A stretch of 52,629 nt of DNA, taken from an uncultured bacterium. GTDB taxonomy: Bacteria; Muiribacteriota; Ozemobacteria; Ozemobacterales; Ozemobacteraceae. The notes below the pieces were generated by a model. That model was not told the DNA's origin. It saw nothing but the letters and a program-made list of their open reading frames with translations, and made no database searches. Positions 1 through 52,629 of the stretch are shown here, one piece after another. The stretch is taken from the NCBI GenBank assembly GCA_964483805.1, contig CAZADH010000011.1, positions 1 to 52,629 on the forward strand, written 5' to 3'. Made by a program: the position numbers and the translations under genes. The number at the start of each line of letters is the position of its first letter. The stretch's first letter is position 1.

Positions 1-1
1 G

Positions 2-229
2 ACCCCCGACCGCTCGGGGGCCATCTCGTATCACTTGATCCACCAACGTTTTCAGATGAAGCTGTGCCTCGATGTGTTGTTCCACGAGTTCGTTCCTGGA
101 AGTGGTCTGAAACCGCGGCGGCCGATGCCCGACAGCACATTGCCGCCGGCGTTGCCGAATCGGGCAAAGGCACGACCCAGCAAGAAAATCAGCGAGAACC
201 CTCGCAACGACAAGAGGTGGCCTTGGTGA
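2..229 (+). CDS. Possible 3' end of an upstream gene (frame open from window start)
   Basis: The frame is open from base 2 to TGA 227-229, which overlaps the GTG start of the next gene (GTGA coupling). There is no recognisable domain. Confidence 0.25.
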   Translation, partial: TPDRSGAISYHLIHQRFQMKLCLDVLFHEFVPGSGLKPRRPMPDSTLPPALPNRAKARPSKKISENPRNDKRWPW

Positions 230-582
230 CCTACGCACTCTATCTCGTCTGGGGCGTCGCCATCGGCGTCATCAGCGGCTTTCTCGGCATCGGCGGTGGC
301 GTCGTCATCATTCCGACGCTGATCTACATGTTTGGGTTGAGCCAACTGCAAGCGCAGGGAACCTCGCTCGCACTCATGGTGCCGCCCATCGGTCTGTTCG
401 CCGCATACCGCTACTATCAAGACGGCAACGTCGTGCTGCCCATCGCCATTCTTGGCGCAATCGGGTTCTTCGCCGGCGGCTACCTCGGTGCTGGCCTCGC
501 CCACTACGTCAGCGCCATGGTGCTGCGGCGTGCATTCGGTGTATTGCTGCTTCTGCTCGGCGGCAAGATGCTACTGGGCTGA
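226..582 (+). CDS. Small TSUP (TauE/SafE sulfite exporter) family membrane protein
   Basis: Contains the GFLGIGGGVVIIP motif, QLQAQGTSLA and four hydrophobic helices. SD GAGGTG at 214-219 precedes GTG 226, so the ORF-track start at 64 looks over-extended. Confidence 0.85.
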   Translation: MTYALYLVWGVAIGVISGFLGIGGGVVIIPTLIYMFGLSQLQAQGTSLALMVPPIGLFAAYRYYQDGNVVLPIAILGAIGFFAGGYLGAGLAHYVSAMVLRRAFGVLLLLLGGKMLLG

Positions 583-586
583 CCGC

Positions 587-1210
587 CTATCTGTGCCAGG
601 TCAGCACGCTGCCGAGTTCGGGTTTTTTGGGCATCGGTGCACCGCCCTCGGGCCAGCCGACGGGGATGACGGCACCGAGCCGCCACGGCCGCTCGACCCG
701 CAACAACTGGATCAGCCGCTCCTCCGCCAACAGCGGCCCACTCATCCAGCATGCGCCCAGACCTTTCGCCTGCAACCCGAGCAGGCAGGCATGCATCGCC
801 CCGCCAAACGCCTGGATCTCGGCAAGCCCCTCGATCGGGTTGTCATCGCCGTCGCCCGCCGGCAGCCGTGAGACAAACACCCGGTACAAGCCGATCAGCA
901 CGACGGGCGCCTGATCGAAGAAGGTGAACCAGCGGCTGTAGCGCCGGAATTCCTCGGCCGTCGTTTCGTCGAGCCGCCCCGCCACCTCTTCGACCCGTGT
1001 CAACACGGCCTGACGCATCGCCTGCAACTGCAACGGTTCGTTGACCGCCACGAACCGGTAACACAACCGATTCGTCGGCGTCGGCGAGAAACGCACGCTT
1101 TCGAGCACCGACTCGAGCACCGCCGGATCGACGGGTTCGTGTTTGTATTGCCGCACGCTGCGGCGCTGCCGCATCAACTCGCTGAAACTGCGAAAGAGTT
1201 CGTCAGCCAT
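587..1210 (-). CDS. Nitroreductase family protein
   Basis: Motifs RRSVRQY, SPTPTNRLCYRFVAV, APVVL and GLGACWMS, plus GAVIPVGWP. Confidence 0.9.
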   Translation of the reverse strand: MADELFRSFSELMRQRRSVRQYKHEPVDPAVLESVLESVRFSPTPTNRLCYRFVAVNEPLQLQAMRQAVLTRVEEVAGRLDETTAEEFRRYSRWFTFFDQAPVVLIGLYRVFVSRLPAGDGDDNPIEGLAEIQAFGGAMHACLLGLQAKGLGACWMSGPLLAEERLIQLLRVERPWRLGAVIPVGWPEGGAPMPKKPELGSVLTWHR

Positions 1211-1331
1211 TTCGGCCTCCTCGATTACTCGCCTGCACCGCTCTTGACTCTACCAGCATCCGCCCGCTCTGCAAAGAGCAAGCTGGGTTTCAGGTGACTC
1301 CCCAAGGTCATGCGGGGCCAGGCCCGGTCCG

Positions 1332-1724
1332 TCAGTGCTCGGCGAACACGAACCGCACGGCCACGATGCCGAGGCAGACCATAAACGTGTACCAGAAGTG
1401 ATACCGCGCGTCGCGCTCTCCTTGCCTGCCGCGATCCTGGTAGCGCCACGAGGCGATGCAATACGATGTATATCCTGCGCCGATCGGGGCAGCAATCATG
1501 TTGGCAATCCGCAAAGCATCGTATCCGATGAGCGTGTGCGGAAAGAGCGTCAGCGAGATGCCCCCGAGAAACAACCCAAGAAACAGGCATGCCACGATCT
1601 CGACCGCATCCCGCTGCTCGCGCGCATCTTTGCGGCCAAAGAGAAACTCGAACGGAATGCTGACCACCACTTCGAGAAACAACTCGAGAAAGAACTGCAG
1701 GACAATCACAAACAACTCTTCCAT
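1332..1724 (-). CDS. Hypothetical membrane protein
   Basis: 130 aa with about four hydrophobic segments. It starts 8 nt after the lpxK stop. Confidence 0.7.
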   Translation of the reverse strand: MEELFVIVLQFFLELFLEVVVSIPFEFLFGRKDAREQRDAVEIVACLFLGLFLGGISLTLFPHTLIGYDALRIANMIAAPIGAGYTSYCIASWRYQDRGRQGERDARYHFWYTFMVCLGIVAVRFVFAEH

Positions 1725-1731
1725 GGTCGAC

Positions 1732-2823
1732 CTACCTTCCCACCGGAAACTTTACGCCGCCCCGTGCGAGGGCCGCGACCAGCGAACCCCCGCCCCGCGG
1801 TTGCATGGCGATCACCAACGCGCGTAACCGATGCTGTTGTGCCCAGGCCACCGGCAATTTGACCAGATCTTTCTCGGTGCAGACCAACGTGGCATCACAC
1901 TGCGTCGCCGCTGCCGCGACCGCCTCGAGGTCACCGGCAGAGAAGCGATGGTGATCGCGAAACCATCGCTCCCCAATGACCTGGGCGCCCAACGCCACCA
2001 ATTGTCGGGAGAACGCCTCGGGATGGCCGATCGCCGCAAAGGCGAAGCATCGACTCGGCGCCTTTCCCTCGGCGCCAACGCCATCGACCCAACCCACGGG
2101 TTGCGTCTCGAGGACCACCCGCGGCACCGCGGGCGCAATGGCCGCCAACCACTCTTCGACCTCGGCCACGGCCGCCGGCGCGACCTGCTCGGCCCGGGTC
2201 AGCAACAGCGCGGATGCCTCGCGCAACCGTTCGACCGGCTCGCGCAACCGCCCCGCCGGAAGCAAACGATCGACGGCGGGTGGACGCGTGATGTCAATAC
2301 AAACGAGGTCAATGTCGCGGCGCAACCGTCGATACTGAAACCCATCGTCGAGCAGAATCAGCTCGGGCGCCACCAACGACTCGAGCAATCGCGCAGCATG
2401 CGCCCGATTCTTGCCGACACCGATGGCCACGTGCGGGAATCTGCGGCGCAGCAGCACCGTCTCGTCGGTCAATCCCTCGGGCAGATACCCCGCGGCCGGC
2501 AAAATCAGGCAACTGCGCTCGTAGCGGCTGCGATACCCACGCGTCAGCACCGCCAGACGGCTCGCACCCATGCCCGTGAGCTCATGCAGCAGGGCAAACA
2601 GCACCGGCGTCTTGCCGGTGCCACCCATCGACAGGTTGCCGACCGAAACAACCGGAGCGCGACAGCGGTGCACGAGAAACGGAAAGCTGCGAAAGAACCC
2701 GCGTTCGAGCCGCCACAGGGTGCGGTAGAGCGCGACCAGGGGTGCCCATGCGCCGACACCAGGCAGCAGGCCCGGTGACCTCTTGACCTCACCCGCATGC
2801 TCCGCGGCCGGTCCGTGGTTCAT
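1732..2823 (-). CDS. lpxK: Tetraacyldisaccharide 4'-kinase
   Basis: VVSVGNLSMGGTGKTP P-loop, LTRGY, LDDGFQYRRLRRDIDLV, LPAGRLREP, FRDHH and CTEKD. Confidence 0.95.
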   Translation of the reverse strand: MNHGPAAEHAGEVKRSPGLLPGVGAWAPLVALYRTLWRLERGFFRSFPFLVHRCRAPVVSVGNLSMGGTGKTPVLFALLHELTGMGASRLAVLTRGYRSRYERSCLILPAAGYLPEGLTDETVLLRRRFPHVAIGVGKNRAHAARLLESLVAPELILLDDGFQYRRLRRDIDLVCIDITRPPAVDRLLPAGRLREPVERLREASALLLTRAEQVAPAAVAEVEEWLAAIAPAVPRVVLETQPVGWVDGVGAEGKAPSRCFAFAAIGHPEAFSRQLVALGAQVIGERWFRDHHRFSAGDLEAVAAAATQCDATLVCTEKDLVKLPVAWAQQHRLRALVIAMQPRGGGSLVAALARGGVKFPVGR

Positions 2824-4991
2824 GACGCTGTCCGCCCGGCCACCGACAACAGCAGCTTCTCAACGCCCTCGACCAACGCGCGATACGGATTTACCCGCGC
2901 AAAAGAGGCCACCGCACCCATACTCAACTCGGCCCATTTGCCTTCGTCGAGGGCGGCTGCGAACGCACGCTGCAACCCGGCTCCATCATTGGCCTCGACC
3001 AGCAGGCCGTCGGTCTCAGGCGTCACCAACTCGGGAATGCCGCCGACCCGCGTCGCAATACACGGTATGCCCCAGCGAAACCCTTCGAGCAACGACAACG
3101 GGATGCCTTCCCCGAGCGAGGGCAATAGCAGCCAATGAACCCGAGGCAGGAAGGAGTGCAGATCGTCGCGATGCCCCCACCAGCGCAGTCGACCGGCCAA
3201 CGGACCCGCACCGAATCGTTGTCGCAACGGTCCCAGTTCGGGACCATCGCCGAACAGCCACAACTCGAACTTCGGCAGGCGATCGACGGCTTGTTCGAGG
3301 GCCGCAAGCGCCCAGGCATGACCCTTGTTGGCATGAAACCGCGCCACCACGCCGATCACCCAAGGCGGTCCGGGCTCGATCGTGCGCGGGCAGGCCGCGC
3401 CGGGAATGCCGTTGGGCAACGTCGCCACCCGTTCGGCAGCAATGCCCTGGTCGACGAGATGGCGCGCCACCGCGGTCGACACGGCCACGAGGCGATCGGC
3501 CCGGCGGTAATACGAGGCGCGATTCAGACCATGCACATGCCCCACCGTCGGCACCCCCAACCATCGGCCCATCAAGCCGCCCACCAAGGCGGCGCGATTC
3601 AGATGTAAATACATTGAGCTTACATCATGCCGACGGGCCAGTGCACCGATGCGCGCGCCCAGAAACAGCCCGCCCGCCCGCAAAGAAACGCCGTGGGTCG
3701 TGGCCAATCGCGCCACCCCGGACTCCTCACCACGCCAGAGCCGGGCCAGTTTGCCCTCACCGCAGACGCAGGTCGCGGTCCAACCGCGTTCGCCCAGCGA
3801 TCGGGTCAGGTGGCCGGCGAGATTCTCGCCGCCGCCGGTGCGCCGCGAACTGACGGCGACCAGGACCCGGCGAGGCCGCACCGCGTTCAACCCGTCGTAG
3901 AGCTCCTCGTATGCGGCAACCATGCGTGTCGCCGAGAAATCGGCGGCAATGCGTGCTCGAGCGCACGTCCCCCGGCGGCGGCGTTCGTCCGGGCGTGAGG
4001 CGGCTTCCTGCAACACCGCCGCCAGGGCCGCAGCATCCCCCGACCGCACCCGCCAACCGTCGGTGCCTTCGCGCACCAGTTCGCGCAACCCGCCCACATC
4101 GCCGACGACCACCGGCAGACCGTGGGCCATCGCCTCGGCGGCACTGAGGCCGAACGCCTCGTCGTGCGAGGGCGCGGCGAAGAGCACGAGATTCGCAAAA
4201 AATGCGGCACTTGCTGGACCGGCGCCGAGAAACGACACCGCGTCGGCCAGTTGCAGCCGCGCCACCAAGGCGACCAACGCCTCGCGTTCGCGCCCATCAC
4301 CGAGAATGCGCAATCTGATCGGCACCCCGGCATCCCGACAGCGTGCCACCGCCTCGATGAGGGTAGCGAAACCCTTCGCGACATGCAGGCGCCCACAGGC
4401 CCCCACGGCAAAATCGGTGCCCGTCGGGTCGGCCCGGAGGTCGACCACCGGCTCGACACCCGGATGAATGACCCGCCGGCGACCGGCCGGCACGCGGCGG
4501 ATCGTCGCTTGATACCAGTCGGCCAACGCCTGCGAAGGGAAGGTCAGCACATCGGCCCAGGTGGCCAGTCGCCGTTCAACACGGTGATAACACGGTGTTT
4601 CCCGCCCGTGCACCGACACGACCAGGGGCGTCGACGCGCACACCTGCCGACGCGCCAGGCGCGCCCAGGCGGCGGCGCGAAACAGATGGGCATGAATCAC
4701 GGCCGGCCGCCGCTCGCGCAGCAGTCGCGCCAACGACAACGCGGCCGGAACATCGCAGCCGCGTTCGCCCAGGATCACCACCTCGGCCCCGGCCCGCTCG
4801 AGCGCACCCCGCATCGGTCCGTCGCGAAACGCCGCGACGAGCGGGTGACTGCCGGACCGCGCCAATCCCGCAGCCAGTGTAGCCACCACGGTCTGGGCAC
4901 CACCGTAGGTCAAGGCGTTGATGACGTGCAGAACGTTGCGGCACGACGCCGGCTCACAGTTCATCGATGTTACCGCGCATGCGATAGACAA
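2820..4991 (-). CDS. Glycosyltransferase with two tandem GT4 (GT-B) modules
   Basis: Module 1 has GGAQ, PSHDEAFGLSAAEAMAHG and DVGGLRELV. Module 2 has GGGE, PSLGEGIPLSLLEGFRWG and RVGGIPELV. The stop overlaps the lpxK ATG. An alternative start is at 4964. Confidence 0.9.
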   Translation of the reverse strand: MSIACAVTSMNCEPASCRNVLHVINALTYGGAQTVVATLAAGLARSGSHPLVAAFRDGPMRGALERAGAEVVILGERGCDVPAALSLARLLRERRPAVIHAHLFRAAAWARLARRQVCASTPLVVSVHGRETPCYHRVERRLATWADVLTFPSQALADWYQATIRRVPAGRRRVIHPGVEPVVDLRADPTGTDFAVGACGRLHVAKGFATLIEAVARCRDAGVPIRLRILGDGREREALVALVARLQLADAVSFLGAGPASAAFFANLVLFAAPSHDEAFGLSAAEAMAHGLPVVVGDVGGLRELVREGTDGWRVRSGDAAALAAVLQEAASRPDERRRRGTCARARIAADFSATRMVAAYEELYDGLNAVRPRRVLVAVSSRRTGGGENLAGHLTRSLGERGWTATCVCGEGKLARLWRGEESGVARLATTHGVSLRAGGLFLGARIGALARRHDVSSMYLHLNRAALVGGLMGRWLGVPTVGHVHGLNRASYYRRADRLVAVSTAVARHLVDQGIAAERVATLPNGIPGAACPRTIEPGPPWVIGVVARFHANKGHAWALAALEQAVDRLPKFELWLFGDGPELGPLRQRFGAGPLAGRLRWWGHRDDLHSFLPRVHWLLLPSLGEGIPLSLLEGFRWGIPCIATRVGGIPELVTPETDGLLVEANDGAGLQRAFAAALDEGKWAELSMGAVASFARVNPYRALVEGVEKLLLSVAGRTAS

Positions 4992-5823
4992 CGAGCCCGA
5001 TCAGCTCGTGCATGGCGTAGTTCAGCAACGCATACGTCGAGTCGCAGGCGCTGTCGACCGATTCGGGGCGTTGCACCGGCGCCGGCAATACACTCAACCC
5101 GGCCTTCGTGAACACCCGTGTCGCCCGCCGGATATGCGGCCCGTTGGTGACGAGCAGAATCGTGCGAATTCCCTGGGGCGGCAAAATGCGAGCGAAGACC
5201 TGGCTTTCATCGCGCGTCGTCAGGCCTTCGCGCACAATCTCGAACTTTCCGGCCGGCAGATTCAGGAGCGCGGCCAGCGACGCAACCCAGTCGGCTTCGC
5301 GCCGCCCCGTCGTCTCATCGACAAAACTGCTCGTACTGAAAAAGATCTTGGGCGCACGCCCGTCGCGGAACAGTTTCACGCCGTGCAGGAATCGCTGCAA
5401 ACCGGCAAACGTCGGGTCACCCTGCTCGTAGAACCCCGACGCGAGCACGACGATCGCATCGGCCTGGCCTGCGGCGGCGGGCAACAGGATCGGTCGCGAC
5501 AGCCAGCGACCGAACGGCACATGCACGGCAAGACACCAAAACACGCCCAAGACTGCGAAGAAATGCACGATCCAACGCCCCGGATCATCGCCGACCTTTG
5601 GCCACGCGCCTCGCCGCACCATGACAAACAGCACGCCGAAAGCGCCGATCGTGACCGTCACCGCCTGGTTGGGTTCGTGCCCGAGTTGCGGCGACAACAC
5701 GATCAAGCCAAACGCCGCAAAGACGACGAGCGGCGCGGCCCACCATCGGCATGCGGCACCGGACGCCGTCGCCGCCGGCGCACTCGTCGTGTGCTCGGGC
5801 AAAGGCTGCGGGTCGATGGTCAT
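4954..5823 (-). CDS. YdcF/ElyC/SanA (DUF218) family membrane protein
   Basis: Motifs ADAIVVLASG, GLTTRDES, LLVTNGPHIRRA and HELIGL. It has N-terminal TM helices and an SD GGAG upstream of ATG 5823. Confidence 0.85.
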   Translation of the reverse strand: MTIDPQPLPEHTTSAPAATASGAACRWWAAPLVVFAAFGLIVLSPQLGHEPNQAVTVTIGAFGVLFVMVRRGAWPKVGDDPGRWIVHFFAVLGVFWCLAVHVPFGRWLSRPILLPAAAGQADAIVVLASGFYEQGDPTFAGLQRFLHGVKLFRDGRAPKIFFSTSSFVDETTGRREADWVASLAALLNLPAGKFEIVREGLTTRDESQVFARILPPQGIRTILLVTNGPHIRRATRVFTKAGLSVLPAPVQRPESVDSACDSTYALLNYAMHELIGLVVYRMRGNIDEL

Positions 5824-5926
5824 TGGGGTGCTCCCTGTTTGTGTCGTGATAGCCGGCATGTTACATAGTTTCGTGACACACACTCAAGCCGCAGCGCACG
5901 ATCGTTTCATGAAGGAGTCGAATTGC

Positions 5927-6478
5927 ATGCGTATCGTTCGAAAACTGTCCGGTACTCTCGTGTTTGCCGTGGCGTTTGCGGTGATCATCACCGCCGGGTG
6001 CACCTCGAACTCGTCGGCGGCCGGCGGTGCGGCCGTGCCGGCCGGTAGCAGCAAGGGCGGTGTGTTCCAGCCGTTCCCCGCGGGCATGTCCACGACCGAT
6101 GGCCAACCGCTTTCACTCGAGCGGTTCAAAGGCAAGATCCTGCTCGTCGATTTCTGGGCCACCTGGTGCCCGCCGTGTCGCGCCGAGGTGCCGCATCTGG
6201 TCGCGGCTTACGACAAGTACAAGGCCAAGGGCTTCGAGATCGTCGGCATCTCGTTCGACAAGGACCGCTCGGCCCTCGACAATTATCTGAGTGCGAACAA
6301 AATGACCTGGCCGCAGTACTTCGACGGCCTCGGTTGGAACAACAAGGTCGGCAAGACCTACGGCATTCGCAGCATTCCCTCGATGGTCCTGCTCGACGGC
6401 GACGGCAAAGTGGTGTCGACCAACCTGCGCAACGGCGGTCTCGAACGCGAACTCGAGAAGTTGCTGCCCAACCGCTGA
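5927..6478 (+). CDS. TlpA-family thiol-disulfide oxidoreductase lipoprotein
   Basis: LVDFWATWCPPC, a lipobox-like ITAGC and YGIRSIP. SD AAGGAG at 5912-5917. Confidence 0.92.
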   Translation: MRIVRKLSGTLVFAVAFAVIITAGCTSNSSAAGGAAVPAGSSKGGVFQPFPAGMSTTDGQPLSLERFKGKILLVDFWATWCPPCRAEVPHLVAAYDKYKAKGFEIVGISFDKDRSALDNYLSANKMTWPQYFDGLGWNNKVGKTYGIRSIPSMVLLDGDGKVVSTNLRNGGLERELEKLLPNR

Positions 6479-6621
6479 CCGGTCGTTTTCGCACGGCGAA
6501 CCCACGTTTCGTTTCGGGGGCATGATGGCAGACGCGTCCGGCGCGCGCGATGTATTGCAGGCGGTGAATGCTTGTGTCGGTGCTGTTTTCCGTGTTACAA
6601 AGTGGTCGCAAGGAGAACCCC

Positions 6622-7680
6622 ATGCTGCACCGCCCATCGCGAGTGAAACCGTCCATCGGCCGAGCGTTGCTGGCGCTTCTTGGCGCGCTCGTCTCGGTCG
6701 TCTCTGCTCTGCACGCCGAGCCCGAATGGGCCTGGCGACGGTGGGAATACATCAACACCCGCGACGTCGAGGTCACGGTCAGGGGTGACAAACCCGAGAT
6801 GCCGGCGGGTGATTGCGCCACCTTCACGGTCACCGTCCGCAACCGCACCGACAAATGCGTCAAGGTCGACTTCTTCGGCGGCCAGCACGCCGACCTGGCG
6901 GTGTATCACCATCGCGCCGAGATCTGGCGCTGGTCGCAATACAATCGATATACGTGGCGCGACGCCCGCCACAGCCTGCCCATCAACCCGGGCGAAACGC
7001 TCACCTTTCCGATGATGTGGAAGTCGGTCGACCGCATGAACCAACCCCTGCCCCAGGGCGATTACCGCATCGTCGGCGTGATCATGTCGACACCCCGCCG
7101 CATGATGTCGAACGCCACGACAATTCGGCTCACGCCGCCCCGGCGCTATCGCGACACGATCTATGTCAAGATCATGCGCCCGTTCGAACTCAAACTGCCC
7201 CGGTTCCTCGACGGCAACCAGGTCTACTGGCACCCCTACTTCGATTACAATGACAACCGCCTCGACGTCATCAACAGCAAAGAAGACGGCGACCAGACCG
7301 TCGTGCGGTTACTTCCCAAGCGGCTCGGCCATGTGACCGTCAATTTTCTCGGCTACAAACCGTTGCGCGGCAAGATGCAATCGAGAGAGCGCCGCGCGTT
7401 TCGCATCGAGGTCGTTGATTACGACCCGTATATGAAAAACAAGAAGAAGCCGCGCCCGACCGCGCGCCCCGCAACTCCACCGCCGACGACCGAACCCGCC
7501 GCCGAACCCTCGTTCACCTCCGACATCGCGGGCACTGGGACCGGCAGCCCCGCGTCTGCAGGTTCGGGCAGCGGCAGCGGCTCGCGCAGTGGCGGCACCG
7601 CCGTCATCACCTCGCTCGACGGCTCCGGCAGCGGGTCCGATTCCGGTTCCGCCAGCCCGGTCGCCACGTCCGCCGAATGA
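6622..7680 (+). CDS. Exported protein with BsuPI-like domain, second Ig-like (chagasin/I42-like) domain and S/G/T-rich tail
   Basis: Signal peptide, then GGQHADLAVY...IWRWS...INPGETLTFPMMW (BsuPI pattern). SD AGGAG at 6611. Confidence 0.7.
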   Translation: MLHRPSRVKPSIGRALLALLGALVSVVSALHAEPEWAWRRWEYINTRDVEVTVRGDKPEMPAGDCATFTVTVRNRTDKCVKVDFFGGQHADLAVYHHRAEIWRWSQYNRYTWRDARHSLPINPGETLTFPMMWKSVDRMNQPLPQGDYRIVGVIMSTPRRMMSNATTIRLTPPRRYRDTIYVKIMRPFELKLPRFLDGNQVYWHPYFDYNDNRLDVINSKEDGDQTVVRLLPKRLGHVTVNFLGYKPLRGKMQSRERRAFRIEVVDYDPYMKNKKKPRPTARPATPPPTTEPAAEPSFTSDIAGTGTGSPASAGSGSGSGSRSGGTAVITSLDGSGSGSDSGSASPVATSAE

Positions 7681-7714
7681 AGCATTGCCCATCCAACCGC
7701 TTGGAGAACAGGTC

Positions 7715-10700
7715 ATGAGCACCACGACGCGCCCGAAGAAGACCATTGAAAACCTGATGATCGAGCTCGGTCTGCTCGACGCCGCCCAACTCGAAAAGGC
7801 GAAGAACATCCAGGCCCAGACCCTCGAACGACTCGAGGATATCCTGTTGCGCATGGGTTTTCTCTCTGAAAACCAGGTGCTCGAAGTGTGGGCGCAGTTT
7901 CTCGACATCGATGTCATCGACCTGACCAACATCAAGATCGATGCCAAGCTGATCTCGATCATTCCCGAGTATCAGGCCAAGCAATACAAAGTAATTCCAC
8001 TCAAGAAAGACGGTAACAAGCTGACCATCGTCATGGCCGACCCGTTCGACATCATGGCCACCGACATGATCGGCTTCCTGACCCAGTGCAAGCTCGAACT
8101 GATGATCGCCCCGCGCGCCCAGATCGAGGACGCGATCAAGCAGTTTTATTCATGGGACGGCTTTTCAGTGTCTGGCGAAGAGACGATCACCGGCGAAGAT
8201 GGTGAAGACGCCGTGCGGCGTACTTCCGAAGAAGGCCCGGTGGTCCAGTTCCTCAACGCCGTGTTCAAGCAGGCCATCCAGAAGCGCGCCTCCGATATTC
8301 ACGTCGAGCCGCGCGAAGATATCCTGCTGATCAGGTTCCGCATCGACGGCCTCCTGCACGACATGATGACCGGCCCCAAGAGCCTGCTTCTGCCGTTGAT
8401 CTCGCGCGTCAAGATTCTCGCGCACCTCGACATCGCCGAGAAACGCCTGCCGCAAGACGGCCGCCTCAAGGTGCGCATGGAAGGCCACGACATCGACTTC
8501 CGCGTCAGCACGGTGCCCAGCCTGCTCGGCGAAAAGGCCGTGCTGCGCCTGCTGGCCCGCGATTCGGCGTACAACCTCGACGATCTCGGCTTCCTGCCCG
8601 ACGATCTCGAGCGCGTGAAAACCCAGCTCGATGAACCCTACGGCATGGCCCTCGTCACCGGGCCGACCGGCGCCGGCAAGACGACGACGCTGTTCGGCAT
8701 GCTGCGCTATTTCACAAACTCGCAGATCAACATCTTCACGATCGAAAACCCGATCGAGTACCGCATCGACGGCATCACCCAGGTGCAGACCAATGAGAAG
8801 ATCGGCCTCGATTTCGCCATGGGTCTGCGCGCCGCCCTGCGACAAGATCCCGACGTCGTGCTCGTCGGCGAGGTCCGCGACCTCGAAACGGCCGAGATCG
8901 CTTTCCGCGCCAGTTTGACCGGCCACAAGGTGCTCTCGACGCTGCACACCAACAACGCGCCGGCGACCATCAACCGCCTCATCAACATGGGCGTGCCCCC
9001 CTACCTGGTCGCGGCCGCGGTGAAACTGGTCATCGCGCAGAAACTGCTGCACCGCATCTGTCCGCACTGCCGCGCCGAATACCGGCCCTCGCAGAAGACC
9101 ATTCAGCGCTTGAAACTGGCCCCGTCACGGGTCGCCGCGACGACCTTCTACCACGGCGTCGGTTGCAAGGAGTGCAACCAGACCGGCGCCTACGGCCGGC
9201 TCGGGGTCTACGAATCGATGGCCATCAGTGACCAGTTGCGCGATATCATCATGGAAGGCGGCACCGAGCAGGTCGTCCGCCGCGTCGCCCGGCTCAACGG
9301 CATGAAGACGATGCGCGAAATCGCCATCCAACGCGCCTTTGAGGGCATGACCACCCTCGAAGAGGTGCTCGTGGTTACCAGCAGCGACGAAGACTCGACC
9401 AGTTCGGGATTGGCGGCCACCCGCCGCGCCGTTCCCCAGGTCATCCCCTCCGTCGTGGTCGCCTCGAACTTCGCCGCACCCGCCGCCCCTGGCGGGGTTC
9501 CCGTCATGGGTCCGATGGGACCGGTCGCATTGCCAGGGGCTCCCACGGCGATGGTCGCGACGGCACCCGCTCCGTCGCTCGCCTCGGTGCAGGGCATCGA
9601 TCCCGACGATCCCGTTTTCAAATCGGTGTTGGCCAAGTTGTCCGATGAGTTCCTGTTCTTCACCGACGACCAGCTCGCCGAGAAGTTTCAGATCAACCCG
9701 GTGCAGGTGCGCGAGTGCCTGACCCTGCTCGGTCTCGAGCGCAATCGCGAAGCGTTCCTGCAACGTTTCGGCCGGCCTCCCGAGAGCATGAGCGACGACG
9801 AAGCCGCCGAACTGGTGCGCACCGTCGAGGAAAAGCGCGGTCGCGTGCCGTCGCTGGTTTTCGCCCACGATGGATCGGCAAAGCTGTTTGCGCGCGTCAT
9901 GACCGAGGCCGCGCTGCGTCATCTGTCTGAACGCGTGCAAGACCTCGACCTGCTGCCGCTCGATTTCACCGACGCCTTCTGCCGCGAGAACGGTCTCGAA
10001 GACGCACTCGCCTGGGCCGGCGGCAATCGGCACCAACTCGTGGACCTGGCGATGCCCGGCCGGTACAAACCCTGGCAGTTCGACACCGCCGGCACGTGGT
10101 TCACCACCGGCGACCTCGTCGCCAAAACGCGCGAGGCGGTGCAGTGGTTCATGGAACGGCAGGGCATCAGCCCCGAGGAACTCCCCGGGCGCATGACCAC
10201 CGAGAACCTTCATGCCGCGGGGTTGCAGCATCTGCTGGTGCAATACAACAAATCACCGTTTGCCATCGCCGAAGCGGTCTTTCCCGGCCAGTATCATGCC
10301 TGGGAGTTCCCCGAAGATGAAGAGCGCTTGTGGTTCCGCGAAGACCGCCACGAGATCGCCGGCTCGGCGACCCGCTGGCTCATCGAGACCAAACTGGCGA
10401 TTCCGGTCGAAGAGGTGCCGCGACGCATCGGTCTGCGCGATTTCCACCAGCACGGTTTGAGCAAGCTGCTCGACCTGTTCAACCAGAATCTGCACAACGT
10501 ATTGACGAACGCCTACCCCAACCGCTTCCAACCCTGGGAATACGCCGAACAGTCGGATATCTGGCGGGGCGCCGAAGCATTGCAGACGGCGGCGGGCGCC
10601 ACCGACTGGCTCGTCCACGACCGCCTCGGCTGGGAACCGGAAAAGGCCGTAGGCCAGTTGACACGCCGTCATTTCGTCAACAACGGCCTGGGCACGATGC

Positions 10701-11257
10701 TGGGCGCCCTGTTCAACCACTCGCCGTTCCTGGCCATGGAAAACACCTGGGAACCCCTGAAGACCTACGAACCGTTCCAGAAGGTGTTGTTGCAGTTCTC
10801 GCAAGACTGGCGCGACATCGCCACCCGCTGGACCTCGCTCGCCGAGAAGATCGCCGTCAATCTCTACGGCAAGGTGCGCTTCAAGGTCGCGCTGCCGAAT
10901 CTCAAAATCGCCCCGATCGTGCCCGAAACCGAGCGCATCTATTACAACAATGCCAACCAGATCGAATACGTGCCGCAGATCATCGCCGGCAAGATGAGCG
11001 CCTACGACGATTTCGCCGAGATCCTGCAGTGGGTGCCGTTCTGCGACCAGGTCGTGTTCTGGGTTCTCGCCGACGACCGCGCCAGCGGCTACGTGCCGCC
11101 GTCGCACCCGAAGGTGCGCCTCATCTTCGGCGATGCGCTGGCCTCGTCACTGCGCAGCAAGAACATGGTCGATCTCGCCGAGAAACTGGCGCAACTCAAG
11201 AGCCAGCTCGACCGCCTGATGGACCGCAAAGCGCCGGCACCGGAGAAATCGGCGTAG
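7715..11257 (+). CDS. PilB/GspE-family extension ATPase with large C-terminal fusion
   Basis: MshEN-like N-terminus, ASDIHVEP, RLPQDGR, Walker A GPTGAGKTTT, DPDVVLVGEVRD, TGHKVLSTLHTN and the CPHC...CKEC zinc site. About 600 extra aa follow TTLEEV. Confidence 0.92.
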   Translation: MSTTTRPKKTIENLMIELGLLDAAQLEKAKNIQAQTLERLEDILLRMGFLSENQVLEVWAQFLDIDVIDLTNIKIDAKLISIIPEYQAKQYKVIPLKKDGNKLTIVMADPFDIMATDMIGFLTQCKLELMIAPRAQIEDAIKQFYSWDGFSVSGEETITGEDGEDAVRRTSEEGPVVQFLNAVFKQAIQKRASDIHVEPREDILLIRFRIDGLLHDMMTGPKSLLLPLISRVKILAHLDIAEKRLPQDGRLKVRMEGHDIDFRVSTVPSLLGEKAVLRLLARDSAYNLDDLGFLPDDLERVKTQLDEPYGMALVTGPTGAGKTTTLFGMLRYFTNSQINIFTIENPIEYRIDGITQVQTNEKIGLDFAMGLRAALRQDPDVVLVGEVRDLETAEIAFRASLTGHKVLSTLHTNNAPATINRLINMGVPPYLVAAAVKLVIAQKLLHRICPHCRAEYRPSQKTIQRLKLAPSRVAATTFYHGVGCKECNQTGAYGRLGVYESMAISDQLRDIIMEGGTEQVVRRVARLNGMKTMREIAIQRAFEGMTTLEEVLVVTSSDEDSTSSGLAATRRAVPQVIPSVVVASNFAAPAAPGGVPVMGPMGPVALPGAPTAMVATAPAPSLASVQGIDPDDPVFKSVLAKLSDEFLFFTDDQLAEKFQINPVQVRECLTLLGLERNREAFLQRFGRPPESMSDDEAAELVRTVEEKRGRVPSLVFAHDGSAKLFARVMTEAALRHLSERVQDLDLLPLDFTDAFCRENGLEDALAWAGGNRHQLVDLAMPGRYKPWQFDTAGTWFTTGDLVAKTREAVQWFMERQGISPEELPGRMTTENLHAAGLQHLLVQYNKSPFAIAEAVFPGQYHAWEFPEDEERLWFREDRHEIAGSATRWLIETKLAIPVEEVPRRIGLRDFHQHGLSKLLDLFNQNLHNVLTNAYPNRFQPWEYAEQSDIWRGAEALQTAAGATDWLVHDRLGWEPEKAVGQLTRRHFVNNGLGTMLGALFNHSPFLAMENTWEPLKTYEPFQKVLLQFSQDWRDIATRWTSLAEKIAVNLYGKVRFKVALPNLKIAPIVPETERIYYNNANQIEYVPQIIAGKMSAYDDFAEILQWVPFCDQVVFWVLADDRASGYVPPSHPKVRLIFGDALASSLRSKNMVDLAEKLAQLKSQLDRLMDRKAPAPEKSA

Positions 11258-11453
11258 CGGCTGCGACAGTATCAGGGTCATCAGCCTGATGGCCTGAATC
11301 GGCCGTCGGAGACACGTGTACGTGATCGCCTGATTCGCTGCGGCAACACCAGGGTTGCGATGGGCCGCGTCCATTTGTGCCCCACGCCACCCCGGGTATA
11401 TCATGCCCACGAAACCCCGCATTCTCGATTCATCCCAAACCCGGAGGACACCC

Positions 11454-12569
11454 ATGCTCGTCGAGAAACACCCGTTTTCGCTGGCAAAATACCGCTTCGG
11501 CATCTCGGGTCGCGAGTTGCCGGTCACCATCGGCTACGAGACCTACGGCAAGCTCAACAGCGCCAAAGACAACGCGATCTTGCTGTGCCACTATTTCACC
11601 GGCCAGAGTCATGCCGCCGGCAAATACACCGCTGAAGACCCGGTCCCCGGTTGGTGGGACGCCATCGTCGGCCCCGGCAAGGCCATCGACACCGACAAAT
11701 ACTACGTTATCTGCAGCGACGTCATCGGCAACATCAATGCCAACAACCCGCGCGTCATCACCACCGGGCCGGCCACCAAGAATCCCCAGACCGGCCGCGA
11801 ATACGCCTGTGACTTTCCCATATTTACAATCGATGACATGGTGCGCGTGCAGCACGAACTGGTGAAAAGCCTCGGGATCAAGCGACTCGCCGCGGTCATC
11901 GGCCCATCGATGGGCGGTCTGCAGGCGTTCATGTGGAACAAGCTCTATCCCGACATGGTCGGCAGCGTCGTCGCCATGGGCGCCACCCCGATGATCCGGC
12001 CGTGGGGCATCATGGTGCCCAACCAGCTCGGCATCGACATCATCCGCCTCGATCCCAACTGGCGCGGCGGCAATTACTATGGCCACACGCCTCCGAACGC
12101 CGGCCTGCTCAACGCGTTCAAGATTCTGCTGGTGGCGACCCGCACCGATGCCTGGGCCGACAAGCTGTGCGGCCGCAAGGTGGCCGACCCGACCGGCGAG
12201 AAGATTCCGTTGCCGGCCACCAGCTTCGACGGCCGCTACCAGATCGAGCTCGAGGTCGAAGGCACCGTCTTGCAGCGCATGCAGTTCTTCGACGCCAACT
12301 CCTATATGTATATTGCCAAGGCCAACGCGCTCTACGATCTGGCCGAGCCGGGAGAAGATCAAGAAACCGCGTGGCGCCGCCTGAACGCGCGCACGCTGAT
12401 GATCATCGACGACTCCGACCTGATGTTCACGCGCGCACAGGCCGAACTGATGAAGAAGCACATGCCCAAGGCCGAGACCTTCTACTACGACAGCGGCAAC
12501 GGCCATCTGTCGGTCATCTTCGACACTCACCACTTTGCCGACCGATTGAGCGCTTTCTTGCGCGGCTGA
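11454..12569 (+). CDS. MetX-like alpha/beta hydrolase (homoserine O-acyltransferase-like subgroup)
   Basis: YETYGKLN, CHYFTGQSHAAG, GWWDAIVGPGKAIDT, the GPSMGG nucleophile, and an Asp (DDSDLMF) and His (GNGHLS) completing the triad. SD GGAGG at 11443. Confidence 0.85.
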   Translation: MLVEKHPFSLAKYRFGISGRELPVTIGYETYGKLNSAKDNAILLCHYFTGQSHAAGKYTAEDPVPGWWDAIVGPGKAIDTDKYYVICSDVIGNINANNPRVITTGPATKNPQTGREYACDFPIFTIDDMVRVQHELVKSLGIKRLAAVIGPSMGGLQAFMWNKLYPDMVGSVVAMGATPMIRPWGIMVPNQLGIDIIRLDPNWRGGNYYGHTPPNAGLLNAFKILLVATRTDAWADKLCGRKVADPTGEKIPLPATSFDGRYQIELEVEGTVLQRMQFFDANSYMYIAKANALYDLAEPGEDQETAWRRLNARTLMIIDDSDLMFTRAQAELMKKHMPKAETFYYDSGNGHLSVIFDTHHFADRLSAFLRG

Positions 12570-12627
12570 TCGCACCAGCTCACCGTTTTCACCCCGCCGG
12601 CCCTCCTCCGATCTCGGTCCGGCGGCG

Positions 12628-12675
12628 CACCGGCCCCCGATACTGCATCGCGCAGGACCAGGGGCCGGTGTTTTT
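12628..12675 (+). terminator. Intrinsic terminator after metX-like gene
   Basis: CACCGGCCCC (12628-37) pairs with GGGGCCGGTG (12661-70), followed by TTTTT. Confidence 0.75.
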
Positions 12676-12760
12676 GTGGCCCGCCGAAAAACGGGCGAAC
12701 CACACCCTCGGGTCGTTTGCGTCGCCAACCATGTCGATGCAAGACCGGCGGGTCGGCAAT

Positions 12761-13636
12761 TCAGCTCATCGGGCCAATCACGACCTCGTTGTATTGACAG
12801 CATGTTACAAATCCCAATCGTTCGTAACACCCGATCGCTCCGGCGTTCTCGACCGCCACGTTGAGGCCGACGTGGTCGGCCACGGCCGCGAGATTCCGAC
12901 ACAGTTCAGACACCACGGCTGCCGCCAATCCCCGGCCCCGCTGCGTTGGATGCGTGGTCACGTTGCCAATCGCAGCCACGCGCAACGACGCCGAAACAAC
13001 ATGCACCCCCGCCATCGTCACCAGTGCCCCTCCGCTCTCCGCGCGAACACCGTAGTACTGGCCGGTCGCAAGCATCGCCGGGTCGAACCAATTGCCCGGG
13101 TAACTCTCGGCCAGGAGCCGTTCGATCGCCGGCAGATCATCGGCCCCCAAGCGCACGATCGACTCGCCGGCCCGCAGATCACCTCGCGCCGGGCACAACC
13201 TGCGCAGCATCATCCGCTGGTGCAGGCCGTTGTCCTCGCAAACGACACCGCATTCACGAAGCCGCTCGACCATGCCGACGCTCAGGTGGGCGTAGTATTG
13301 CTCGGGCCGGCGTCGCAGAACCTCGATGCACAGCCGCCGCATGAGCGCATCATCGCCCGCCGAGAACGCCAGGATCGTCGGCAGTGAGTTGCCGCGGTAA
13401 AGCAACACCAGTTCGCGCAACGCATCCGGATCGGATCCCCCGACCACGGAACCACTCTCGGCCCTGTTGTCGGCATTGACGAATGCACCAAACCAGGTGG
13501 TGCGCGGCCAGAAGAAGTCGTCGAGATCGCCCAGGGCGTACAGGTGCCGGCCCGGATCGCGCCGCAGAAAGCGCTCGATCTGCGCCCGATCGGTCACCGG
13601 GCGAAACAAAACGGGGTCGTTCATCATCGTCGGCAC
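12761..13636 (-). CDS. GNAT family N-acetyltransferase (FR47-like C-terminal domain)
   Basis: AAIGNVTTHPTQRGRGLAAAVVS, LNVAVENAGAIGCYERLGF. Confidence 0.88.
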   Translation of the reverse strand: MPTMMNDPVLFRPVTDRAQIERFLRRDPGRHLYALGDLDDFFWPRTTWFGAFVNADNRAESGSVVGGSDPDALRELVLLYRGNSLPTILAFSAGDDALMRRLCIEVLRRRPEQYYAHLSVGMVERLRECGVVCEDNGLHQRMMLRRLCPARGDLRAGESIVRLGADDLPAIERLLAESYPGNWFDPAMLATGQYYGVRAESGGALVTMAGVHVVSASLRVAAIGNVTTHPTQRGRGLAAAVVSELCRNLAAVADHVGLNVAVENAGAIGCYERLGFVTCCQYNEVVIGPMS

Positions 13637-14024
13637 ATCCCATTCACGCGAAATTTCTGCCGCCCTTCAACGACGGGTCGTTTGCCCTGCCCCATTACGC
13701 CCATCGGGGAAGCGGCATCGTCCGGGTGCCACCCCGAAACGCCGCCTGCTCGGGCCGAGACGCGCCATCCCTGGCGCAGGCCCGATCCGGGGCTCCTGCC
13801 CACGTCCGTGGCGGCAGTCGTGAGCGGGCGGCCCCGTTGCTCTGCGCACAACCAGCGCGACGACTGCTCACTGAAACCTGCATCTCGTAAGCGTTTGCGC
13901 AGCATCGCCGGCGACAGCATAACATTTTCTCACGACCCGGCTAAGACCTCGGGCGCAACGTGCCGATAGCTATCGCAGAGAAAACGCAAAGAACCTTACC
14001 CAGGTTCTCAGGAGGCAAGACCCC

Positions 14025-14585
14025 ATGAACGTACTGCGCGCCCGCCCATCGATGCAACCGACCCTGCCCATGCCGAGCACGACGCCCCAGCCGTTGCAGG
14101 CCAACCCGGGCAGTTACGCCCCGCAATCCCGGGGTCGCCCCGGCTTCTCGGCGATCAACAACCGCGAATTGTCGCGCGACTTCTGGAACATGGCCCAGAA
14201 GATGCCGCGCCAGAAGATGCTCGATATGGTCGGCGATGTCACCCTCAAACAGGCGCTCGATGGCGGCCTCAACTCGCACAATCGCGTGTTTCTCGAATCA
14301 TTTCGCGATCACTTGACCCATCAGGAACTCCAGCAACTGAGCAACCAGTTGCGCAGCGATCCGCGTCTGCGCCAGCGTTTGCCCCTCAACGAGCGCCGCC
14401 AACTGTTGCAGGAACTGCAGCGCATCTGGAAGAGCCCGTCGCAACGCGAGGCCCAGGACCCGAACGCCGCCACCAACCAGTTCTTTTTCCGCGAAGCCCG
14501 CACGGGCAACGCCAACCCTGTTCCCCTCTCGCCGGCCCAGATCGACCTGCTGGTGATGCCCGTCGCCGGCTCGTCTCTGTCATAA
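14025..14585 (+). CDS. Hypothetical protein
   Basis: Strong SD AGGAGG at 14010-14015, C-ending codon usage like its neighbours, and its own terminator. Confidence 0.7.
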   Translation: MNVLRARPSMQPTLPMPSTTPQPLQANPGSYAPQSRGRPGFSAINNRELSRDFWNMAQKMPRQKMLDMVGDVTLKQALDGGLNSHNRVFLESFRDHLTHQELQQLSNQLRSDPRLRQRLPLNERRQLLQELQRIWKSPSQREAQDPNAATNQFFFREARTGNANPVPLSPAQIDLLVMPVAGSSLS

Positions 14586-14622
14586 CGTTTTCCAAGCGGA
14601 CGTCTTTCTCCTCTCCTCCCGC

Positions 14623-14660
14623 ACCCCGGCCCGACAGAACTCGGGGCGGGGTTTTGTTTT
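14623..14660 (+). terminator. Intrinsic terminator
   Basis: ACCCCG-g-CCCGA cagaac TCGGG-g-CGGGGT followed by TTTGTTTT. Confidence 0.8.
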
Positions 14661-14667
14661 AAAGTTA

Positions 14668-14707
14668 TTGACCTCGTGAAATTCTTGCAATACGATATGA
14701 ATATTCA
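14668..14707 (+). promoter_or_regulatory. sigma70 promoter with downstream palindromic operator
   Basis: TTGACC (14668-73), 17 bp spacer, TACGAT (14691-96). The perfect palindrome TGAATATTCA lies at 14698-14707. Confidence 0.6.
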
Positions 14708-14760
14708 GTATGCCCGACCAGGGCCCTGAGTAAATCCAAACCCAAAAACAGGAGCATCCG

Positions 14761-15018
14761 ATGAAGAAGAAACCCGCCGCCAAAGCCAAGAAGGTCGTTG
14801 CCAAGAAAGCCGCTGCCCCCAAGAAAGTCGTCGCCAAGAAATTGGGCGGAGACAAAGGCGTCCGCAAGCCGATCACCATCCGCTTGTCGACCGAAGTCGT
14901 CGAGTATTTCAAGGCCCTCAGCGCCAAGATCGACATTCCTTATCAGCGCCTGATCAACCTCTACCTGCAAGATTGTGCCGAGAAGAAGCGCAAGCTGGCG
15001 ATGGACTGGGGCAAGTAA
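14761..15018 (+). CDS. BrnA/CopG-like ribbon-helix-helix protein with Lys/Ala-rich N-terminal tail
   Basis: KPITIRLSTEVVEYFKALS...IPYQRLINLYLQDCA...RKL...W. SD AGGAG at about 14750. Confidence 0.8.
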   Translation: MKKKPAAKAKKVVAKKAAAPKKVVAKKLGGDKGVRKPITIRLSTEVVEYFKALSAKIDIPYQRLINLYLQDCAEKKRKLAMDWGK

Positions 15019-15037
15019 CCCTTACCCGGTCGTCACA

Positions 15038-15072
15038 CGGCCCCGCGGCAGTCAATGCCCGGGGCCGTTCTC
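15038..15072 (+). terminator. Hairpin after BrnA-like gene (weak U-tract)
   Basis: CGGCCCCG-c-GGCA gtcaa TGCC-CGGGGCCG followed by TTCTC. Confidence 0.5.
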
Positions 15073-15222
15073 ATTGGCGATGTGGCATGCGGTGACGCGA
15101 CGTTGGCGATGTGGCATGGGGTGACGCGACGTCTGCTGACCCGGCGTTTGCCCACATTGCGGGTTCTTGTTAGCATTGACACCGGCAACGCAACGTTTCA
15201 CTTTCGCATGCATGAGGTTGAT

Positions 15223-16470
15223 ATGGCGATTCGCAACTCTCGGTCGGTCGGTGTCGGTGGCTGGCGCGTCGTCGGGGTCTCTCTGCTTCTCGCTCTGTTC
15301 TGCGCGAACGCAGTGCTGTTGGCGAAAGCGACGCCGACAGCAAAAAAACGGCAGGTCGGCGCAAAGACCGCCGCGGCAAAGAGCTCGGCAAGCGACGCAA
15401 ACGATCCCGAACTGGTGTATGTGCCGGCCAATCTAGCGCTGCCGCGCCCCCGCCCGCCGGCGCCCCCGCAACAGCAAACCAAAGAAATCGACGACGCCAC
15501 CGATCGGGCCATTGCCGCGCACCCGCTCATCAAGAACCTATTGGGCAAGAACGCCATCCCCGAAATCACCCGCCTCGACCAACTGCTCGATCTCAACGAC
15601 AAGAAAGGTCTGCTCAACACCAAGACCCTGCAGCAGTTCGAACGATTGCTCAAGGTCAAGGCCGACGACGATCTGCTCCGCGCCCTCGAGACGGTCCTGA
15701 CCGACAAGGGGTCGCAGCGGGTATTGCGCGACCTGCAACAAGCCGGACAGCACTATCGCCAACTGGTGCGTATTGCTGAAAGCAATAAAGACACCGCCAA
15801 GATCGGACGCTACTCGTTCTTGCTCGGCCTCGCGCAGGAACAGTATGCCAATGGCCTGGCGGCTCCCGAGAAGAAAAAGGCAGCAAAGAAACAGTCAGTG
15901 CAGGCGTACAAGACCGCGCTCAAAAGCCTGAAGAAGGCACCCGATGAAGCGGCCACCGGGATCACCGCCGACGATGCGTTGCTCAAGATCTATTCGTTGT
16001 CGCAGGATTTTGGCGGCATCATACCGCTGATCGCACCCCCAGGTCAGCAGGTCCGCATGACCGACGACGTTGGTTTCCGCATGCATCCCATCAAGAAGCG
16101 CCGGATCCTCCACAAAGGGATCGACCTGGCCGATCCGCGCTGCCTGGGCTGGACCGTCGAGGCACTCGGCGCCGGTCGTGTCGTGCACAGCGGTTGGGAG
16201 AACGGGTACGGCTACTCGGTGATCATTGCCCACGAAAGCGAGGGACGCAAGGTGTTCACGCGGTACGCGCACCTCAAGAAGGCCGACCGCGTGCCGCAGG
16301 GAACGGTGGTCGCCAAAGGCATGCCCATCGGCCACTGCAACAACACCGGGGGCTCGACGGGCTCGCACCTTCACTTCGAACTGCGGGCCAACGATGCCTA
16401 TGGCCCCGTTCTCGATCCCAAGACCTTCGTGGCAACGGCGACACTCGCCATGCCAAAGAATACAAAGTAA
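15223..16470 (+). CDS. M23 family metallopeptidase with signal/TM and helical N-terminal region
   Basis: HKGIDLA, GYGYSVIIAH, TRYAHL and STGSHLHFEL. SD GAGG at 15214. Confidence 0.88.
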   Translation: MAIRNSRSVGVGGWRVVGVSLLLALFCANAVLLAKATPTAKKRQVGAKTAAAKSSASDANDPELVYVPANLALPRPRPPAPPQQQTKEIDDATDRAIAAHPLIKNLLGKNAIPEITRLDQLLDLNDKKGLLNTKTLQQFERLLKVKADDDLLRALETVLTDKGSQRVLRDLQQAGQHYRQLVRIAESNKDTAKIGRYSFLLGLAQEQYANGLAAPEKKKAAKKQSVQAYKTALKSLKKAPDEAATGITADDALLKIYSLSQDFGGIIPLIAPPGQQVRMTDDVGFRMHPIKKRRILHKGIDLADPRCLGWTVEALGAGRVVHSGWENGYGYSVIIAHESEGRKVFTRYAHLKKADRVPQGTVVAKGMPIGHCNNTGGSTGSHLHFELRANDAYGPVLDPKTFVATATLAMPKNTK

Positions 16471-16475
16471 GTCAT

Positions 16476-17702
16476 ATGTCATCACTCCTGCCCTCGCTGC
16501 CAATCCCCATGGTTCCGACCAGACTTCGCCGCGCCCTATTCGTGTCTGCTCTGTCGCTGCTGCTCCCGCTCGCCGCGGCCCTGGCCGGCCCCGACCCCGC
16601 GACACCAGCAAACCCAAGCGGATCGCCGTCGCTCTCCGCGCTCGAACGCATCGCCAGCGACCCGGAAATCTGCATCTGGCCGCAAGAAGCGGTCGTGTTT
16701 GCCGCTTCGGGCGTGGCAACCCCTACCGACCCGGGCACCGGTAGCGCCTTTCATGCCGTCGACGACGACACCCCGGCGGCCCTGCCGCCCCTGGCATCGG
16801 GACAAATCCTGCTCGAGGCAACAGTGATCGCAACTTTCCCCTACGGTGTTGCCACCTGCGATCTGCATCTGCCCGAAACCGCGTCGACCACCGATTCCGA
16901 ACACCTCGATCATCATCCGGCCTTCGCCGTGGTTGGCGACGCCATCCACCTGCTCGATGTGCCGGGGCGCCAGATTCTCTCATGCGACAGCGCAACAGGT
17001 AGTAGGACCGTGTTGCTGCGCGATCGAAAACGGGGCCTTCTTCATTTCACTGATTTCGCCATGATGAAAGACCAGACCGTGGCGCTGGCCGACAATACGC
17101 GCAATGCGGTTTACCTGTTCAAACAACGCCGGTTCTTGCGCACCCTGGGCCAGATCGGCGAGCGTAAGCTGTTCTCGCACATCCGCTACATCTTTGCCGA
17201 CCCGGCCGGCAGCCGGCTCGCCGTCTATGACTCCGCCCGCAACCGCACGTATGTATGCAATGTCGAAGGCAAGCTTCTCTTCGAAATGCCGTTGAGCGCC
17301 GAGCCGATCTTTTTCGGAAACAGTCTCATTCATCTTGAAAAAACTGATAAATCTGTGCGCGTCGACGTGCATGACACGGTATTGCGTTCGTCGCGAGCGT
17401 TGGGTCGGTACACCCCCAAAGAAGGTAATATCATCCTCGATGCCTGGGTGGCAGGGTGCGTTGACAATCGTCTGTTCATGGTGGTTTACGAGGGCATCGG
17501 CGATGAGGATCACCTCGACTACGCCAAGCTCGTCACCCTTCATGACGGTGTTATCACCGTGCGCCTGCTTCCACCGTCGACCGATCTGGAAACCGATGTC
17601 GCCCGCCGTTTTCTGGTCGCGCGCATCGCTGGTCGTTATCAGCTTCTCGAACCATTCTTCACCGGCGAAGGCGTCGCCATCCGCGGTTTCGGTCTCGATT
17701 GA
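16476..17702 (+). CDS. Exported hypothetical protein, possible NHL/beta-propeller
   Basis: Signal-like N-terminus and repeated short beta-strand units (FTDFAMM..VALADN..NAVYLF; IFADP..LAVYDS..RTYVC). It starts 5 nt after the M23 gene. Confidence 0.6.
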   Translation: MSSLLPSLPIPMVPTRLRRALFVSALSLLLPLAAALAGPDPATPANPSGSPSLSALERIASDPEICIWPQEAVVFAASGVATPTDPGTGSAFHAVDDDTPAALPPLASGQILLEATVIATFPYGVATCDLHLPETASTTDSEHLDHHPAFAVVGDAIHLLDVPGRQILSCDSATGSRTVLLRDRKRGLLHFTDFAMMKDQTVALADNTRNAVYLFKQRRFLRTLGQIGERKLFSHIRYIFADPAGSRLAVYDSARNRTYVCNVEGKLLFEMPLSAEPIFFGNSLIHLEKTDKSVRVDVHDTVLRSSRALGRYTPKEGNIILDAWVAGCVDNRLFMVVYEGIGDEDHLDYAKLVTLHDGVITVRLLPPSTDLETDVARRFLVARIAGRYQLLEPFFTGEGVAIRGFGLD

Positions 17703-17971
17703 CCGGCGAGCCCCGCTGTTAACGGGGTATTACGTAATAACAGCCGAGATCGGCCCCTGCGATCGCCGCCTCGTCATCCGTTTCGTGCCGGCCACTCCGT
17801 ACCCTGTCCGTGCAAACCCGCTTCATTAGCTGTTTTGGGAGGGTCTTGACAACGCGGTACCTGCATTGGTGCGCGCTATGCAAAGACAGAAGCCGATGTC
17901 AAGAGGTTGGGCCGGAAAAGTTACCACAATTTTCCTGAATTCATGCGGTTTTGCGAGGGCACACTCTCGTC

Positions 17972-18070
17972 TTATCCACATCGCCACAATTCGCTTTGGA
18001 TGCCTTTTCCCCAAGGTTATCCACATTATCCACAGCAAATTGTGTACAACGTAAAATCCGTTGTGAACAA
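17972..18070. promoter_or_regulatory. DnaA-box cluster (non-dnaA-linked)
   Basis: Perfect TTATCCACA at 17972, 18017 and 18026. One-mismatch boxes at 18005 (TTTTCCCCA), 18041 (TGTGTACAA, reverse) and 18062 (TGTGAACAA, reverse). Confidence 0.8.
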
Positions 18071-18168
18071 CGTACTGATACGGATTGAGACGATCGGATC
18101 AATGAGCAGGAGCGGGTTTTCCCGGGTCGGCGAGCGCACCGAACCCCGAACCGACTATCAAAATGTTG

Positions 18169-20139
18169 TCAGTTGCTGCGCTCGACTTTGATCGGCTCGC
18201 CGCCGAACACCGCCAAAGCATCGGCCACAGCCGGTTTTGCCAGGATCTTCGCCCGCGTTTCCGCATCGATGCGCGAAATCTGTTCCTGAACCGAGCGTTG
18301 CGGTGTTTCGCCGCCGGCCTGTCCGGCGCTGTCGGGTGTCACGATGGTCAGCCGCGTGCCCGGGCCGAAACACTGCACCAGAATCGGCGTGTAACCCTCG
18401 ACCGCCGCCGGATCACGCAATCGCTCCGCCGGAAACGACTCGCACTCGACCAGAAGTTCGCGACCCGACGCCCGCACCCACCGGGCTCCGTCAAAGAGCG
18501 CACCAAGCAGAGGTTTCTGCGCCTGCAAACGCTGAACAAAGCGCGCAAAACCCTCTGGACCGCTACCGGCAACGCTCCGCATCGGCTGCGTCCCACCGGT
18601 CGTCGGACCGTCGACCGCCTCGCCAAAATCCTCCCACAAATCTTCGTCATCCGGCGCAGAAGAAACCGCAACCGACGGTGACGGCGGCGGTGCCGCAGCA
18701 GATCGGACCGCAGTCGTGACCGGCGCAGCGACTGTCGGTGCAGCCGCAGGTGCAGAGCGCACCGTCGACGCGACCCGCACAGCCGGCGCCGCCTCCCGCA
18801 CCGTCGCACCGGGTTGTGCTGGCGTAGCCGCGCGACCGCCGGTACTCACGTTCTGGGCGGGCGCGGCCGTGGCTGATCCGACTGACGGCACGGTTCCGGC
18901 TTTGGCAACTGCGACCAGACGTGGTTCAGGCGTCGCCAGCTTTGCCTCGACCTGGGCGATCCGCCGCTCAATGCCCTCGAGGCCCAGCGACAACTCACGC
19001 CGGGCCATGCGCACCAACTCGACCTCGAGCAGCAGGCGCGGATTTGCGGCGCCCCGCAGTTGCGACAGTGTTCGTTCGAGGCGGATCGAAATCGCCATCA
19101 ACAACTCGAGCGACACCTTCTCGACCTGGGCCTTCATGTCGGCCGCTTGCTCCGGGGCTATCTCCATGACCGCTGCCAGATCGGCGCCGACCTTCAGCAT
19201 CAGGCACCGTCGCAGGTGTTCGAGCAGATCCTTGCCCACCATCTGCACTTCGTAGCCGCGAAAGAACAGGTCGTTGAGCTTCGTCAGCAGTGCCGCTGGG
19301 TTCTGCCCCAGCAGCGCGTCGAGCAGGTCTTTCATCACCCGGTGCCCGAGCCGGTGGGTCACGGCCAACACCTGATCGGCGGTGACCTGGTGCCCGGGTG
19401 CCGACACCGAGATCTGATCGAGCAGACTCAGCGCATCCCGAAAGCCACCGTCGGCAATCTCGGCCAACAGCGCCAGAACGTCGCCGGGCACCTCGGGGAA
19501 GTGCGCCGCATCGGCCTCACGCTCGCGGCCGACAACTTCACGCAACCGCTCGATGATGACCTTGCGCGCAATCGGATGAAAATCGAAATGCTGGCAACGT
19601 GACACGATCGTCGCCGGCACCTTCTGCGGATCGGTCGTGGCCAGAATGAAAACGACGCGCGGGGGCGGTTCCTCGAGCGTCTTGAGAAACGCATTGAACG
19701 CCGAAGTCGACAACATGTGCACTTCGTCGATGATGTAGACCTTGATCTTGCCCTCGGCCGGCAGAAACTTGACCTTCTCGCGCATCTGCCGGATGTCTTC
19801 GACACCGTTGTTGCTGGCGGCATCGATCTCGACGATGTCGAGAAAACTCTGGTTGTCGATGCGTTGACATACATCGCATTTACAACAGGCATCGGTCAGA
19901 CCCTCGGCCGACTTCACCGGTTCCCGGCAATTGAGCACCTTGGCCATCAACCGCGCTGCCGAGGTCTTGCCTGTGCCGCGCGGCCCCGAGAACAGGTAGG
20001 CATGCGCCACGCGCGACGCCGTCACCGAAGCGCCGAGGGTGCGCACGATCGCTTCCTGCCCCAGCAATTCGCGAAAGCTGCGGGGCCGGTATTTGCGATA
20101 GAGATTCTCTTTGTTCGGCGGGGTCGTCGGTGCGGTCAT
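18169..20139 (-). CDS. dnaX: DNA polymerase III subunit gamma/tau
   Basis: LYRKYRP, HAYLFSGPRGTGKTS, CCKCDVC, EIDAASNNGVEDIR, IDEVHMLS and SRCQ, then an Ala/Pro linker and a C-terminal domain. Confidence 0.97.
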   Translation of the reverse strand: MTAPTTPPNKENLYRKYRPRSFRELLGQEAIVRTLGASVTASRVAHAYLFSGPRGTGKTSAARLMAKVLNCREPVKSAEGLTDACCKCDVCQRIDNQSFLDIVEIDAASNNGVEDIRQMREKVKFLPAEGKIKVYIIDEVHMLSTSAFNAFLKTLEEPPPRVVFILATTDPQKVPATIVSRCQHFDFHPIARKVIIERLREVVGREREADAAHFPEVPGDVLALLAEIADGGFRDALSLLDQISVSAPGHQVTADQVLAVTHRLGHRVMKDLLDALLGQNPAALLTKLNDLFFRGYEVQMVGKDLLEHLRRCLMLKVGADLAAVMEIAPEQAADMKAQVEKVSLELLMAISIRLERTLSQLRGAANPRLLLEVELVRMARRELSLGLEGIERRIAQVEAKLATPEPRLVAVAKAGTVPSVGSATAAPAQNVSTGGRAATPAQPGATVREAAPAVRVASTVRSAPAAAPTVAAPVTTAVRSAAAPPPSPSVAVSSAPDDEDLWEDFGEAVDGPTTGGTQPMRSVAGSGPEGFARFVQRLQAQKPLLGALFDGARWVRASGRELLVECESFPAERLRDPAAVEGYTPILVQCFGPGTRLTIVTPDSAGQAGGETPQRSVQEQISRIDAETRAKILAKPAVADALAVFGGEPIKVERSN

Positions 20140-20206
20140 GACAGGTCTCGCAATCTCGCAGGCGGTCGTCTGCGCACGTTTTTCATGATTCTATCGAGGT
20201 CGCTCA

Positions 20207-20226
20207 CGTTCCACAACTGTGGATAG
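20207..20226. promoter_or_regulatory. Back-to-back DnaA-box pair in dnaX leader
   Basis: CGTTCCACA (20207-15, two mismatches) and TGTGGATAG (20218-26, one mismatch). Confidence 0.45.
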
Positions 20227-20244
20227 GGGACAGACCCTGTCCCC

Positions 20245-20290
20245 AAAAAACAACACCCCGGATCAACGGGTGCTCCGTCGACTCGGGGCG
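20245..20290 (-). terminator. Intrinsic terminator of tRNA/ffs transcript
   Basis: On the - strand: CGCCCCGAG TCGACGG agcac CCGTTGA TCCGGGGTG followed by TTGTTTTTT. Confidence 0.65.
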
Positions 20291-20327
20291 CTATCATGAG
20301 AACGATTCACGGCACGAAAATGAAAAA

Positions 20328-20593
20328 TCGTGCACCCACCCTCGAACAAGGTCAATGGCCCATATCTCGGCTGCGCTGCTCAGGCCAGGCACTCCCACAT
20401 CACCCAGAAGCTGACGTTTACCGTTGCTACCTTCCGGTCCTCACGGGGTTCACGGGCTTCTGCCGTGCGGGACCCAACCCTCAACACTTAACAACCGAGC
20501 TGGTACCACCAGCCAAGCCCTCTGGTGGGGATTCGACCCGCCTTATGGGGATTTGCGGTTTGTAGAGGACCCCAAGCCCTCCGTCTAGCACGA
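20328..20593 (-). ncRNA. ffs: Long (Alu-domain, Bacillus-type) signal recognition particle RNA
   Basis: The 5' TCGTGCTAG pairs with the 3' GTGCACGA. The domain IV hairpin reads GTGAGGACC GGAA GGTAGCAAC. It is about 266 nt and lies upstream of dnaX. Confidence 0.92.
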
Positions 20594-20609
20594 TTAACTT
20601 CGAATCCAG

Positions 20610-20697
20610 CGGAAAGGGCGGGATTCGAACCCGCGGCGGAGTTTCCCCCGCTCACGCTCTCCAGGCGTGTGCCTTAGACCAACTCAGCCACCTTTCC
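20610..20697 (-). tRNA. tRNA-Ser(GGA)
   Basis: GGAAAGGTGGCTGAGTTGG..., anticodon arm CACGC CT GGA GA GCGTG, a long variable arm and GGTTCGAATCC. No encoded CCA. Confidence 0.95.
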
Positions 20698-20714
20698 AGG
20701 GGGAACCATGAGAG

Positions 20715-20807
20715 CGGAGAGAGTGAGATTCGAACTCACGAGGGAAGCTTTCAACTCCCCTACTCGATTTCGAGTCGAGCGCTTTCGACCAACTCAGCCA
20801 TCTCTCC
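20715..20807 (-). tRNA. tRNA-Ser(CGA)
   Basis: Anticodon arm CTCGA CT CGA AA TCGAG, a long variable arm and T-loop TTCGAAT. Confidence 0.95.
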
Positions 20808-20822
20808 AAAGGGTTAAAACAG

Positions 20823-20896
20823 CGTGCCCAAGAGGATTCGAACCTCTGGCCTTCACCTCCGCAGGGTGACGCTCTATCCAGCTGAGCTATGGGCAC
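20823..20896 (-). tRNA. tRNA-Arg(GCG)
   Basis: GTGCCCATAGCTCAGCTGGATAGAGC carries the A20 Arg identity element. Anticodon arm TCACC CT GCG GA GGTGA. Confidence 0.93.
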
Positions 20897-20939
20897 ATAA
20901 AAGAACAATACATTGTAAAGCAGCGGAGCGGTATAGCGG

Positions 20940-21029
20940 CGGAGAAGGGGGGATTCGAACCCCCGGTAGAGCTTGCACCCTACGACGGTTTAGCAAACCG
21001 TTGCCTTAAGCCAACTCGGCCACCTCTCC
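20940..21029 (-). tRNA. tRNA-Ser(GCT)
   Basis: Anticodon arm ACGGT TT GCT AA ACCGT and a long variable arm. Confidence 0.95.
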
Positions 21030-21044
21030 AGGAACACAACGCAC

Positions 21045-21127
21045 CGGAGGAAGTAGGATTCGAACCCACGGACCTTTCGGTCTCCGGTTTTCAAGACCGG
21101 CGCCATCGACCGCTCGGCCATTCCTCC
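21045..21127 (-). tRNA. tRNA-Ser(TGA)
   Basis: Anticodon arm CCGGT CT TGA AA ACCGG and variable arm GACC GAAA GGTC. Confidence 0.95.
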
Positions 21128-21136
21128 AGCACGGAC

Positions 21137-21165
21137 ATGGTAGCACACATCAAAATCATAATCAA
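21137..21165 (-). promoter_or_regulatory. Stable-RNA promoter of tRNA-ffs operon
   Basis: On the - strand: TTGATT, 17 bp spacer, TG-C-TACCAT, then a GC-rich discriminator just upstream of tRNA-Ser(TGA). Confidence 0.75.
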
Positions 21166-21241
21166 GCCAGTTGTGCGGATTTTCGGCCGGTTGCGCGCTG
21201 ACCTCGTACACTGTGGGGGTCGTACCCCTCGCAACCCGCAG

Positions 21242-21631
21242 CTATGGCGGACCGCGACGCGGCCCTACCCCCAACGACGACGACGCGACCCGAGGACTGC
21301 CAATCTGGGGCGGCGCCGAGGCCGGATACATCGGCACGACCACGATCTCGTTGGGTTTGACCAGCCCGAGCCGCTCCCGCGCCAGATGTTCGACCCCCGC
21401 CGGCGTCGACAGGTTGTCGAGATGCCGCTTCAATCCGCGGTTCTCGCGCTCGAGCTCGGTCACCCGCGTGACCAGCTCCTGTTCTCGGGCCATCAAACCA
21501 CGAATCATGAAGTAGCGCGAGAGATAAATGGCCGACAGACAGACGCAGAAAATCACCGAGACGATAAACATGACTTCCGATGAAAACCGCACCCGCGGCC
21601 GCCGCACCGGCGTCAGATTGTCGATTGCCAT
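21242..21631 (-). CDS. Septum formation initiator, FtsB/DivIC family
   Basis: One TM helix, a coiled coil (LERENRGLKRHLDNL), then VEHLARERLGLVKPNEIV. Confidence 0.85.
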   Translation of the reverse strand: MAIDNLTPVRRPRVRFSSEVMFIVSVIFCVCLSAIYLSRYFMIRGLMAREQELVTRVTELERENRGLKRHLDNLSTPAGVEHLARERLGLVKPNEIVVVPMYPASAPPQIGSPRVASSSLGVGPRRGPP

Positions 21632-21714
21632 CGCCTGCTTCGCCTCACGCTGTGGTTATGGGCTGTACATACGACGGCGGCACGGTATTCGAGCCGTGCC
21701 GCCGCCATCGTAGC

Positions 21715-24432
21715 TCAGTCGGCCGTTTCTTCCTTCGCCGGAATGCGCACCACCGAACTCACCCGGTCTTTGTCGTCGAGCGAAATCAGTTTCACGCCCG
21801 ACGCCGCCCGACCGGTCTCGCGCACTTTGCCGGAATCGATGCGGATCAGTTTGCCCGAGTTGGTCACCAGCATCAGTTCATCACCCTCGAACATCCGCTT
21901 GATCGCCAATACGTCGCCGGTCTTCCCGCGCGTGACCAGGTTGATCACGCCGCGACCGCCGCGATGCGTGACGCGATAGGCATTGACCGTCGTCCGCTTG
22001 CCGAAACCCTTTTCGGTCGAGGTCAGGATCACGCCCGAATACGGCGGAATCGGCTCGTTGCTCGCTTCGCCGCCTTCCGGTGCCTCACCGTCGTCGATCT
22101 CCTCGGACTCTTCGGGACCATCCGGTTCGACGATCTCGCCGGCCGCCACCGCCGCTGCCTTCGCCGCCGCTTCGGCTGCGATCTCTTCGGGAGTCATCGG
22201 CGAGAAGACTTCCATGCCGATCACGTAGTCGGCCGTGTCTTTGAAGCGAATGCCCGTTACTCCGCGCGCCGCGCGGCCCATCACCCGCACTTCGCTGCAG
22301 GCGAAGCGGATCGCCTGTCCTTTGCGCGTCGCCAATACGACATGTTCGTCACCCTTGATCGTCTTCACGCCCACCAATTCGTCACCCTCGTCGAGATTGA
22401 TGGCGATGATGCCCTTCGACATCGGCCGCGAGAACGCCGCCAACGGCGTGGCCTTGACCACACCCCGCTTCGTCGCCATAAATACAGCACGTTGCTCGTC
22501 GAATTTGCGCACCGGCAATAGCGCCGTCACGCGCTCACCCTCGGCGAGGTTGAGCAGGTTGACGATCGCGCGCCCGGTCGCCGTGCGACCGCCCTCGGGC
22601 AGTTTGTGGCCTTTGATCCAGTGGACTTTGCCGGCATTCGTGAAGACCATCAATACAGTGTGTGTCGTCGCATGGAAAAGATGCTCGATGACATCGTCTT
22701 CCTTGACGCCCACACCGACGCCCTTGCCGCCACGGGCGATCTGGCGGAACGCCGTCGGCGTCACCCGTTTGATGTACCCGTTTTGCGTCACGGTGATGAG
22801 AATGTCTTCTTCCTGAATGAGATCTTCGGTCGCCAGCGCTTCGGCCGCCGACATGCTGATCTCGCTGCGCCGCTCGTCGCCGTACTTGTCTTTGATCTCG
22901 AGCAACTCTTTGCGGATGATCTCGTAGACCTTGGCCTCGCTGCCCAGAATCGCCTTCAACTGCTGGATCAACGCCAACGTCTGGTGGTACTCCTCGACGA
23001 TCTTCTCGCGTTCGAGGCCCGTCAACCGCTGCAAGCGCATCTCGAGGATCGCCTGGGCCTGCTTTTCGCTCAACGCGAAGTTGCTGCACAAGCCCTCTTT
23101 GGCGACCACTGGTGACTCGGCCTCGCGGATCAGCGTGATCACTTCGTCGAGGTTGTCGAGCGCAATCGTCAAACCTTCGAGGATGTGCGCCTTCTCTTCG
23201 GCCTTGGTCAACTGGAACTGCGTGCGCCGCTTGATGATCACGACCTGGTGGTCGAGATAATGGCGCAGAACCATCTTGATCGGCAGTGTGCGCGGCCGGT
23301 TGTCGACCAACACCAGCATCTGCACGCCGAACGAACTCTGCATCGGCGTGTGCTGGAACAACTGGTTCAGGATGACCTCAGTGTTGGTGCCCTTGCGCAG
23401 TTCGATGCACACGCGCATGCCTTCGCGATCCGACTCATCGCGCAAATCGGTGATACCGTCGATGCGCTTGTCTTTCACCAACTCGGCGATCTGGATGACC
23501 AGCTTCGCCTTGTTCACCTGGTAGGGCAACTCGTTGATGATGATACGATCGCGGCCCTTGCCGAACTCTTCGACCTTGGTGCGAGCCCGCACCACGATCG
23601 AGCCACGACCGGTCTCGAAATAACTGCGGATGCCCTCGCGACCCATGATGATGCCACCGGTCGGGAAATCGGGCCCGGGCAATACTTCGAGAATACGTTG
23701 TGTGTCAGTCTCGGGATCGTCGATCATCAGGATCAACGCGTCGATCGTCTCGGACAGGTTGTGCGGTGGAATGTTCGTCGCCATACCGACCGCAATGCCC
23801 GACGAGCCGTTGACCATCAGGTTCGGGAACTTGCTCGGCAGAACCGTGGGTTCTTTGAGCGACTCGTCGAAGTTCGGCATGAACTCGACGGTGTCCTGAT
23901 CGATGTCACGCAACAGCTCTTCGGCCAGCCGGTCGAGGCGCGACTCGGTATAACGCATCGCCGCTGCTTCGTCGCCGTCGACCGATCCGAAGTTGCCGTG
24001 CCCGTCGATGAGCGGATAACGCAGGCTGAAGTCTTGCGCCATGCGCACCAACGTGTCGTAAACCGCCGAATCACCGTGCGGATGATACTTGCCGAGCACT
24101 TCACCGACCGTGCGGGCCGATTTGGTGAACGGCTTGTTGTGGGTGAAGCCCTGGTCGTACATCGCATACAGCACGCGGCGATGCACCGGCTTCAAGCCGT
24201 CGCGCACATCGGGCAGGGCGCGACCGATGATGACGCTCATGGCGTAATCGATATACGCCTCTTTCATCTCGTCCTCGATGTTCATCGCGCTGGTGCGATC
24301 ATCGAGGGGAGGCAGCACGGGCGGCGGCGGGGGTGCCGGTGGCCCGTCGACGGCAGGCGGCTGCCCTTCGCTGGGTGCGTCGGTAGGTTCGGTCGGAGGA
24401 GGATTGTTGTTTTCGTTCTCGTTGTCAGCCAT
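21715..24432 (-). CDS. gyrA: DNA gyrase subunit A
   Basis: [30 protein letters not shown] and catalytic AAMRYTE. The CTD is six-bladed, with a variant GyrA-box and an acidic insertion. Confidence 0.97.
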
Positions 24433-24529
24433 GTTTTCGTTCCACTCTGCAGTTCAGGCCGCCAATCGTTCGGATTGCCTGCCCTTCCCGCGGACTGCGC
24501 AGCAGCAACGCGCTGCGCGTGTATTTACA

Positions 24530-26843
<2,314 letters not shown>

Positions 26844-26851
26844 GAATTCGA

Positions 26852-27910
26852 TTATTCCTCGACCGCCGTGGTCAATCGGTTTCGCCGTGAACTGCGAGCC
26901 GGCGGTGTAAATACAACGCGCCACGCCCGTGGCAGCTTTTCGTACCACACCGCCGAGCTCATGTCCAGGCGGTCGGGTGTGACTCCATAATGGAGCATCA
27001 TCGCCCGGCAGATCTCGGCGCGCGCGGCTGCACAGACCTCTTCATCGGGCTCGTCGGTATCGAGCGACTTCACCAGCGACTCGATCTCGAGTTCGCCCTG
27101 TTGCCGCACCTCGCGGCGCATCTGATCGCACTCGTCGGCGGTGGCCTGCGGCACGAGTTTGCGCAACTCGTCGTTGTTGAACCAGGGGTTGTCGGCCAGT
27201 AACTGGCGCAATCGTGTGGTGCGCAACTCGGTGCGAACCTTGCGGACCTCGAACACCGTTGCTCCCGGCACCAGGCGTGCCGCTTCGGCATCAGGAATGG
27301 TCACGTTGTCTTGCACCAGTCGACGCAAAATGCGCTCGCGCTCAAACGAGTGTTGGTACCGACAGACCGCGCACAGTTGCCCCTCTTGCTTCACCACCAC
27401 AGCCCGACAACCCGGGCACAACGCAGCGCCTTCGCGACGCAGTCCCTCTTCGCGGGCCTTCATTTTGGCGCGGGTTTCGTCGATCTGAGCCGTCATCGGA
27501 TTCTGCGGCAAATCGGCGCGCCCGGTCTGCTGTCGCCAATCGGGCCATGCCGGCCGGATCGGTCGCGGCGCGTCCCACGTTGTATGACGTTCGCGCGCCA
27601 GCCGCATTTCGATGCGCTTGATGCCCGCTTCGGGCACCGACGCGCGAATCTTCTCGAGCAGGGCATCGCGGGCAAACATCAGCGTCTGCATCCATTGGTT
27701 CGTCGAACACTCGACAAACAACGTGCCGCCGCTCACCTTCGTCGGCGCCGTCTGCTTGCCGAACTGCTCACCCACGATTTCGGCCCATTGATGCATCAGT
27801 TTGCCCAGACGCATGACATCTTCAGGATCGCGCGGTTTCTTGCCGACCGCACCAAGGATCGACAGCAGGACGCCACCCACCCGCTGCTTACCCGAACCTA
27901 CGCGCGCCAC
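26852..27910 (-). CDS. DUF721/DciA family protein with C-terminal zinc finger and helical extension
   Basis: WAEIVGEQFGKQTAPTKVSGGTLFVECSTNQWMQTLMF, followed later by CPGC...CAVC. Confidence 0.8.
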   Translation of the reverse strand: MARVGSGKQRVGGVLLSILGAVGKKPRDPEDVMRLGKLMHQWAEIVGEQFGKQTAPTKVSGGTLFVECSTNQWMQTLMFARDALLEKIRASVPEAGIKRIEMRLARERHTTWDAPRPIRPAWPDWRQQTGRADLPQNPMTAQIDETRAKMKAREEGLRREGAALCPGCRAVVVKQEGQLCAVCRYQHSFERERILRRLVQDNVTIPDAEAARLVPGATVFEVRKVRTELRTTRLRQLLADNPWFNNDELRKLVPQATADECDQMRREVRQQGELEIESLVKSLDTDEPDEEVCAAARAEICRAMMLHYGVTPDRLDMSSAVWYEKLPRAWRVVFTPPARSSRRNRLTTAVEE

Positions 27911-28992
27911 GGCAACACCTCACCTTTCACCACCCGCCAACACTCGGCGCCATCTGGAACCACCGGCGGATGCTCCCCCAGGACACCGGTCTCGAAGACC
28001 TGCGCCCCACTCGGGATCATCTGCCGCACCAGGGCTGCAAAACGCTGGTCGAGTTCTGAGTAGATGTCGTCGAGTGCAATCACCGGTGGTGACCCGAGCT
28101 CTTCGCTCATCAATCGGGCTGCGGCCAGATCGAGGCTCAACGCCAGCGCCTTCTGCTGCCCCAGAGACCCAAACACCCGGACGTCGCGCTGATCGAGTTT
28201 GAGCACCAGATCGTCACGGTGGGGACCGAGGCGGGTGAACCTTGATATTATATCGCTTTGTCGCCCATTTTTCAATGCCCCGCGATACTTTTCCTGCCGC
28301 TGTCCATCAGCATTTGCCGCACCCCACCCCCCCAATTCGATGCTCAGCTCCACCCCCGGAAAAAACAGGGCAAATGTCTCCAGAACGCGCCCGGCCAGAC
28401 GCTTGACCCACTTCTCACGGCGTGCCCACAACGGCTCGGCAAAATCGGCCAGCGTGCTCTCGATGGCCTCGAACCAGGCCGCCTGCGCTCCCGATTCACG
28501 CAACAACTTGTTGCGTTGCTCAGCCGCACGATGGCACCCGATCAGCACGTGCAGATAATACGGATCGATCTGGCCGATCGCGCGATCGAGCCACCGACGC
28601 CGCACCACCGGCGCTCCGTGGACCAGTTCAATGCCGAAACTCGAGATATAGACGATCGGCAACACGCCCAGCAGATTGCTCAGTTTCGCCACCGGACGGC
28701 CGTCCAACCACATCTTCTTGTGGGTGGCCGATAATTGTAGACGCACGTCGTGATCGAGTTGGTTCTGGTCTTCAACCACCACCCGAAGCAGCGCCGTCTC
28801 CTGCCCGATGGCCACCATCTCCCGGTCATAGCGCGCCCGAAACGATCGACCATGACCGAGAAGATAGAGGCCTTCGAGGAGGTTCGTCTTGCCCTGTGCG
28901 TTGGCACCCAGAATGAGGTTCCAACCCGCAGGTTGCAGAGTCAACGGTTGCAGATTGCGAAAACCCTGAATCGACAAGCCCCGGATGCGCAC
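27898..28992 (-). CDS. recF: DNA replication/repair protein RecF
   Basis: GFRNL, GANAQGKTNLLE, GPHRDDL, GSLGQQK and LDDIYSELD. Confidence 0.96.
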   Translation of the reverse strand: MRIRGLSIQGFRNLQPLTLQPAGWNLILGANAQGKTNLLEGLYLLGHGRSFRARYDREMVAIGQETALLRVVVEDQNQLDHDVRLQLSATHKKMWLDGRPVAKLSNLLGVLPIVYISSFGIELVHGAPVVRRRWLDRAIGQIDPYYLHVLIGCHRAAEQRNKLLRESGAQAAWFEAIESTLADFAEPLWARREKWVKRLAGRVLETFALFFPGVELSIELGGWGAANADGQRQEKYRGALKNGRQSDIISRFTRLGPHRDDLVLKLDQRDVRVFGSLGQQKALALSLDLAAARLMSEELGSPPVIALDDIYSELDQRFAALVRQMIPSGAQVFETGVLGEHPPVVPDGAECWRVVKGEVLPWRA

Positions 28993-29067
28993 GCAGCAAT
29001 GCCCCCAACGAGCCAGAGACCGCCGTCAGACGAACCGACCGCGGCGGAACCGCATAAAAAACGACGA

Positions 29068-30441
29068 TCAGCCGCCGGATTGTGGTCGAATCAACCGCGT
29101 GAGTTGATCGATCTGGGCTTTGAACGACTCGTCCAGATTCAGTTTCTGCGAGATCTTCCGTTCGGCATGGATCACCGTGGTGTGATCTTTGCCGCCAAAC
29201 GCTTCGCCAATGCGTGGATACGTCTCGTTCATGAGATTCCGCACCAGATACATCGCCACCTGGCGCGGCACCGCTATCGCTTGCGATCGGCGGTCAGAGC
29301 GCATCTCGACTTCGGAGATGTCGTAGAACTCGGCGACCTTCTTCTGGATCCAGGGAATGGTCAACCGATCGTTGCCGCCTTCCCGAACGATGTCTTTCAA
29401 GACCGTTTCGACCAGATCACGGTTGACCGGGCGCCCCGTCAGTGTCGCATAGGCAACCAGTTTGGTGAACGCGCCCTCGAGCTCACGCACGTTGTTCGTC
29501 ACCAGCTCGGCCAGATACATGAGCACTTCGTTGGCGACTTCGATGCCGTGCGAATCCGCAGCGGCCTTCAAGATTGCGGTGCGCAACGACACATCAGGCG
29601 GCTGAATGTCACACACCAGCCCCTGTTCGAAACGCGAGACCAGTCGTTCTTCGAGCCGATGAATCTTCTTGGGCGGCGAATCGGAGGTCATGACGATCTG
29701 TCGCATGTTCTGATGCAACTCGTTGAAGGTGTGAAAGAACTCCTCAACCACCGCACCCTTATCGGCAAAGAATTGAACATCATCGATGAGAATGACATCT
29801 TTTTTGCGATACTTTGCACGAAACTCATTCGGATTCTTGTCACGAAGAGCGTTGATGAACTCATTTGTGAATGCTTCAGACGACAAATAGGCAATCTTCG
29901 CCTTCGGATTGTTTCGTAACACTTCTTGCCCGATGGCCTGCATCAAGTGCGTTTTGCCAAGACCAACGCCGCCGTAGATGAACACCGGGTTGTATTGCTT
30001 TCCGGGATTTCGCGCGACCGCACGACAGGCATTGTAGGCAAAAGCATTGCTCTGTCCTTCGACGAAGGTATCAAAGGTGTATTTGGCATTGAGAACACCG
30101 TCAACACGCGCCGTGTGGCTCTTCGGTTGCTTGTTGATCGTCGTCGTCGTCTCGCCTTCAGCCCCCGGCAGAACCTGCTGAACCGGTCGGGGTTGCGCAC
30201 CGCGCACCGACATGCGCGCCTGCATCGGCCTCTCGAAGCGGGCCAGTACATCACGAATCAGAGCAAACACTTTGGGTTCGAGGATCTTTCGCGCAAAGTC
30301 ATTCGCGATTTCGACCTCGAGGGTGTTGTCGACAATCGTCACCGGCCTGGCTGTGGTTCGCAACATCTCGACCAGGTAGCCGCCGACGTTTTGCTGCTTC
30401 AATTCGCTGACAACGCTGTTCCAGATTTCGTCTTTTTTCAT
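29068..30441 (-). CDS. dnaA: Chromosomal replication initiator DnaA
   Basis: YTFDTFVEG, YNPVFIYGGVGLGKTHL, IDDVQF, RLVSRFEQG, NVRELEGA and GGKDHTTVIHA. Start MKKDEIW. Confidence 0.98.
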   Translation of the reverse strand: MKKDEIWNSVVSELKQQNVGGYLVEMLRTTARPVTIVDNTLEVEIANDFARKILEPKVFALIRDVLARFERPMQARMSVRGAQPRPVQQVLPGAEGETTTTINKQPKSHTARVDGVLNAKYTFDTFVEGQSNAFAYNACRAVARNPGKQYNPVFIYGGVGLGKTHLMQAIGQEVLRNNPKAKIAYLSSEAFTNEFINALRDKNPNEFRAKYRKKDVILIDDVQFFADKGAVVEEFFHTFNELHQNMRQIVMTSDSPPKKIHRLEERLVSRFEQGLVCDIQPPDVSLRTAILKAAADSHGIEVANEVLMYLAELVTNNVRELEGAFTKLVAYATLTGRPVNRDLVETVLKDIVREGGNDRLTIPWIQKKVAEFYDISEVEMRSDRRSQAIAVPRQVAMYLVRNLMNETYPRIGEAFGGKDHTTVIHAERKISQKLNLDESFKAQIDQLTRLIRPQSGG

Positions 30442-30579
30442 GTCTGCCTGCCCTGTACCCACCCGTCGCGCCCTTGGGGTACACTTGTCGATGTACCGCA
30501 AATGTGCGTCAATATCGAATGACACGTCGTTAGCACCGCTTGGACGTCTGAAATATATCAGCCGGGAAGGCCTTCCCGC

Positions 30580-30865
30580 AACGGTTATTTGTGGATAACA
30601 CAACTAAAAAAGTGATAAGTGGTGGGTATGAAAACGGGGACAGATTCTGAAAAACCGACCTGATTTTGCCCGACGCCACCCTTCCTGGGAATTGTGTGGA
30701 CAGTTTGTACCCAAGATCCACAGAGTTATCCACACCCCGATTCGTTGTGCTGGTGCGGTTTTCCCTTGGTTTTCCCCACAATCCACACCCCATACTGTTA
30801 ATACCGCTGATGTTAAAAGTTTAAACTGTAATACTCGCTCTGCGTGGGGATGGCCGTGGATACCG
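30580..30865. promoter_or_regulatory. Probable oriC (DnaA boxes + AT-rich unwinding element) upstream of dnaA
   Basis: Perfect boxes TGTGGATAA (30590) and TTATCCACA (30726). Two-mismatch boxes at 30695, 30705, 30714, 30772, 30779 and 30855. AT-rich tract at about 30790-30835, and the + strand switches from C-rich to G-rich here. Confidence 0.8.
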
Positions 30866-31007
30866 CGTCAGGGTGCATTGACACACGTTTTCATGGTCTG
30901 CTAGACTGCGCCATCCCGCAATACCTCGGGTTTTCGCCCCATGTGTAGCCGGCATCGGAATGCGGCAGCATTGAGGCAGCGTGAAACGCGGGAACATGGA
31001 GGTCACC

Positions 31008-31571
31008 ATGGCGAAGAAGCAGACAACTGCTCGTGTTGCGAAGAATTCAGCATCACCGGATGCCAGTGCATTCGACAAGGTCACTCAGATCATCGGGCTG
31101 ATGGGAGAAGCTGGGCTGGCCGAGCTCGACCTCGAGTCCCGTGGGTTCAAGATGAAGCTGCGACGACATGCGACACCGGTGATGATTCCGACGGTCACGA
31201 ACACACCGATGCCGACGATCGCTCCATTTGTCCAGCCGGTGCCATCGTCCGATCCCGGTGTCATTACGGCCACCTCGAATGCGGGGGTCATCACCCCTCC
31301 ACCGGCGCCGAAGAAGGCCGAACCGACGTATCACCACATCGTTTCACCGATCGCCGGAACCTTCTATCAAGCTCCCTCCCCGAATTCACCACCGTTCGTC
31401 AAAGAAGGGGACACAGTCACCCAGGGTCAGACGTTGTGCATCATCGAAGCAATGAAGCAAATGAACGAGATCAAAGCCGACGGTGACGGTCGGGTCATGA
31501 AAACCCTGATCAACAACTCGACGCCGGTCGAGAAGGGAACCGTGTTGTTCTGGATCGAGAAAAAGAAGTAG
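31008..31571 (+). CDS. accB: Biotin carboxyl carrier protein
   Basis: SPIAGTFYQAPSP, FVKEGDTV and IIEAMKQMNEI. SD GGAGGT. Confidence 0.93.
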   Translation: MAKKQTTARVAKNSASPDASAFDKVTQIIGLMGEAGLAELDLESRGFKMKLRRHATPVMIPTVTNTPMPTIAPFVQPVPSSDPGVITATSNAGVITPPPAPKKAEPTYHHIVSPIAGTFYQAPSPNSPPFVKEGDTVTQGQTLCIIEAMKQMNEIKADGDGRVMKTLINNSTPVEKGTVLFWIEKKK

Positions 31572-31659
31572 ACAACGATCCCGCAATTGTAAATATCGAG
31601 TAAATATACCATCAATTTTTGCATTGTTCTTTCATCCCACGGAAGAGGCGGTGACCCAC

Positions 31660-33030
31660 GTGAATCAATGCGATGTCATCATCATCGGTGGCGGGCCCGG
31701 TGGATATCCGCTCGCACTGCAGGCTGCAAAGAGCGGTGCCAGTGTCACGCTGATCGAACGTGACCAGTTCGGCGGCACATGTCTGAATTGGGGTTGCATC
31801 CCGACGAAGGCTTTGCTGGCTTCAGCGCAACAATTTCACCGGTTTCGGCACGCCGCCGACTACGGCTTGACGGCCGATAACATCGGTTACGACTGGAACG
31901 CCGTTCTCCAACGCAAAGCGACGATCGTTACCAAACTACGTGCCGGTATCGAGCAGATGTTGAAAACCGCGAAGGTGAATGTTGTTCGCGGCGACGCCCG
32001 CGTTTACGCCGATCGACACGTCGAGGTAACGAGTGCCGGCTGGGCCGGGCAGGCCGACAAGGTCGTGATTGCCACCGGTTCTTCTGTGGCAATACCGGGT
32101 ATGGTTCCCGCCGACCGGAAGATATTCTGGTCGAGTGATGAAGCGCTATCGGCCGAGTGCGTTCCCGAGACGCTTCTTGTCATCGGTGGCGGCGTTATTG
32201 GCCTCGAGATGGGCCAGATGTTCGCCGATTTCGGCGCGAAGGTCACCATCGTCGAGATGATGCCGCAAATTCTCCCGGGGTTGGATACCGCGGTAGCCAA
32301 ACGCCTGTTGCCCGTATTCAAGAAATCGGGGCTCGAAATTTTCGTCGGCACGAAGGTCGAGTCGTTGCAGGCCACGCCCGAGGGCGCCGTGGCAGTCTTT
32401 GCCGGGCAGGAACGCTCGTTCCAACGCGTTCTCGTCGCCACCGGTCGGCGACCGAACCGGTCTTGTTGCGAAGGCACCGGCATCGCTCTCGAACTCGAGG
32501 GGCAGGCCATCAAAGTCGATGCCGCTTTTCAGACATCAATACAAGGTATTTATGCTCTGGGCGATTGCACCCCCGGGCCGATGCTGGCGCATCGCGCCAC
32601 CTACGATGCCATGGTGATGGCCGCCCAGTGGCGTGGTGAGAAAGTCACCGCCGATTATCGCCACATGCCCGCCTGTGTCTACACGCGACCTGAGATTTCG
32701 TGGTTTGGTCTGAATGAAGACGCGGCACGAGAGCAGCAACCCCCGGTGAGAGTCGGGCGCAGTCAATTTGCCGCCAACGGGAAGGCGATGTGTGCCGGTG
32801 AAGCCGAGGGACAGGTCAAACTGCTGGTGTCTGCCGAAGGGCGGCTCGTCGGCGGTGTCCTCTGGGGCCCGGAAACGAGCAATCTGATCAGCGAAGGGGT
32901 CGCCTTGGCTGCCACTGGTGTCGATCTGCGCCAATCGCTTCTGCATGCTGTTCACCCGCATCCGACGCTGGCTGAAATCATGGGCGAGACGTTGGGGGCG
33001 GCCACCGGCATCGGTGGGGCCCATTCCTGA
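31660..33030 (+). CDS. lpdA: Dihydrolipoyl dehydrogenase
   Basis: GGGPGGY, GGTCLNWGCIPTK, GGGVIGLE and C-terminal HPHPTLAE. Confidence 0.93.
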   Translation: MNQCDVIIIGGGPGGYPLALQAAKSGASVTLIERDQFGGTCLNWGCIPTKALLASAQQFHRFRHAADYGLTADNIGYDWNAVLQRKATIVTKLRAGIEQMLKTAKVNVVRGDARVYADRHVEVTSAGWAGQADKVVIATGSSVAIPGMVPADRKIFWSSDEALSAECVPETLLVIGGGVIGLEMGQMFADFGAKVTIVEMMPQILPGLDTAVAKRLLPVFKKSGLEIFVGTKVESLQATPEGAVAVFAGQERSFQRVLVATGRRPNRSCCEGTGIALELEGQAIKVDAAFQTSIQGIYALGDCTPGPMLAHRATYDAMVMAAQWRGEKVTADYRHMPACVYTRPEISWFGLNEDAAREQQPPVRVGRSQFAANGKAMCAGEAEGQVKLLVSAEGRLVGGVLWGPETSNLISEGVALAATGVDLRQSLLHAVHPHPTLAEIMGETLGAATGIGGAHS

Positions 33031-33044
33031 GACGACGTGAAACC

Positions 33045-34292
33045 ATGGTGCTGAACCGCGAGGTCTTGAATTGCCTCGGTCATGTGGACCTGCCGGATTG
33101 GGCAGAGAGCATGGCCGAAACGCTCCGTCGAGAAGGGCACGCAAGCTTGTTGACGGCCCCTGTACTGCAGGGTGAGACCACCGCACATCATCCCGGTTGG
33201 CAGTATGTCGCGGAACCCCAGTTCGCCCAGAGCACGAGGGTCGGCTGGCATTTCGGTGGACATGACAAAGCGCCGGCCTGGTTGCCACCGTGGGTGATCA
33301 CCGCTGACTCCGAGCTGGCCGGGCAACGGTGGCTGCACGATGGCAATACGCAAACTGGGGTTCGTGCTGCGATCGGCGGAACGTTCCCGCTCATCGATCT
33401 GTGTCGCGAGGATCTACTGCTGTCGAAACCCCGGCGGTTGCTGGCACTGACCGACGGTGTGGCGACGTTCGTCTGCTCCACCTTGGAGCAGGCGCGCATG
33501 AACCTGGGCGAAGCACTGCGCGAGGCGCAGTGGCAAGGGGTCGCTCCGGCCAACCCAGGGCGTCATCTGCACAGCCTGGTGGCGCGTGATCGCCTTGCGC
33601 TGCTGGCCTCTTGCGTGTTTGGGGTCCGCTTTGATGTGGCCGATATTCCGGTCGAAGGGTTCGGTCGGCTGGAACGTATTGACGTTGTCATTGCGGGTCG
33701 CCTCGGTTTCGCGCTGCGCCAATTGGGGATCGCCGAACGTCATGCCGATGGGCGGTTTGAATTGTGGGTGCAACCGCGGCTCATTCCCTCCCGTTATCTG
33801 TTGTCACAGGTGCGCGGAGGCATGGAAGCAGCGTATTTACAGTTGGTTGACGGGACACCGGTCTTCTTCACCGGCGCGGGCACGGGCAAGAATCTGATCC
33901 TTCGCGGCCTGTTGCGCGACACGCTGGCGTATCAAGACACCCGAGACCGCCCGACTGCCGGGCTGCCGAAGGTTGCTCTCATTCCTGCCACCGACCTGAC
34001 CGAGGCGTTCTACCTGCGCCTTGGCATCATGAGTTTTGCGCGCACCCTGGCCGGCGTCACCACGATCTTCGCCGATCACGGCATCGGTTTGCGCACCGTC
34101 CTGCCGGCAGCACAACTTGGGTTGGGTGAAGAAGCGACGGGCGATGAGGCGAGCGACTTGATCCTGTTGACCGAACGAGTGAACGAGGGCGCCATGATGG
34201 CAGCCATCGAACAGATCAAAAACGAGGTCAAGTTGGCCGGACTGCGTTGTCTACTGCGCGTCGAGGGCGACGCGCTGCCGACGTGGGCGTAA
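33045..34292 (+). CDS. Homoserine dehydrogenase-like protein with ACT domain, catalytically degenerate
   Basis: The Hom scaffold is recognisable (AAIGGTFP, ALREAQWQG, LALLASCVFG, PVEG, VQPRLIP, FFTGAGTG, C-terminal ACT). The Rossmann GxGxxG, TANK, EADP..D and catalytic Lys motifs are replaced. Confidence 0.75.
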   Translation: MVLNREVLNCLGHVDLPDWAESMAETLRREGHASLLTAPVLQGETTAHHPGWQYVAEPQFAQSTRVGWHFGGHDKAPAWLPPWVITADSELAGQRWLHDGNTQTGVRAAIGGTFPLIDLCREDLLLSKPRRLLALTDGVATFVCSTLEQARMNLGEALREAQWQGVAPANPGRHLHSLVARDRLALLASCVFGVRFDVADIPVEGFGRLERIDVVIAGRLGFALRQLGIAERHADGRFELWVQPRLIPSRYLLSQVRGGMEAAYLQLVDGTPVFFTGAGTGKNLILRGLLRDTLAYQDTRDRPTAGLPKVALIPATDLTEAFYLRLGIMSFARTLAGVTTIFADHGIGLRTVLPAAQLGLGEEATGDEASDLILLTERVNEGAMMAAIEQIKNEVKLAGLRCLLRVEGDALPTWA

Positions 34293-34302
34293 GCGAGAGC
34301 AG

Positions 34303-35532
34303 GTGATCGTTCTGGACGCCGCGTCCGAGAACATTCTTGTCCAGAAATATGGCGGGTCGTCCATGGCTTCGCCGGAGCGCATCCGCAAGGTTGCAGCCAG
34401 GGTGGCTGATGCGCGCCGTCAGGGCCACGCGGTGGTGGTGATTGTTTCGGCGATGGGCGACACGACCGACGAACTCATCGAGCAACTCAATGGGTTGCAT
34501 CCCGACCCCGATCTGCGCGAACTCGATCAACTCATGGCTACCGGTGAAATCGTCAGTTGTTCGTTGATGACCACCGCGCTCAAGAGTCTTGGGGTGCGCG
34601 CCATGTCATTCAATGCGATGAGTCTGGGTATTCGCACCGATTCACGGTTTGGGGCGGCAACAATTCGAGAGATTGCCGGCCTGCCTCGGTTGCGGCAAGT
34701 GTTGGCCGAAGGCATGGTGGCTGTGATCGCCGGTTTTCAAGGCATTGACGACAACGGTGACCTCACCACGCTGGGCCGGGGTGGGTCCGATATCACTGCC
34801 GTGGCCATGGCACGCGCACTGGCGCAACGGGTCTGCGAGAAGTACACCGACGAGGACGGCGTGTATACAACCGACCCGCAGGTGGTGCCGACGGCGCGCA
34901 AGATCTCGACCATCGACTACGACGAGATGGAGTTGCTGGCCCGCTTTGGTGCCGGAATCCTTCATCCCCGGGCGATCGATTATGCTCGGGCGGCGGGCAT
35001 CGAGGTGCATGTGCGCTCGAGTTTCGTGGCAGCCCACGGCAGTCTCGTCGTGCATCGCCCACCCGCCCGGCACGGCGAAGTCGTCGGTCTCACCTGCGAT
35101 CGCAAATTTGTCGCCATGAAGGTGCAGGGAGTGCCGGTGCTGACCCGACCGACGTGGAACGACTCCGGCAACGATATCCTCCTCCCCCTCAGTTGTGAGG
35201 AGCAATCTGCCGATGGCAGGAAGGATCTTATTGTCGCTTTTCGACGTGCGGACAGTTATGACGTGATGACAAAAATCTGGCAAGATGCTGCAGACCTCGA
35301 TGCGCGTGAAGTCACAACCAACGGTAGTGTGGCGCTGGTTTCGGTCGTCGGTCGGGGTCTGCCCGGGCGTGGCCATCCTGTGGCCGAACTGACTCGGGTG
35401 CTCACCGAGCGCGCCTTGCCGGTTCTGGGAGTGCAACAGGTGGGCATCCGCCTATCTGCCGTCGTGCCGGCCGCCTGCTGCGACCGCGCGATGGCCCTGG
35501 TGCACGAGCATTATTTCGAAGGGGCGTCCTGA
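34303..35532 (+). CDS. lysC: Aspartate kinase
   Basis: VQKYGGSS, VSAMGDTTD, AGFQG, TTLGRGGSDITA and YTDEDGVYTTDP. Confidence 0.9.
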   Translation: MIVLDAASENILVQKYGGSSMASPERIRKVAARVADARRQGHAVVVIVSAMGDTTDELIEQLNGLHPDPDLRELDQLMATGEIVSCSLMTTALKSLGVRAMSFNAMSLGIRTDSRFGAATIREIAGLPRLRQVLAEGMVAVIAGFQGIDDNGDLTTLGRGGSDITAVAMARALAQRVCEKYTDEDGVYTTDPQVVPTARKISTIDYDEMELLARFGAGILHPRAIDYARAAGIEVHVRSSFVAAHGSLVVHRPPARHGEVVGLTCDRKFVAMKVQGVPVLTRPTWNDSGNDILLPLSCEEQSADGRKDLIVAFRRADSYDVMTKIWQDAADLDAREVTTNGSVALVSVVGRGLPGRGHPVAELTRVLTERALPVLGVQQVGIRLSAVVPAACCDRAMALVHEHYFEGAS

Positions 35533-35536
35533 TTAC

Positions 35537-37609
35537 ATGCCAATGCCGGGCAATCGACACGATGCCGCGAGCGCGACGAAGCTCTTGCTTCGTCGCGGGG
35601 TTCGTTGGGCGATTGCCGTCGTCATACTTTGTATTTCGATCGTCGTGCCGGCCCCGTCATCGGCGCAGAGCTTGCCGGACATGGATTCGCAAAAGGCACC
35701 GATCGAGGTTTATGGTGACTACCTCGAGTATCGCACCAAAGCGAACCAGGTGGTGACCAAGGGACGGGCTTATATCAAGTATCGCGACATGCATATCGCG
35801 GCCGACAATATCCAGTCGAACACCAAGAACGAAGACATCTTCGCGCAAGGCAATGTAAATTTCTGGAAGGGTTACGATCAGACCACGGGCGACCTGATGG
35901 TCTACAACATGAAGAACGGCAAGGGTTGGGTGCGCAATGCAACCATCAAGCGCAACCGCAACTACTTTGCCGCCCGTGATGTCTACCTGAGTCCGAAGTA
36001 CAGTCTGGCGCGCGATATCATGCAGACGACCTGCGAGAACGCATCGAGTCCCCACTACCGCATTATGGCCAGAGAAGTCGAGATCTACCCGGGTCATCGC
36101 ATGACCATGAAAGATCTGCGTTTGAAATGGAAGAGCGCGACCCTGTATCGAAAGGTTGCCGACGAAAGCAACCTCGAAGAGAAAGAGAAGTTCTTTCATA
36201 CGCGGCAAGGTGTTTCGCAGATCGATGGGTTCTACTTCAAGTTCAATACGAACCTCGATCTGGGACCGCGGGTTACCGGCATCTTCAACTATGACTATTT
36301 CGAGCGTCGAGGCTATGGCTTTGGCTTCAGCGGTTCGTATAAATACTCCGACCGCAGCAACGGATCAGTGTCAATATATCGTCTTGACGAGACGGTGCGC
36401 CAGCACTCGAACACGCAGATCAACCTGACTAACAACTACCAGATGAGCAACGGCGACAACGTCAGCACGAGTTTCAACTACACCGGCGACAAAGTGGCCG
36501 GTTATGCGGAAGCCCAGGCGTTGAACACGTTGCTGAATTACGCGACGCGCATCAAATTCATGAACGTCAGCCTCAACGCCAGTAAGTTCTTCGATCTCGA
36601 TGGCGAGAAGAATACATTGTCTGATGGCTACCAGATTCTGAACCGGGTTCCGGAGGTGAATCTGACCTTCCCGGCGGTGACAATGCCCCTGCTGCCGATT
36701 ACCATGAACGTCTCGGGGATGCTGGCGCGATACGAAGAGGGCACGCTCAAGGAGCTCAAGAAAACCTCGAAGAACGATATGCGCAGCAGTTTCTCGGCGC
36801 CGACCGTGCGCTGGGGCCGCCGCTTCGAGTTGACGCCCAGTTACAACTATGAGCGCTCGAGCTACAGCGAAGGGACGTCGCGCGAAACCGGGGCGACCGC
36901 GGTTCGGGCCTCGCACATCTTCAGCAAGACCATGCGCGCGGAATTCAACTACAACATCTCGACGCAGAAGGGAAAGTCGCCGTTCCAGTTCGACTATCAG
37001 AACACCACCGACATCTTTGGTACCCGTCTGGCCATTGCCGAAAACACCTGGTCGCTCAACCCGATCAACTTCAGTTACAACCGGGTAAGCCAGCAACTCG
37101 AGCAGATCTATTGGGATTATTCACTTCGCTCCGAGCAGGATGCGTATCGCAACTGGGAGTTCTTCCTGCGTCGCGACTACATTCCCGATGCCGTGCCGTT
37201 CGGCAAGATGAGCATGACCAAGATCAAGCCGTCGAACATGAATGTGCGCTATCGGTTGGCCAGCGCCCTGTGGTCGTTCGATACGAACATCACCTACCCG
37301 CATCAATACCGGCGCATCACCAACACGAGCATGAACTATCAGATCACCATCCGACCCGAGTGGCAGATCAACTTCAACAGCTCCTACAACCATCTCGATC
37401 GGCGATTCAGTCCGTTGAACCTGTCGTTCGTTAAAGACCTGCACTGCTGGGAAGCCCGGGCCGAGTGGAACCAGGAGCGCAAGGAGTTCTGGCTCGAGCT
37501 ATACCTGAAGGCGTATCCGGAGGATCCGGGCCGCTTCAAATACGGCGCCGACACGCATAAACTCGAGGCAAAGTTCGCGGCGTTCGACCAGATCACGCAG
37601 CGGCAGTAA
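35537..37609 (+). CDS. lptD: LPS-assembly protein LptD-like outer membrane protein
   Basis: Signal peptide and an OstA-like N-domain (AQGNVNF, YNMKNGKG, TTC..PHYRI.AREVEIYPG), then aromatic-rich beta strands and DLHCWE. Confidence 0.7.
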   Translation: MPMPGNRHDAASATKLLLRRGVRWAIAVVILCISIVVPAPSSAQSLPDMDSQKAPIEVYGDYLEYRTKANQVVTKGRAYIKYRDMHIAADNIQSNTKNEDIFAQGNVNFWKGYDQTTGDLMVYNMKNGKGWVRNATIKRNRNYFAARDVYLSPKYSLARDIMQTTCENASSPHYRIMAREVEIYPGHRMTMKDLRLKWKSATLYRKVADESNLEEKEKFFHTRQGVSQIDGFYFKFNTNLDLGPRVTGIFNYDYFERRGYGFGFSGSYKYSDRSNGSVSIYRLDETVRQHSNTQINLTNNYQMSNGDNVSTSFNYTGDKVAGYAEAQALNTLLNYATRIKFMNVSLNASKFFDLDGEKNTLSDGYQILNRVPEVNLTFPAVTMPLLPITMNVSGMLARYEEGTLKELKKTSKNDMRSSFSAPTVRWGRRFELTPSYNYERSSYSEGTSRETGATAVRASHIFSKTMRAEFNYNISTQKGKSPFQFDYQNTTDIFGTRLAIAENTWSLNPINFSYNRVSQQLEQIYWDYSLRSEQDAYRNWEFFLRRDYIPDAVPFGKMSMTKIKPSNMNVRYRLASALWSFDTNITYPHQYRRITNTSMNYQITIRPEWQINFNSSYNHLDRRFSPLNLSFVKDLHCWEARAEWNQERKEFWLELYLKAYPEDPGRFKYGADTHKLEAKFAAFDQITQRQ

Positions 37610-37752
37610 CCGCGCGCGCGCGCCTCGCGGGCCGTGAGGGCACGGCGTCCCTCCACGACAACGACCCCGGACCGATGATTGCACCGCCATGACTCGTTGT
37701 GTATCATGGGGCAGTTCGAGGGACGAGCCCATGTCGAAGGAGCCGGTGCGCC

Positions 37753-38205
37753 ATGCGATTCTATCTCGGATCCGATCACGCCGGTCTTGCCATGAAAGAC
37801 CTCATCAACACCCGATTGCGGGAGTTGGGGCACGAAACCGTCGACCTCGGTACGCACGATACGGCGTCTTGCGACTATCCTGATTTCGCGCATGCGGTAT
37901 CTGCCCGTGTGGGCGCCGAACCAGGGACCCGAGGCGTCCTGATCTGCGGTACCGGTCTGGGGATGATGCTCGCGGCCAATCGCCATGCGGGGGTGCGCGC
38001 TGTGTTGTGCCACCACGAAGTCGAGGCCCGTCTGAGCCGGGAGCACAACGATGCGAACATTCTCGTGCTGGGGGCCCGCATCATGGGTGATCTGTTGGCT
38101 TTGCAACTTCTCGAAGTATTCCTGACGACGCCGTTTGCCGGCGGGCGCCATCAGCGTCGCGTCGACAAAATCGATCGGTGGGCGTCGGAGCAGAAAAACA
38201 ACTAA
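37753..38205 (+). CDS. rpiB: Ribose 5-phosphate isomerase B
   Basis: GSDHAG, DYPDFA, ICGTGLGM, REHNDANIL and FAGGRHQRRV. Confidence 0.96.
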   Translation: MRFYLGSDHAGLAMKDLINTRLRELGHETVDLGTHDTASCDYPDFAHAVSARVGAEPGTRGVLICGTGLGMMLAANRHAGVRAVLCHHEVEARLSREHNDANILVLGARIMGDLLALQLLEVFLTTPFAGGRHQRRVDKIDRWASEQKNN

Positions 38206-38217
38206 GGGGGCCGGTCA

Positions 38218-38847
38218 GTGGGCAAGCTGATGGTGGTAAACCATCCGTTGGTGCAACACAAGCTCATGTACATCCGCAGCAAGTTTACGGATGTGCACAT
38301 GTTCCGTGAACTGGTGCAGGAGATCTCGATGTTGATCGCCTACGAGGCGACGCGCGACATCCCCACCGAAGAAACCTGGTGCGAGACCCCGTTGGTCAAG
38401 TGCAAGGCGCACATGATCTCGGGTCAGTTGATAGCGCTGGTGCCGATTCTGCGTGCGGGTCTGGGTATGGTCGATGGGTTGCTGAAATTCATGCCCATGG
38501 CCAAGGTTGGTCACATCGGCCTCTATCGCGACCACGAGACCCTGCAACCCGTAAAATACTATTGCAAGTTGCCGCCGAACATCAAAGACATGGACGTGTT
38601 CGTGCTCGACCCGATGCTGGCCACAGGCGGTTCGCTGGTCAAGGCCATCGACATTCTGAAAGAGTCGGGGGCGAAGCGCATCCGTCTGGTGTCGATCATC
38701 TCATGTCCGGAAGGCATCGATACCGTGCGCAAGGCGCATCCTGATGTCGATATCTTCACGGCGGTGGTCGATGAGCGACTGAACGAGCACGGCTATATCC
38801 TGCCGGGTCTTGGCGATGCGGGAGATCGCTTGTATGGCACCAAGTAA
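38218..38847 (+). CDS. upp: Uracil phosphoribosyltransferase
   Basis: [27 protein letters not shown] and [16 protein letters not shown]. Confidence 0.97.
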
Positions 38848-38848
38848 C

Positions 38849-39418
38849 GTGAAGAGCAATACAAAGAAACACGCTACGCGCAAATCCCCAAGGTCGGCGG
38901 GCAAGGCAACGCCGGCACGCGCCGGCAAGAAACAGGTGGCTGCCGAGCATTTTGCCCGCCCCGGTTGGGACGAATATTTCTTGCGTATTGCTCAATTGGT
39001 GGCCCAGCGATCCACCTGCATGCGGCGGCAGGTCGGTGCGGTGATTGTCAGCGAGAAACGGATTCTTGCCACCGGTTACAACGGGGCCCCCAGTTCGCTG
39101 CGCCACTGTTTCGAGGTGCCCGGGGGCTGCATTCGCGCCGCCCGCAATATTCCCAGTGGCGAGCGGCAGGAACTGTGTCGCGGCCTGCATGCCGAGCAGA
39201 ACGCGTTGTTGCAGGCTGCGGCTTTCGGCGTCTCGACGCGGTCGTCGACGGTGTATTGCACCCACCAACCGTGTGTAACCTGTGCGAAAATGCTGATCAA
39301 TGCGGGGTGTGTGCGGGTGGTGTTTCTCGGTGCGTATCCCGACGAGCTGGCCCAGGAAATGCTCGCCGAGGGCCGACTTCAGGTTGATTGTGTGAGCCTT
39401 CCCCAAGGAGACAAATAG
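38849..39418 (+). CDS. dCMP deaminase (ComEB-like) family protein
   Basis: RPGWDEYF, RSTCMRRQVGAVIV, HAEQNA and THQPCVTC. Confidence 0.93.
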   Translation: MKSNTKKHATRKSPRSAGKATPARAGKKQVAAEHFARPGWDEYFLRIAQLVAQRSTCMRRQVGAVIVSEKRILATGYNGAPSSLRHCFEVPGGCIRAARNIPSGERQELCRGLHAEQNALLQAAAFGVSTRSSTVYCTHQPCVTCAKMLINAGCVRVVFLGAYPDELAQEMLAEGRLQVDCVSLPQGDK

Positions 39419-39420
39419 TC

Positions 39421-40704
39421 ATGCCACTGATCCAGATCGAGGGCGGCCATCCGCTCAAAGGCACGATCCCGGTGCACGGCGCGAAGAATGCGGCGCTGCC
39501 GATCATGGCGGCCAGCCTGCTGTGCGAGGGGCCGATCAAACTGACCAATGTTCCCGACCTGATGGACGTCGAGACCATGGGCAAGGTGCTCTCGACCCTT
39601 GGCGTCGATCTCGAACACGATCGGGTGGCGGGAACGCTGCATCTGAGTTCGCCCAACGGCGTGAAAGAAGAGGCGCCCTACGAACTGGTTAAAACCATGC
39701 GGGCCAGTTTCTTCGTCATGGGTCCGCTGTTGGCGCGCGCCAAGAAAGCCCGGGTGCCGTTGCCGGGTGGGTGTGCGATCGGCGTTCGCCCGGTCAATAT
39801 TCACTTGAAGGGGTTCGAGGCTTTGGGCGCCCAGGTGCGCCTCGAGGCCGGTTGCGCCGTCGCCGAGGCCCCCAAGTTGGTTGGCAACCGGATTCTGCTC
39901 GACTTTCCGTCGGTCGGTGCCACCGAGAACCTGATGATGGCGGCGACATTGGCCGAGGGTGACACGACCATCGAGAATGCCGCGCGCGAACCCGAGATTG
40001 CCGATCTCGCCGGATTCTTGAACGCCATGGGCGCCAGGATCACGGGCGCCGGAACGGGCGTCATCCAGATCCAGGGCGTGCCGAAGCTGCATGGTTGCGA
40101 ATACCGTGTCATACCCGACCGCATCGAGGCCGGCACCTTCCTGGTGTTGGGTGCGTTGCTCGGTGATCCGCTGGTGATCGATGGTTGCCATCCGAGCCAC
40201 CTCGAGTCGGTTATCGCCAAGGTCCGTGAGACCGGGGCCCGGGTCGAGGTCGAGTCGACGCGCATGACCGTGTGGTTCGCGCCGCAACCGCAGGCGCTCG
40301 AGATCAAGACCCTGCCGTATCCCGGGTTCCCCACCGACATGCAGGCGCAGATGATGGTGCTCATGAGCCTGGCCAATGGCACCTCCACGGCCGAAGAGAC
40401 CGTGTTCGAGAATCGTTTCATGCACGTTGCCGAATTGGCACGCATGGGCGCGAATCTTACCATCAGCAATCGCACTGTTGTGATCAAGGGGGTTCCGCAA
40501 CTGGTTGGCGCCCCGGTCATGGCCAGCGATCTGCGCGCGGGGGCCGCCCTCGTTCTCGCCGGCCTGGTGGCCCGGGGCGTCACTGAAATATCTCGTATTT
40601 ATCATATCGATCGGGGTTATCAAGGTCTCGAAGAGCGCCTCGCCGCTGTAGGCGGCGTGATTCGACGCGTGGACGGCGGTGAACCACCGCCGCCCGTCGC
40701 ATGA
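39421..40704 (+). CDS. murA: UDP-N-acetylglucosamine 1-carboxyvinyltransferase
   Basis: GAKNAALP, LPGGCAIGVRP, PDRIEAGT, FPTDMQAQ and DLRAGA. Confidence 0.97.
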   Translation: MPLIQIEGGHPLKGTIPVHGAKNAALPIMAASLLCEGPIKLTNVPDLMDVETMGKVLSTLGVDLEHDRVAGTLHLSSPNGVKEEAPYELVKTMRASFFVMGPLLARAKKARVPLPGGCAIGVRPVNIHLKGFEALGAQVRLEAGCAVAEAPKLVGNRILLDFPSVGATENLMMAATLAEGDTTIENAAREPEIADLAGFLNAMGARITGAGTGVIQIQGVPKLHGCEYRVIPDRIEAGTFLVLGALLGDPLVIDGCHPSHLESVIAKVRETGARVEVESTRMTVWFAPQPQALEIKTLPYPGFPTDMQAQMMVLMSLANGTSTAEETVFENRFMHVAELARMGANLTISNRTVVIKGVPQLVGAPVMASDLRAGAALVLAGLVARGVTEISRIYHIDRGYQGLEERLAAVGGVIRRVDGGEPPPPVA

Positions 40705-42494
40705 GACAGCAGGTTACGACGATGGCAGCAACACGCACGAAGAAAACCGACAAGCACGCCGAGGCGGGCGCGGTGGCCACCGACCTCGCCGGGATTCTCC
40801 AGGACCTGCGCGGTCGCGATCCTGAAAACAAGGTGTTTGCCCTGATGGCTCTGGGGTTGATCGGTTCGCCGGACCACGCCGGGGCGGTGATCGATCTGCT
40901 CGGATCGTCGGACGAATCGGTGGTCGTTCACGCCATCGATTGTCTCGGGCGTCTGGGCGATCCGTCGGCGTTGCCCTATCTCATCGATTTTGTCGACCAT
41001 GACAATACAAGATATGTCAACAAGGCGCTCGAGGTTCTGCCGCGTTTCCAGGTCAAAACCGTGCTCGAGCGGCTGTTGGCCATTGCCGGCATCAGTAGTC
41101 GCCCCGAGGTGCAGCGGCGCAGTCTCGTCACCGTGTTGGCCGGCGTCGCCGATCCCAAGGTCGAGAACTTCATGGCCGGGTTGTTGGCGGCCGGGACGGG
41201 TCCCGAGGTGATGGCTGCGGCGGCACTCTATTTCGTCCGTTTCCCCATGGTGTCTCGCCGTGAGGCGTTGTTGGCCCAGGCCGAGAACGCGCACTGGGAG
41301 GTCGCCCTCAACGTCAACCTGGCCTTGACCCGGTCGGGGGATGAGGCGGCGATGGCGCGGCTGTCGCGCATGGTGCGATCGCCCTCGTTGGCGGTGCGCC
41401 AGGCGCTGATCCGTGGAGTGTTGATCAATCCCAAGGCCGGCGATCGGACCCTGGTCGAGGCGTTGCTCGTCGACCCGAATGCGCGTGTGCGTGAAACGGC
41501 GCTGTCGGCGCTGTCCCTGTTCTCGCCCGGTGAGCGTGTCAACTGGTTGAAGGGCCGGTGGCCCAACGAGTCGGAAGAGGCGGTGCGCCTGCAACTGTTG
41601 CGCTTTGTCGCGAAAGAAAAAGACCCGGCCCTGGTCGCCTTGTTGGTTGCGGCCTTGGGCGATTCGCACGAAACCGTGAAGAGCGCTGTCCGCCAAAGCC
41701 TCGTCACGATGGGGACGACGATGGTGCCAACGTTGATGGCTCTGTTCGACCGCCAACCGCTGGCCGTGCGCGAACAACTGGCCCTCATTCTCGGCGATAT
41801 CGGTGATCGGCGGGCCGTCGATCTGTTGTGGCGTTGCGTCCGCAGCACCGATCGCTGGCTGCGCTTGCATGCCGTGCAGGCTCTTGCCGCCCTGCAACAC
41901 CGCGATTCATTGGCGAAACTGTTGGAGTTGTTGAGCAACGAAGCCGATCTCTGGATGCGCGCCACGCTGTTGATCGCCGTGGCCCGTCTCGGTGGACCGG
42001 ATCTCGAAGCGACGATCGCCGCCCATCTCACCCACCAAGATGCCCGCGTCCGCGCCAATGCGGTCGAGGCCCTCGGTCTGCTCGGGTCGCCGGGGGCGCT
42101 CGACAAGATCAAGCCGGTTTTCCGCGATCCCAATGACCGGGTGCGGGTCAACGCGGCCCTGACGCTCTATAAATTAGGTGATAGTACCGTGTTGTCGACG
42201 CTGCGCGGCATGTGCGCGGAACGCAACAAATGGATCAAGAGCTCGGCCGCTTTCGCTCTTGGCGAGATCGGTGACGCGGAAGCGACTCCGGAGTTGCTCG
42301 TGTTGTTGCGCGATCGTGAAGAAGTGGTCTATCGCAACGCTCTCGAGGCACTGGTCAAGATCGGTGACATACGTGCGCTCGTGCCATTGCTCAAAGAAAA
42401 GGGCAAGGGGCGTCTGCCAGAAGCCAGTGTCGAACGAATGTTGCCCACCTTTTCCGAACGGTTGCGCCAGAACTTGCGGGGGATCAAGGAGTAG
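40701..42494 (+). CDS. HEAT/PBS-lyase repeat protein
   Basis: Many repeats of the type VRANAVEALG, RVRVNAALTL and SAAFALGEIGD. ATGA overlap with murA. Confidence 0.9.
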   Translation: MRQQVTTMAATRTKKTDKHAEAGAVATDLAGILQDLRGRDPENKVFALMALGLIGSPDHAGAVIDLLGSSDESVVVHAIDCLGRLGDPSALPYLIDFVDHDNTRYVNKALEVLPRFQVKTVLERLLAIAGISSRPEVQRRSLVTVLAGVADPKVENFMAGLLAAGTGPEVMAAAALYFVRFPMVSRREALLAQAENAHWEVALNVNLALTRSGDEAAMARLSRMVRSPSLAVRQALIRGVLINPKAGDRTLVEALLVDPNARVRETALSALSLFSPGERVNWLKGRWPNESEEAVRLQLLRFVAKEKDPALVALLVAALGDSHETVKSAVRQSLVTMGTTMVPTLMALFDRQPLAVREQLALILGDIGDRRAVDLLWRCVRSTDRWLRLHAVQALAALQHRDSLAKLLELLSNEADLWMRATLLIAVARLGGPDLEATIAAHLTHQDARVRANAVEALGLLGSPGALDKIKPVFRDPNDRVRVNAALTLYKLGDSTVLSTLRGMCAERNKWIKSSAAFALGEIGDAEATPELLVLLRDREEVVYRNALEALVKIGDIRALVPLLKEKGKGRLPEASVERMLPTFSERLRQNLRGIKE

Positions 42495-42497
42495 CCG

Positions 42498-44336
42498 ATG
42501 AAGCCGAGCTGGTCATGGACGGGGTGGCTCATTCCCTTGGTGTTTCTGGGGTTCCTTGCCATCGATTGGGCGTTTCCGCCTGAAGCGTCGGCACGTGCCG
42601 GGGGCGGCCAGCACTTTCGCTCGAGTTCGTCACGGTCGAGTTCATCGTGGGGTTCATCGCGCAGTTCGTCGCGGTCATCATGGGGCTCATCGCGCAGTTC
42701 GCGATCCTCCGGCGGCTCGTATCACGGTTCGGGAAGACCGCTGACTGCGCAAGACATCATGGTCATCCTCGTCATCATTGCGATCGTGATCGTCGCCATG
42801 ATCATCCTCAGCATCGTGCAAGAGATGACGAAGCGGCGACAATCAGGGGATGACTGGGGTGAGATCATCTCCGATTTCTCGAGCGACATGGTTGGGTTTG
42901 TGACGCGGCCGAAATACGGTTCCGGCAGTTTCGGTGGCGAGGGAACCCTGCAGTTGCCGGGTGGTGACGATCCGTTCCTGCCACAGCGTCGGGCAAAGAA
43001 ACTCATGGGCGATTTGTTCGGAGACGGTCCGGTATATCTGCCGGTGCCGGTCGCGCTCGAGAAGATCAAAGAGGTCGATCCGGCGTTCTCCGAAGACCGG
43101 TTCCTTGCGGTTGTCAATCTGGCCTTCCCGGCCATCCAAGCCGCGTGGTCGGCTCGCGACCTCAGCGGTGCCCAGATGTATCTCTCGCGCCATGTGGCCA
43201 AACGCTACACCGATCAGTTGGCCGGCCTGCGGCAGCGCAAGCTGATCAATCGTCTCGAAAAGGTCAAGATCCGCCGGGTGACCTCCGTGCTCGTCGAGCC
43301 CGATCGACAGGGATTCCAGGCCATCACCGTGCGCATCGATTTCTCGCTGGTCGATTACACCATCGAAGAAGGGTCGGGCCGGATGGTCAGCGGGTCGAAA
43401 GCCGTCGATACCGCGGCCGAATTCTGGACGTTCGGCCGCCGGTGCGCCAAAACGCCGAAACAGGGTCTGGCCGAAGGGCAGTGTCCGAACTGCGGCGCCG
43501 GTCTGCAACTGAACGCCGTCGGTCGTTGCGAATACTGCGATTCCGATATCCAGAGCGGCAATTTTGACTGGGTGCTGCTCGAAATCACGCAAACCACTGA
43601 GTGGACGCAACCGCGCTTCAGTATCAAAGCGATCTGGAAGGAACTGCCGCCGATGTTGCCGGGTGCAATACCGGGTATGGCTGTTGGTGACGATGCTGCC
43701 GCGCGCGTCGATCAATCGGCGATCGAGGCGCAGTTGTTGGCGGCTGATCCCGGGTTTTCGCGGGCCGACCTCGAAGATTACGCCGGCTCGTTGTTCTTCC
43801 GCCTTTGCCGTGCTGTCGAGGAAGGCAAGCCCGAGCTCGTGGGTGGCCTGCTCGCTCCGGCACCGAAAGCGGCTCTCGCGGCTCGATTTGCGGCCGACAA
43901 GAAGCAGGGCCAACGGCAGTTGTTCGATTTCCTCGCCGTCGGCAGCGTCGAACTCGAACAGCACTGGCAGGAAGGTGACTATGATCTGCTGGGTGTGCGC
44001 ATCACGGCCAGTGGCGCGCCGCGGCGCATCAAGATCGGTGCCGATCCCGGGGTTGGCAGCGAGGCCGACATCCGCCCGTTCACCGAGAACCTGGTGCTGC
44101 ACCGACGCAAAGGGGCCAAGACGGTGCGCGATCAGGGGTTGTTCTCCGAGAAGTGCCCCGGTTGCGGCCATCCGCTCGATGTCAACGATCAGGGGGCCTG
44201 CACCTCGTGCGGCCTCGATATCGGCAAGGCAGACAAAGACTGGGTTCTGGTCGAGGCCGCGACGATGCTGCCGGCAGCACGACATATTCCCGGGGCGACG
44301 TCGGCTCCGGGGCAGATTGGCGTTGACCCTTCATAG
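42498..44336 (+). CDS. Membrane protein with two Tim44-like domains, each followed by a zinc ribbon
   Basis: ARAGGG and an R/S-rich segment, one TM, then DPAFSEDRFL..IQAAW..EFWTF with CPNC..CEYC, and a second DPGFS...ENLVL with CPGC..CTSC..DWVL. Confidence 0.8.
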   Translation: MKPSWSWTGWLIPLVFLGFLAIDWAFPPEASARAGGGQHFRSSSSRSSSSWGSSRSSSRSSWGSSRSSRSSGGSYHGSGRPLTAQDIMVILVIIAIVIVAMIILSIVQEMTKRRQSGDDWGEIISDFSSDMVGFVTRPKYGSGSFGGEGTLQLPGGDDPFLPQRRAKKLMGDLFGDGPVYLPVPVALEKIKEVDPAFSEDRFLAVVNLAFPAIQAAWSARDLSGAQMYLSRHVAKRYTDQLAGLRQRKLINRLEKVKIRRVTSVLVEPDRQGFQAITVRIDFSLVDYTIEEGSGRMVSGSKAVDTAAEFWTFGRRCAKTPKQGLAEGQCPNCGAGLQLNAVGRCEYCDSDIQSGNFDWVLLEITQTTEWTQPRFSIKAIWKELPPMLPGAIPGMAVGDDAAARVDQSAIEAQLLAADPGFSRADLEDYAGSLFFRLCRAVEEGKPELVGGLLAPAPKAALAARFAADKKQGQRQLFDFLAVGSVELEQHWQEGDYDLLGVRITASGAPRRIKIGADPGVGSEADIRPFTENLVLHRRKGAKTVRDQGLFSEKCPGCGHPLDVNDQGACTSCGLDIGKADKDWVLVEAATMLPAARHIPGATSAPGQIGVDPS

Positions 44337-44389
44337 GCATGCAGGCGATAAGAAATATCGTGTATTGATGGTGTATGGCCGTTCCTTGA

Positions 44390-47524
<3,135 letters not shown>

Positions 47525-47544
47525 GTACACCTCGTTCGATCGAC

Positions 47545-47578
47545 ACCCGTGGGGCACGCCTGCCTCACGGGTTTTTTT
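47545..47578 (+). terminator. Intrinsic terminator
   Basis: ACCCGTGGGGCA cgcc TGCCTCACGGGT followed by TTTTTT. Confidence 0.88.
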
Positions 47579-47683
47579 GCGTGTTGAATTGATTCAGCGG
47601 ACGCCTCCGCAAAGCCGATAAATAGAAAAAAGCAAAGTGCTTGGAGGCAAACGGTTCATGCTATTGGTTTCGCACGGGGATCC

Positions 47684-48571
47684 ATGATGGATCTCGTCGA
47701 ACAATACCTGTCGTACCTCGCCGTCGAGAAAGGCCTGCGGCCACGGTCGCTGTCGGCCTATCGCCGCGACCTGACCGACTTCGTCGCCTGGCTCGACGAC
47801 AAGGGCCGTTCACCGATCGGTCCCGGCATCGATGGAGCACTGGTGCTGTATCAGGTGAGCATGCACGACCGCGGACTCAACGGTCGATCGATCGCGCGCA
47901 AGCTTTCAGCAATACGCGGTCTGTATCGCTTCCTTGTGCGCGAAGGGCAGATCGCCTCCGACCCGAGTCTCGTGCTCGAAGCCCCGAAGGCCGGTCGTCC
48001 GCTGCCCGACGTGCTGACGTTGGCCGAGGTCGAGGCGCTGTTGGGGTCGCCCGATTCGCATGAACCACTGGGGATGCGGGATCGCGCCATGCTCGAACTC
48101 ATGTATGCCGCCGGCTTGCGCGAATCGGAAACCATCGACCTGACGATTGGGGATCTCAATCGGCCGGCCGAGTATTTGATGGTTCGCGGCAAGGGTGGCC
48201 GCGAGCGCGTCGTTCCGGTCGGACAGGCGGCTCTCGCTGCGCTCGATCTCTACCTGGCGAAAGGCCGACCGCAGATCGCCCACGACATCACCTCGCGCTT
48301 GCTTTTCCTGAATGCCCGGGGCGGCAAGCTGTCGCGCATGGGCCTGTGGAAGATCGTGCGCCATCATGCCTTGCGTGCGGGGCTGCGCCCTGGGGTGCAC
48401 CCGCACATGATCCGGCATTCGTGCGCTACGCACATGCTCGAAAACGGCGCCTCGATTCGCGTCGTGCAGGAGTTCCTCGGTCACGTCGATATCGCGACCA
48501 CTCAGATCTACACCCATTTGACCACACAACAACTCAAGGAGATTCATGCGCGCACGCATCCGCGCGGTTGA
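47684..48571 (+). CDS. xerD: Site-specific tyrosine recombinase XerD
   Basis: YRRDL, ARKLSAIRGLYRFL, ELMYAAGLRESE, GKGGRERVVP, HMIRHSCATH and LGH.DIATTQIYTH. Confidence 0.9.
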   Translation: MMDLVEQYLSYLAVEKGLRPRSLSAYRRDLTDFVAWLDDKGRSPIGPGIDGALVLYQVSMHDRGLNGRSIARKLSAIRGLYRFLVREGQIASDPSLVLEAPKAGRPLPDVLTLAEVEALLGSPDSHEPLGMRDRAMLELMYAAGLRESETIDLTIGDLNRPAEYLMVRGKGGRERVVPVGQAALAALDLYLAKGRPQIAHDITSRLLFLNARGGKLSRMGLWKIVRHHALRAGLRPGVHPHMIRHSCATHMLENGASIRVVQEFLGHVDIATTQIYTHLTTQQLKEIHARTHPRG

Positions 48572-48689
48572 TCGACGCCGCGACCGACAAAGCAGCACAC
48601 GCCTGCAAAGATGGGCCTCGCATGTGGGGTCCATCGCATCGTCGTTGGTGCGAACGATCCTCGGCGCAGAAAATGGCCGGCGGCCCAAG

Positions 48690-51293
48690 ATGTCGCAGCG
48701 TGTCGTCGGTATCGTGTTGATCCTCGTCGCGCATCTGTTGGCGGGTTCAGTTGAGGTGCAGGCGTTGACGGTGGGCTCTGCCAGCGACACCGAGCATCAA
48801 CTCAACATCACCGGCACGAAGGTGTTCGAGATGAAACAGGCCGAGGTGCAGGGTGACCTGAGCCACTTCTCGACCGAGAACCTCGATTCGATTCCGGGAT
48901 TCCACCTCGATCAAAGCATGCACCTCGAGATGGATGGGTACATCGACAAGGGTGCCAAGGTGCATGCAGTGCTCGACGACAAAGACGACGAGGACAAACG
49001 CTTCACCATCGGGATCACCGGCAACAAGTGGGATTTTACCCTCGGTGATTTTCCGGCGAGCATCAAGGACACCGAGTTCACCCTCTATAACAAAGAGGTG
49101 CGTGGTCTGTTGGCAGTCGCCAAACTGCATCCGAAGTGGCGCATCATGATGCTGGGAAGCCGAACCAAGGGTGTTTCGCGCCGCGAGCAGTTCCGCGGTG
49201 CCGGACAGCAACAGGAGTTTCGCTTGTTGGCACGGCCTGTGGTGCCCAATTCCGAGCGCGTGACGATCGATGGGAAACCGCTCACCCGCGGCACCGACTA
49301 CCTGATCGACTTCGAAGACGGCGTGTTGAAGCTGGCGTCACGCATGCTGCCGGTCGAGGCCACGAGTTGGATCGTCATCGAGTATGAGGTCAGCGACACC
49401 AGCCTGGCGTTCAAACGAAACCTGTATGGCGCACGGGTCGAGCATTTCAAGGATGCGACCCGCCGATTTGGGTTGACCTGGTTGCGGGAAATCGACGACA
49501 GCACGCCGAAACCGGATGCGAGCGCCTCGACCACTGCGGTCATGCGGCCCATGGATCACCACATCCTCGAGTTCGACACCGATTACCGCATCAACGACAA
49601 ATTCAGCCTGCGGGGCGAGACGAGCTTCTCTTGGCTCGATCCAAATGCGACCAGCAACGAAACAGAAGAAGACAAGACCCTCAAAGGTCTGGCCTATCGG
49701 TTTGGCGCGGTTGGCAAGAGCAAGAAATACGAGGGTGAGTTGACGCAGCGGCGCATCGACAAGGACTTCAAGCTGGTCGGGCGTGAGGGCGCCACCGAGC
49801 TGGGCGAACGTGGGTTGGTCAATGATGTTCGCAAAGAAACCGGCAAAGTCACTTATCACTGGCGGCCGGACGTCGATGTGTTCAGCTCGCTCGAGTCGGC
49901 GCGCACCAATCTGAGCGGCGATCCGGAGCTCTCGTCGGTCGCGTTCATGTCGGCCGGCGGCGGTGCCGTGTGGCGGTATCGGCCCTCCTGTCAGCTCGAG
50001 CTGCGGGCGAATCGCCAGGATGATCGTGAAGAGAGGGTCGTGACCTTGTCAGACCAGCGCAAGACCGTGGGGGCAATGGTCTGGGATCACGCCTGGTCAA
50101 AGCTGACCTCGCAAAGCAAGATCGAGCATACAAAGTATGACAACTTCGCCAACACTGCCTCGGCGTCACGTGCGCTGCAATACGTGTTGCGCTTGGGCAG
50201 CCAGGTCAGCAAGAGCTTCGTCTGGAGCGTCGCCGGCGAACGGTTCATGGTCAACGACGAGGTCGTGAAGACAGGGTTGCGCAGCGACACGAGCAACTAC
50301 ACGCTCGATTTTCAGTACAACCCGAATCGCCTGGTTAACGCCCGCACCTTGATCCAATGGCGGGTCGAGGAGGATTTTCTCGCCAACTCGCGGCAGAACA
50401 GCGAGGTTGCCGACGCGTCGATCCGCTACCGGCCGAAACAGAGCATATCGAGCACGCTGAAATACAAGGTCGAGAACACGACCAAGGTCATTCGCGACCC
50501 CAGTCTCGACCCGACCAAATATCAGTCGCTGCCGACGTTGCCCGTGGCCTCGCAGACGCAGGCGGCGGTGCTGGAGCGCTTTGAAAATCCGGTGACCAAA
50601 CGCACGGCCAATATTGTGACGACCTGGCAACCCAACAAGAAGTGCGAAGGCACCTTCGACTGGCGGTTCCGCGATCTGCGCGACCGTGCCACCCACGCCG
50701 AAGTTTCCCGCAACGACCGCAAGCTTTACGAAGTGAAGTGGACACCGAATCAGAAACTGCGTCTGGTCACCGACTACGAGGTCGGTGAATCGCGCAATCT
50801 CTCGCCGCAATCCGAATTTCTCGAGACGATCAAACGTGTCGAGGCGCATCACGAGTTCTGGCGCGGTTACATCCTGTCGTCGAAATGGGAAGACCACAAC
50901 GAAGATGATGTGCTCGCGACGGTGAACTCGAAGCGAACGCGCAGCAAGGGAGCCGACTTCCAGCGTGTGTTCTCACCGATGACCACGCTCGAAGTCGGCG
51001 TGAATGCGGCTGACATCGATGCCCTCGACCCGCGCAAGGAGTGGACGTCGAAAGCTGCGGTGGTGATAACGCCCGGCGGCCGCAATCAGCGCTACCGCGT
51101 CTATCTGAGTGATACCGACATCTCGGGAACCCGCCCCGGCAAGCATCAAGAAGGTGGGGTGGAGTTCTCGCAGTTTGTCGGCACCGACACCGTGATCGAC
51201 GGCCAGATCAAGAAGGTCAAATCATCAGCGGGAGTCGGTGGAGCGGGTTACGACGGCATGGTTGCCAACGCCAAGGTCGTTATCACCTTCTGA
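48690..51293 (+). CDS. Large exported protein, probable outer-membrane beta-barrel
   Basis: Signal peptide MSQRVVGIVLIL...VQA, then SERVTIDGKPLTRGTDYLIDFEDG, alternating amphipathic strands and a terminal Phe (VITF). The ORF-track start at 48546 is probably too early. Confidence 0.7.
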   Translation: MSQRVVGIVLILVAHLLAGSVEVQALTVGSASDTEHQLNITGTKVFEMKQAEVQGDLSHFSTENLDSIPGFHLDQSMHLEMDGYIDKGAKVHAVLDDKDDEDKRFTIGITGNKWDFTLGDFPASIKDTEFTLYNKEVRGLLAVAKLHPKWRIMMLGSRTKGVSRREQFRGAGQQQEFRLLARPVVPNSERVTIDGKPLTRGTDYLIDFEDGVLKLASRMLPVEATSWIVIEYEVSDTSLAFKRNLYGARVEHFKDATRRFGLTWLREIDDSTPKPDASASTTAVMRPMDHHILEFDTDYRINDKFSLRGETSFSWLDPNATSNETEEDKTLKGLAYRFGAVGKSKKYEGELTQRRIDKDFKLVGREGATELGERGLVNDVRKETGKVTYHWRPDVDVFSSLESARTNLSGDPELSSVAFMSAGGGAVWRYRPSCQLELRANRQDDREERVVTLSDQRKTVGAMVWDHAWSKLTSQSKIEHTKYDNFANTASASRALQYVLRLGSQVSKSFVWSVAGERFMVNDEVVKTGLRSDTSNYTLDFQYNPNRLVNARTLIQWRVEEDFLANSRQNSEVADASIRYRPKQSISSTLKYKVENTTKVIRDPSLDPTKYQSLPTLPVASQTQAAVLERFENPVTKRTANIVTTWQPNKKCEGTFDWRFRDLRDRATHAEVSRNDRKLYEVKWTPNQKLRLVTDYEVGESRNLSPQSEFLETIKRVEAHHEFWRGYILSSKWEDHNEDDVLATVNSKRTRSKGADFQRVFSPMTTLEVGVNAADIDALDPRKEWTSKAAVVITPGGRNQRYRVYLSDTDISGTRPGKHQEGGVEFSQFVGTDTVIDGQIKKVKSSAGVGGAGYDGMVANAKVVITF

Positions 51294-51312
51294 GGCTTGG
51301 TAAGAAACGACA

Positions 51313-51345
51313 GAACCGACCCCACGGACACCGTGAGGTCGGTTC
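51313..51345. terminator. Hairpin between convergent genes
   Basis: GAACCGACC-c-CACGG aca CCGTG-a-GGTCGGTTC. Confidence 0.6.
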
Positions 51346-51369
51346 GGGTGGCGACGAGCGCGTGTTTGC

Positions 51370-51516
51370 TCAGTCGTCGGCAATGGCGGCCATTTGGAGC
51401 CGTTTCTTGCACTTCGGGCAGATGACCCACCGTTCTCCGTCGCGGTCGACGACCTCGTCTTGCGGTTCGAACACGGTGCCACACGGACATTCGATGGTGC
51501 GCGTATCGGGTTGCAT
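51370..51516 (-). CDS. 48-aa zinc-ribbon (CxC/CxxC, CpXC-like) small protein
   Basis: MQPDTRTIECPCGTVFEP...WVICPKCKKRL. Strong SD AAAGGAG sits 6 nt upstream of the ATG. Confidence 0.75.
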   Translation of the reverse strand: MQPDTRTIECPCGTVFEPQDEVVDRDGERWVICPKCKKRLQMAAIADD

Positions 51517-51664
51517 GGGTTCGCTCCTTTCAGAATGCTCGTGAAGTCCGGCCCTCACCTGACCGGCCTGCGTGACCGACCCATCTCTCTTTGAAAGATA
51601 GGTCGACCAATGGCCCAAGGCAACCTCGCAGAAAACGCCTAATCATGATGATTTGCGCGACGCG

Positions 51665-51715
51665 AGAAATAAATCGATTTAGGCTATTGACTCCTGCCCG
51701 GTATTGTGATGTAAT
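51665..51715 (+). promoter_or_regulatory. Strong rRNA-like sigma70 promoter
   Basis: A-rich UP element (AGAAATAAATCGATTT), TTGACT (51687-92), 17 bp spacer, extended -10 TG-A-TGTAAT (51707-15). Confidence 0.8.
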
Positions 51716-51721
51716 AGATCT

Positions 51722-52629: not shown

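Follow-up and report, generated by a model that had tools for sequence, protein, structure and literature searches.

A conserved DnaA-box element downstream of dnaX in Riflebacteria, a probable non-origin DnaA-assembly site

Introduction

DnaA control sites that lie outside the replication origin are understood in few model bacteria, and those that are known have no sequence in common. In Escherichia coli, datA is a non-coding, non-origin site that lies between genes, past a tRNA operon and gene transcription units and close to oriC; a few co-oriented, high-affinity boxes with optimized spacing act there together with a required accessory DNA-bending site, bound by IHF between the boxes, and its origin-proximal position leads to early duplication (PMC5742627). 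[quoted passage not shown] Modulation of datA by read-through transcription has also been reported (PMC10950094). The oriC-proximal DnaA-box clusters (DBCs) of Bacillus subtilis bind DnaA and repress early initiation, some of them being transcriptional control sites, and such clusters usually lie near oriC in many Firmicutes and Actinobacteria (PMC3245932). Pseudomonas aeruginosa oriCII, an origin-like box cluster upstream of gidA, is reported to be bound by DnaA and not to be the working origin (PMC13438810).

Here we analyze a DnaA-box cluster in a 52,629-bp contig from an uncultured bacterium (GCA_964483805.1, CAZADH010000011.1), hereafter the window. Non-origin DnaA-box clusters are a known kind of site; the element described below, situated next to dnaX in Riflebacteria, appears to be undescribed, and a literature search returned nothing combining Riflebacteria with replication origins.

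Results and discussion

DnaA boxes downstream of dnaX

An initial annotation, made from the sequence of the window alone, placed a second dense DnaA-box cluster 12.6 kb from oriC, in a 466-bp gap between two 3′ ends. Both the distance (about 12.6 kb to the dnaA-linked boxes) and the convergent setting were borne out, the gap being bounded by the stop of a + strand ORF (start ~16476, stop 17702) and the stop of dnaX (Table 1). The ORF is unassigned in function, lacks any Pfam or NCBIfam match, and probably encodes a secreted product. Three perfect boxes, two of them abutting, were likewise recovered at 17972, 18017, and 18026, all on the + strand, and they do outnumber the two at the dnaA-linked site (30590 on the − strand and 30726 on the + strand). 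Perfect boxes thus number five in the whole window, where chance predicts 0.10, and a total of five or more was seen in 0 of 100 shuffles. Three additional one-mismatch boxes, also listed in that annotation, could not be reproduced: the gap contains none, and its other box-like sites carry two or more mismatches. Those with two mismatches lie at 18005 (TTTTCCCCA, +), 18041 (TTGTACACA, −), and 18062 (TTGTTCACA, −), and only the site at 18005 is a conserved box, differing at two positions from the perfect box and at one from the lineage consensus TTTTCCACA.

Three perfect boxes and one conserved near-consensus box thus fall inside 63 bp, as in non-origin DnaA-box clusters, and boxes 1–4 share one strand and have fixed spacings, as in datA. 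Weak box 5, where a sister strain has three substitutions, is probably non-functional. Assembly artefact is excluded because two independent public assemblies (2016 digester and 2020 sludge) span the locus with 0–1 differences.

Table 1 Features of the dnaX-downstream element and of oriC in the window.
Feature	Position	Strand	Remarks
Intergenic gap	17703–18168		466 bp, flanked by two 3′ ends; houses the entire element
dnaX (DNA polymerase III gamma/tau)	18169–20139	−	3′ end anchors the element
DnaA box 1, triple module	18026–18034	+	Perfect TTATCCACA; TGTGGATAA when read in the dnaX direction
DnaA box 2	18017–18025	+	Perfect TTATCCACA; abuts box 1 head-to-tail, spacer 0
DnaA box 3	18005–18013	+	TTTTCCCCA; 3 bp past box 2; the conserved TGGGGAWAA of the module
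DnaA box 4	17972–17980	+	Perfect TTATCCACA; same orientation; 33 bp start-to-start from box 3
Weak box 5	17920–17928	+	GTTACCACA; derived from the duplicated unit
Degenerate palindrome	18156–18171		TATCA-N6-TGTCA (cf. TATCA-N6-TGATA); overlaps the dnaX stop codon
Two direct repeats	18040–18074		TTGTGTACAACGTA and TTGTGAACAACGTA; the first contains the conserved GTAC (18044–18047)
Degenerate motif copy	17953–17964	−	GTGTGCCCTCGC, copy of the GTGCCCTCTTGACA motif; marks the internal duplication
Conserved motif	17897–17905	−	CTCTTGACA (CCCTCTTGACA in relatives); 45 bp past the triple box in 28 of 31 loci
Inverted partner	17843–17851	+	GTCTTGACA (TGTCAAGAC in the dnaX direction); 45 bp from the conserved motif
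oriC	30442–30940		Between dnaA (29068–30441, −) and divergent + strand genes; GC-skew minimum and two perfect boxes
oriC unwinding module	30770–30804	+	Tandem boxes TTTTCCCCA-CAATCCACA, CCCC spacer, four trios ATA CTG TTA ATA

Host lineage and gene neighborhood

The closest relatives of the window by DnaX and DnaA (50–61% identity) are metagenome-assembled genomes of Candidatus Riflebacteria / Ozemobacteraceae, and the window is a contig of a divergent genome of this group. Runs that contain its sequence come from anaerobic digesters and sludge. Neither a scan of genome contigs with the single DnaX protein of the window nor an exact-protein look-up of that protein gave a match.

Genes on the − strand are ordered dnaA (true start MKKDEIW), recF, a DUF721 protein, gyrB, gyrA, five tRNAs, SRP RNA, and dnaX. 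The window DnaA scores 504 bits against TIGR00362, the equivalog model for DnaA, and the DUF721 protein corresponds to what is called DciA (PF05258) in the loci of relatives. The RNA genes (20328–21128) comprise a large-type SRP RNA and tRNAs Ser-GGA, Ser-CGA, Arg-GCG, Ser-GCT, and Ser-TGA. Since they precede dnaX on the same strand, the element closes a tRNA–SRP RNA–dnaX unit, as datA follows glyVXY.

Several further observations concern this neighborhood. The dnaA gene cluster is devoid of dnaN in the window (26852–30441) and in loci L001, L004, L086, L130, and L131. Its order is dnaA-recF-DUF721 protein-gyrB-gyrA in the window and dnaA-dciA-small ORF-gyrB-gyrA-divIC in relatives, where recF is missing from that place. 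In a 1222-aa ORF (7589–11257), similarity to a type II/IV secretion ATPase (T2SSE with an MshEN domain) is confined to residues ~105–594, the long rest being unassigned; the ORF could be a fusion or could have been called too long. At 18300–18420, inside the low-complexity C-terminal part of dnaX, several runs yield Logan contigs that stack up at higher depth with loose ends, and this segment is probably repeated or common to community members.

Conservation of the element in Riflebacteria

Among seven relatives found through DnaX homologues, the same array lies directly past dnaX in six and 2.9 kb downstream in the seventh. Synteny is kept at these loci, the gap past dnaX measures 400–690 bp, and the array has an identical orientation relative to dnaX. 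A pattern built from the array, TGGAWAWNGTGGAWAACYWTGGGGAWAA, was then scanned against GTDB with one genome per species and matched 41 loci, 29 of them in Riflebacteria. A dnaX match occurs just upstream on the same strand in 28 of these 29; at the remaining locus (L089) dnaX lies beyond the fetched piece, and assignment relied on the flanking motifs. At least 29 species genomes of Riflebacteria hence have the ~260-bp element directly past dnaX, irrespective of GC content, which ranges from 29% to 57% in the gaps of relatives.

From the dnaX stop onward come the palindrome TATCA-N6-TGATA, a hairpin, GTAC, the triple box, box 4, CCCTCTTGACA, and an inverted TGTCAAGA(G/C). The exact palindrome occurs once per locus in relatives, 146–152 bp (~147 bp) from the triple box vs 139 bp for its degenerate counterpart in the window, and the hairpin past dnaX is terminator-like. 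GTAC precedes box 1 by 15 bp in the window and by 15–16 bp in 26 of 30 related loci. Box starts within the triple module are at 0, 9, and 21 bp, with spacings of 9 and 12 bp kept in 30 related loci, and box 4 follows box 3 by 30–31 bp in relatives vs 33 bp in the window. The inverted partner is kept in most relatives, 45–75 bp beyond CCCTCTTGACA. Three peculiarities set the window copy apart: its boxes are of the E. coli type TTATCCACA vs TTTTCCACA in relatives, its palindrome is degenerate, and a ~54-bp internal duplication of the unit formed by box 4 and the motif, specific to this genome, is the source of the weak fifth box and leaves 99 bp between triple box and motif vs 45 bp in relatives.

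As a negative control, 67 dnaX loci of other bacteria were drawn from 80 non-Riflebacteria loci, which a scan of metagenome contigs with a DnaX alignment had matched through universal DnaX motifs. Within 500 bp past dnaX, all 67 have fewer than three boxes vs 3–4 at Riflebacteria loci, and the element is therefore specific to the Riflebacteria lineage. Within the species, comparison with one 96%-identical strain gave three differences in the 203 bp of the core (17966–18168) and 22 in the 263 bp of the remaining gap (Fisher p = 7e-4), so that the box core is about five-fold better kept in that strain. Seven differences from the sister strain lie between 17924 and 18321; the strong boxes and the GTAC have none, and the weak fifth box has three. 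We infer from these alignments that the element is under purifying selection.

Some loci returned by the scan merit separate mention. The element of L111 is broken by a stretch of N, with the segment from box 4 to CTCTTGACA present on either side; this looks like a gap left by scaffolding over a repeat, or like a duplication such as the window shows. Two loci labeled Erysipelotrichia (L100) and Candidatus Methylomirabilis (L114) have a Riflebacteria-type dnaX followed by the element and are probably mis-binned; L114 also shows gyrB-gyrA synteny at 65–72% protein identity. Past the element in low-GC relatives (L004 12010–12090; L086 12045–12170; L087 2900–3025) there are several TGTGTACA repeats and a 34-bp palindrome, GTTTACATAA-N5-TGTACA-N5-TTATGTAAAC, both absent from the window. 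TGTCAAGA and TGTACA bear no convincing resemblance to Spo0A, LexA, or ParB motifs.

The triple-box string, mostly as TGGATAATGTGGATAACTTTGGGGATAA, also occurs in 12 genomes of other phyla (L090, L092, L098, L102–L105, L108, L110, L117, L118, and L121), labeled mostly Clostridia with one each of Enterococcus, Sutterella, and Prevotella. These loci are box-rich and have no dnaA inside the 8-kb piece; one copy sits within a mutL ORF, and neighbors, judged by ORF N-termini, include lepA and hpf-secA. They may be DBCs built from the same module. Four of them (L103, L104, L117, and L118, labeled Prevotella, Clostridium, Clostridium, and Agathobaculum) have a near-identical box-rich stretch of ~300 bp around the triple box, which suggests a mobile element, very close relatives, or mis-binning.

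The chromosome origin lies upstream of dnaA

Origins are reportedly served by a basal unwinding system of tandem DnaA boxes and DnaA-trios, as set out by Richardson, Pelliciari, and Murray. We scanned for such systems, following the definition in PMC8287927, as a box with at most two mismatches, a spacer of at most 16 bp, and at least three consecutive DnaA-trios (3′-NAN-5′) on the correct strand. A box-plus-trio module was found in the dnaA-upstream gap of the window, L004, L086, and L132, and a complete module of boxes, trios, and AT-rich stretch stands upstream of dnaA in every genome examined except L001, where the called gap is just 223 bp. Read in the dnaA direction, oriC of the window presents an AT-rich stretch, four trios, GGGG, and the tandem boxes TGTGGATTG-TGGGGAAAA; its trios on the opposite strand are 3′-TAT GAC AAT TAT-5′, and the module continues into the most AT-rich 40 bp of that gap (72% AT). 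Textbook trios were also seen in L004 (3′-GAT TAT TAT TAT AAT GAT-5′) and L132 (CTA CTA CTA ATT CTA, box strand). L132 (8544–11407, GCA_015232575.1) has dnaA inverted relative to dciA-gyrB-gyrA, with oriC between the divergent dciA and dnaA.

Cumulative GC skew in the window declines from 1 to ~31 kb and then climbs. Skew is negative over − strand genes (1–5.9 and 18–30.4 kb) and equally over + strand genes (5.6–17.7 kb), so it tracks replication direction and not transcription. The only switch in the window is at 30.5–31 kb, in the dnaA-upstream gap, which is flanked by divergent genes here and in relatives. The reading in the initial annotation that the + strand looks C-rich on both sides of the 18-kb cluster, and that this is probably not the skew switch, was thereby confirmed; a skew minimum at the cluster, which would have made it the true oriC, was not observed. 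Upstream of dnaA, the skew also switches in L131 and L132 and is flat in L130. Because it is flat in some relatives (L130), the assignment of the origin rests on three genomes together with the trio architecture. oriC is the dnaA-upstream gap at 30442–30940.

The cluster past dnaX has none of these properties. Scanning 17703–18168 detected no module with four or more trios, no trios occur at 18040–18074, their expected place in an origin, and the dnaX-downstream gaps of the window, L001, and L086 contain no box-plus-trio module; the element gap of L004 passes the trio rule loosely, solely through a poly-T run beside the boxes. No AT-rich unwinding element adjoins the 18-kb boxes: AT content over 40 bp of this gap peaks in the box array itself (68%), and the flank expected to hold an unwinding element carries the GTAC-containing repeats. 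Nor does the skew switch at 18 kb, being negative on either side.

It is accordingly very improbable that the cluster serves as an origin, whether as the true one, as a second one, or as the remote half of a bipartite origin looping to the dnaA-linked boxes, the last of these having been suggested in the initial annotation. In favor of an origin, its perfect boxes outnumber those at the dnaA site, its module and the oriC boxes have homologous layouts, the T-rich run of L004 loosely satisfies the trio rule, and local skew in L001 and L085 is close to zero from dnaA to dnaX and positive past the element. Against these points, the stretch from 18 to 30 kb has negative skew although it would be leading-strand from such an origin, and the tRNA, SRP RNA, gyrAB, and dnaX genes would run head-on to the fork. 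Bipartite origins of the Helicobacter pylori or B. subtilis type have two box clusters on either side of dnaA, always linked and close enough to loop together. Here the clusters are 12.6 kb apart, and the stretch between them has six genes for proteins, five for tRNAs, and the one for SRP RNA. A split origin has little room when the dnaA-upstream gap is already complete with boxes, trios, and AT-rich stretch. In GCA_015232575.1, moreover, one contig carries dnaX and the element (L088, complete with the palindrome, 2.9 kb past dnaX) and another carries dnaA and oriC (L132), so the element tracks dnaX rather than oriC. The number of perfect boxes by itself would have chosen the wrong site as the origin.

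The two clusters of the window nevertheless align over 62 bp (z = 6.5), with a common layout of tandem boxes, CCWWGGG(G)AAAA, ~12 bp, CGAAT, ~6 bp, and TGTGGATAA. The element resembles an origin's box half, with no unwinding half beside it. This alignment, together with the recent internal duplication in the window copy, could be taken to mean that the cluster is a functionless relic of a partial duplication of the origin’s box region. We find that hardly credible given phylum-wide conservation with fixed spacings across GC contents from 29% to 57%, and given that within-species substitution is lower in the core than elsewhere in the gap.

Comparison with known DnaA control sites

We consider it probable, from the comparative evidence, that the cluster forms the core of a conserved ~260-bp element acting as a non-origin DnaA-assembly site of the datA or Bacillus DBC kind. 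The absence of a skew switch and of trios or an unwinding element, the co-oriented and phased boxes, the phylum-wide conservation, and the purifying selection all support a non-origin regulatory reading. A titration or regulatory locus of the datA, DARS, or DBC kind had been proposed for the site initially, and that proposal fits on all testable points, with DnaA binding and an effect on initiation as its predictions.

Like datA, the element follows an RNA-containing transcription unit, here tRNA–SRP RNA–dnaX, and has four co-oriented boxes with accessory motifs at fixed distances. A looser likeness is that TATCA-N6-TGATA resembles the IHF consensus WATCAANNNNTTR with one or two mismatches; no IHF-like site lies between the boxes of the element, and the unique palindrome sits 146–152 bp from them and is degenerate in the window. 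Unlike datA, which belongs to a different phylum and has no sequence homology to it, the element has a spacer-free head-to-tail pair with a third box 3 bp on, hence another box number and spacing; it lies ~11–13 kb from oriC, whereas datA is ~470 kb away; and it is physically tied to dnaX. The B. subtilis DBCs are also box clusters outside oriC and mostly near it, but the Riflebacteria element keeps its sequence, geometry, and dnaX neighbor across a whole phylum. The tandem head-to-tail pair recalls origins with a basal unwinding system, cf. boxes 6/7 of B. subtilis, and aligns with the boxes of the window’s own oriC; the defining trio array and AT-rich stretch of such origins are missing from it.

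E. coli DARS1 and DARS2, which reactivate ADP-DnaA through core boxes I–III that favor ADP release, an outcome opposite to that of datA, are likewise non-origin box clusters in which the spacing of sites for accessory factors is conserved. A DARS-like role, in which the array would assemble ADP-DnaA, promote nucleotide exchange, and stimulate initiation, agrees with a non-origin cluster of few boxes whose conserved flanking motifs might serve accessory factors, cf. IHF and Fis at DARS2 (PMC5742627), and sequence data alone do not separate it from a datA-like one. Nothing in the sequence of the element points specifically to nucleotide exchange, however, and the closest architectural parallels, namely co-orientation, a position downstream of a tRNA/gene unit, and proximity to oriC, are reported for datA. 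We therefore regard a DARS-like role as improbable.

Possible transcriptional control at the element

The main rival to the assembly-site reading remains transcriptional. A DnaA-controlled promoter at CCCTCTTGACA could drive an unannotated RNA or the downstream gene, or the element could control termination or read-through at the end of the tRNA–SRP RNA–dnaX unit, in which case any effect on free DnaA would be merely secondary. The motif contains a perfect TTGACA (−35 hexamer), fixed at 45 bp from the triple box and with box 4 ~14 bp upstream, and its very strong conservation could signal such a promoter and not a sink. A co-directional gene of 423–445 aa comes next in low-GC relatives, and a terminator-like hairpin precedes the element in relatives. 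Precedents exist in that DnaA is a transcription factor at several B. subtilis DBCs (PMC3245932) and reportedly at P. aeruginosa oriCII (PMC13438810).

Other evidence makes this explanation unlikely. By eye, no conserved −10 hexamer lies 16–19 bp past TTGACA in any lineage on either strand. A sigma-70 and terminator scan of the window gap found nothing at CTCTTGACA and only two weak promoter-like matches, which overlap boxes or repeats. The 423–445 aa gene family is absent from the window; in Ozemobacteraceae the gene is displaced and the next gene convergent, and the element nonetheless persists. Rfam has no RNA family in the gap, at the gathering threshold or at E ≤ 1, and word shares of just 5–7% in a search of RNA runs amount to noise. 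oriCII reportedly precedes a promoter and regulates gidAB-parAB (PMC13438810), whereas no promoter or regulated gene was found for the element.

A model for DnaA assembly

If the element is a DnaA-assembly site, its four co-oriented boxes, about two and three helical turns apart, would seat a head-to-tail DnaA oligomer. Because trios and an AT-rich unwinding stretch are absent beside the boxes, such an oligomer would have nothing to open, and the complex would hold DnaA without opening DNA. Partner proteins that shape the complex probably dock at the flanking fixed-distance motifs (TATCA-N6-TGATA, GTAC, and CCCTCTTGACA/TGTCAAGAG). In the four genomes for which both sites were placed (window, L001, L004, and L086), ~11–13 kb separate the element from oriC. 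At this distance it would be copied seconds after initiation, doubling the high-affinity sites, and re-initiation might then be held back by sequestering DnaA or by altering its nucleotide state, the same logic as at datA and the oriC-proximal DBCs of B. subtilis. From this early doubling, restraint of re-initiation is the most likely role, an argument weakened by one genome in which the element is not provably near oriC. As a decoy or control site, the element thus most likely contributes to the timing of chromosome replication.

A more ambitious version, which we put forward tentatively, treats the whole ~260-bp element as a nucleoprotein machine of fixed geometry, arisen in an uncultured phylum independently of datA and DARS and coupled to dnaX read-through. 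It would consist of the palindrome, ~147 bp of DNA, GTAC, the triple box and box 4, together with the CCCTCTTGACA/TGTCAAGAG pair. DnaA activity would be altered by an oligomer of DnaA and by partners at the flanking motifs, and attachment to the dnaX 3′ end would couple read-through transcription of the tRNA–SRP RNA–dnaX unit to DnaA availability, much as tRNA read-through has recently been reported to control datA. If this is true, the TGGATAATGTGGATAACTTTGGGGATAA module at sites away from dnaA in Clostridia would be a widespread building block for trapping DnaA.

Implications for Riflebacteria

The analysis fixes the chromosome origin of Riflebacteria at the dnaA-upstream gap, with textbook DnaA-trios. 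Since perfect E. coli-type boxes are present in the window copy, this copy is a ready substrate for in vitro work. The element is unusual in that one sequence, one geometry, and one neighbor are kept across an entire uncultured phylum, and it provides an alignable case for asking which features of a non-origin DnaA control site matter, whether box number, phasing, or partner motifs.

Follow-up and report, generated by a model that had tools for sequence, protein, structure and literature searches.

HisZ, a catalytically dead paralogue of HisRS, serves as the regulatory subunit of the short-form ATP-phosphoribosyltransferase (ATP-PRT) HisG. The hetero-octameric form of ATP-PRT is mentioned in PMC10464499, and the same source describes the α2β2 aspartokinases (AK) of C. 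glutamicum, M. tuberculosis and T. thermophilus (LysC), in which separate ACT-bearing β chains pair with the ACTs of the catalytic chains to give the effector sites. In ThrA and MetL, as in plant AK-HSDH, AK and homoserine dehydrogenase (Hom) modules are coupled via ACT-type domains, a precedent for one allosteric unit. Concerning the chemistry of Hom, Lys116 and Lys215 of the P. horikoshii enzyme (HseDH) contact the C4-OH of homoserine and Asp206 contacts the carboxylate; the equivalents in yeast Hom are the lysines Lys117 and Lys223, and the acidic substrate ligands are Glu208, Asp214 and Asp219 (residue roles from PMC4495429). The DXR-II/DRL oxidoreductases, which take the place of DXR, are relatives of the homoserine dehydrogenases (PMC3847144). 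A search of the literature returned no paper joining the terms "homoserine dehydrogenase" and "pseudoenzyme", and none reporting that an inactive Hom serves AK as a subunit.

The window studied here (the whole stretch of DNA analysed, 52,629 nt) contains homL, which encodes a homoserine-dehydrogenase-like protein of 415 amino acids (33045..34292, + strand), starts with ATG, has no internal stop and ends with TAA at 34292. A TTG at 33066 (+ strand) is an alternative start and coincides with the start methionine in all but one of the 27 family members. An earlier note on this DNA had described a full-length 415-aa ORF without frameshift, and this was confirmed: because the independently assembled genome of a 96%-identical strain also carries the ORF unbroken (110 substitutions, 0 indels), homL is not an assembly artefact, and a frameshift artefact was likewise rejected, as independent assemblies (X1–X3) span the ORF without indels. 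Like the ACT-containing Homs of T. denitrificans (3MTJ), M. tuberculosis (ThrA, 6DZS), B. subtilis and C. glutamicum, homL has the order N-domain, PF00742 and ACT fold, and it likewise lies in an aspartate-pathway gene context. Unlike them, it is devoid of PF03447, of GxGxxG, of the catalytic lysines, of the Glu/Asp/Asp ligands and of the D-x-P-G loop of the ACT domain. An alignment to Hom profiles, which the earlier note had proposed, yielded PF00742 only (71.2 bits, residues 115–292), a domain that was found in 27 of 27 clade members. PF03447 (NAD_binding_3) was matched neither by homL nor by any other clade member (0/27), whereas it was present in 10 of 10 canonical comparators. The NCBIfam scores fell below the cutoffs, with 128.8 bits for PRK06349 (cutoff 205; aligned only at profile positions 128–428) and 71.3 bits for PRK06270 (cutoff 373). 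The best structure matches by Foldseek were 3mtj (TM 0.68; sequence match 8e-29) and 6dzs (TM 0.67), obtained with an AF2 model of pLDDT 83.5 that exceeds 90 in the catalytic and ACT parts.

The motif changes listed in the earlier note for TANK, FEASVGGGIP, GILNGTTN, AEADP..D and HKLAIL are all present in homL: in the window protein, TANK reads T86-A-D-S89, FEAxVGGGIP is V106-RAAIGGTFP115, NGTxN is D137-G-V-A-T, AEADP..D is A167-PANPGRH174 and DAxHKLxIL is V179-ARDRLALL187. The loss of the Gly-rich cofactor loop also stands, but not the register in which it had been written (LxGxGxVG to LNCLGHVD): MAFFT places the loop a few residues off, with the canonical G-L-L-G-L-G-T-V-G opposite G12-HVDLPDWA. 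Over the clade, the consensus that replaces GxGxxG is G-[FY]-[LIV]-N-L-P-x-W (GHVDLPDW in the window), all three glycines being replaced. The TANK lysine is A, T or S in 27 of 27 clade members (0/27 Lys; S89 here) and the HK lysine is Arg in 27 of 27 (R183 here). At the acidic ligand positions, the clade columns have G, P or T for Glu (P168), N, H or S for Asp (H174) and V, I or A for the third residue, also Asp (V179). These active-site losses recur across 30 GTDB species, deepest branches included, with one exception, the deep branch L044, which has Lys at the second catalytic-Lys position.

These alignments give good support to the conclusion that homL is unable to act as a Hom of the canonical, NAD(P)H-dependent kind, since replacements affect the cofactor loop and a part of the Rossmann domain as well as the two lysines and the acidic ligands. 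We consider it highly improbable that homL is still the homoserine dehydrogenase of the organism, working with an unconventional active site and cofactor binding. It is the sole Hom homologue in the window and in the ∼20-kb neighbourhoods examined (a second hom, thrB, thrC and asd were all absent among the ∼40 ORFs of the window); Riflebacteria have large genomes, e.g. 5.39 Mb (PMC7509429), so that a Thr/Met pathway is plausible; and the L044 lysine, as well as the name "homoserine dehydrogenase" assigned by some annotation pipelines, would fit such an activity. However, an active Hom would have to operate with N-L-P in place of the GxGxxG glycines, without the ∼30 Rossmann residues that follow helix A, and with both lysines and the acidic ligands replaced in 27 of 27 members. 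The profile results argue in the same direction, and PGAP calls several members "hypothetical protein".

The homL family is restricted to the candidate phylum Riflebacteria, where it comprises 27 protein clusters in 30 GTDB species. An exhaustive search of 1.84 billion representative proteins retrieved ∼25 homL representatives at 270–665 bits, followed by a gap to ≤161 bits; clade members score ≥470 bits, compared to ≤160 bits for canonical Homs. No intermediate between homL and canonical Hom was found among the 1.84 billion representatives, and P0054, considered as a candidate, was rejected since it proved to be an ordinary member of the family that carries a low-complexity insert. Family members are 382–447 aa long, share 25–45% identity with the window protein, and no fusions were found. 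Comparison of the window gene with that of the 96%-identical strain revealed 52 synonymous and 12 non-synonymous changes (dN/dS 0.072), distributed unevenly: dN/dS is 0.17 in the N-domain, 0.026 in the ex-catalytic domain and 0.046 in residues 293–415 (ACT). The AK of the same strain pair has a dN/dS of 0.10, and other close homL pairs gave 0.09–0.17. Retention of homL under strong purifying selection is thus well supported on the substitution patterns. The earlier note had named neutral dN/dS as the mark of a decaying pseudogene. Although the loss of all catalytic motifs, and the splitting of the gene into two ORFs on one metagenomic contig (L012), could be read as decay of a hom gene, dN/dS values of 0.07–0.17, the absence of indels relative to the 96%-identical strain, ORFs intact in 30 species (at least 27 clusters) and 38 invariant columns in the 27-cluster alignment refute this explanation, which we regard as next to impossible.

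The three parts of homL have been remodelled to different extents. The N-domain (residues 1–105; 33045..33359, + strand) is a shortened Rossmann remnant, judged from the alignments and the absence of PF03447, and lacks any equivalent of the ∼30 canonical residues that follow helix A; its AF2 pLDDT is 40–85, below 50 in loops, and 14 of 97 positions are invariant in the clade. The ex-catalytic domain (residues 106–292; 33360..33920, + strand; PF00742; pLDDT 84–97) contains a re-lined pocket, rich in Arg, His, Asp and Glu, with residues D137, W163, N170, H176, R181, R183, R257, E261, Y264 and R287; the first nine of these occupy old active-site positions and are invariant in the 27-cluster alignment. 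In deep branches R181, R257 and D88 vary, and R181 is not conserved in the deepest. The C-terminal domain (residues 319–408; 33999..34268, + strand) has an ACT fold, for which Foldseek retrieved the ACT-like domains of PGDH, IlvN and NikR. The statement of the earlier note that the ACT domain is retained is hence right for the fold and not for the sequence at the Pfam level: PF01842 has no match in the window protein and matches 2 of 27 clade members, and the D-x-P-G ligand loop is replaced by SFART in the window and by N-[ML]-[TN]-D-T in most members.

Because the re-lined residues are invariant over 27 clusters and no other part of the protein is as constrained as the pocket (dN/dS 0.026), the pocket suggests specific ligand binding rather than a passive scaffold, or possibly a new catalytic site. 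The proposal of a dead enzyme repurposed as an allosteric or scaffold subunit of AK, put forward in the earlier note, therefore holds in part: Hom chemistry is lost and the gene is retained, but the term scaffold says too little about a protein whose pocket is re-lined and most constrained. An invariant and highly polar pocket is equally typical of an enzyme active site and of a sensor site. homL could then be a neofunctionalised, cofactor-independent enzyme or a stand-alone binder of an aspartate-family metabolite (e.g., aspartyl phosphate, aspartate, O-phosphohomoserine or diaminopimelate), co-expressed with AK because both act in one pathway, and forming no complex with it. We rate this as rather unlikely. 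The invariance of the ex-active-site residues and the lowest dN/dS of their domain speak for it, as does the precedent of Hom-related folds in new chemistry set by DXR-II/DRL (PMC3847144). The latter, like homL, is a lineage-restricted Hom-related offshoot with a new function; it differs in that it keeps the NAD(P)-binding domain and is NADPH-dependent, whereas the cofactor site of homL is lost. On the other hand, homL has no recognisable cofactor site and its Rossmann remnant is truncated, no Cys or other nucleophile is conserved across the alignment, and the variation of R181, R257 and D88 in deep branches is less expected of a catalytic constellation.

The AK ORF (34303..35532, + strand; 409 aa, GTG start) follows homL, and as the homL TAA stop ends at 34292, the spacer between the stop and the AK start is 10 nt (34293..34302, + strand), the distance that the earlier note had given for lysC. 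Among relatives, the homL/AK gap ranges from a small overlap (per ORF calls) to 27 nt, a spacing that suggests translational coupling. homL is directly upstream of AK at every locus where the extent of the contig allowed checking, and the adjacency survives even where the genes downstream differ. The conserved block also includes two genes absent from the account in the earlier note. Block gene 1 is an accB-like gene for a biotin carboxyl carrier protein (30981..31571, + strand; TIGR00531 BCCP, 130.9 bits for a cutoff of 115.2; PF00364; EAMKQ biotinylation motif), and block gene 2 is usually lpd, encoding dihydrolipoyl dehydrogenase (31624..33030, + strand; TIGR01350, 454.5 bits for a cutoff of 408.8; CxxxxC intact and HPxPTxxE at the C-terminus). 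The upp and dCMP deaminase genes are present at 38.2–39.4 kb. Gene order in the origin region (gyrA ... dnaA, then accB ...) is kept phylum-wide, and since it is conserved across the whole phylum, homL-AK adjacency alone is weak evidence of a partnership. In addition, operon membership fits a pathway role of a neofunctionalised homL as well as it fits a complex.

As for the expression of the block, a candidate sigma-70-like promoter (TTGACA-18-TAGACT with a TG extension; 30878..30907, + strand) lies upstream of it, between dnaA and accB; it is defined by agreement with the consensus alone, and matches of this kind are no more numerous there than in shuffled controls. Terminator and promoter scans of the region gave no excess over shuffles. 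Control of the block by a riboswitch or RNA leader was rejected, as Rfam at gathering thresholds gave no match for either at the block (only SRP RNA and five tRNAs, elsewhere). In a transcription search, the homL gene was found in no RNA runs.

The composition of the block raises another candidate partnership, in which homL would associate with AccB and/or Lpd instead of AK, for instance as an additional subunit in a complex that depends on biotin or lipoamide. It would agree with the presence of accB upstream of homL at all loci with a sufficiently long contig, including those devoid of lpd, with the 1-nt overlap or 0–2 nt gap that separates lpd from homL in many species, and with a partial rate correlation of 0.46 between homL and accB. 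We nevertheless find it improbable: (i) lpd is dispensable, being missing from the block in a sub-lineage (L046 and L047) in which the homL-AK junction is kept, (ii) lpd and homL show a negative partial rate correlation, and (iii) the coincident regulatory remodelling affects AK and not AccB. Moreover, we know of no biochemical link between BCCP or E3 and the Hom fold.

This remodelling of AK concerns its regulatory region. The kinase domain (residues 1–250; 34303..35052, + strand) has canonical motifs intact (KYGGSS), and the protein scores 168.7 bits with AA_kinase, 295 bits with TIGR00657 (cutoff 208.7) and 354 bits with PRK06635.1-2 (cutoff 376); its closest similarity is to C. glutamicum LysC (3aaw, 2e-68 over residues 11–406). 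The regulatory region (residues 251–409; 35053..35532, + strand) is predicted by AF2 to form a double ACT-like module, and it yielded 19.4 bits with ACT_9 (cutoff 27) and no match with ACT or ACT_7, compared to ACT scores of 127, 78 and 55 bits for C. glutamicum LysC used as a control. In the model, helix 1 of ACT1 is nearly absent or degenerate, with a pLDDT of ∼55 at residues 281–300. The intact catalytic motifs and divergent ACT region reported for lysC in the earlier note thus turn out to be a lineage-wide pattern: Riflebacterial AKs keep 5 of 54 canonical-conserved columns in the regulatory region versus 88 of 133 in the kinase domain, and their Pfam ACT signals are lost throughout the lineage and present in the next-best non-Riflebacterial AKs. 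It is exactly in the homL-bearing lineage that the AKs have lost nearly all effector-site motifs of canonical ACT domains and kept a canonical kinase domain. This coincident loss is left unexplained if homL acts on its own as a new enzyme or binder. Rate covariation (partial Mantel) did not single out the AK regulatory region as the partner of homL, the partial r being 0.27 for that region, 0.48 for the AK kinase domain and 0.46 for accB.

Gene adjacency and the parallel remodelling of both proteins make a homL-AK partnership plausible. We tentatively favour, at somewhat less than an even chance, the account in which the ancestor of homL was a homoserine dehydrogenase with Rossmann, catalytic and ACT domains. 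In the Riflebacteria, according to this account, the protein gave up both NAD(P) binding and Hom chemistry, and selection retained it for another function, one connected with AK. In such a scheme, the re-lined pocket and/or the ACT domain of homL would bind a small metabolite, probably anionic or amino-acid-like; homL would associate with AK, plausibly with their ACT domains paired side by side as in the α and β chains of C. glutamicum LysC; and it would supply in trans the allosteric control that the degenerate ACT module of AK may no longer give. The more specific version, a phylum-wide conversion of Hom into a trans-acting allosteric sensor, with a metabolite in the former active site and the ACT domain docking on an AK whose effector sites are erased, is possible but doubtful. 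Two further observations count against homL as a regulator of AK: its own ACT ligand loop is non-canonical, and R181 is not conserved in the deepest branches.

Several features set this putative arrangement apart from the described systems. The LysC β chain is an in-frame C-terminal copy of lysC, whereas homL is a gene distinct from lysC, and its product has a body of Hom origin and only one ACT fold; neither homL nor the Riflebacterial AK has effector-loop motifs of the canonical kind, unlike the α2β2 AKs. ThrA is a single chain, in the order AK-to-Hom, with an active dehydrogenase, while here there are two genes, in the order Hom-to-AK, with an apparently dead Hom module. The likeness is closest in kind to HisZ, an ex-enzyme that is dead, selected and in control of the first enzyme of an amino-acid pathway, the regulatory domain of which is missing or degenerate, a role that homL would share. 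Fold and pathway are different, however, HisZ being derived from a tRNA synthetase and homL from an enzyme of the same pathway, and the homL complex and its allosteric effect are so far predictions.

Riflebacteria are common in digesters, wastewater and aquifers, and the conflicting annotations of homL mean that their metabolic reconstructions may wrongly infer Thr/Met prototrophy. The homL family is small and sharply bounded and has a simple signature, and the regulator hypothesis is therefore directly testable. If homL regulates AK, it would be the second clear case in bacteria, after HisZ/HisG, in which a dead enzyme paralogue has become the allosteric subunit for a committed step of amino-acid biosynthesis. 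It would then also be the first such case in the aspartate pathway, and the first in which the regulator descends from an enzyme of the pathway that it controls. Taken together, these data make it probable that homL has been turned into a sensor or a regulatory partner and is neither a textbook enzyme nor a dying gene; were the regulatory role true, feedback control of the aspartate pathway in these bacteria would have been handed over to an enzyme fossil.

In the window, homL, the homoserine dehydrogenase (Hom)-like gene, is an intact ORF of 415 codons on the plus strand (33045-34292), followed on the same strand by the 409-codon aspartokinase gene (AK, lysC; 34303-35532). These coordinates give a spacer of 10 nt, as reported in an earlier note on this DNA, which had proposed that a dead Hom serves AK as an allosteric or scaffold subunit. 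AK is of the monofunctional type (AA_kinase, 168.7 bits; TIGR00657, 295 bits for a cutoff of 208.7), and C. glutamicum LysC (3aaw) aligned with it over the full length (2e-68). The sole Hom model matched by homL was that of the catalytic domain, PF00742 (71 bits, residues 115-292); a search of the window homL with the NAD-binding model PF03447 returned no match. The alignment with NCBIfam PRK06349 (128.8 bits, cutoff 205) was confined to profile positions 128-428, and that with solved Hom structures (best, 3mtj, 8e-29) began at about residue 106.

Homologue searches recovered proteins of 390-421 aa, 33-43% identical to homL and likewise devoid of PF03447, and a profile search widened this family to 27 clusters, of which all those bearing a lineage name belong to Candidatus Riflebacteria or Ozemobacter. 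Members score at least 470 bits against the profile, whereas the best canonical Homs reach at most 160 bits. Searched exhaustively with HMMER, 1.84 billion representatives yielded about 25 whole-profile matches (270-665 bits), below which scores dropped to at most 161 bits for canonical Homs, matching only from profile position ~70-94. When one genome per GTDB species was scanned, homL was found in 30 species, all from the Riflebacteria, Ozemobacteraceae or Rifleibacterium lineages with the exception of one MAG labelled Erysipelotrichia. The 447-aa member P0054 (L044:5935-7305, a deep branch) carries a ~45-residue Ser/Arg/Glu-rich low-complexity insert at the junction between the N-domain (residues 1-105, a Rossmann remnant) and the ex-catalytic domain (residues 106-292); considered as a Hom-homL intermediate, it was rejected as an ordinary family member with such an insert. 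The window homL has 7 extra N-terminal codons (33045-33068) compared to 26 of the 27 members, and as a TTG at 33066 matches the family start Met, its true start is uncertain. It also departs from the family at 13 of 79 highly conserved columns, which is consistent with its deep branch.

Positions that show little or no variation among 10 canonical Homs were compared with their state in the 27 clade members. The GxGxxG glycines are replaced by N (26/27), P (27/27) and K/Q (D15, P17 and A20 in the window), the TANK Asn by D (26/27; D88) and the TANK Lys by A/T/S, with Lys in 0/27 (S89). The FEAA Glu becomes S/R (R107) and NGTxN becomes D (27/27)-[GSA]-V (D137-G-V). In AEADP, the Glu is changed to G/P/T (P168) and the Asp to N (27/27; N170), the next Asp being N/H/S (H174); in DAxHK, the Asp is V/I/A (V179) and the Lys is R (27/27; R183). 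The substituted states were identical in all 30 species, the two deepest branches included. L044 is the sole member with Lys at the DAxHK Lys position, yet it lacks the remaining canonical residues. The yeast numbering Lys117, Asp219 and Lys223 reportedly comes from DeLaBarre et al. 2000, a study referred to in PMC9728202. All motif substitutions listed in the earlier note were recovered in structure alignments and in multiple alignments with Homs and the clade; for the Gly-rich loop the register had been misplaced, but the loop is gone all the same. Furthermore, the clade lacks any equivalent of ~30 canonical residues that follow helix A in the Rossmann domain, and PF00742 was detected in 27/27 members compared to 0/27 for PF03447. 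In P. horikoshii HseDH, Lys116 and Lys215 contact the substrate C4-OH and Asp206 its carboxylate; in other structures the substrate is contacted by yeast Glu208 or the equivalent residue (PMC4495429). The cofactor loop and a portion of the Rossmann domain are lost, as are both lysines and all three acidic ligands, which makes canonical Hom chemistry by homL very unlikely.

The fold is nevertheless that of Hom. The AlphaFold2 model (37-sequence alignment; pLDDT 83.5, pTM 0.86) reached pLDDT values above 90 for the ex-catalytic and ACT domains and lower ones in N-domain loops. Hom structures ranked first in Foldseek (3mtj, TM 0.68), and the C-terminal domain also matched ACT domains of PGDH, IlvN and NikR. 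The top match was PDB 9a5i_B, the B. subtilis Hom in an integrative MtnK-Hom model from cross-linking MS. Thus, homL has the ancestry and fold of Hom and has lost all the functional features that define it.

What replaced these features is strongly constrained. D137, W163, N170, H176, R181, R183, R257, E261 and Y264 are invariant in the 27-cluster alignment (27/27), R287 is present in 25/27 and D88 in 26/27; the deepest branches show variation at some pocket positions, e.g. R181 and R257. Invariant positions number 14/97 in the N-domain versus 20/187 in the ex-catalytic domain, and by this measure conservation of the N-domain equals that of the ex-catalytic domain. For closest pairs, homL dN/dS (Nei-Gojobori) was 0.17 (L002/L004, dS 0.95), 0.10 (L013/L014) and 0.09 (L006/L015); for the same pairs, lpd gave 0.05-0.10, AK 0.03-0.12 and accB 0.07-0.19. 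A 96%-identical strain, present on one contig of a public sludge-type metagenome (X3), differs from the window over 32900-35585 by 110 substitutions, of which 108 were classified, and 0 indels. Here dN/dS was 0.072 for whole homL (52 synonymous, 12 nonsynonymous, dS 0.18), 0.026 for the ex-catalytic domain, 0.046 for linker plus ACT and 0.17 for the N-domain, with 0.10 for whole AK. The earlier note had held that neutral values would reveal a decaying pseudogene; the homL values are clearly far from neutral and, together with the invariant replacement residues, rule out decay. The gene is therefore kept lineage-wide by strong purifying selection, with a re-lined, highly constrained pocket. On one metagenomic contig (L012:1018-2212) homL was called as two ORFs of 79 and 275 aa, which could reflect a sequencing frameshift or genuine pseudogenisation in one strain.

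The window covers the replication-origin region, with gyrA, gyrB, dciA, recF and dnaA on the minus strand. Beyond dnaA lie an accB-like gene for biotin carboxyl carrier protein, lpd (dihydrolipoyl dehydrogenase), homL, AK, a gene for a 690-aa outer-membrane-like protein, rpiB, upp, a dCMP deaminase gene and an EPSP-synthase-family gene (PF00275). The order gyrA, gyrB, small ORF, dciA, dnaA, accB, lpd, homL, lysC is conserved phylum-wide (window 21715-35532, L001-L047); the window has an additional recF-like SMC_N gene (27898-28992) between dciA and dnaA. In all related loci homL lies immediately 5' of AK; the spacing ranges from a slight overlap (ORFs as called) to 27 nt. Downstream of AK the content varies: the outer-membrane protein and rpiB in some loci, an RND efflux system in L006/L015 and, in L046, a RelA_SpoT-domain gene directly 3' of AK along with an HD_4-domain gene. 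In the L046 and L047 sub-lineage (L046:5341-8185, L047:5280-8191) lpd is lost from the block but accB-homL-AK is kept, with a homL-AK gap of 1-2 nt; what stays constant is therefore the homL-AK pair preceded by accB, and a partnership of homL with Lpd is unlikely. Candidate partners could not be told apart by rate covariation. In a GWC2_50_8 MAG (L038:4645-6004), lpd is split over two ORFs, owing either to misassembly or to a frameshift. Searches for a riboswitch or leader RNA ahead of the block found none, and a search for transcript data on homL likewise came back empty. A candidate sigma-70-like promoter lies 5' of accB and no convincing terminator was found within the block, both scans performing no better than shuffled controls.

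Other features of the window were recorded. The 690-aa ORF (35537-37609, plus strand) begins 4 nt past the AK stop; it resembles LptD_N/LptA/LptC only faintly and has no Pfam barrel domain. Its product could be an outer-membrane protein of a divergent, LptD-like kind, and many relatives have Pfam-less homologues of 666-694 aa 3' of AK. On the minus strand, 20328-21128 holds a large SRP RNA, then a tight cluster of four tRNA-Ser (GGA, CGA, GCT, TGA) and one tRNA-Arg (GCG). In a 1222-aa protein (7589-11257, plus strand), MshEN and T2SSE ATPase domains lie within the first ~600 residues and are followed by a ~600-residue C-terminal extension without Pfam match.

The adjacent AK is itself remodelled. 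The control C. glutamicum LysC scored 127 bits with ACT_9, 78 with ACT_7 and 55 with ACT, whereas eight Riflebacterial AKs scored 0-29 bits with ACT_9 and matched no other ACT model; their kinase domains scored 146-169 bits versus 183 for the control. In an AK homologue search, the ~100 best matches were of the Riflebacterial type, with precomputed PF00696 only and weak ACT_9 in a few, and matches at or below ~290 bits were mostly non-Riflebacterial AKs bearing PF22468, PF01842 and PF13840. As the earlier note had read it, the kinase is intact and the ACT region divergent: the lineage keeps 88/133 conserved canonical-AK columns in the kinase domain versus 5/54 in the regulatory region, where D-[KR]-P-G, VDMIxQ, GxGMxSxxGVAA and MISTSE are all missing and new lineage-specific invariants occur (e.g. 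R383, 35/35). AlphaFold2 still predicts a double ACT-like module in the window AK (pLDDT 90.5), with ACT1 helix 1 down to four residues (pLDDT ~55); this helix and the beta1-alpha1 loop normally frame the effector site. The homL-AK adjacency is invariant and the AK regulatory module has been remodelled alongside. One lineage thus combines a dead Hom with an AK whose effector motifs have been erased.

By analogy, homL would bind a ligand and regulate AK in trans. One precedent for regulation in trans is HisZ/HisG. Another is the beta subunit, with its ACT domains, of alpha2beta2 aspartokinases (PMC10464499). The pocket combines Asp/Glu with several Arg/His, as expected for a site for an amino acid or anionic metabolite, which favours a sensor over the scaffold of the earlier note, whose dead-enzyme part is borne out by the lost catalytic features. 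A new enzymatic activity on the Hom-related fold fits almost as well: such a re-lined, constrained pocket would suit catalysis almost equally, and DXR-II is a case of new chemistry on a Hom-related fold, albeit one that still uses NADPH (PMC3847144). Database labels for the family read "homoserine dehydrogenase" or "hypothetical protein", and the searchable literature held no report tying Hom to a pseudoenzyme role or describing an AK with an inactive Hom among its subunits. We regard homL, a putative regulator of AK or new enzyme, as an offshoot of a well-known family, either pseudoenzyme or neofunctionalised; the canonical member of that family, as 9a5i_B illustrates, is already a partner in hetero-complexes.
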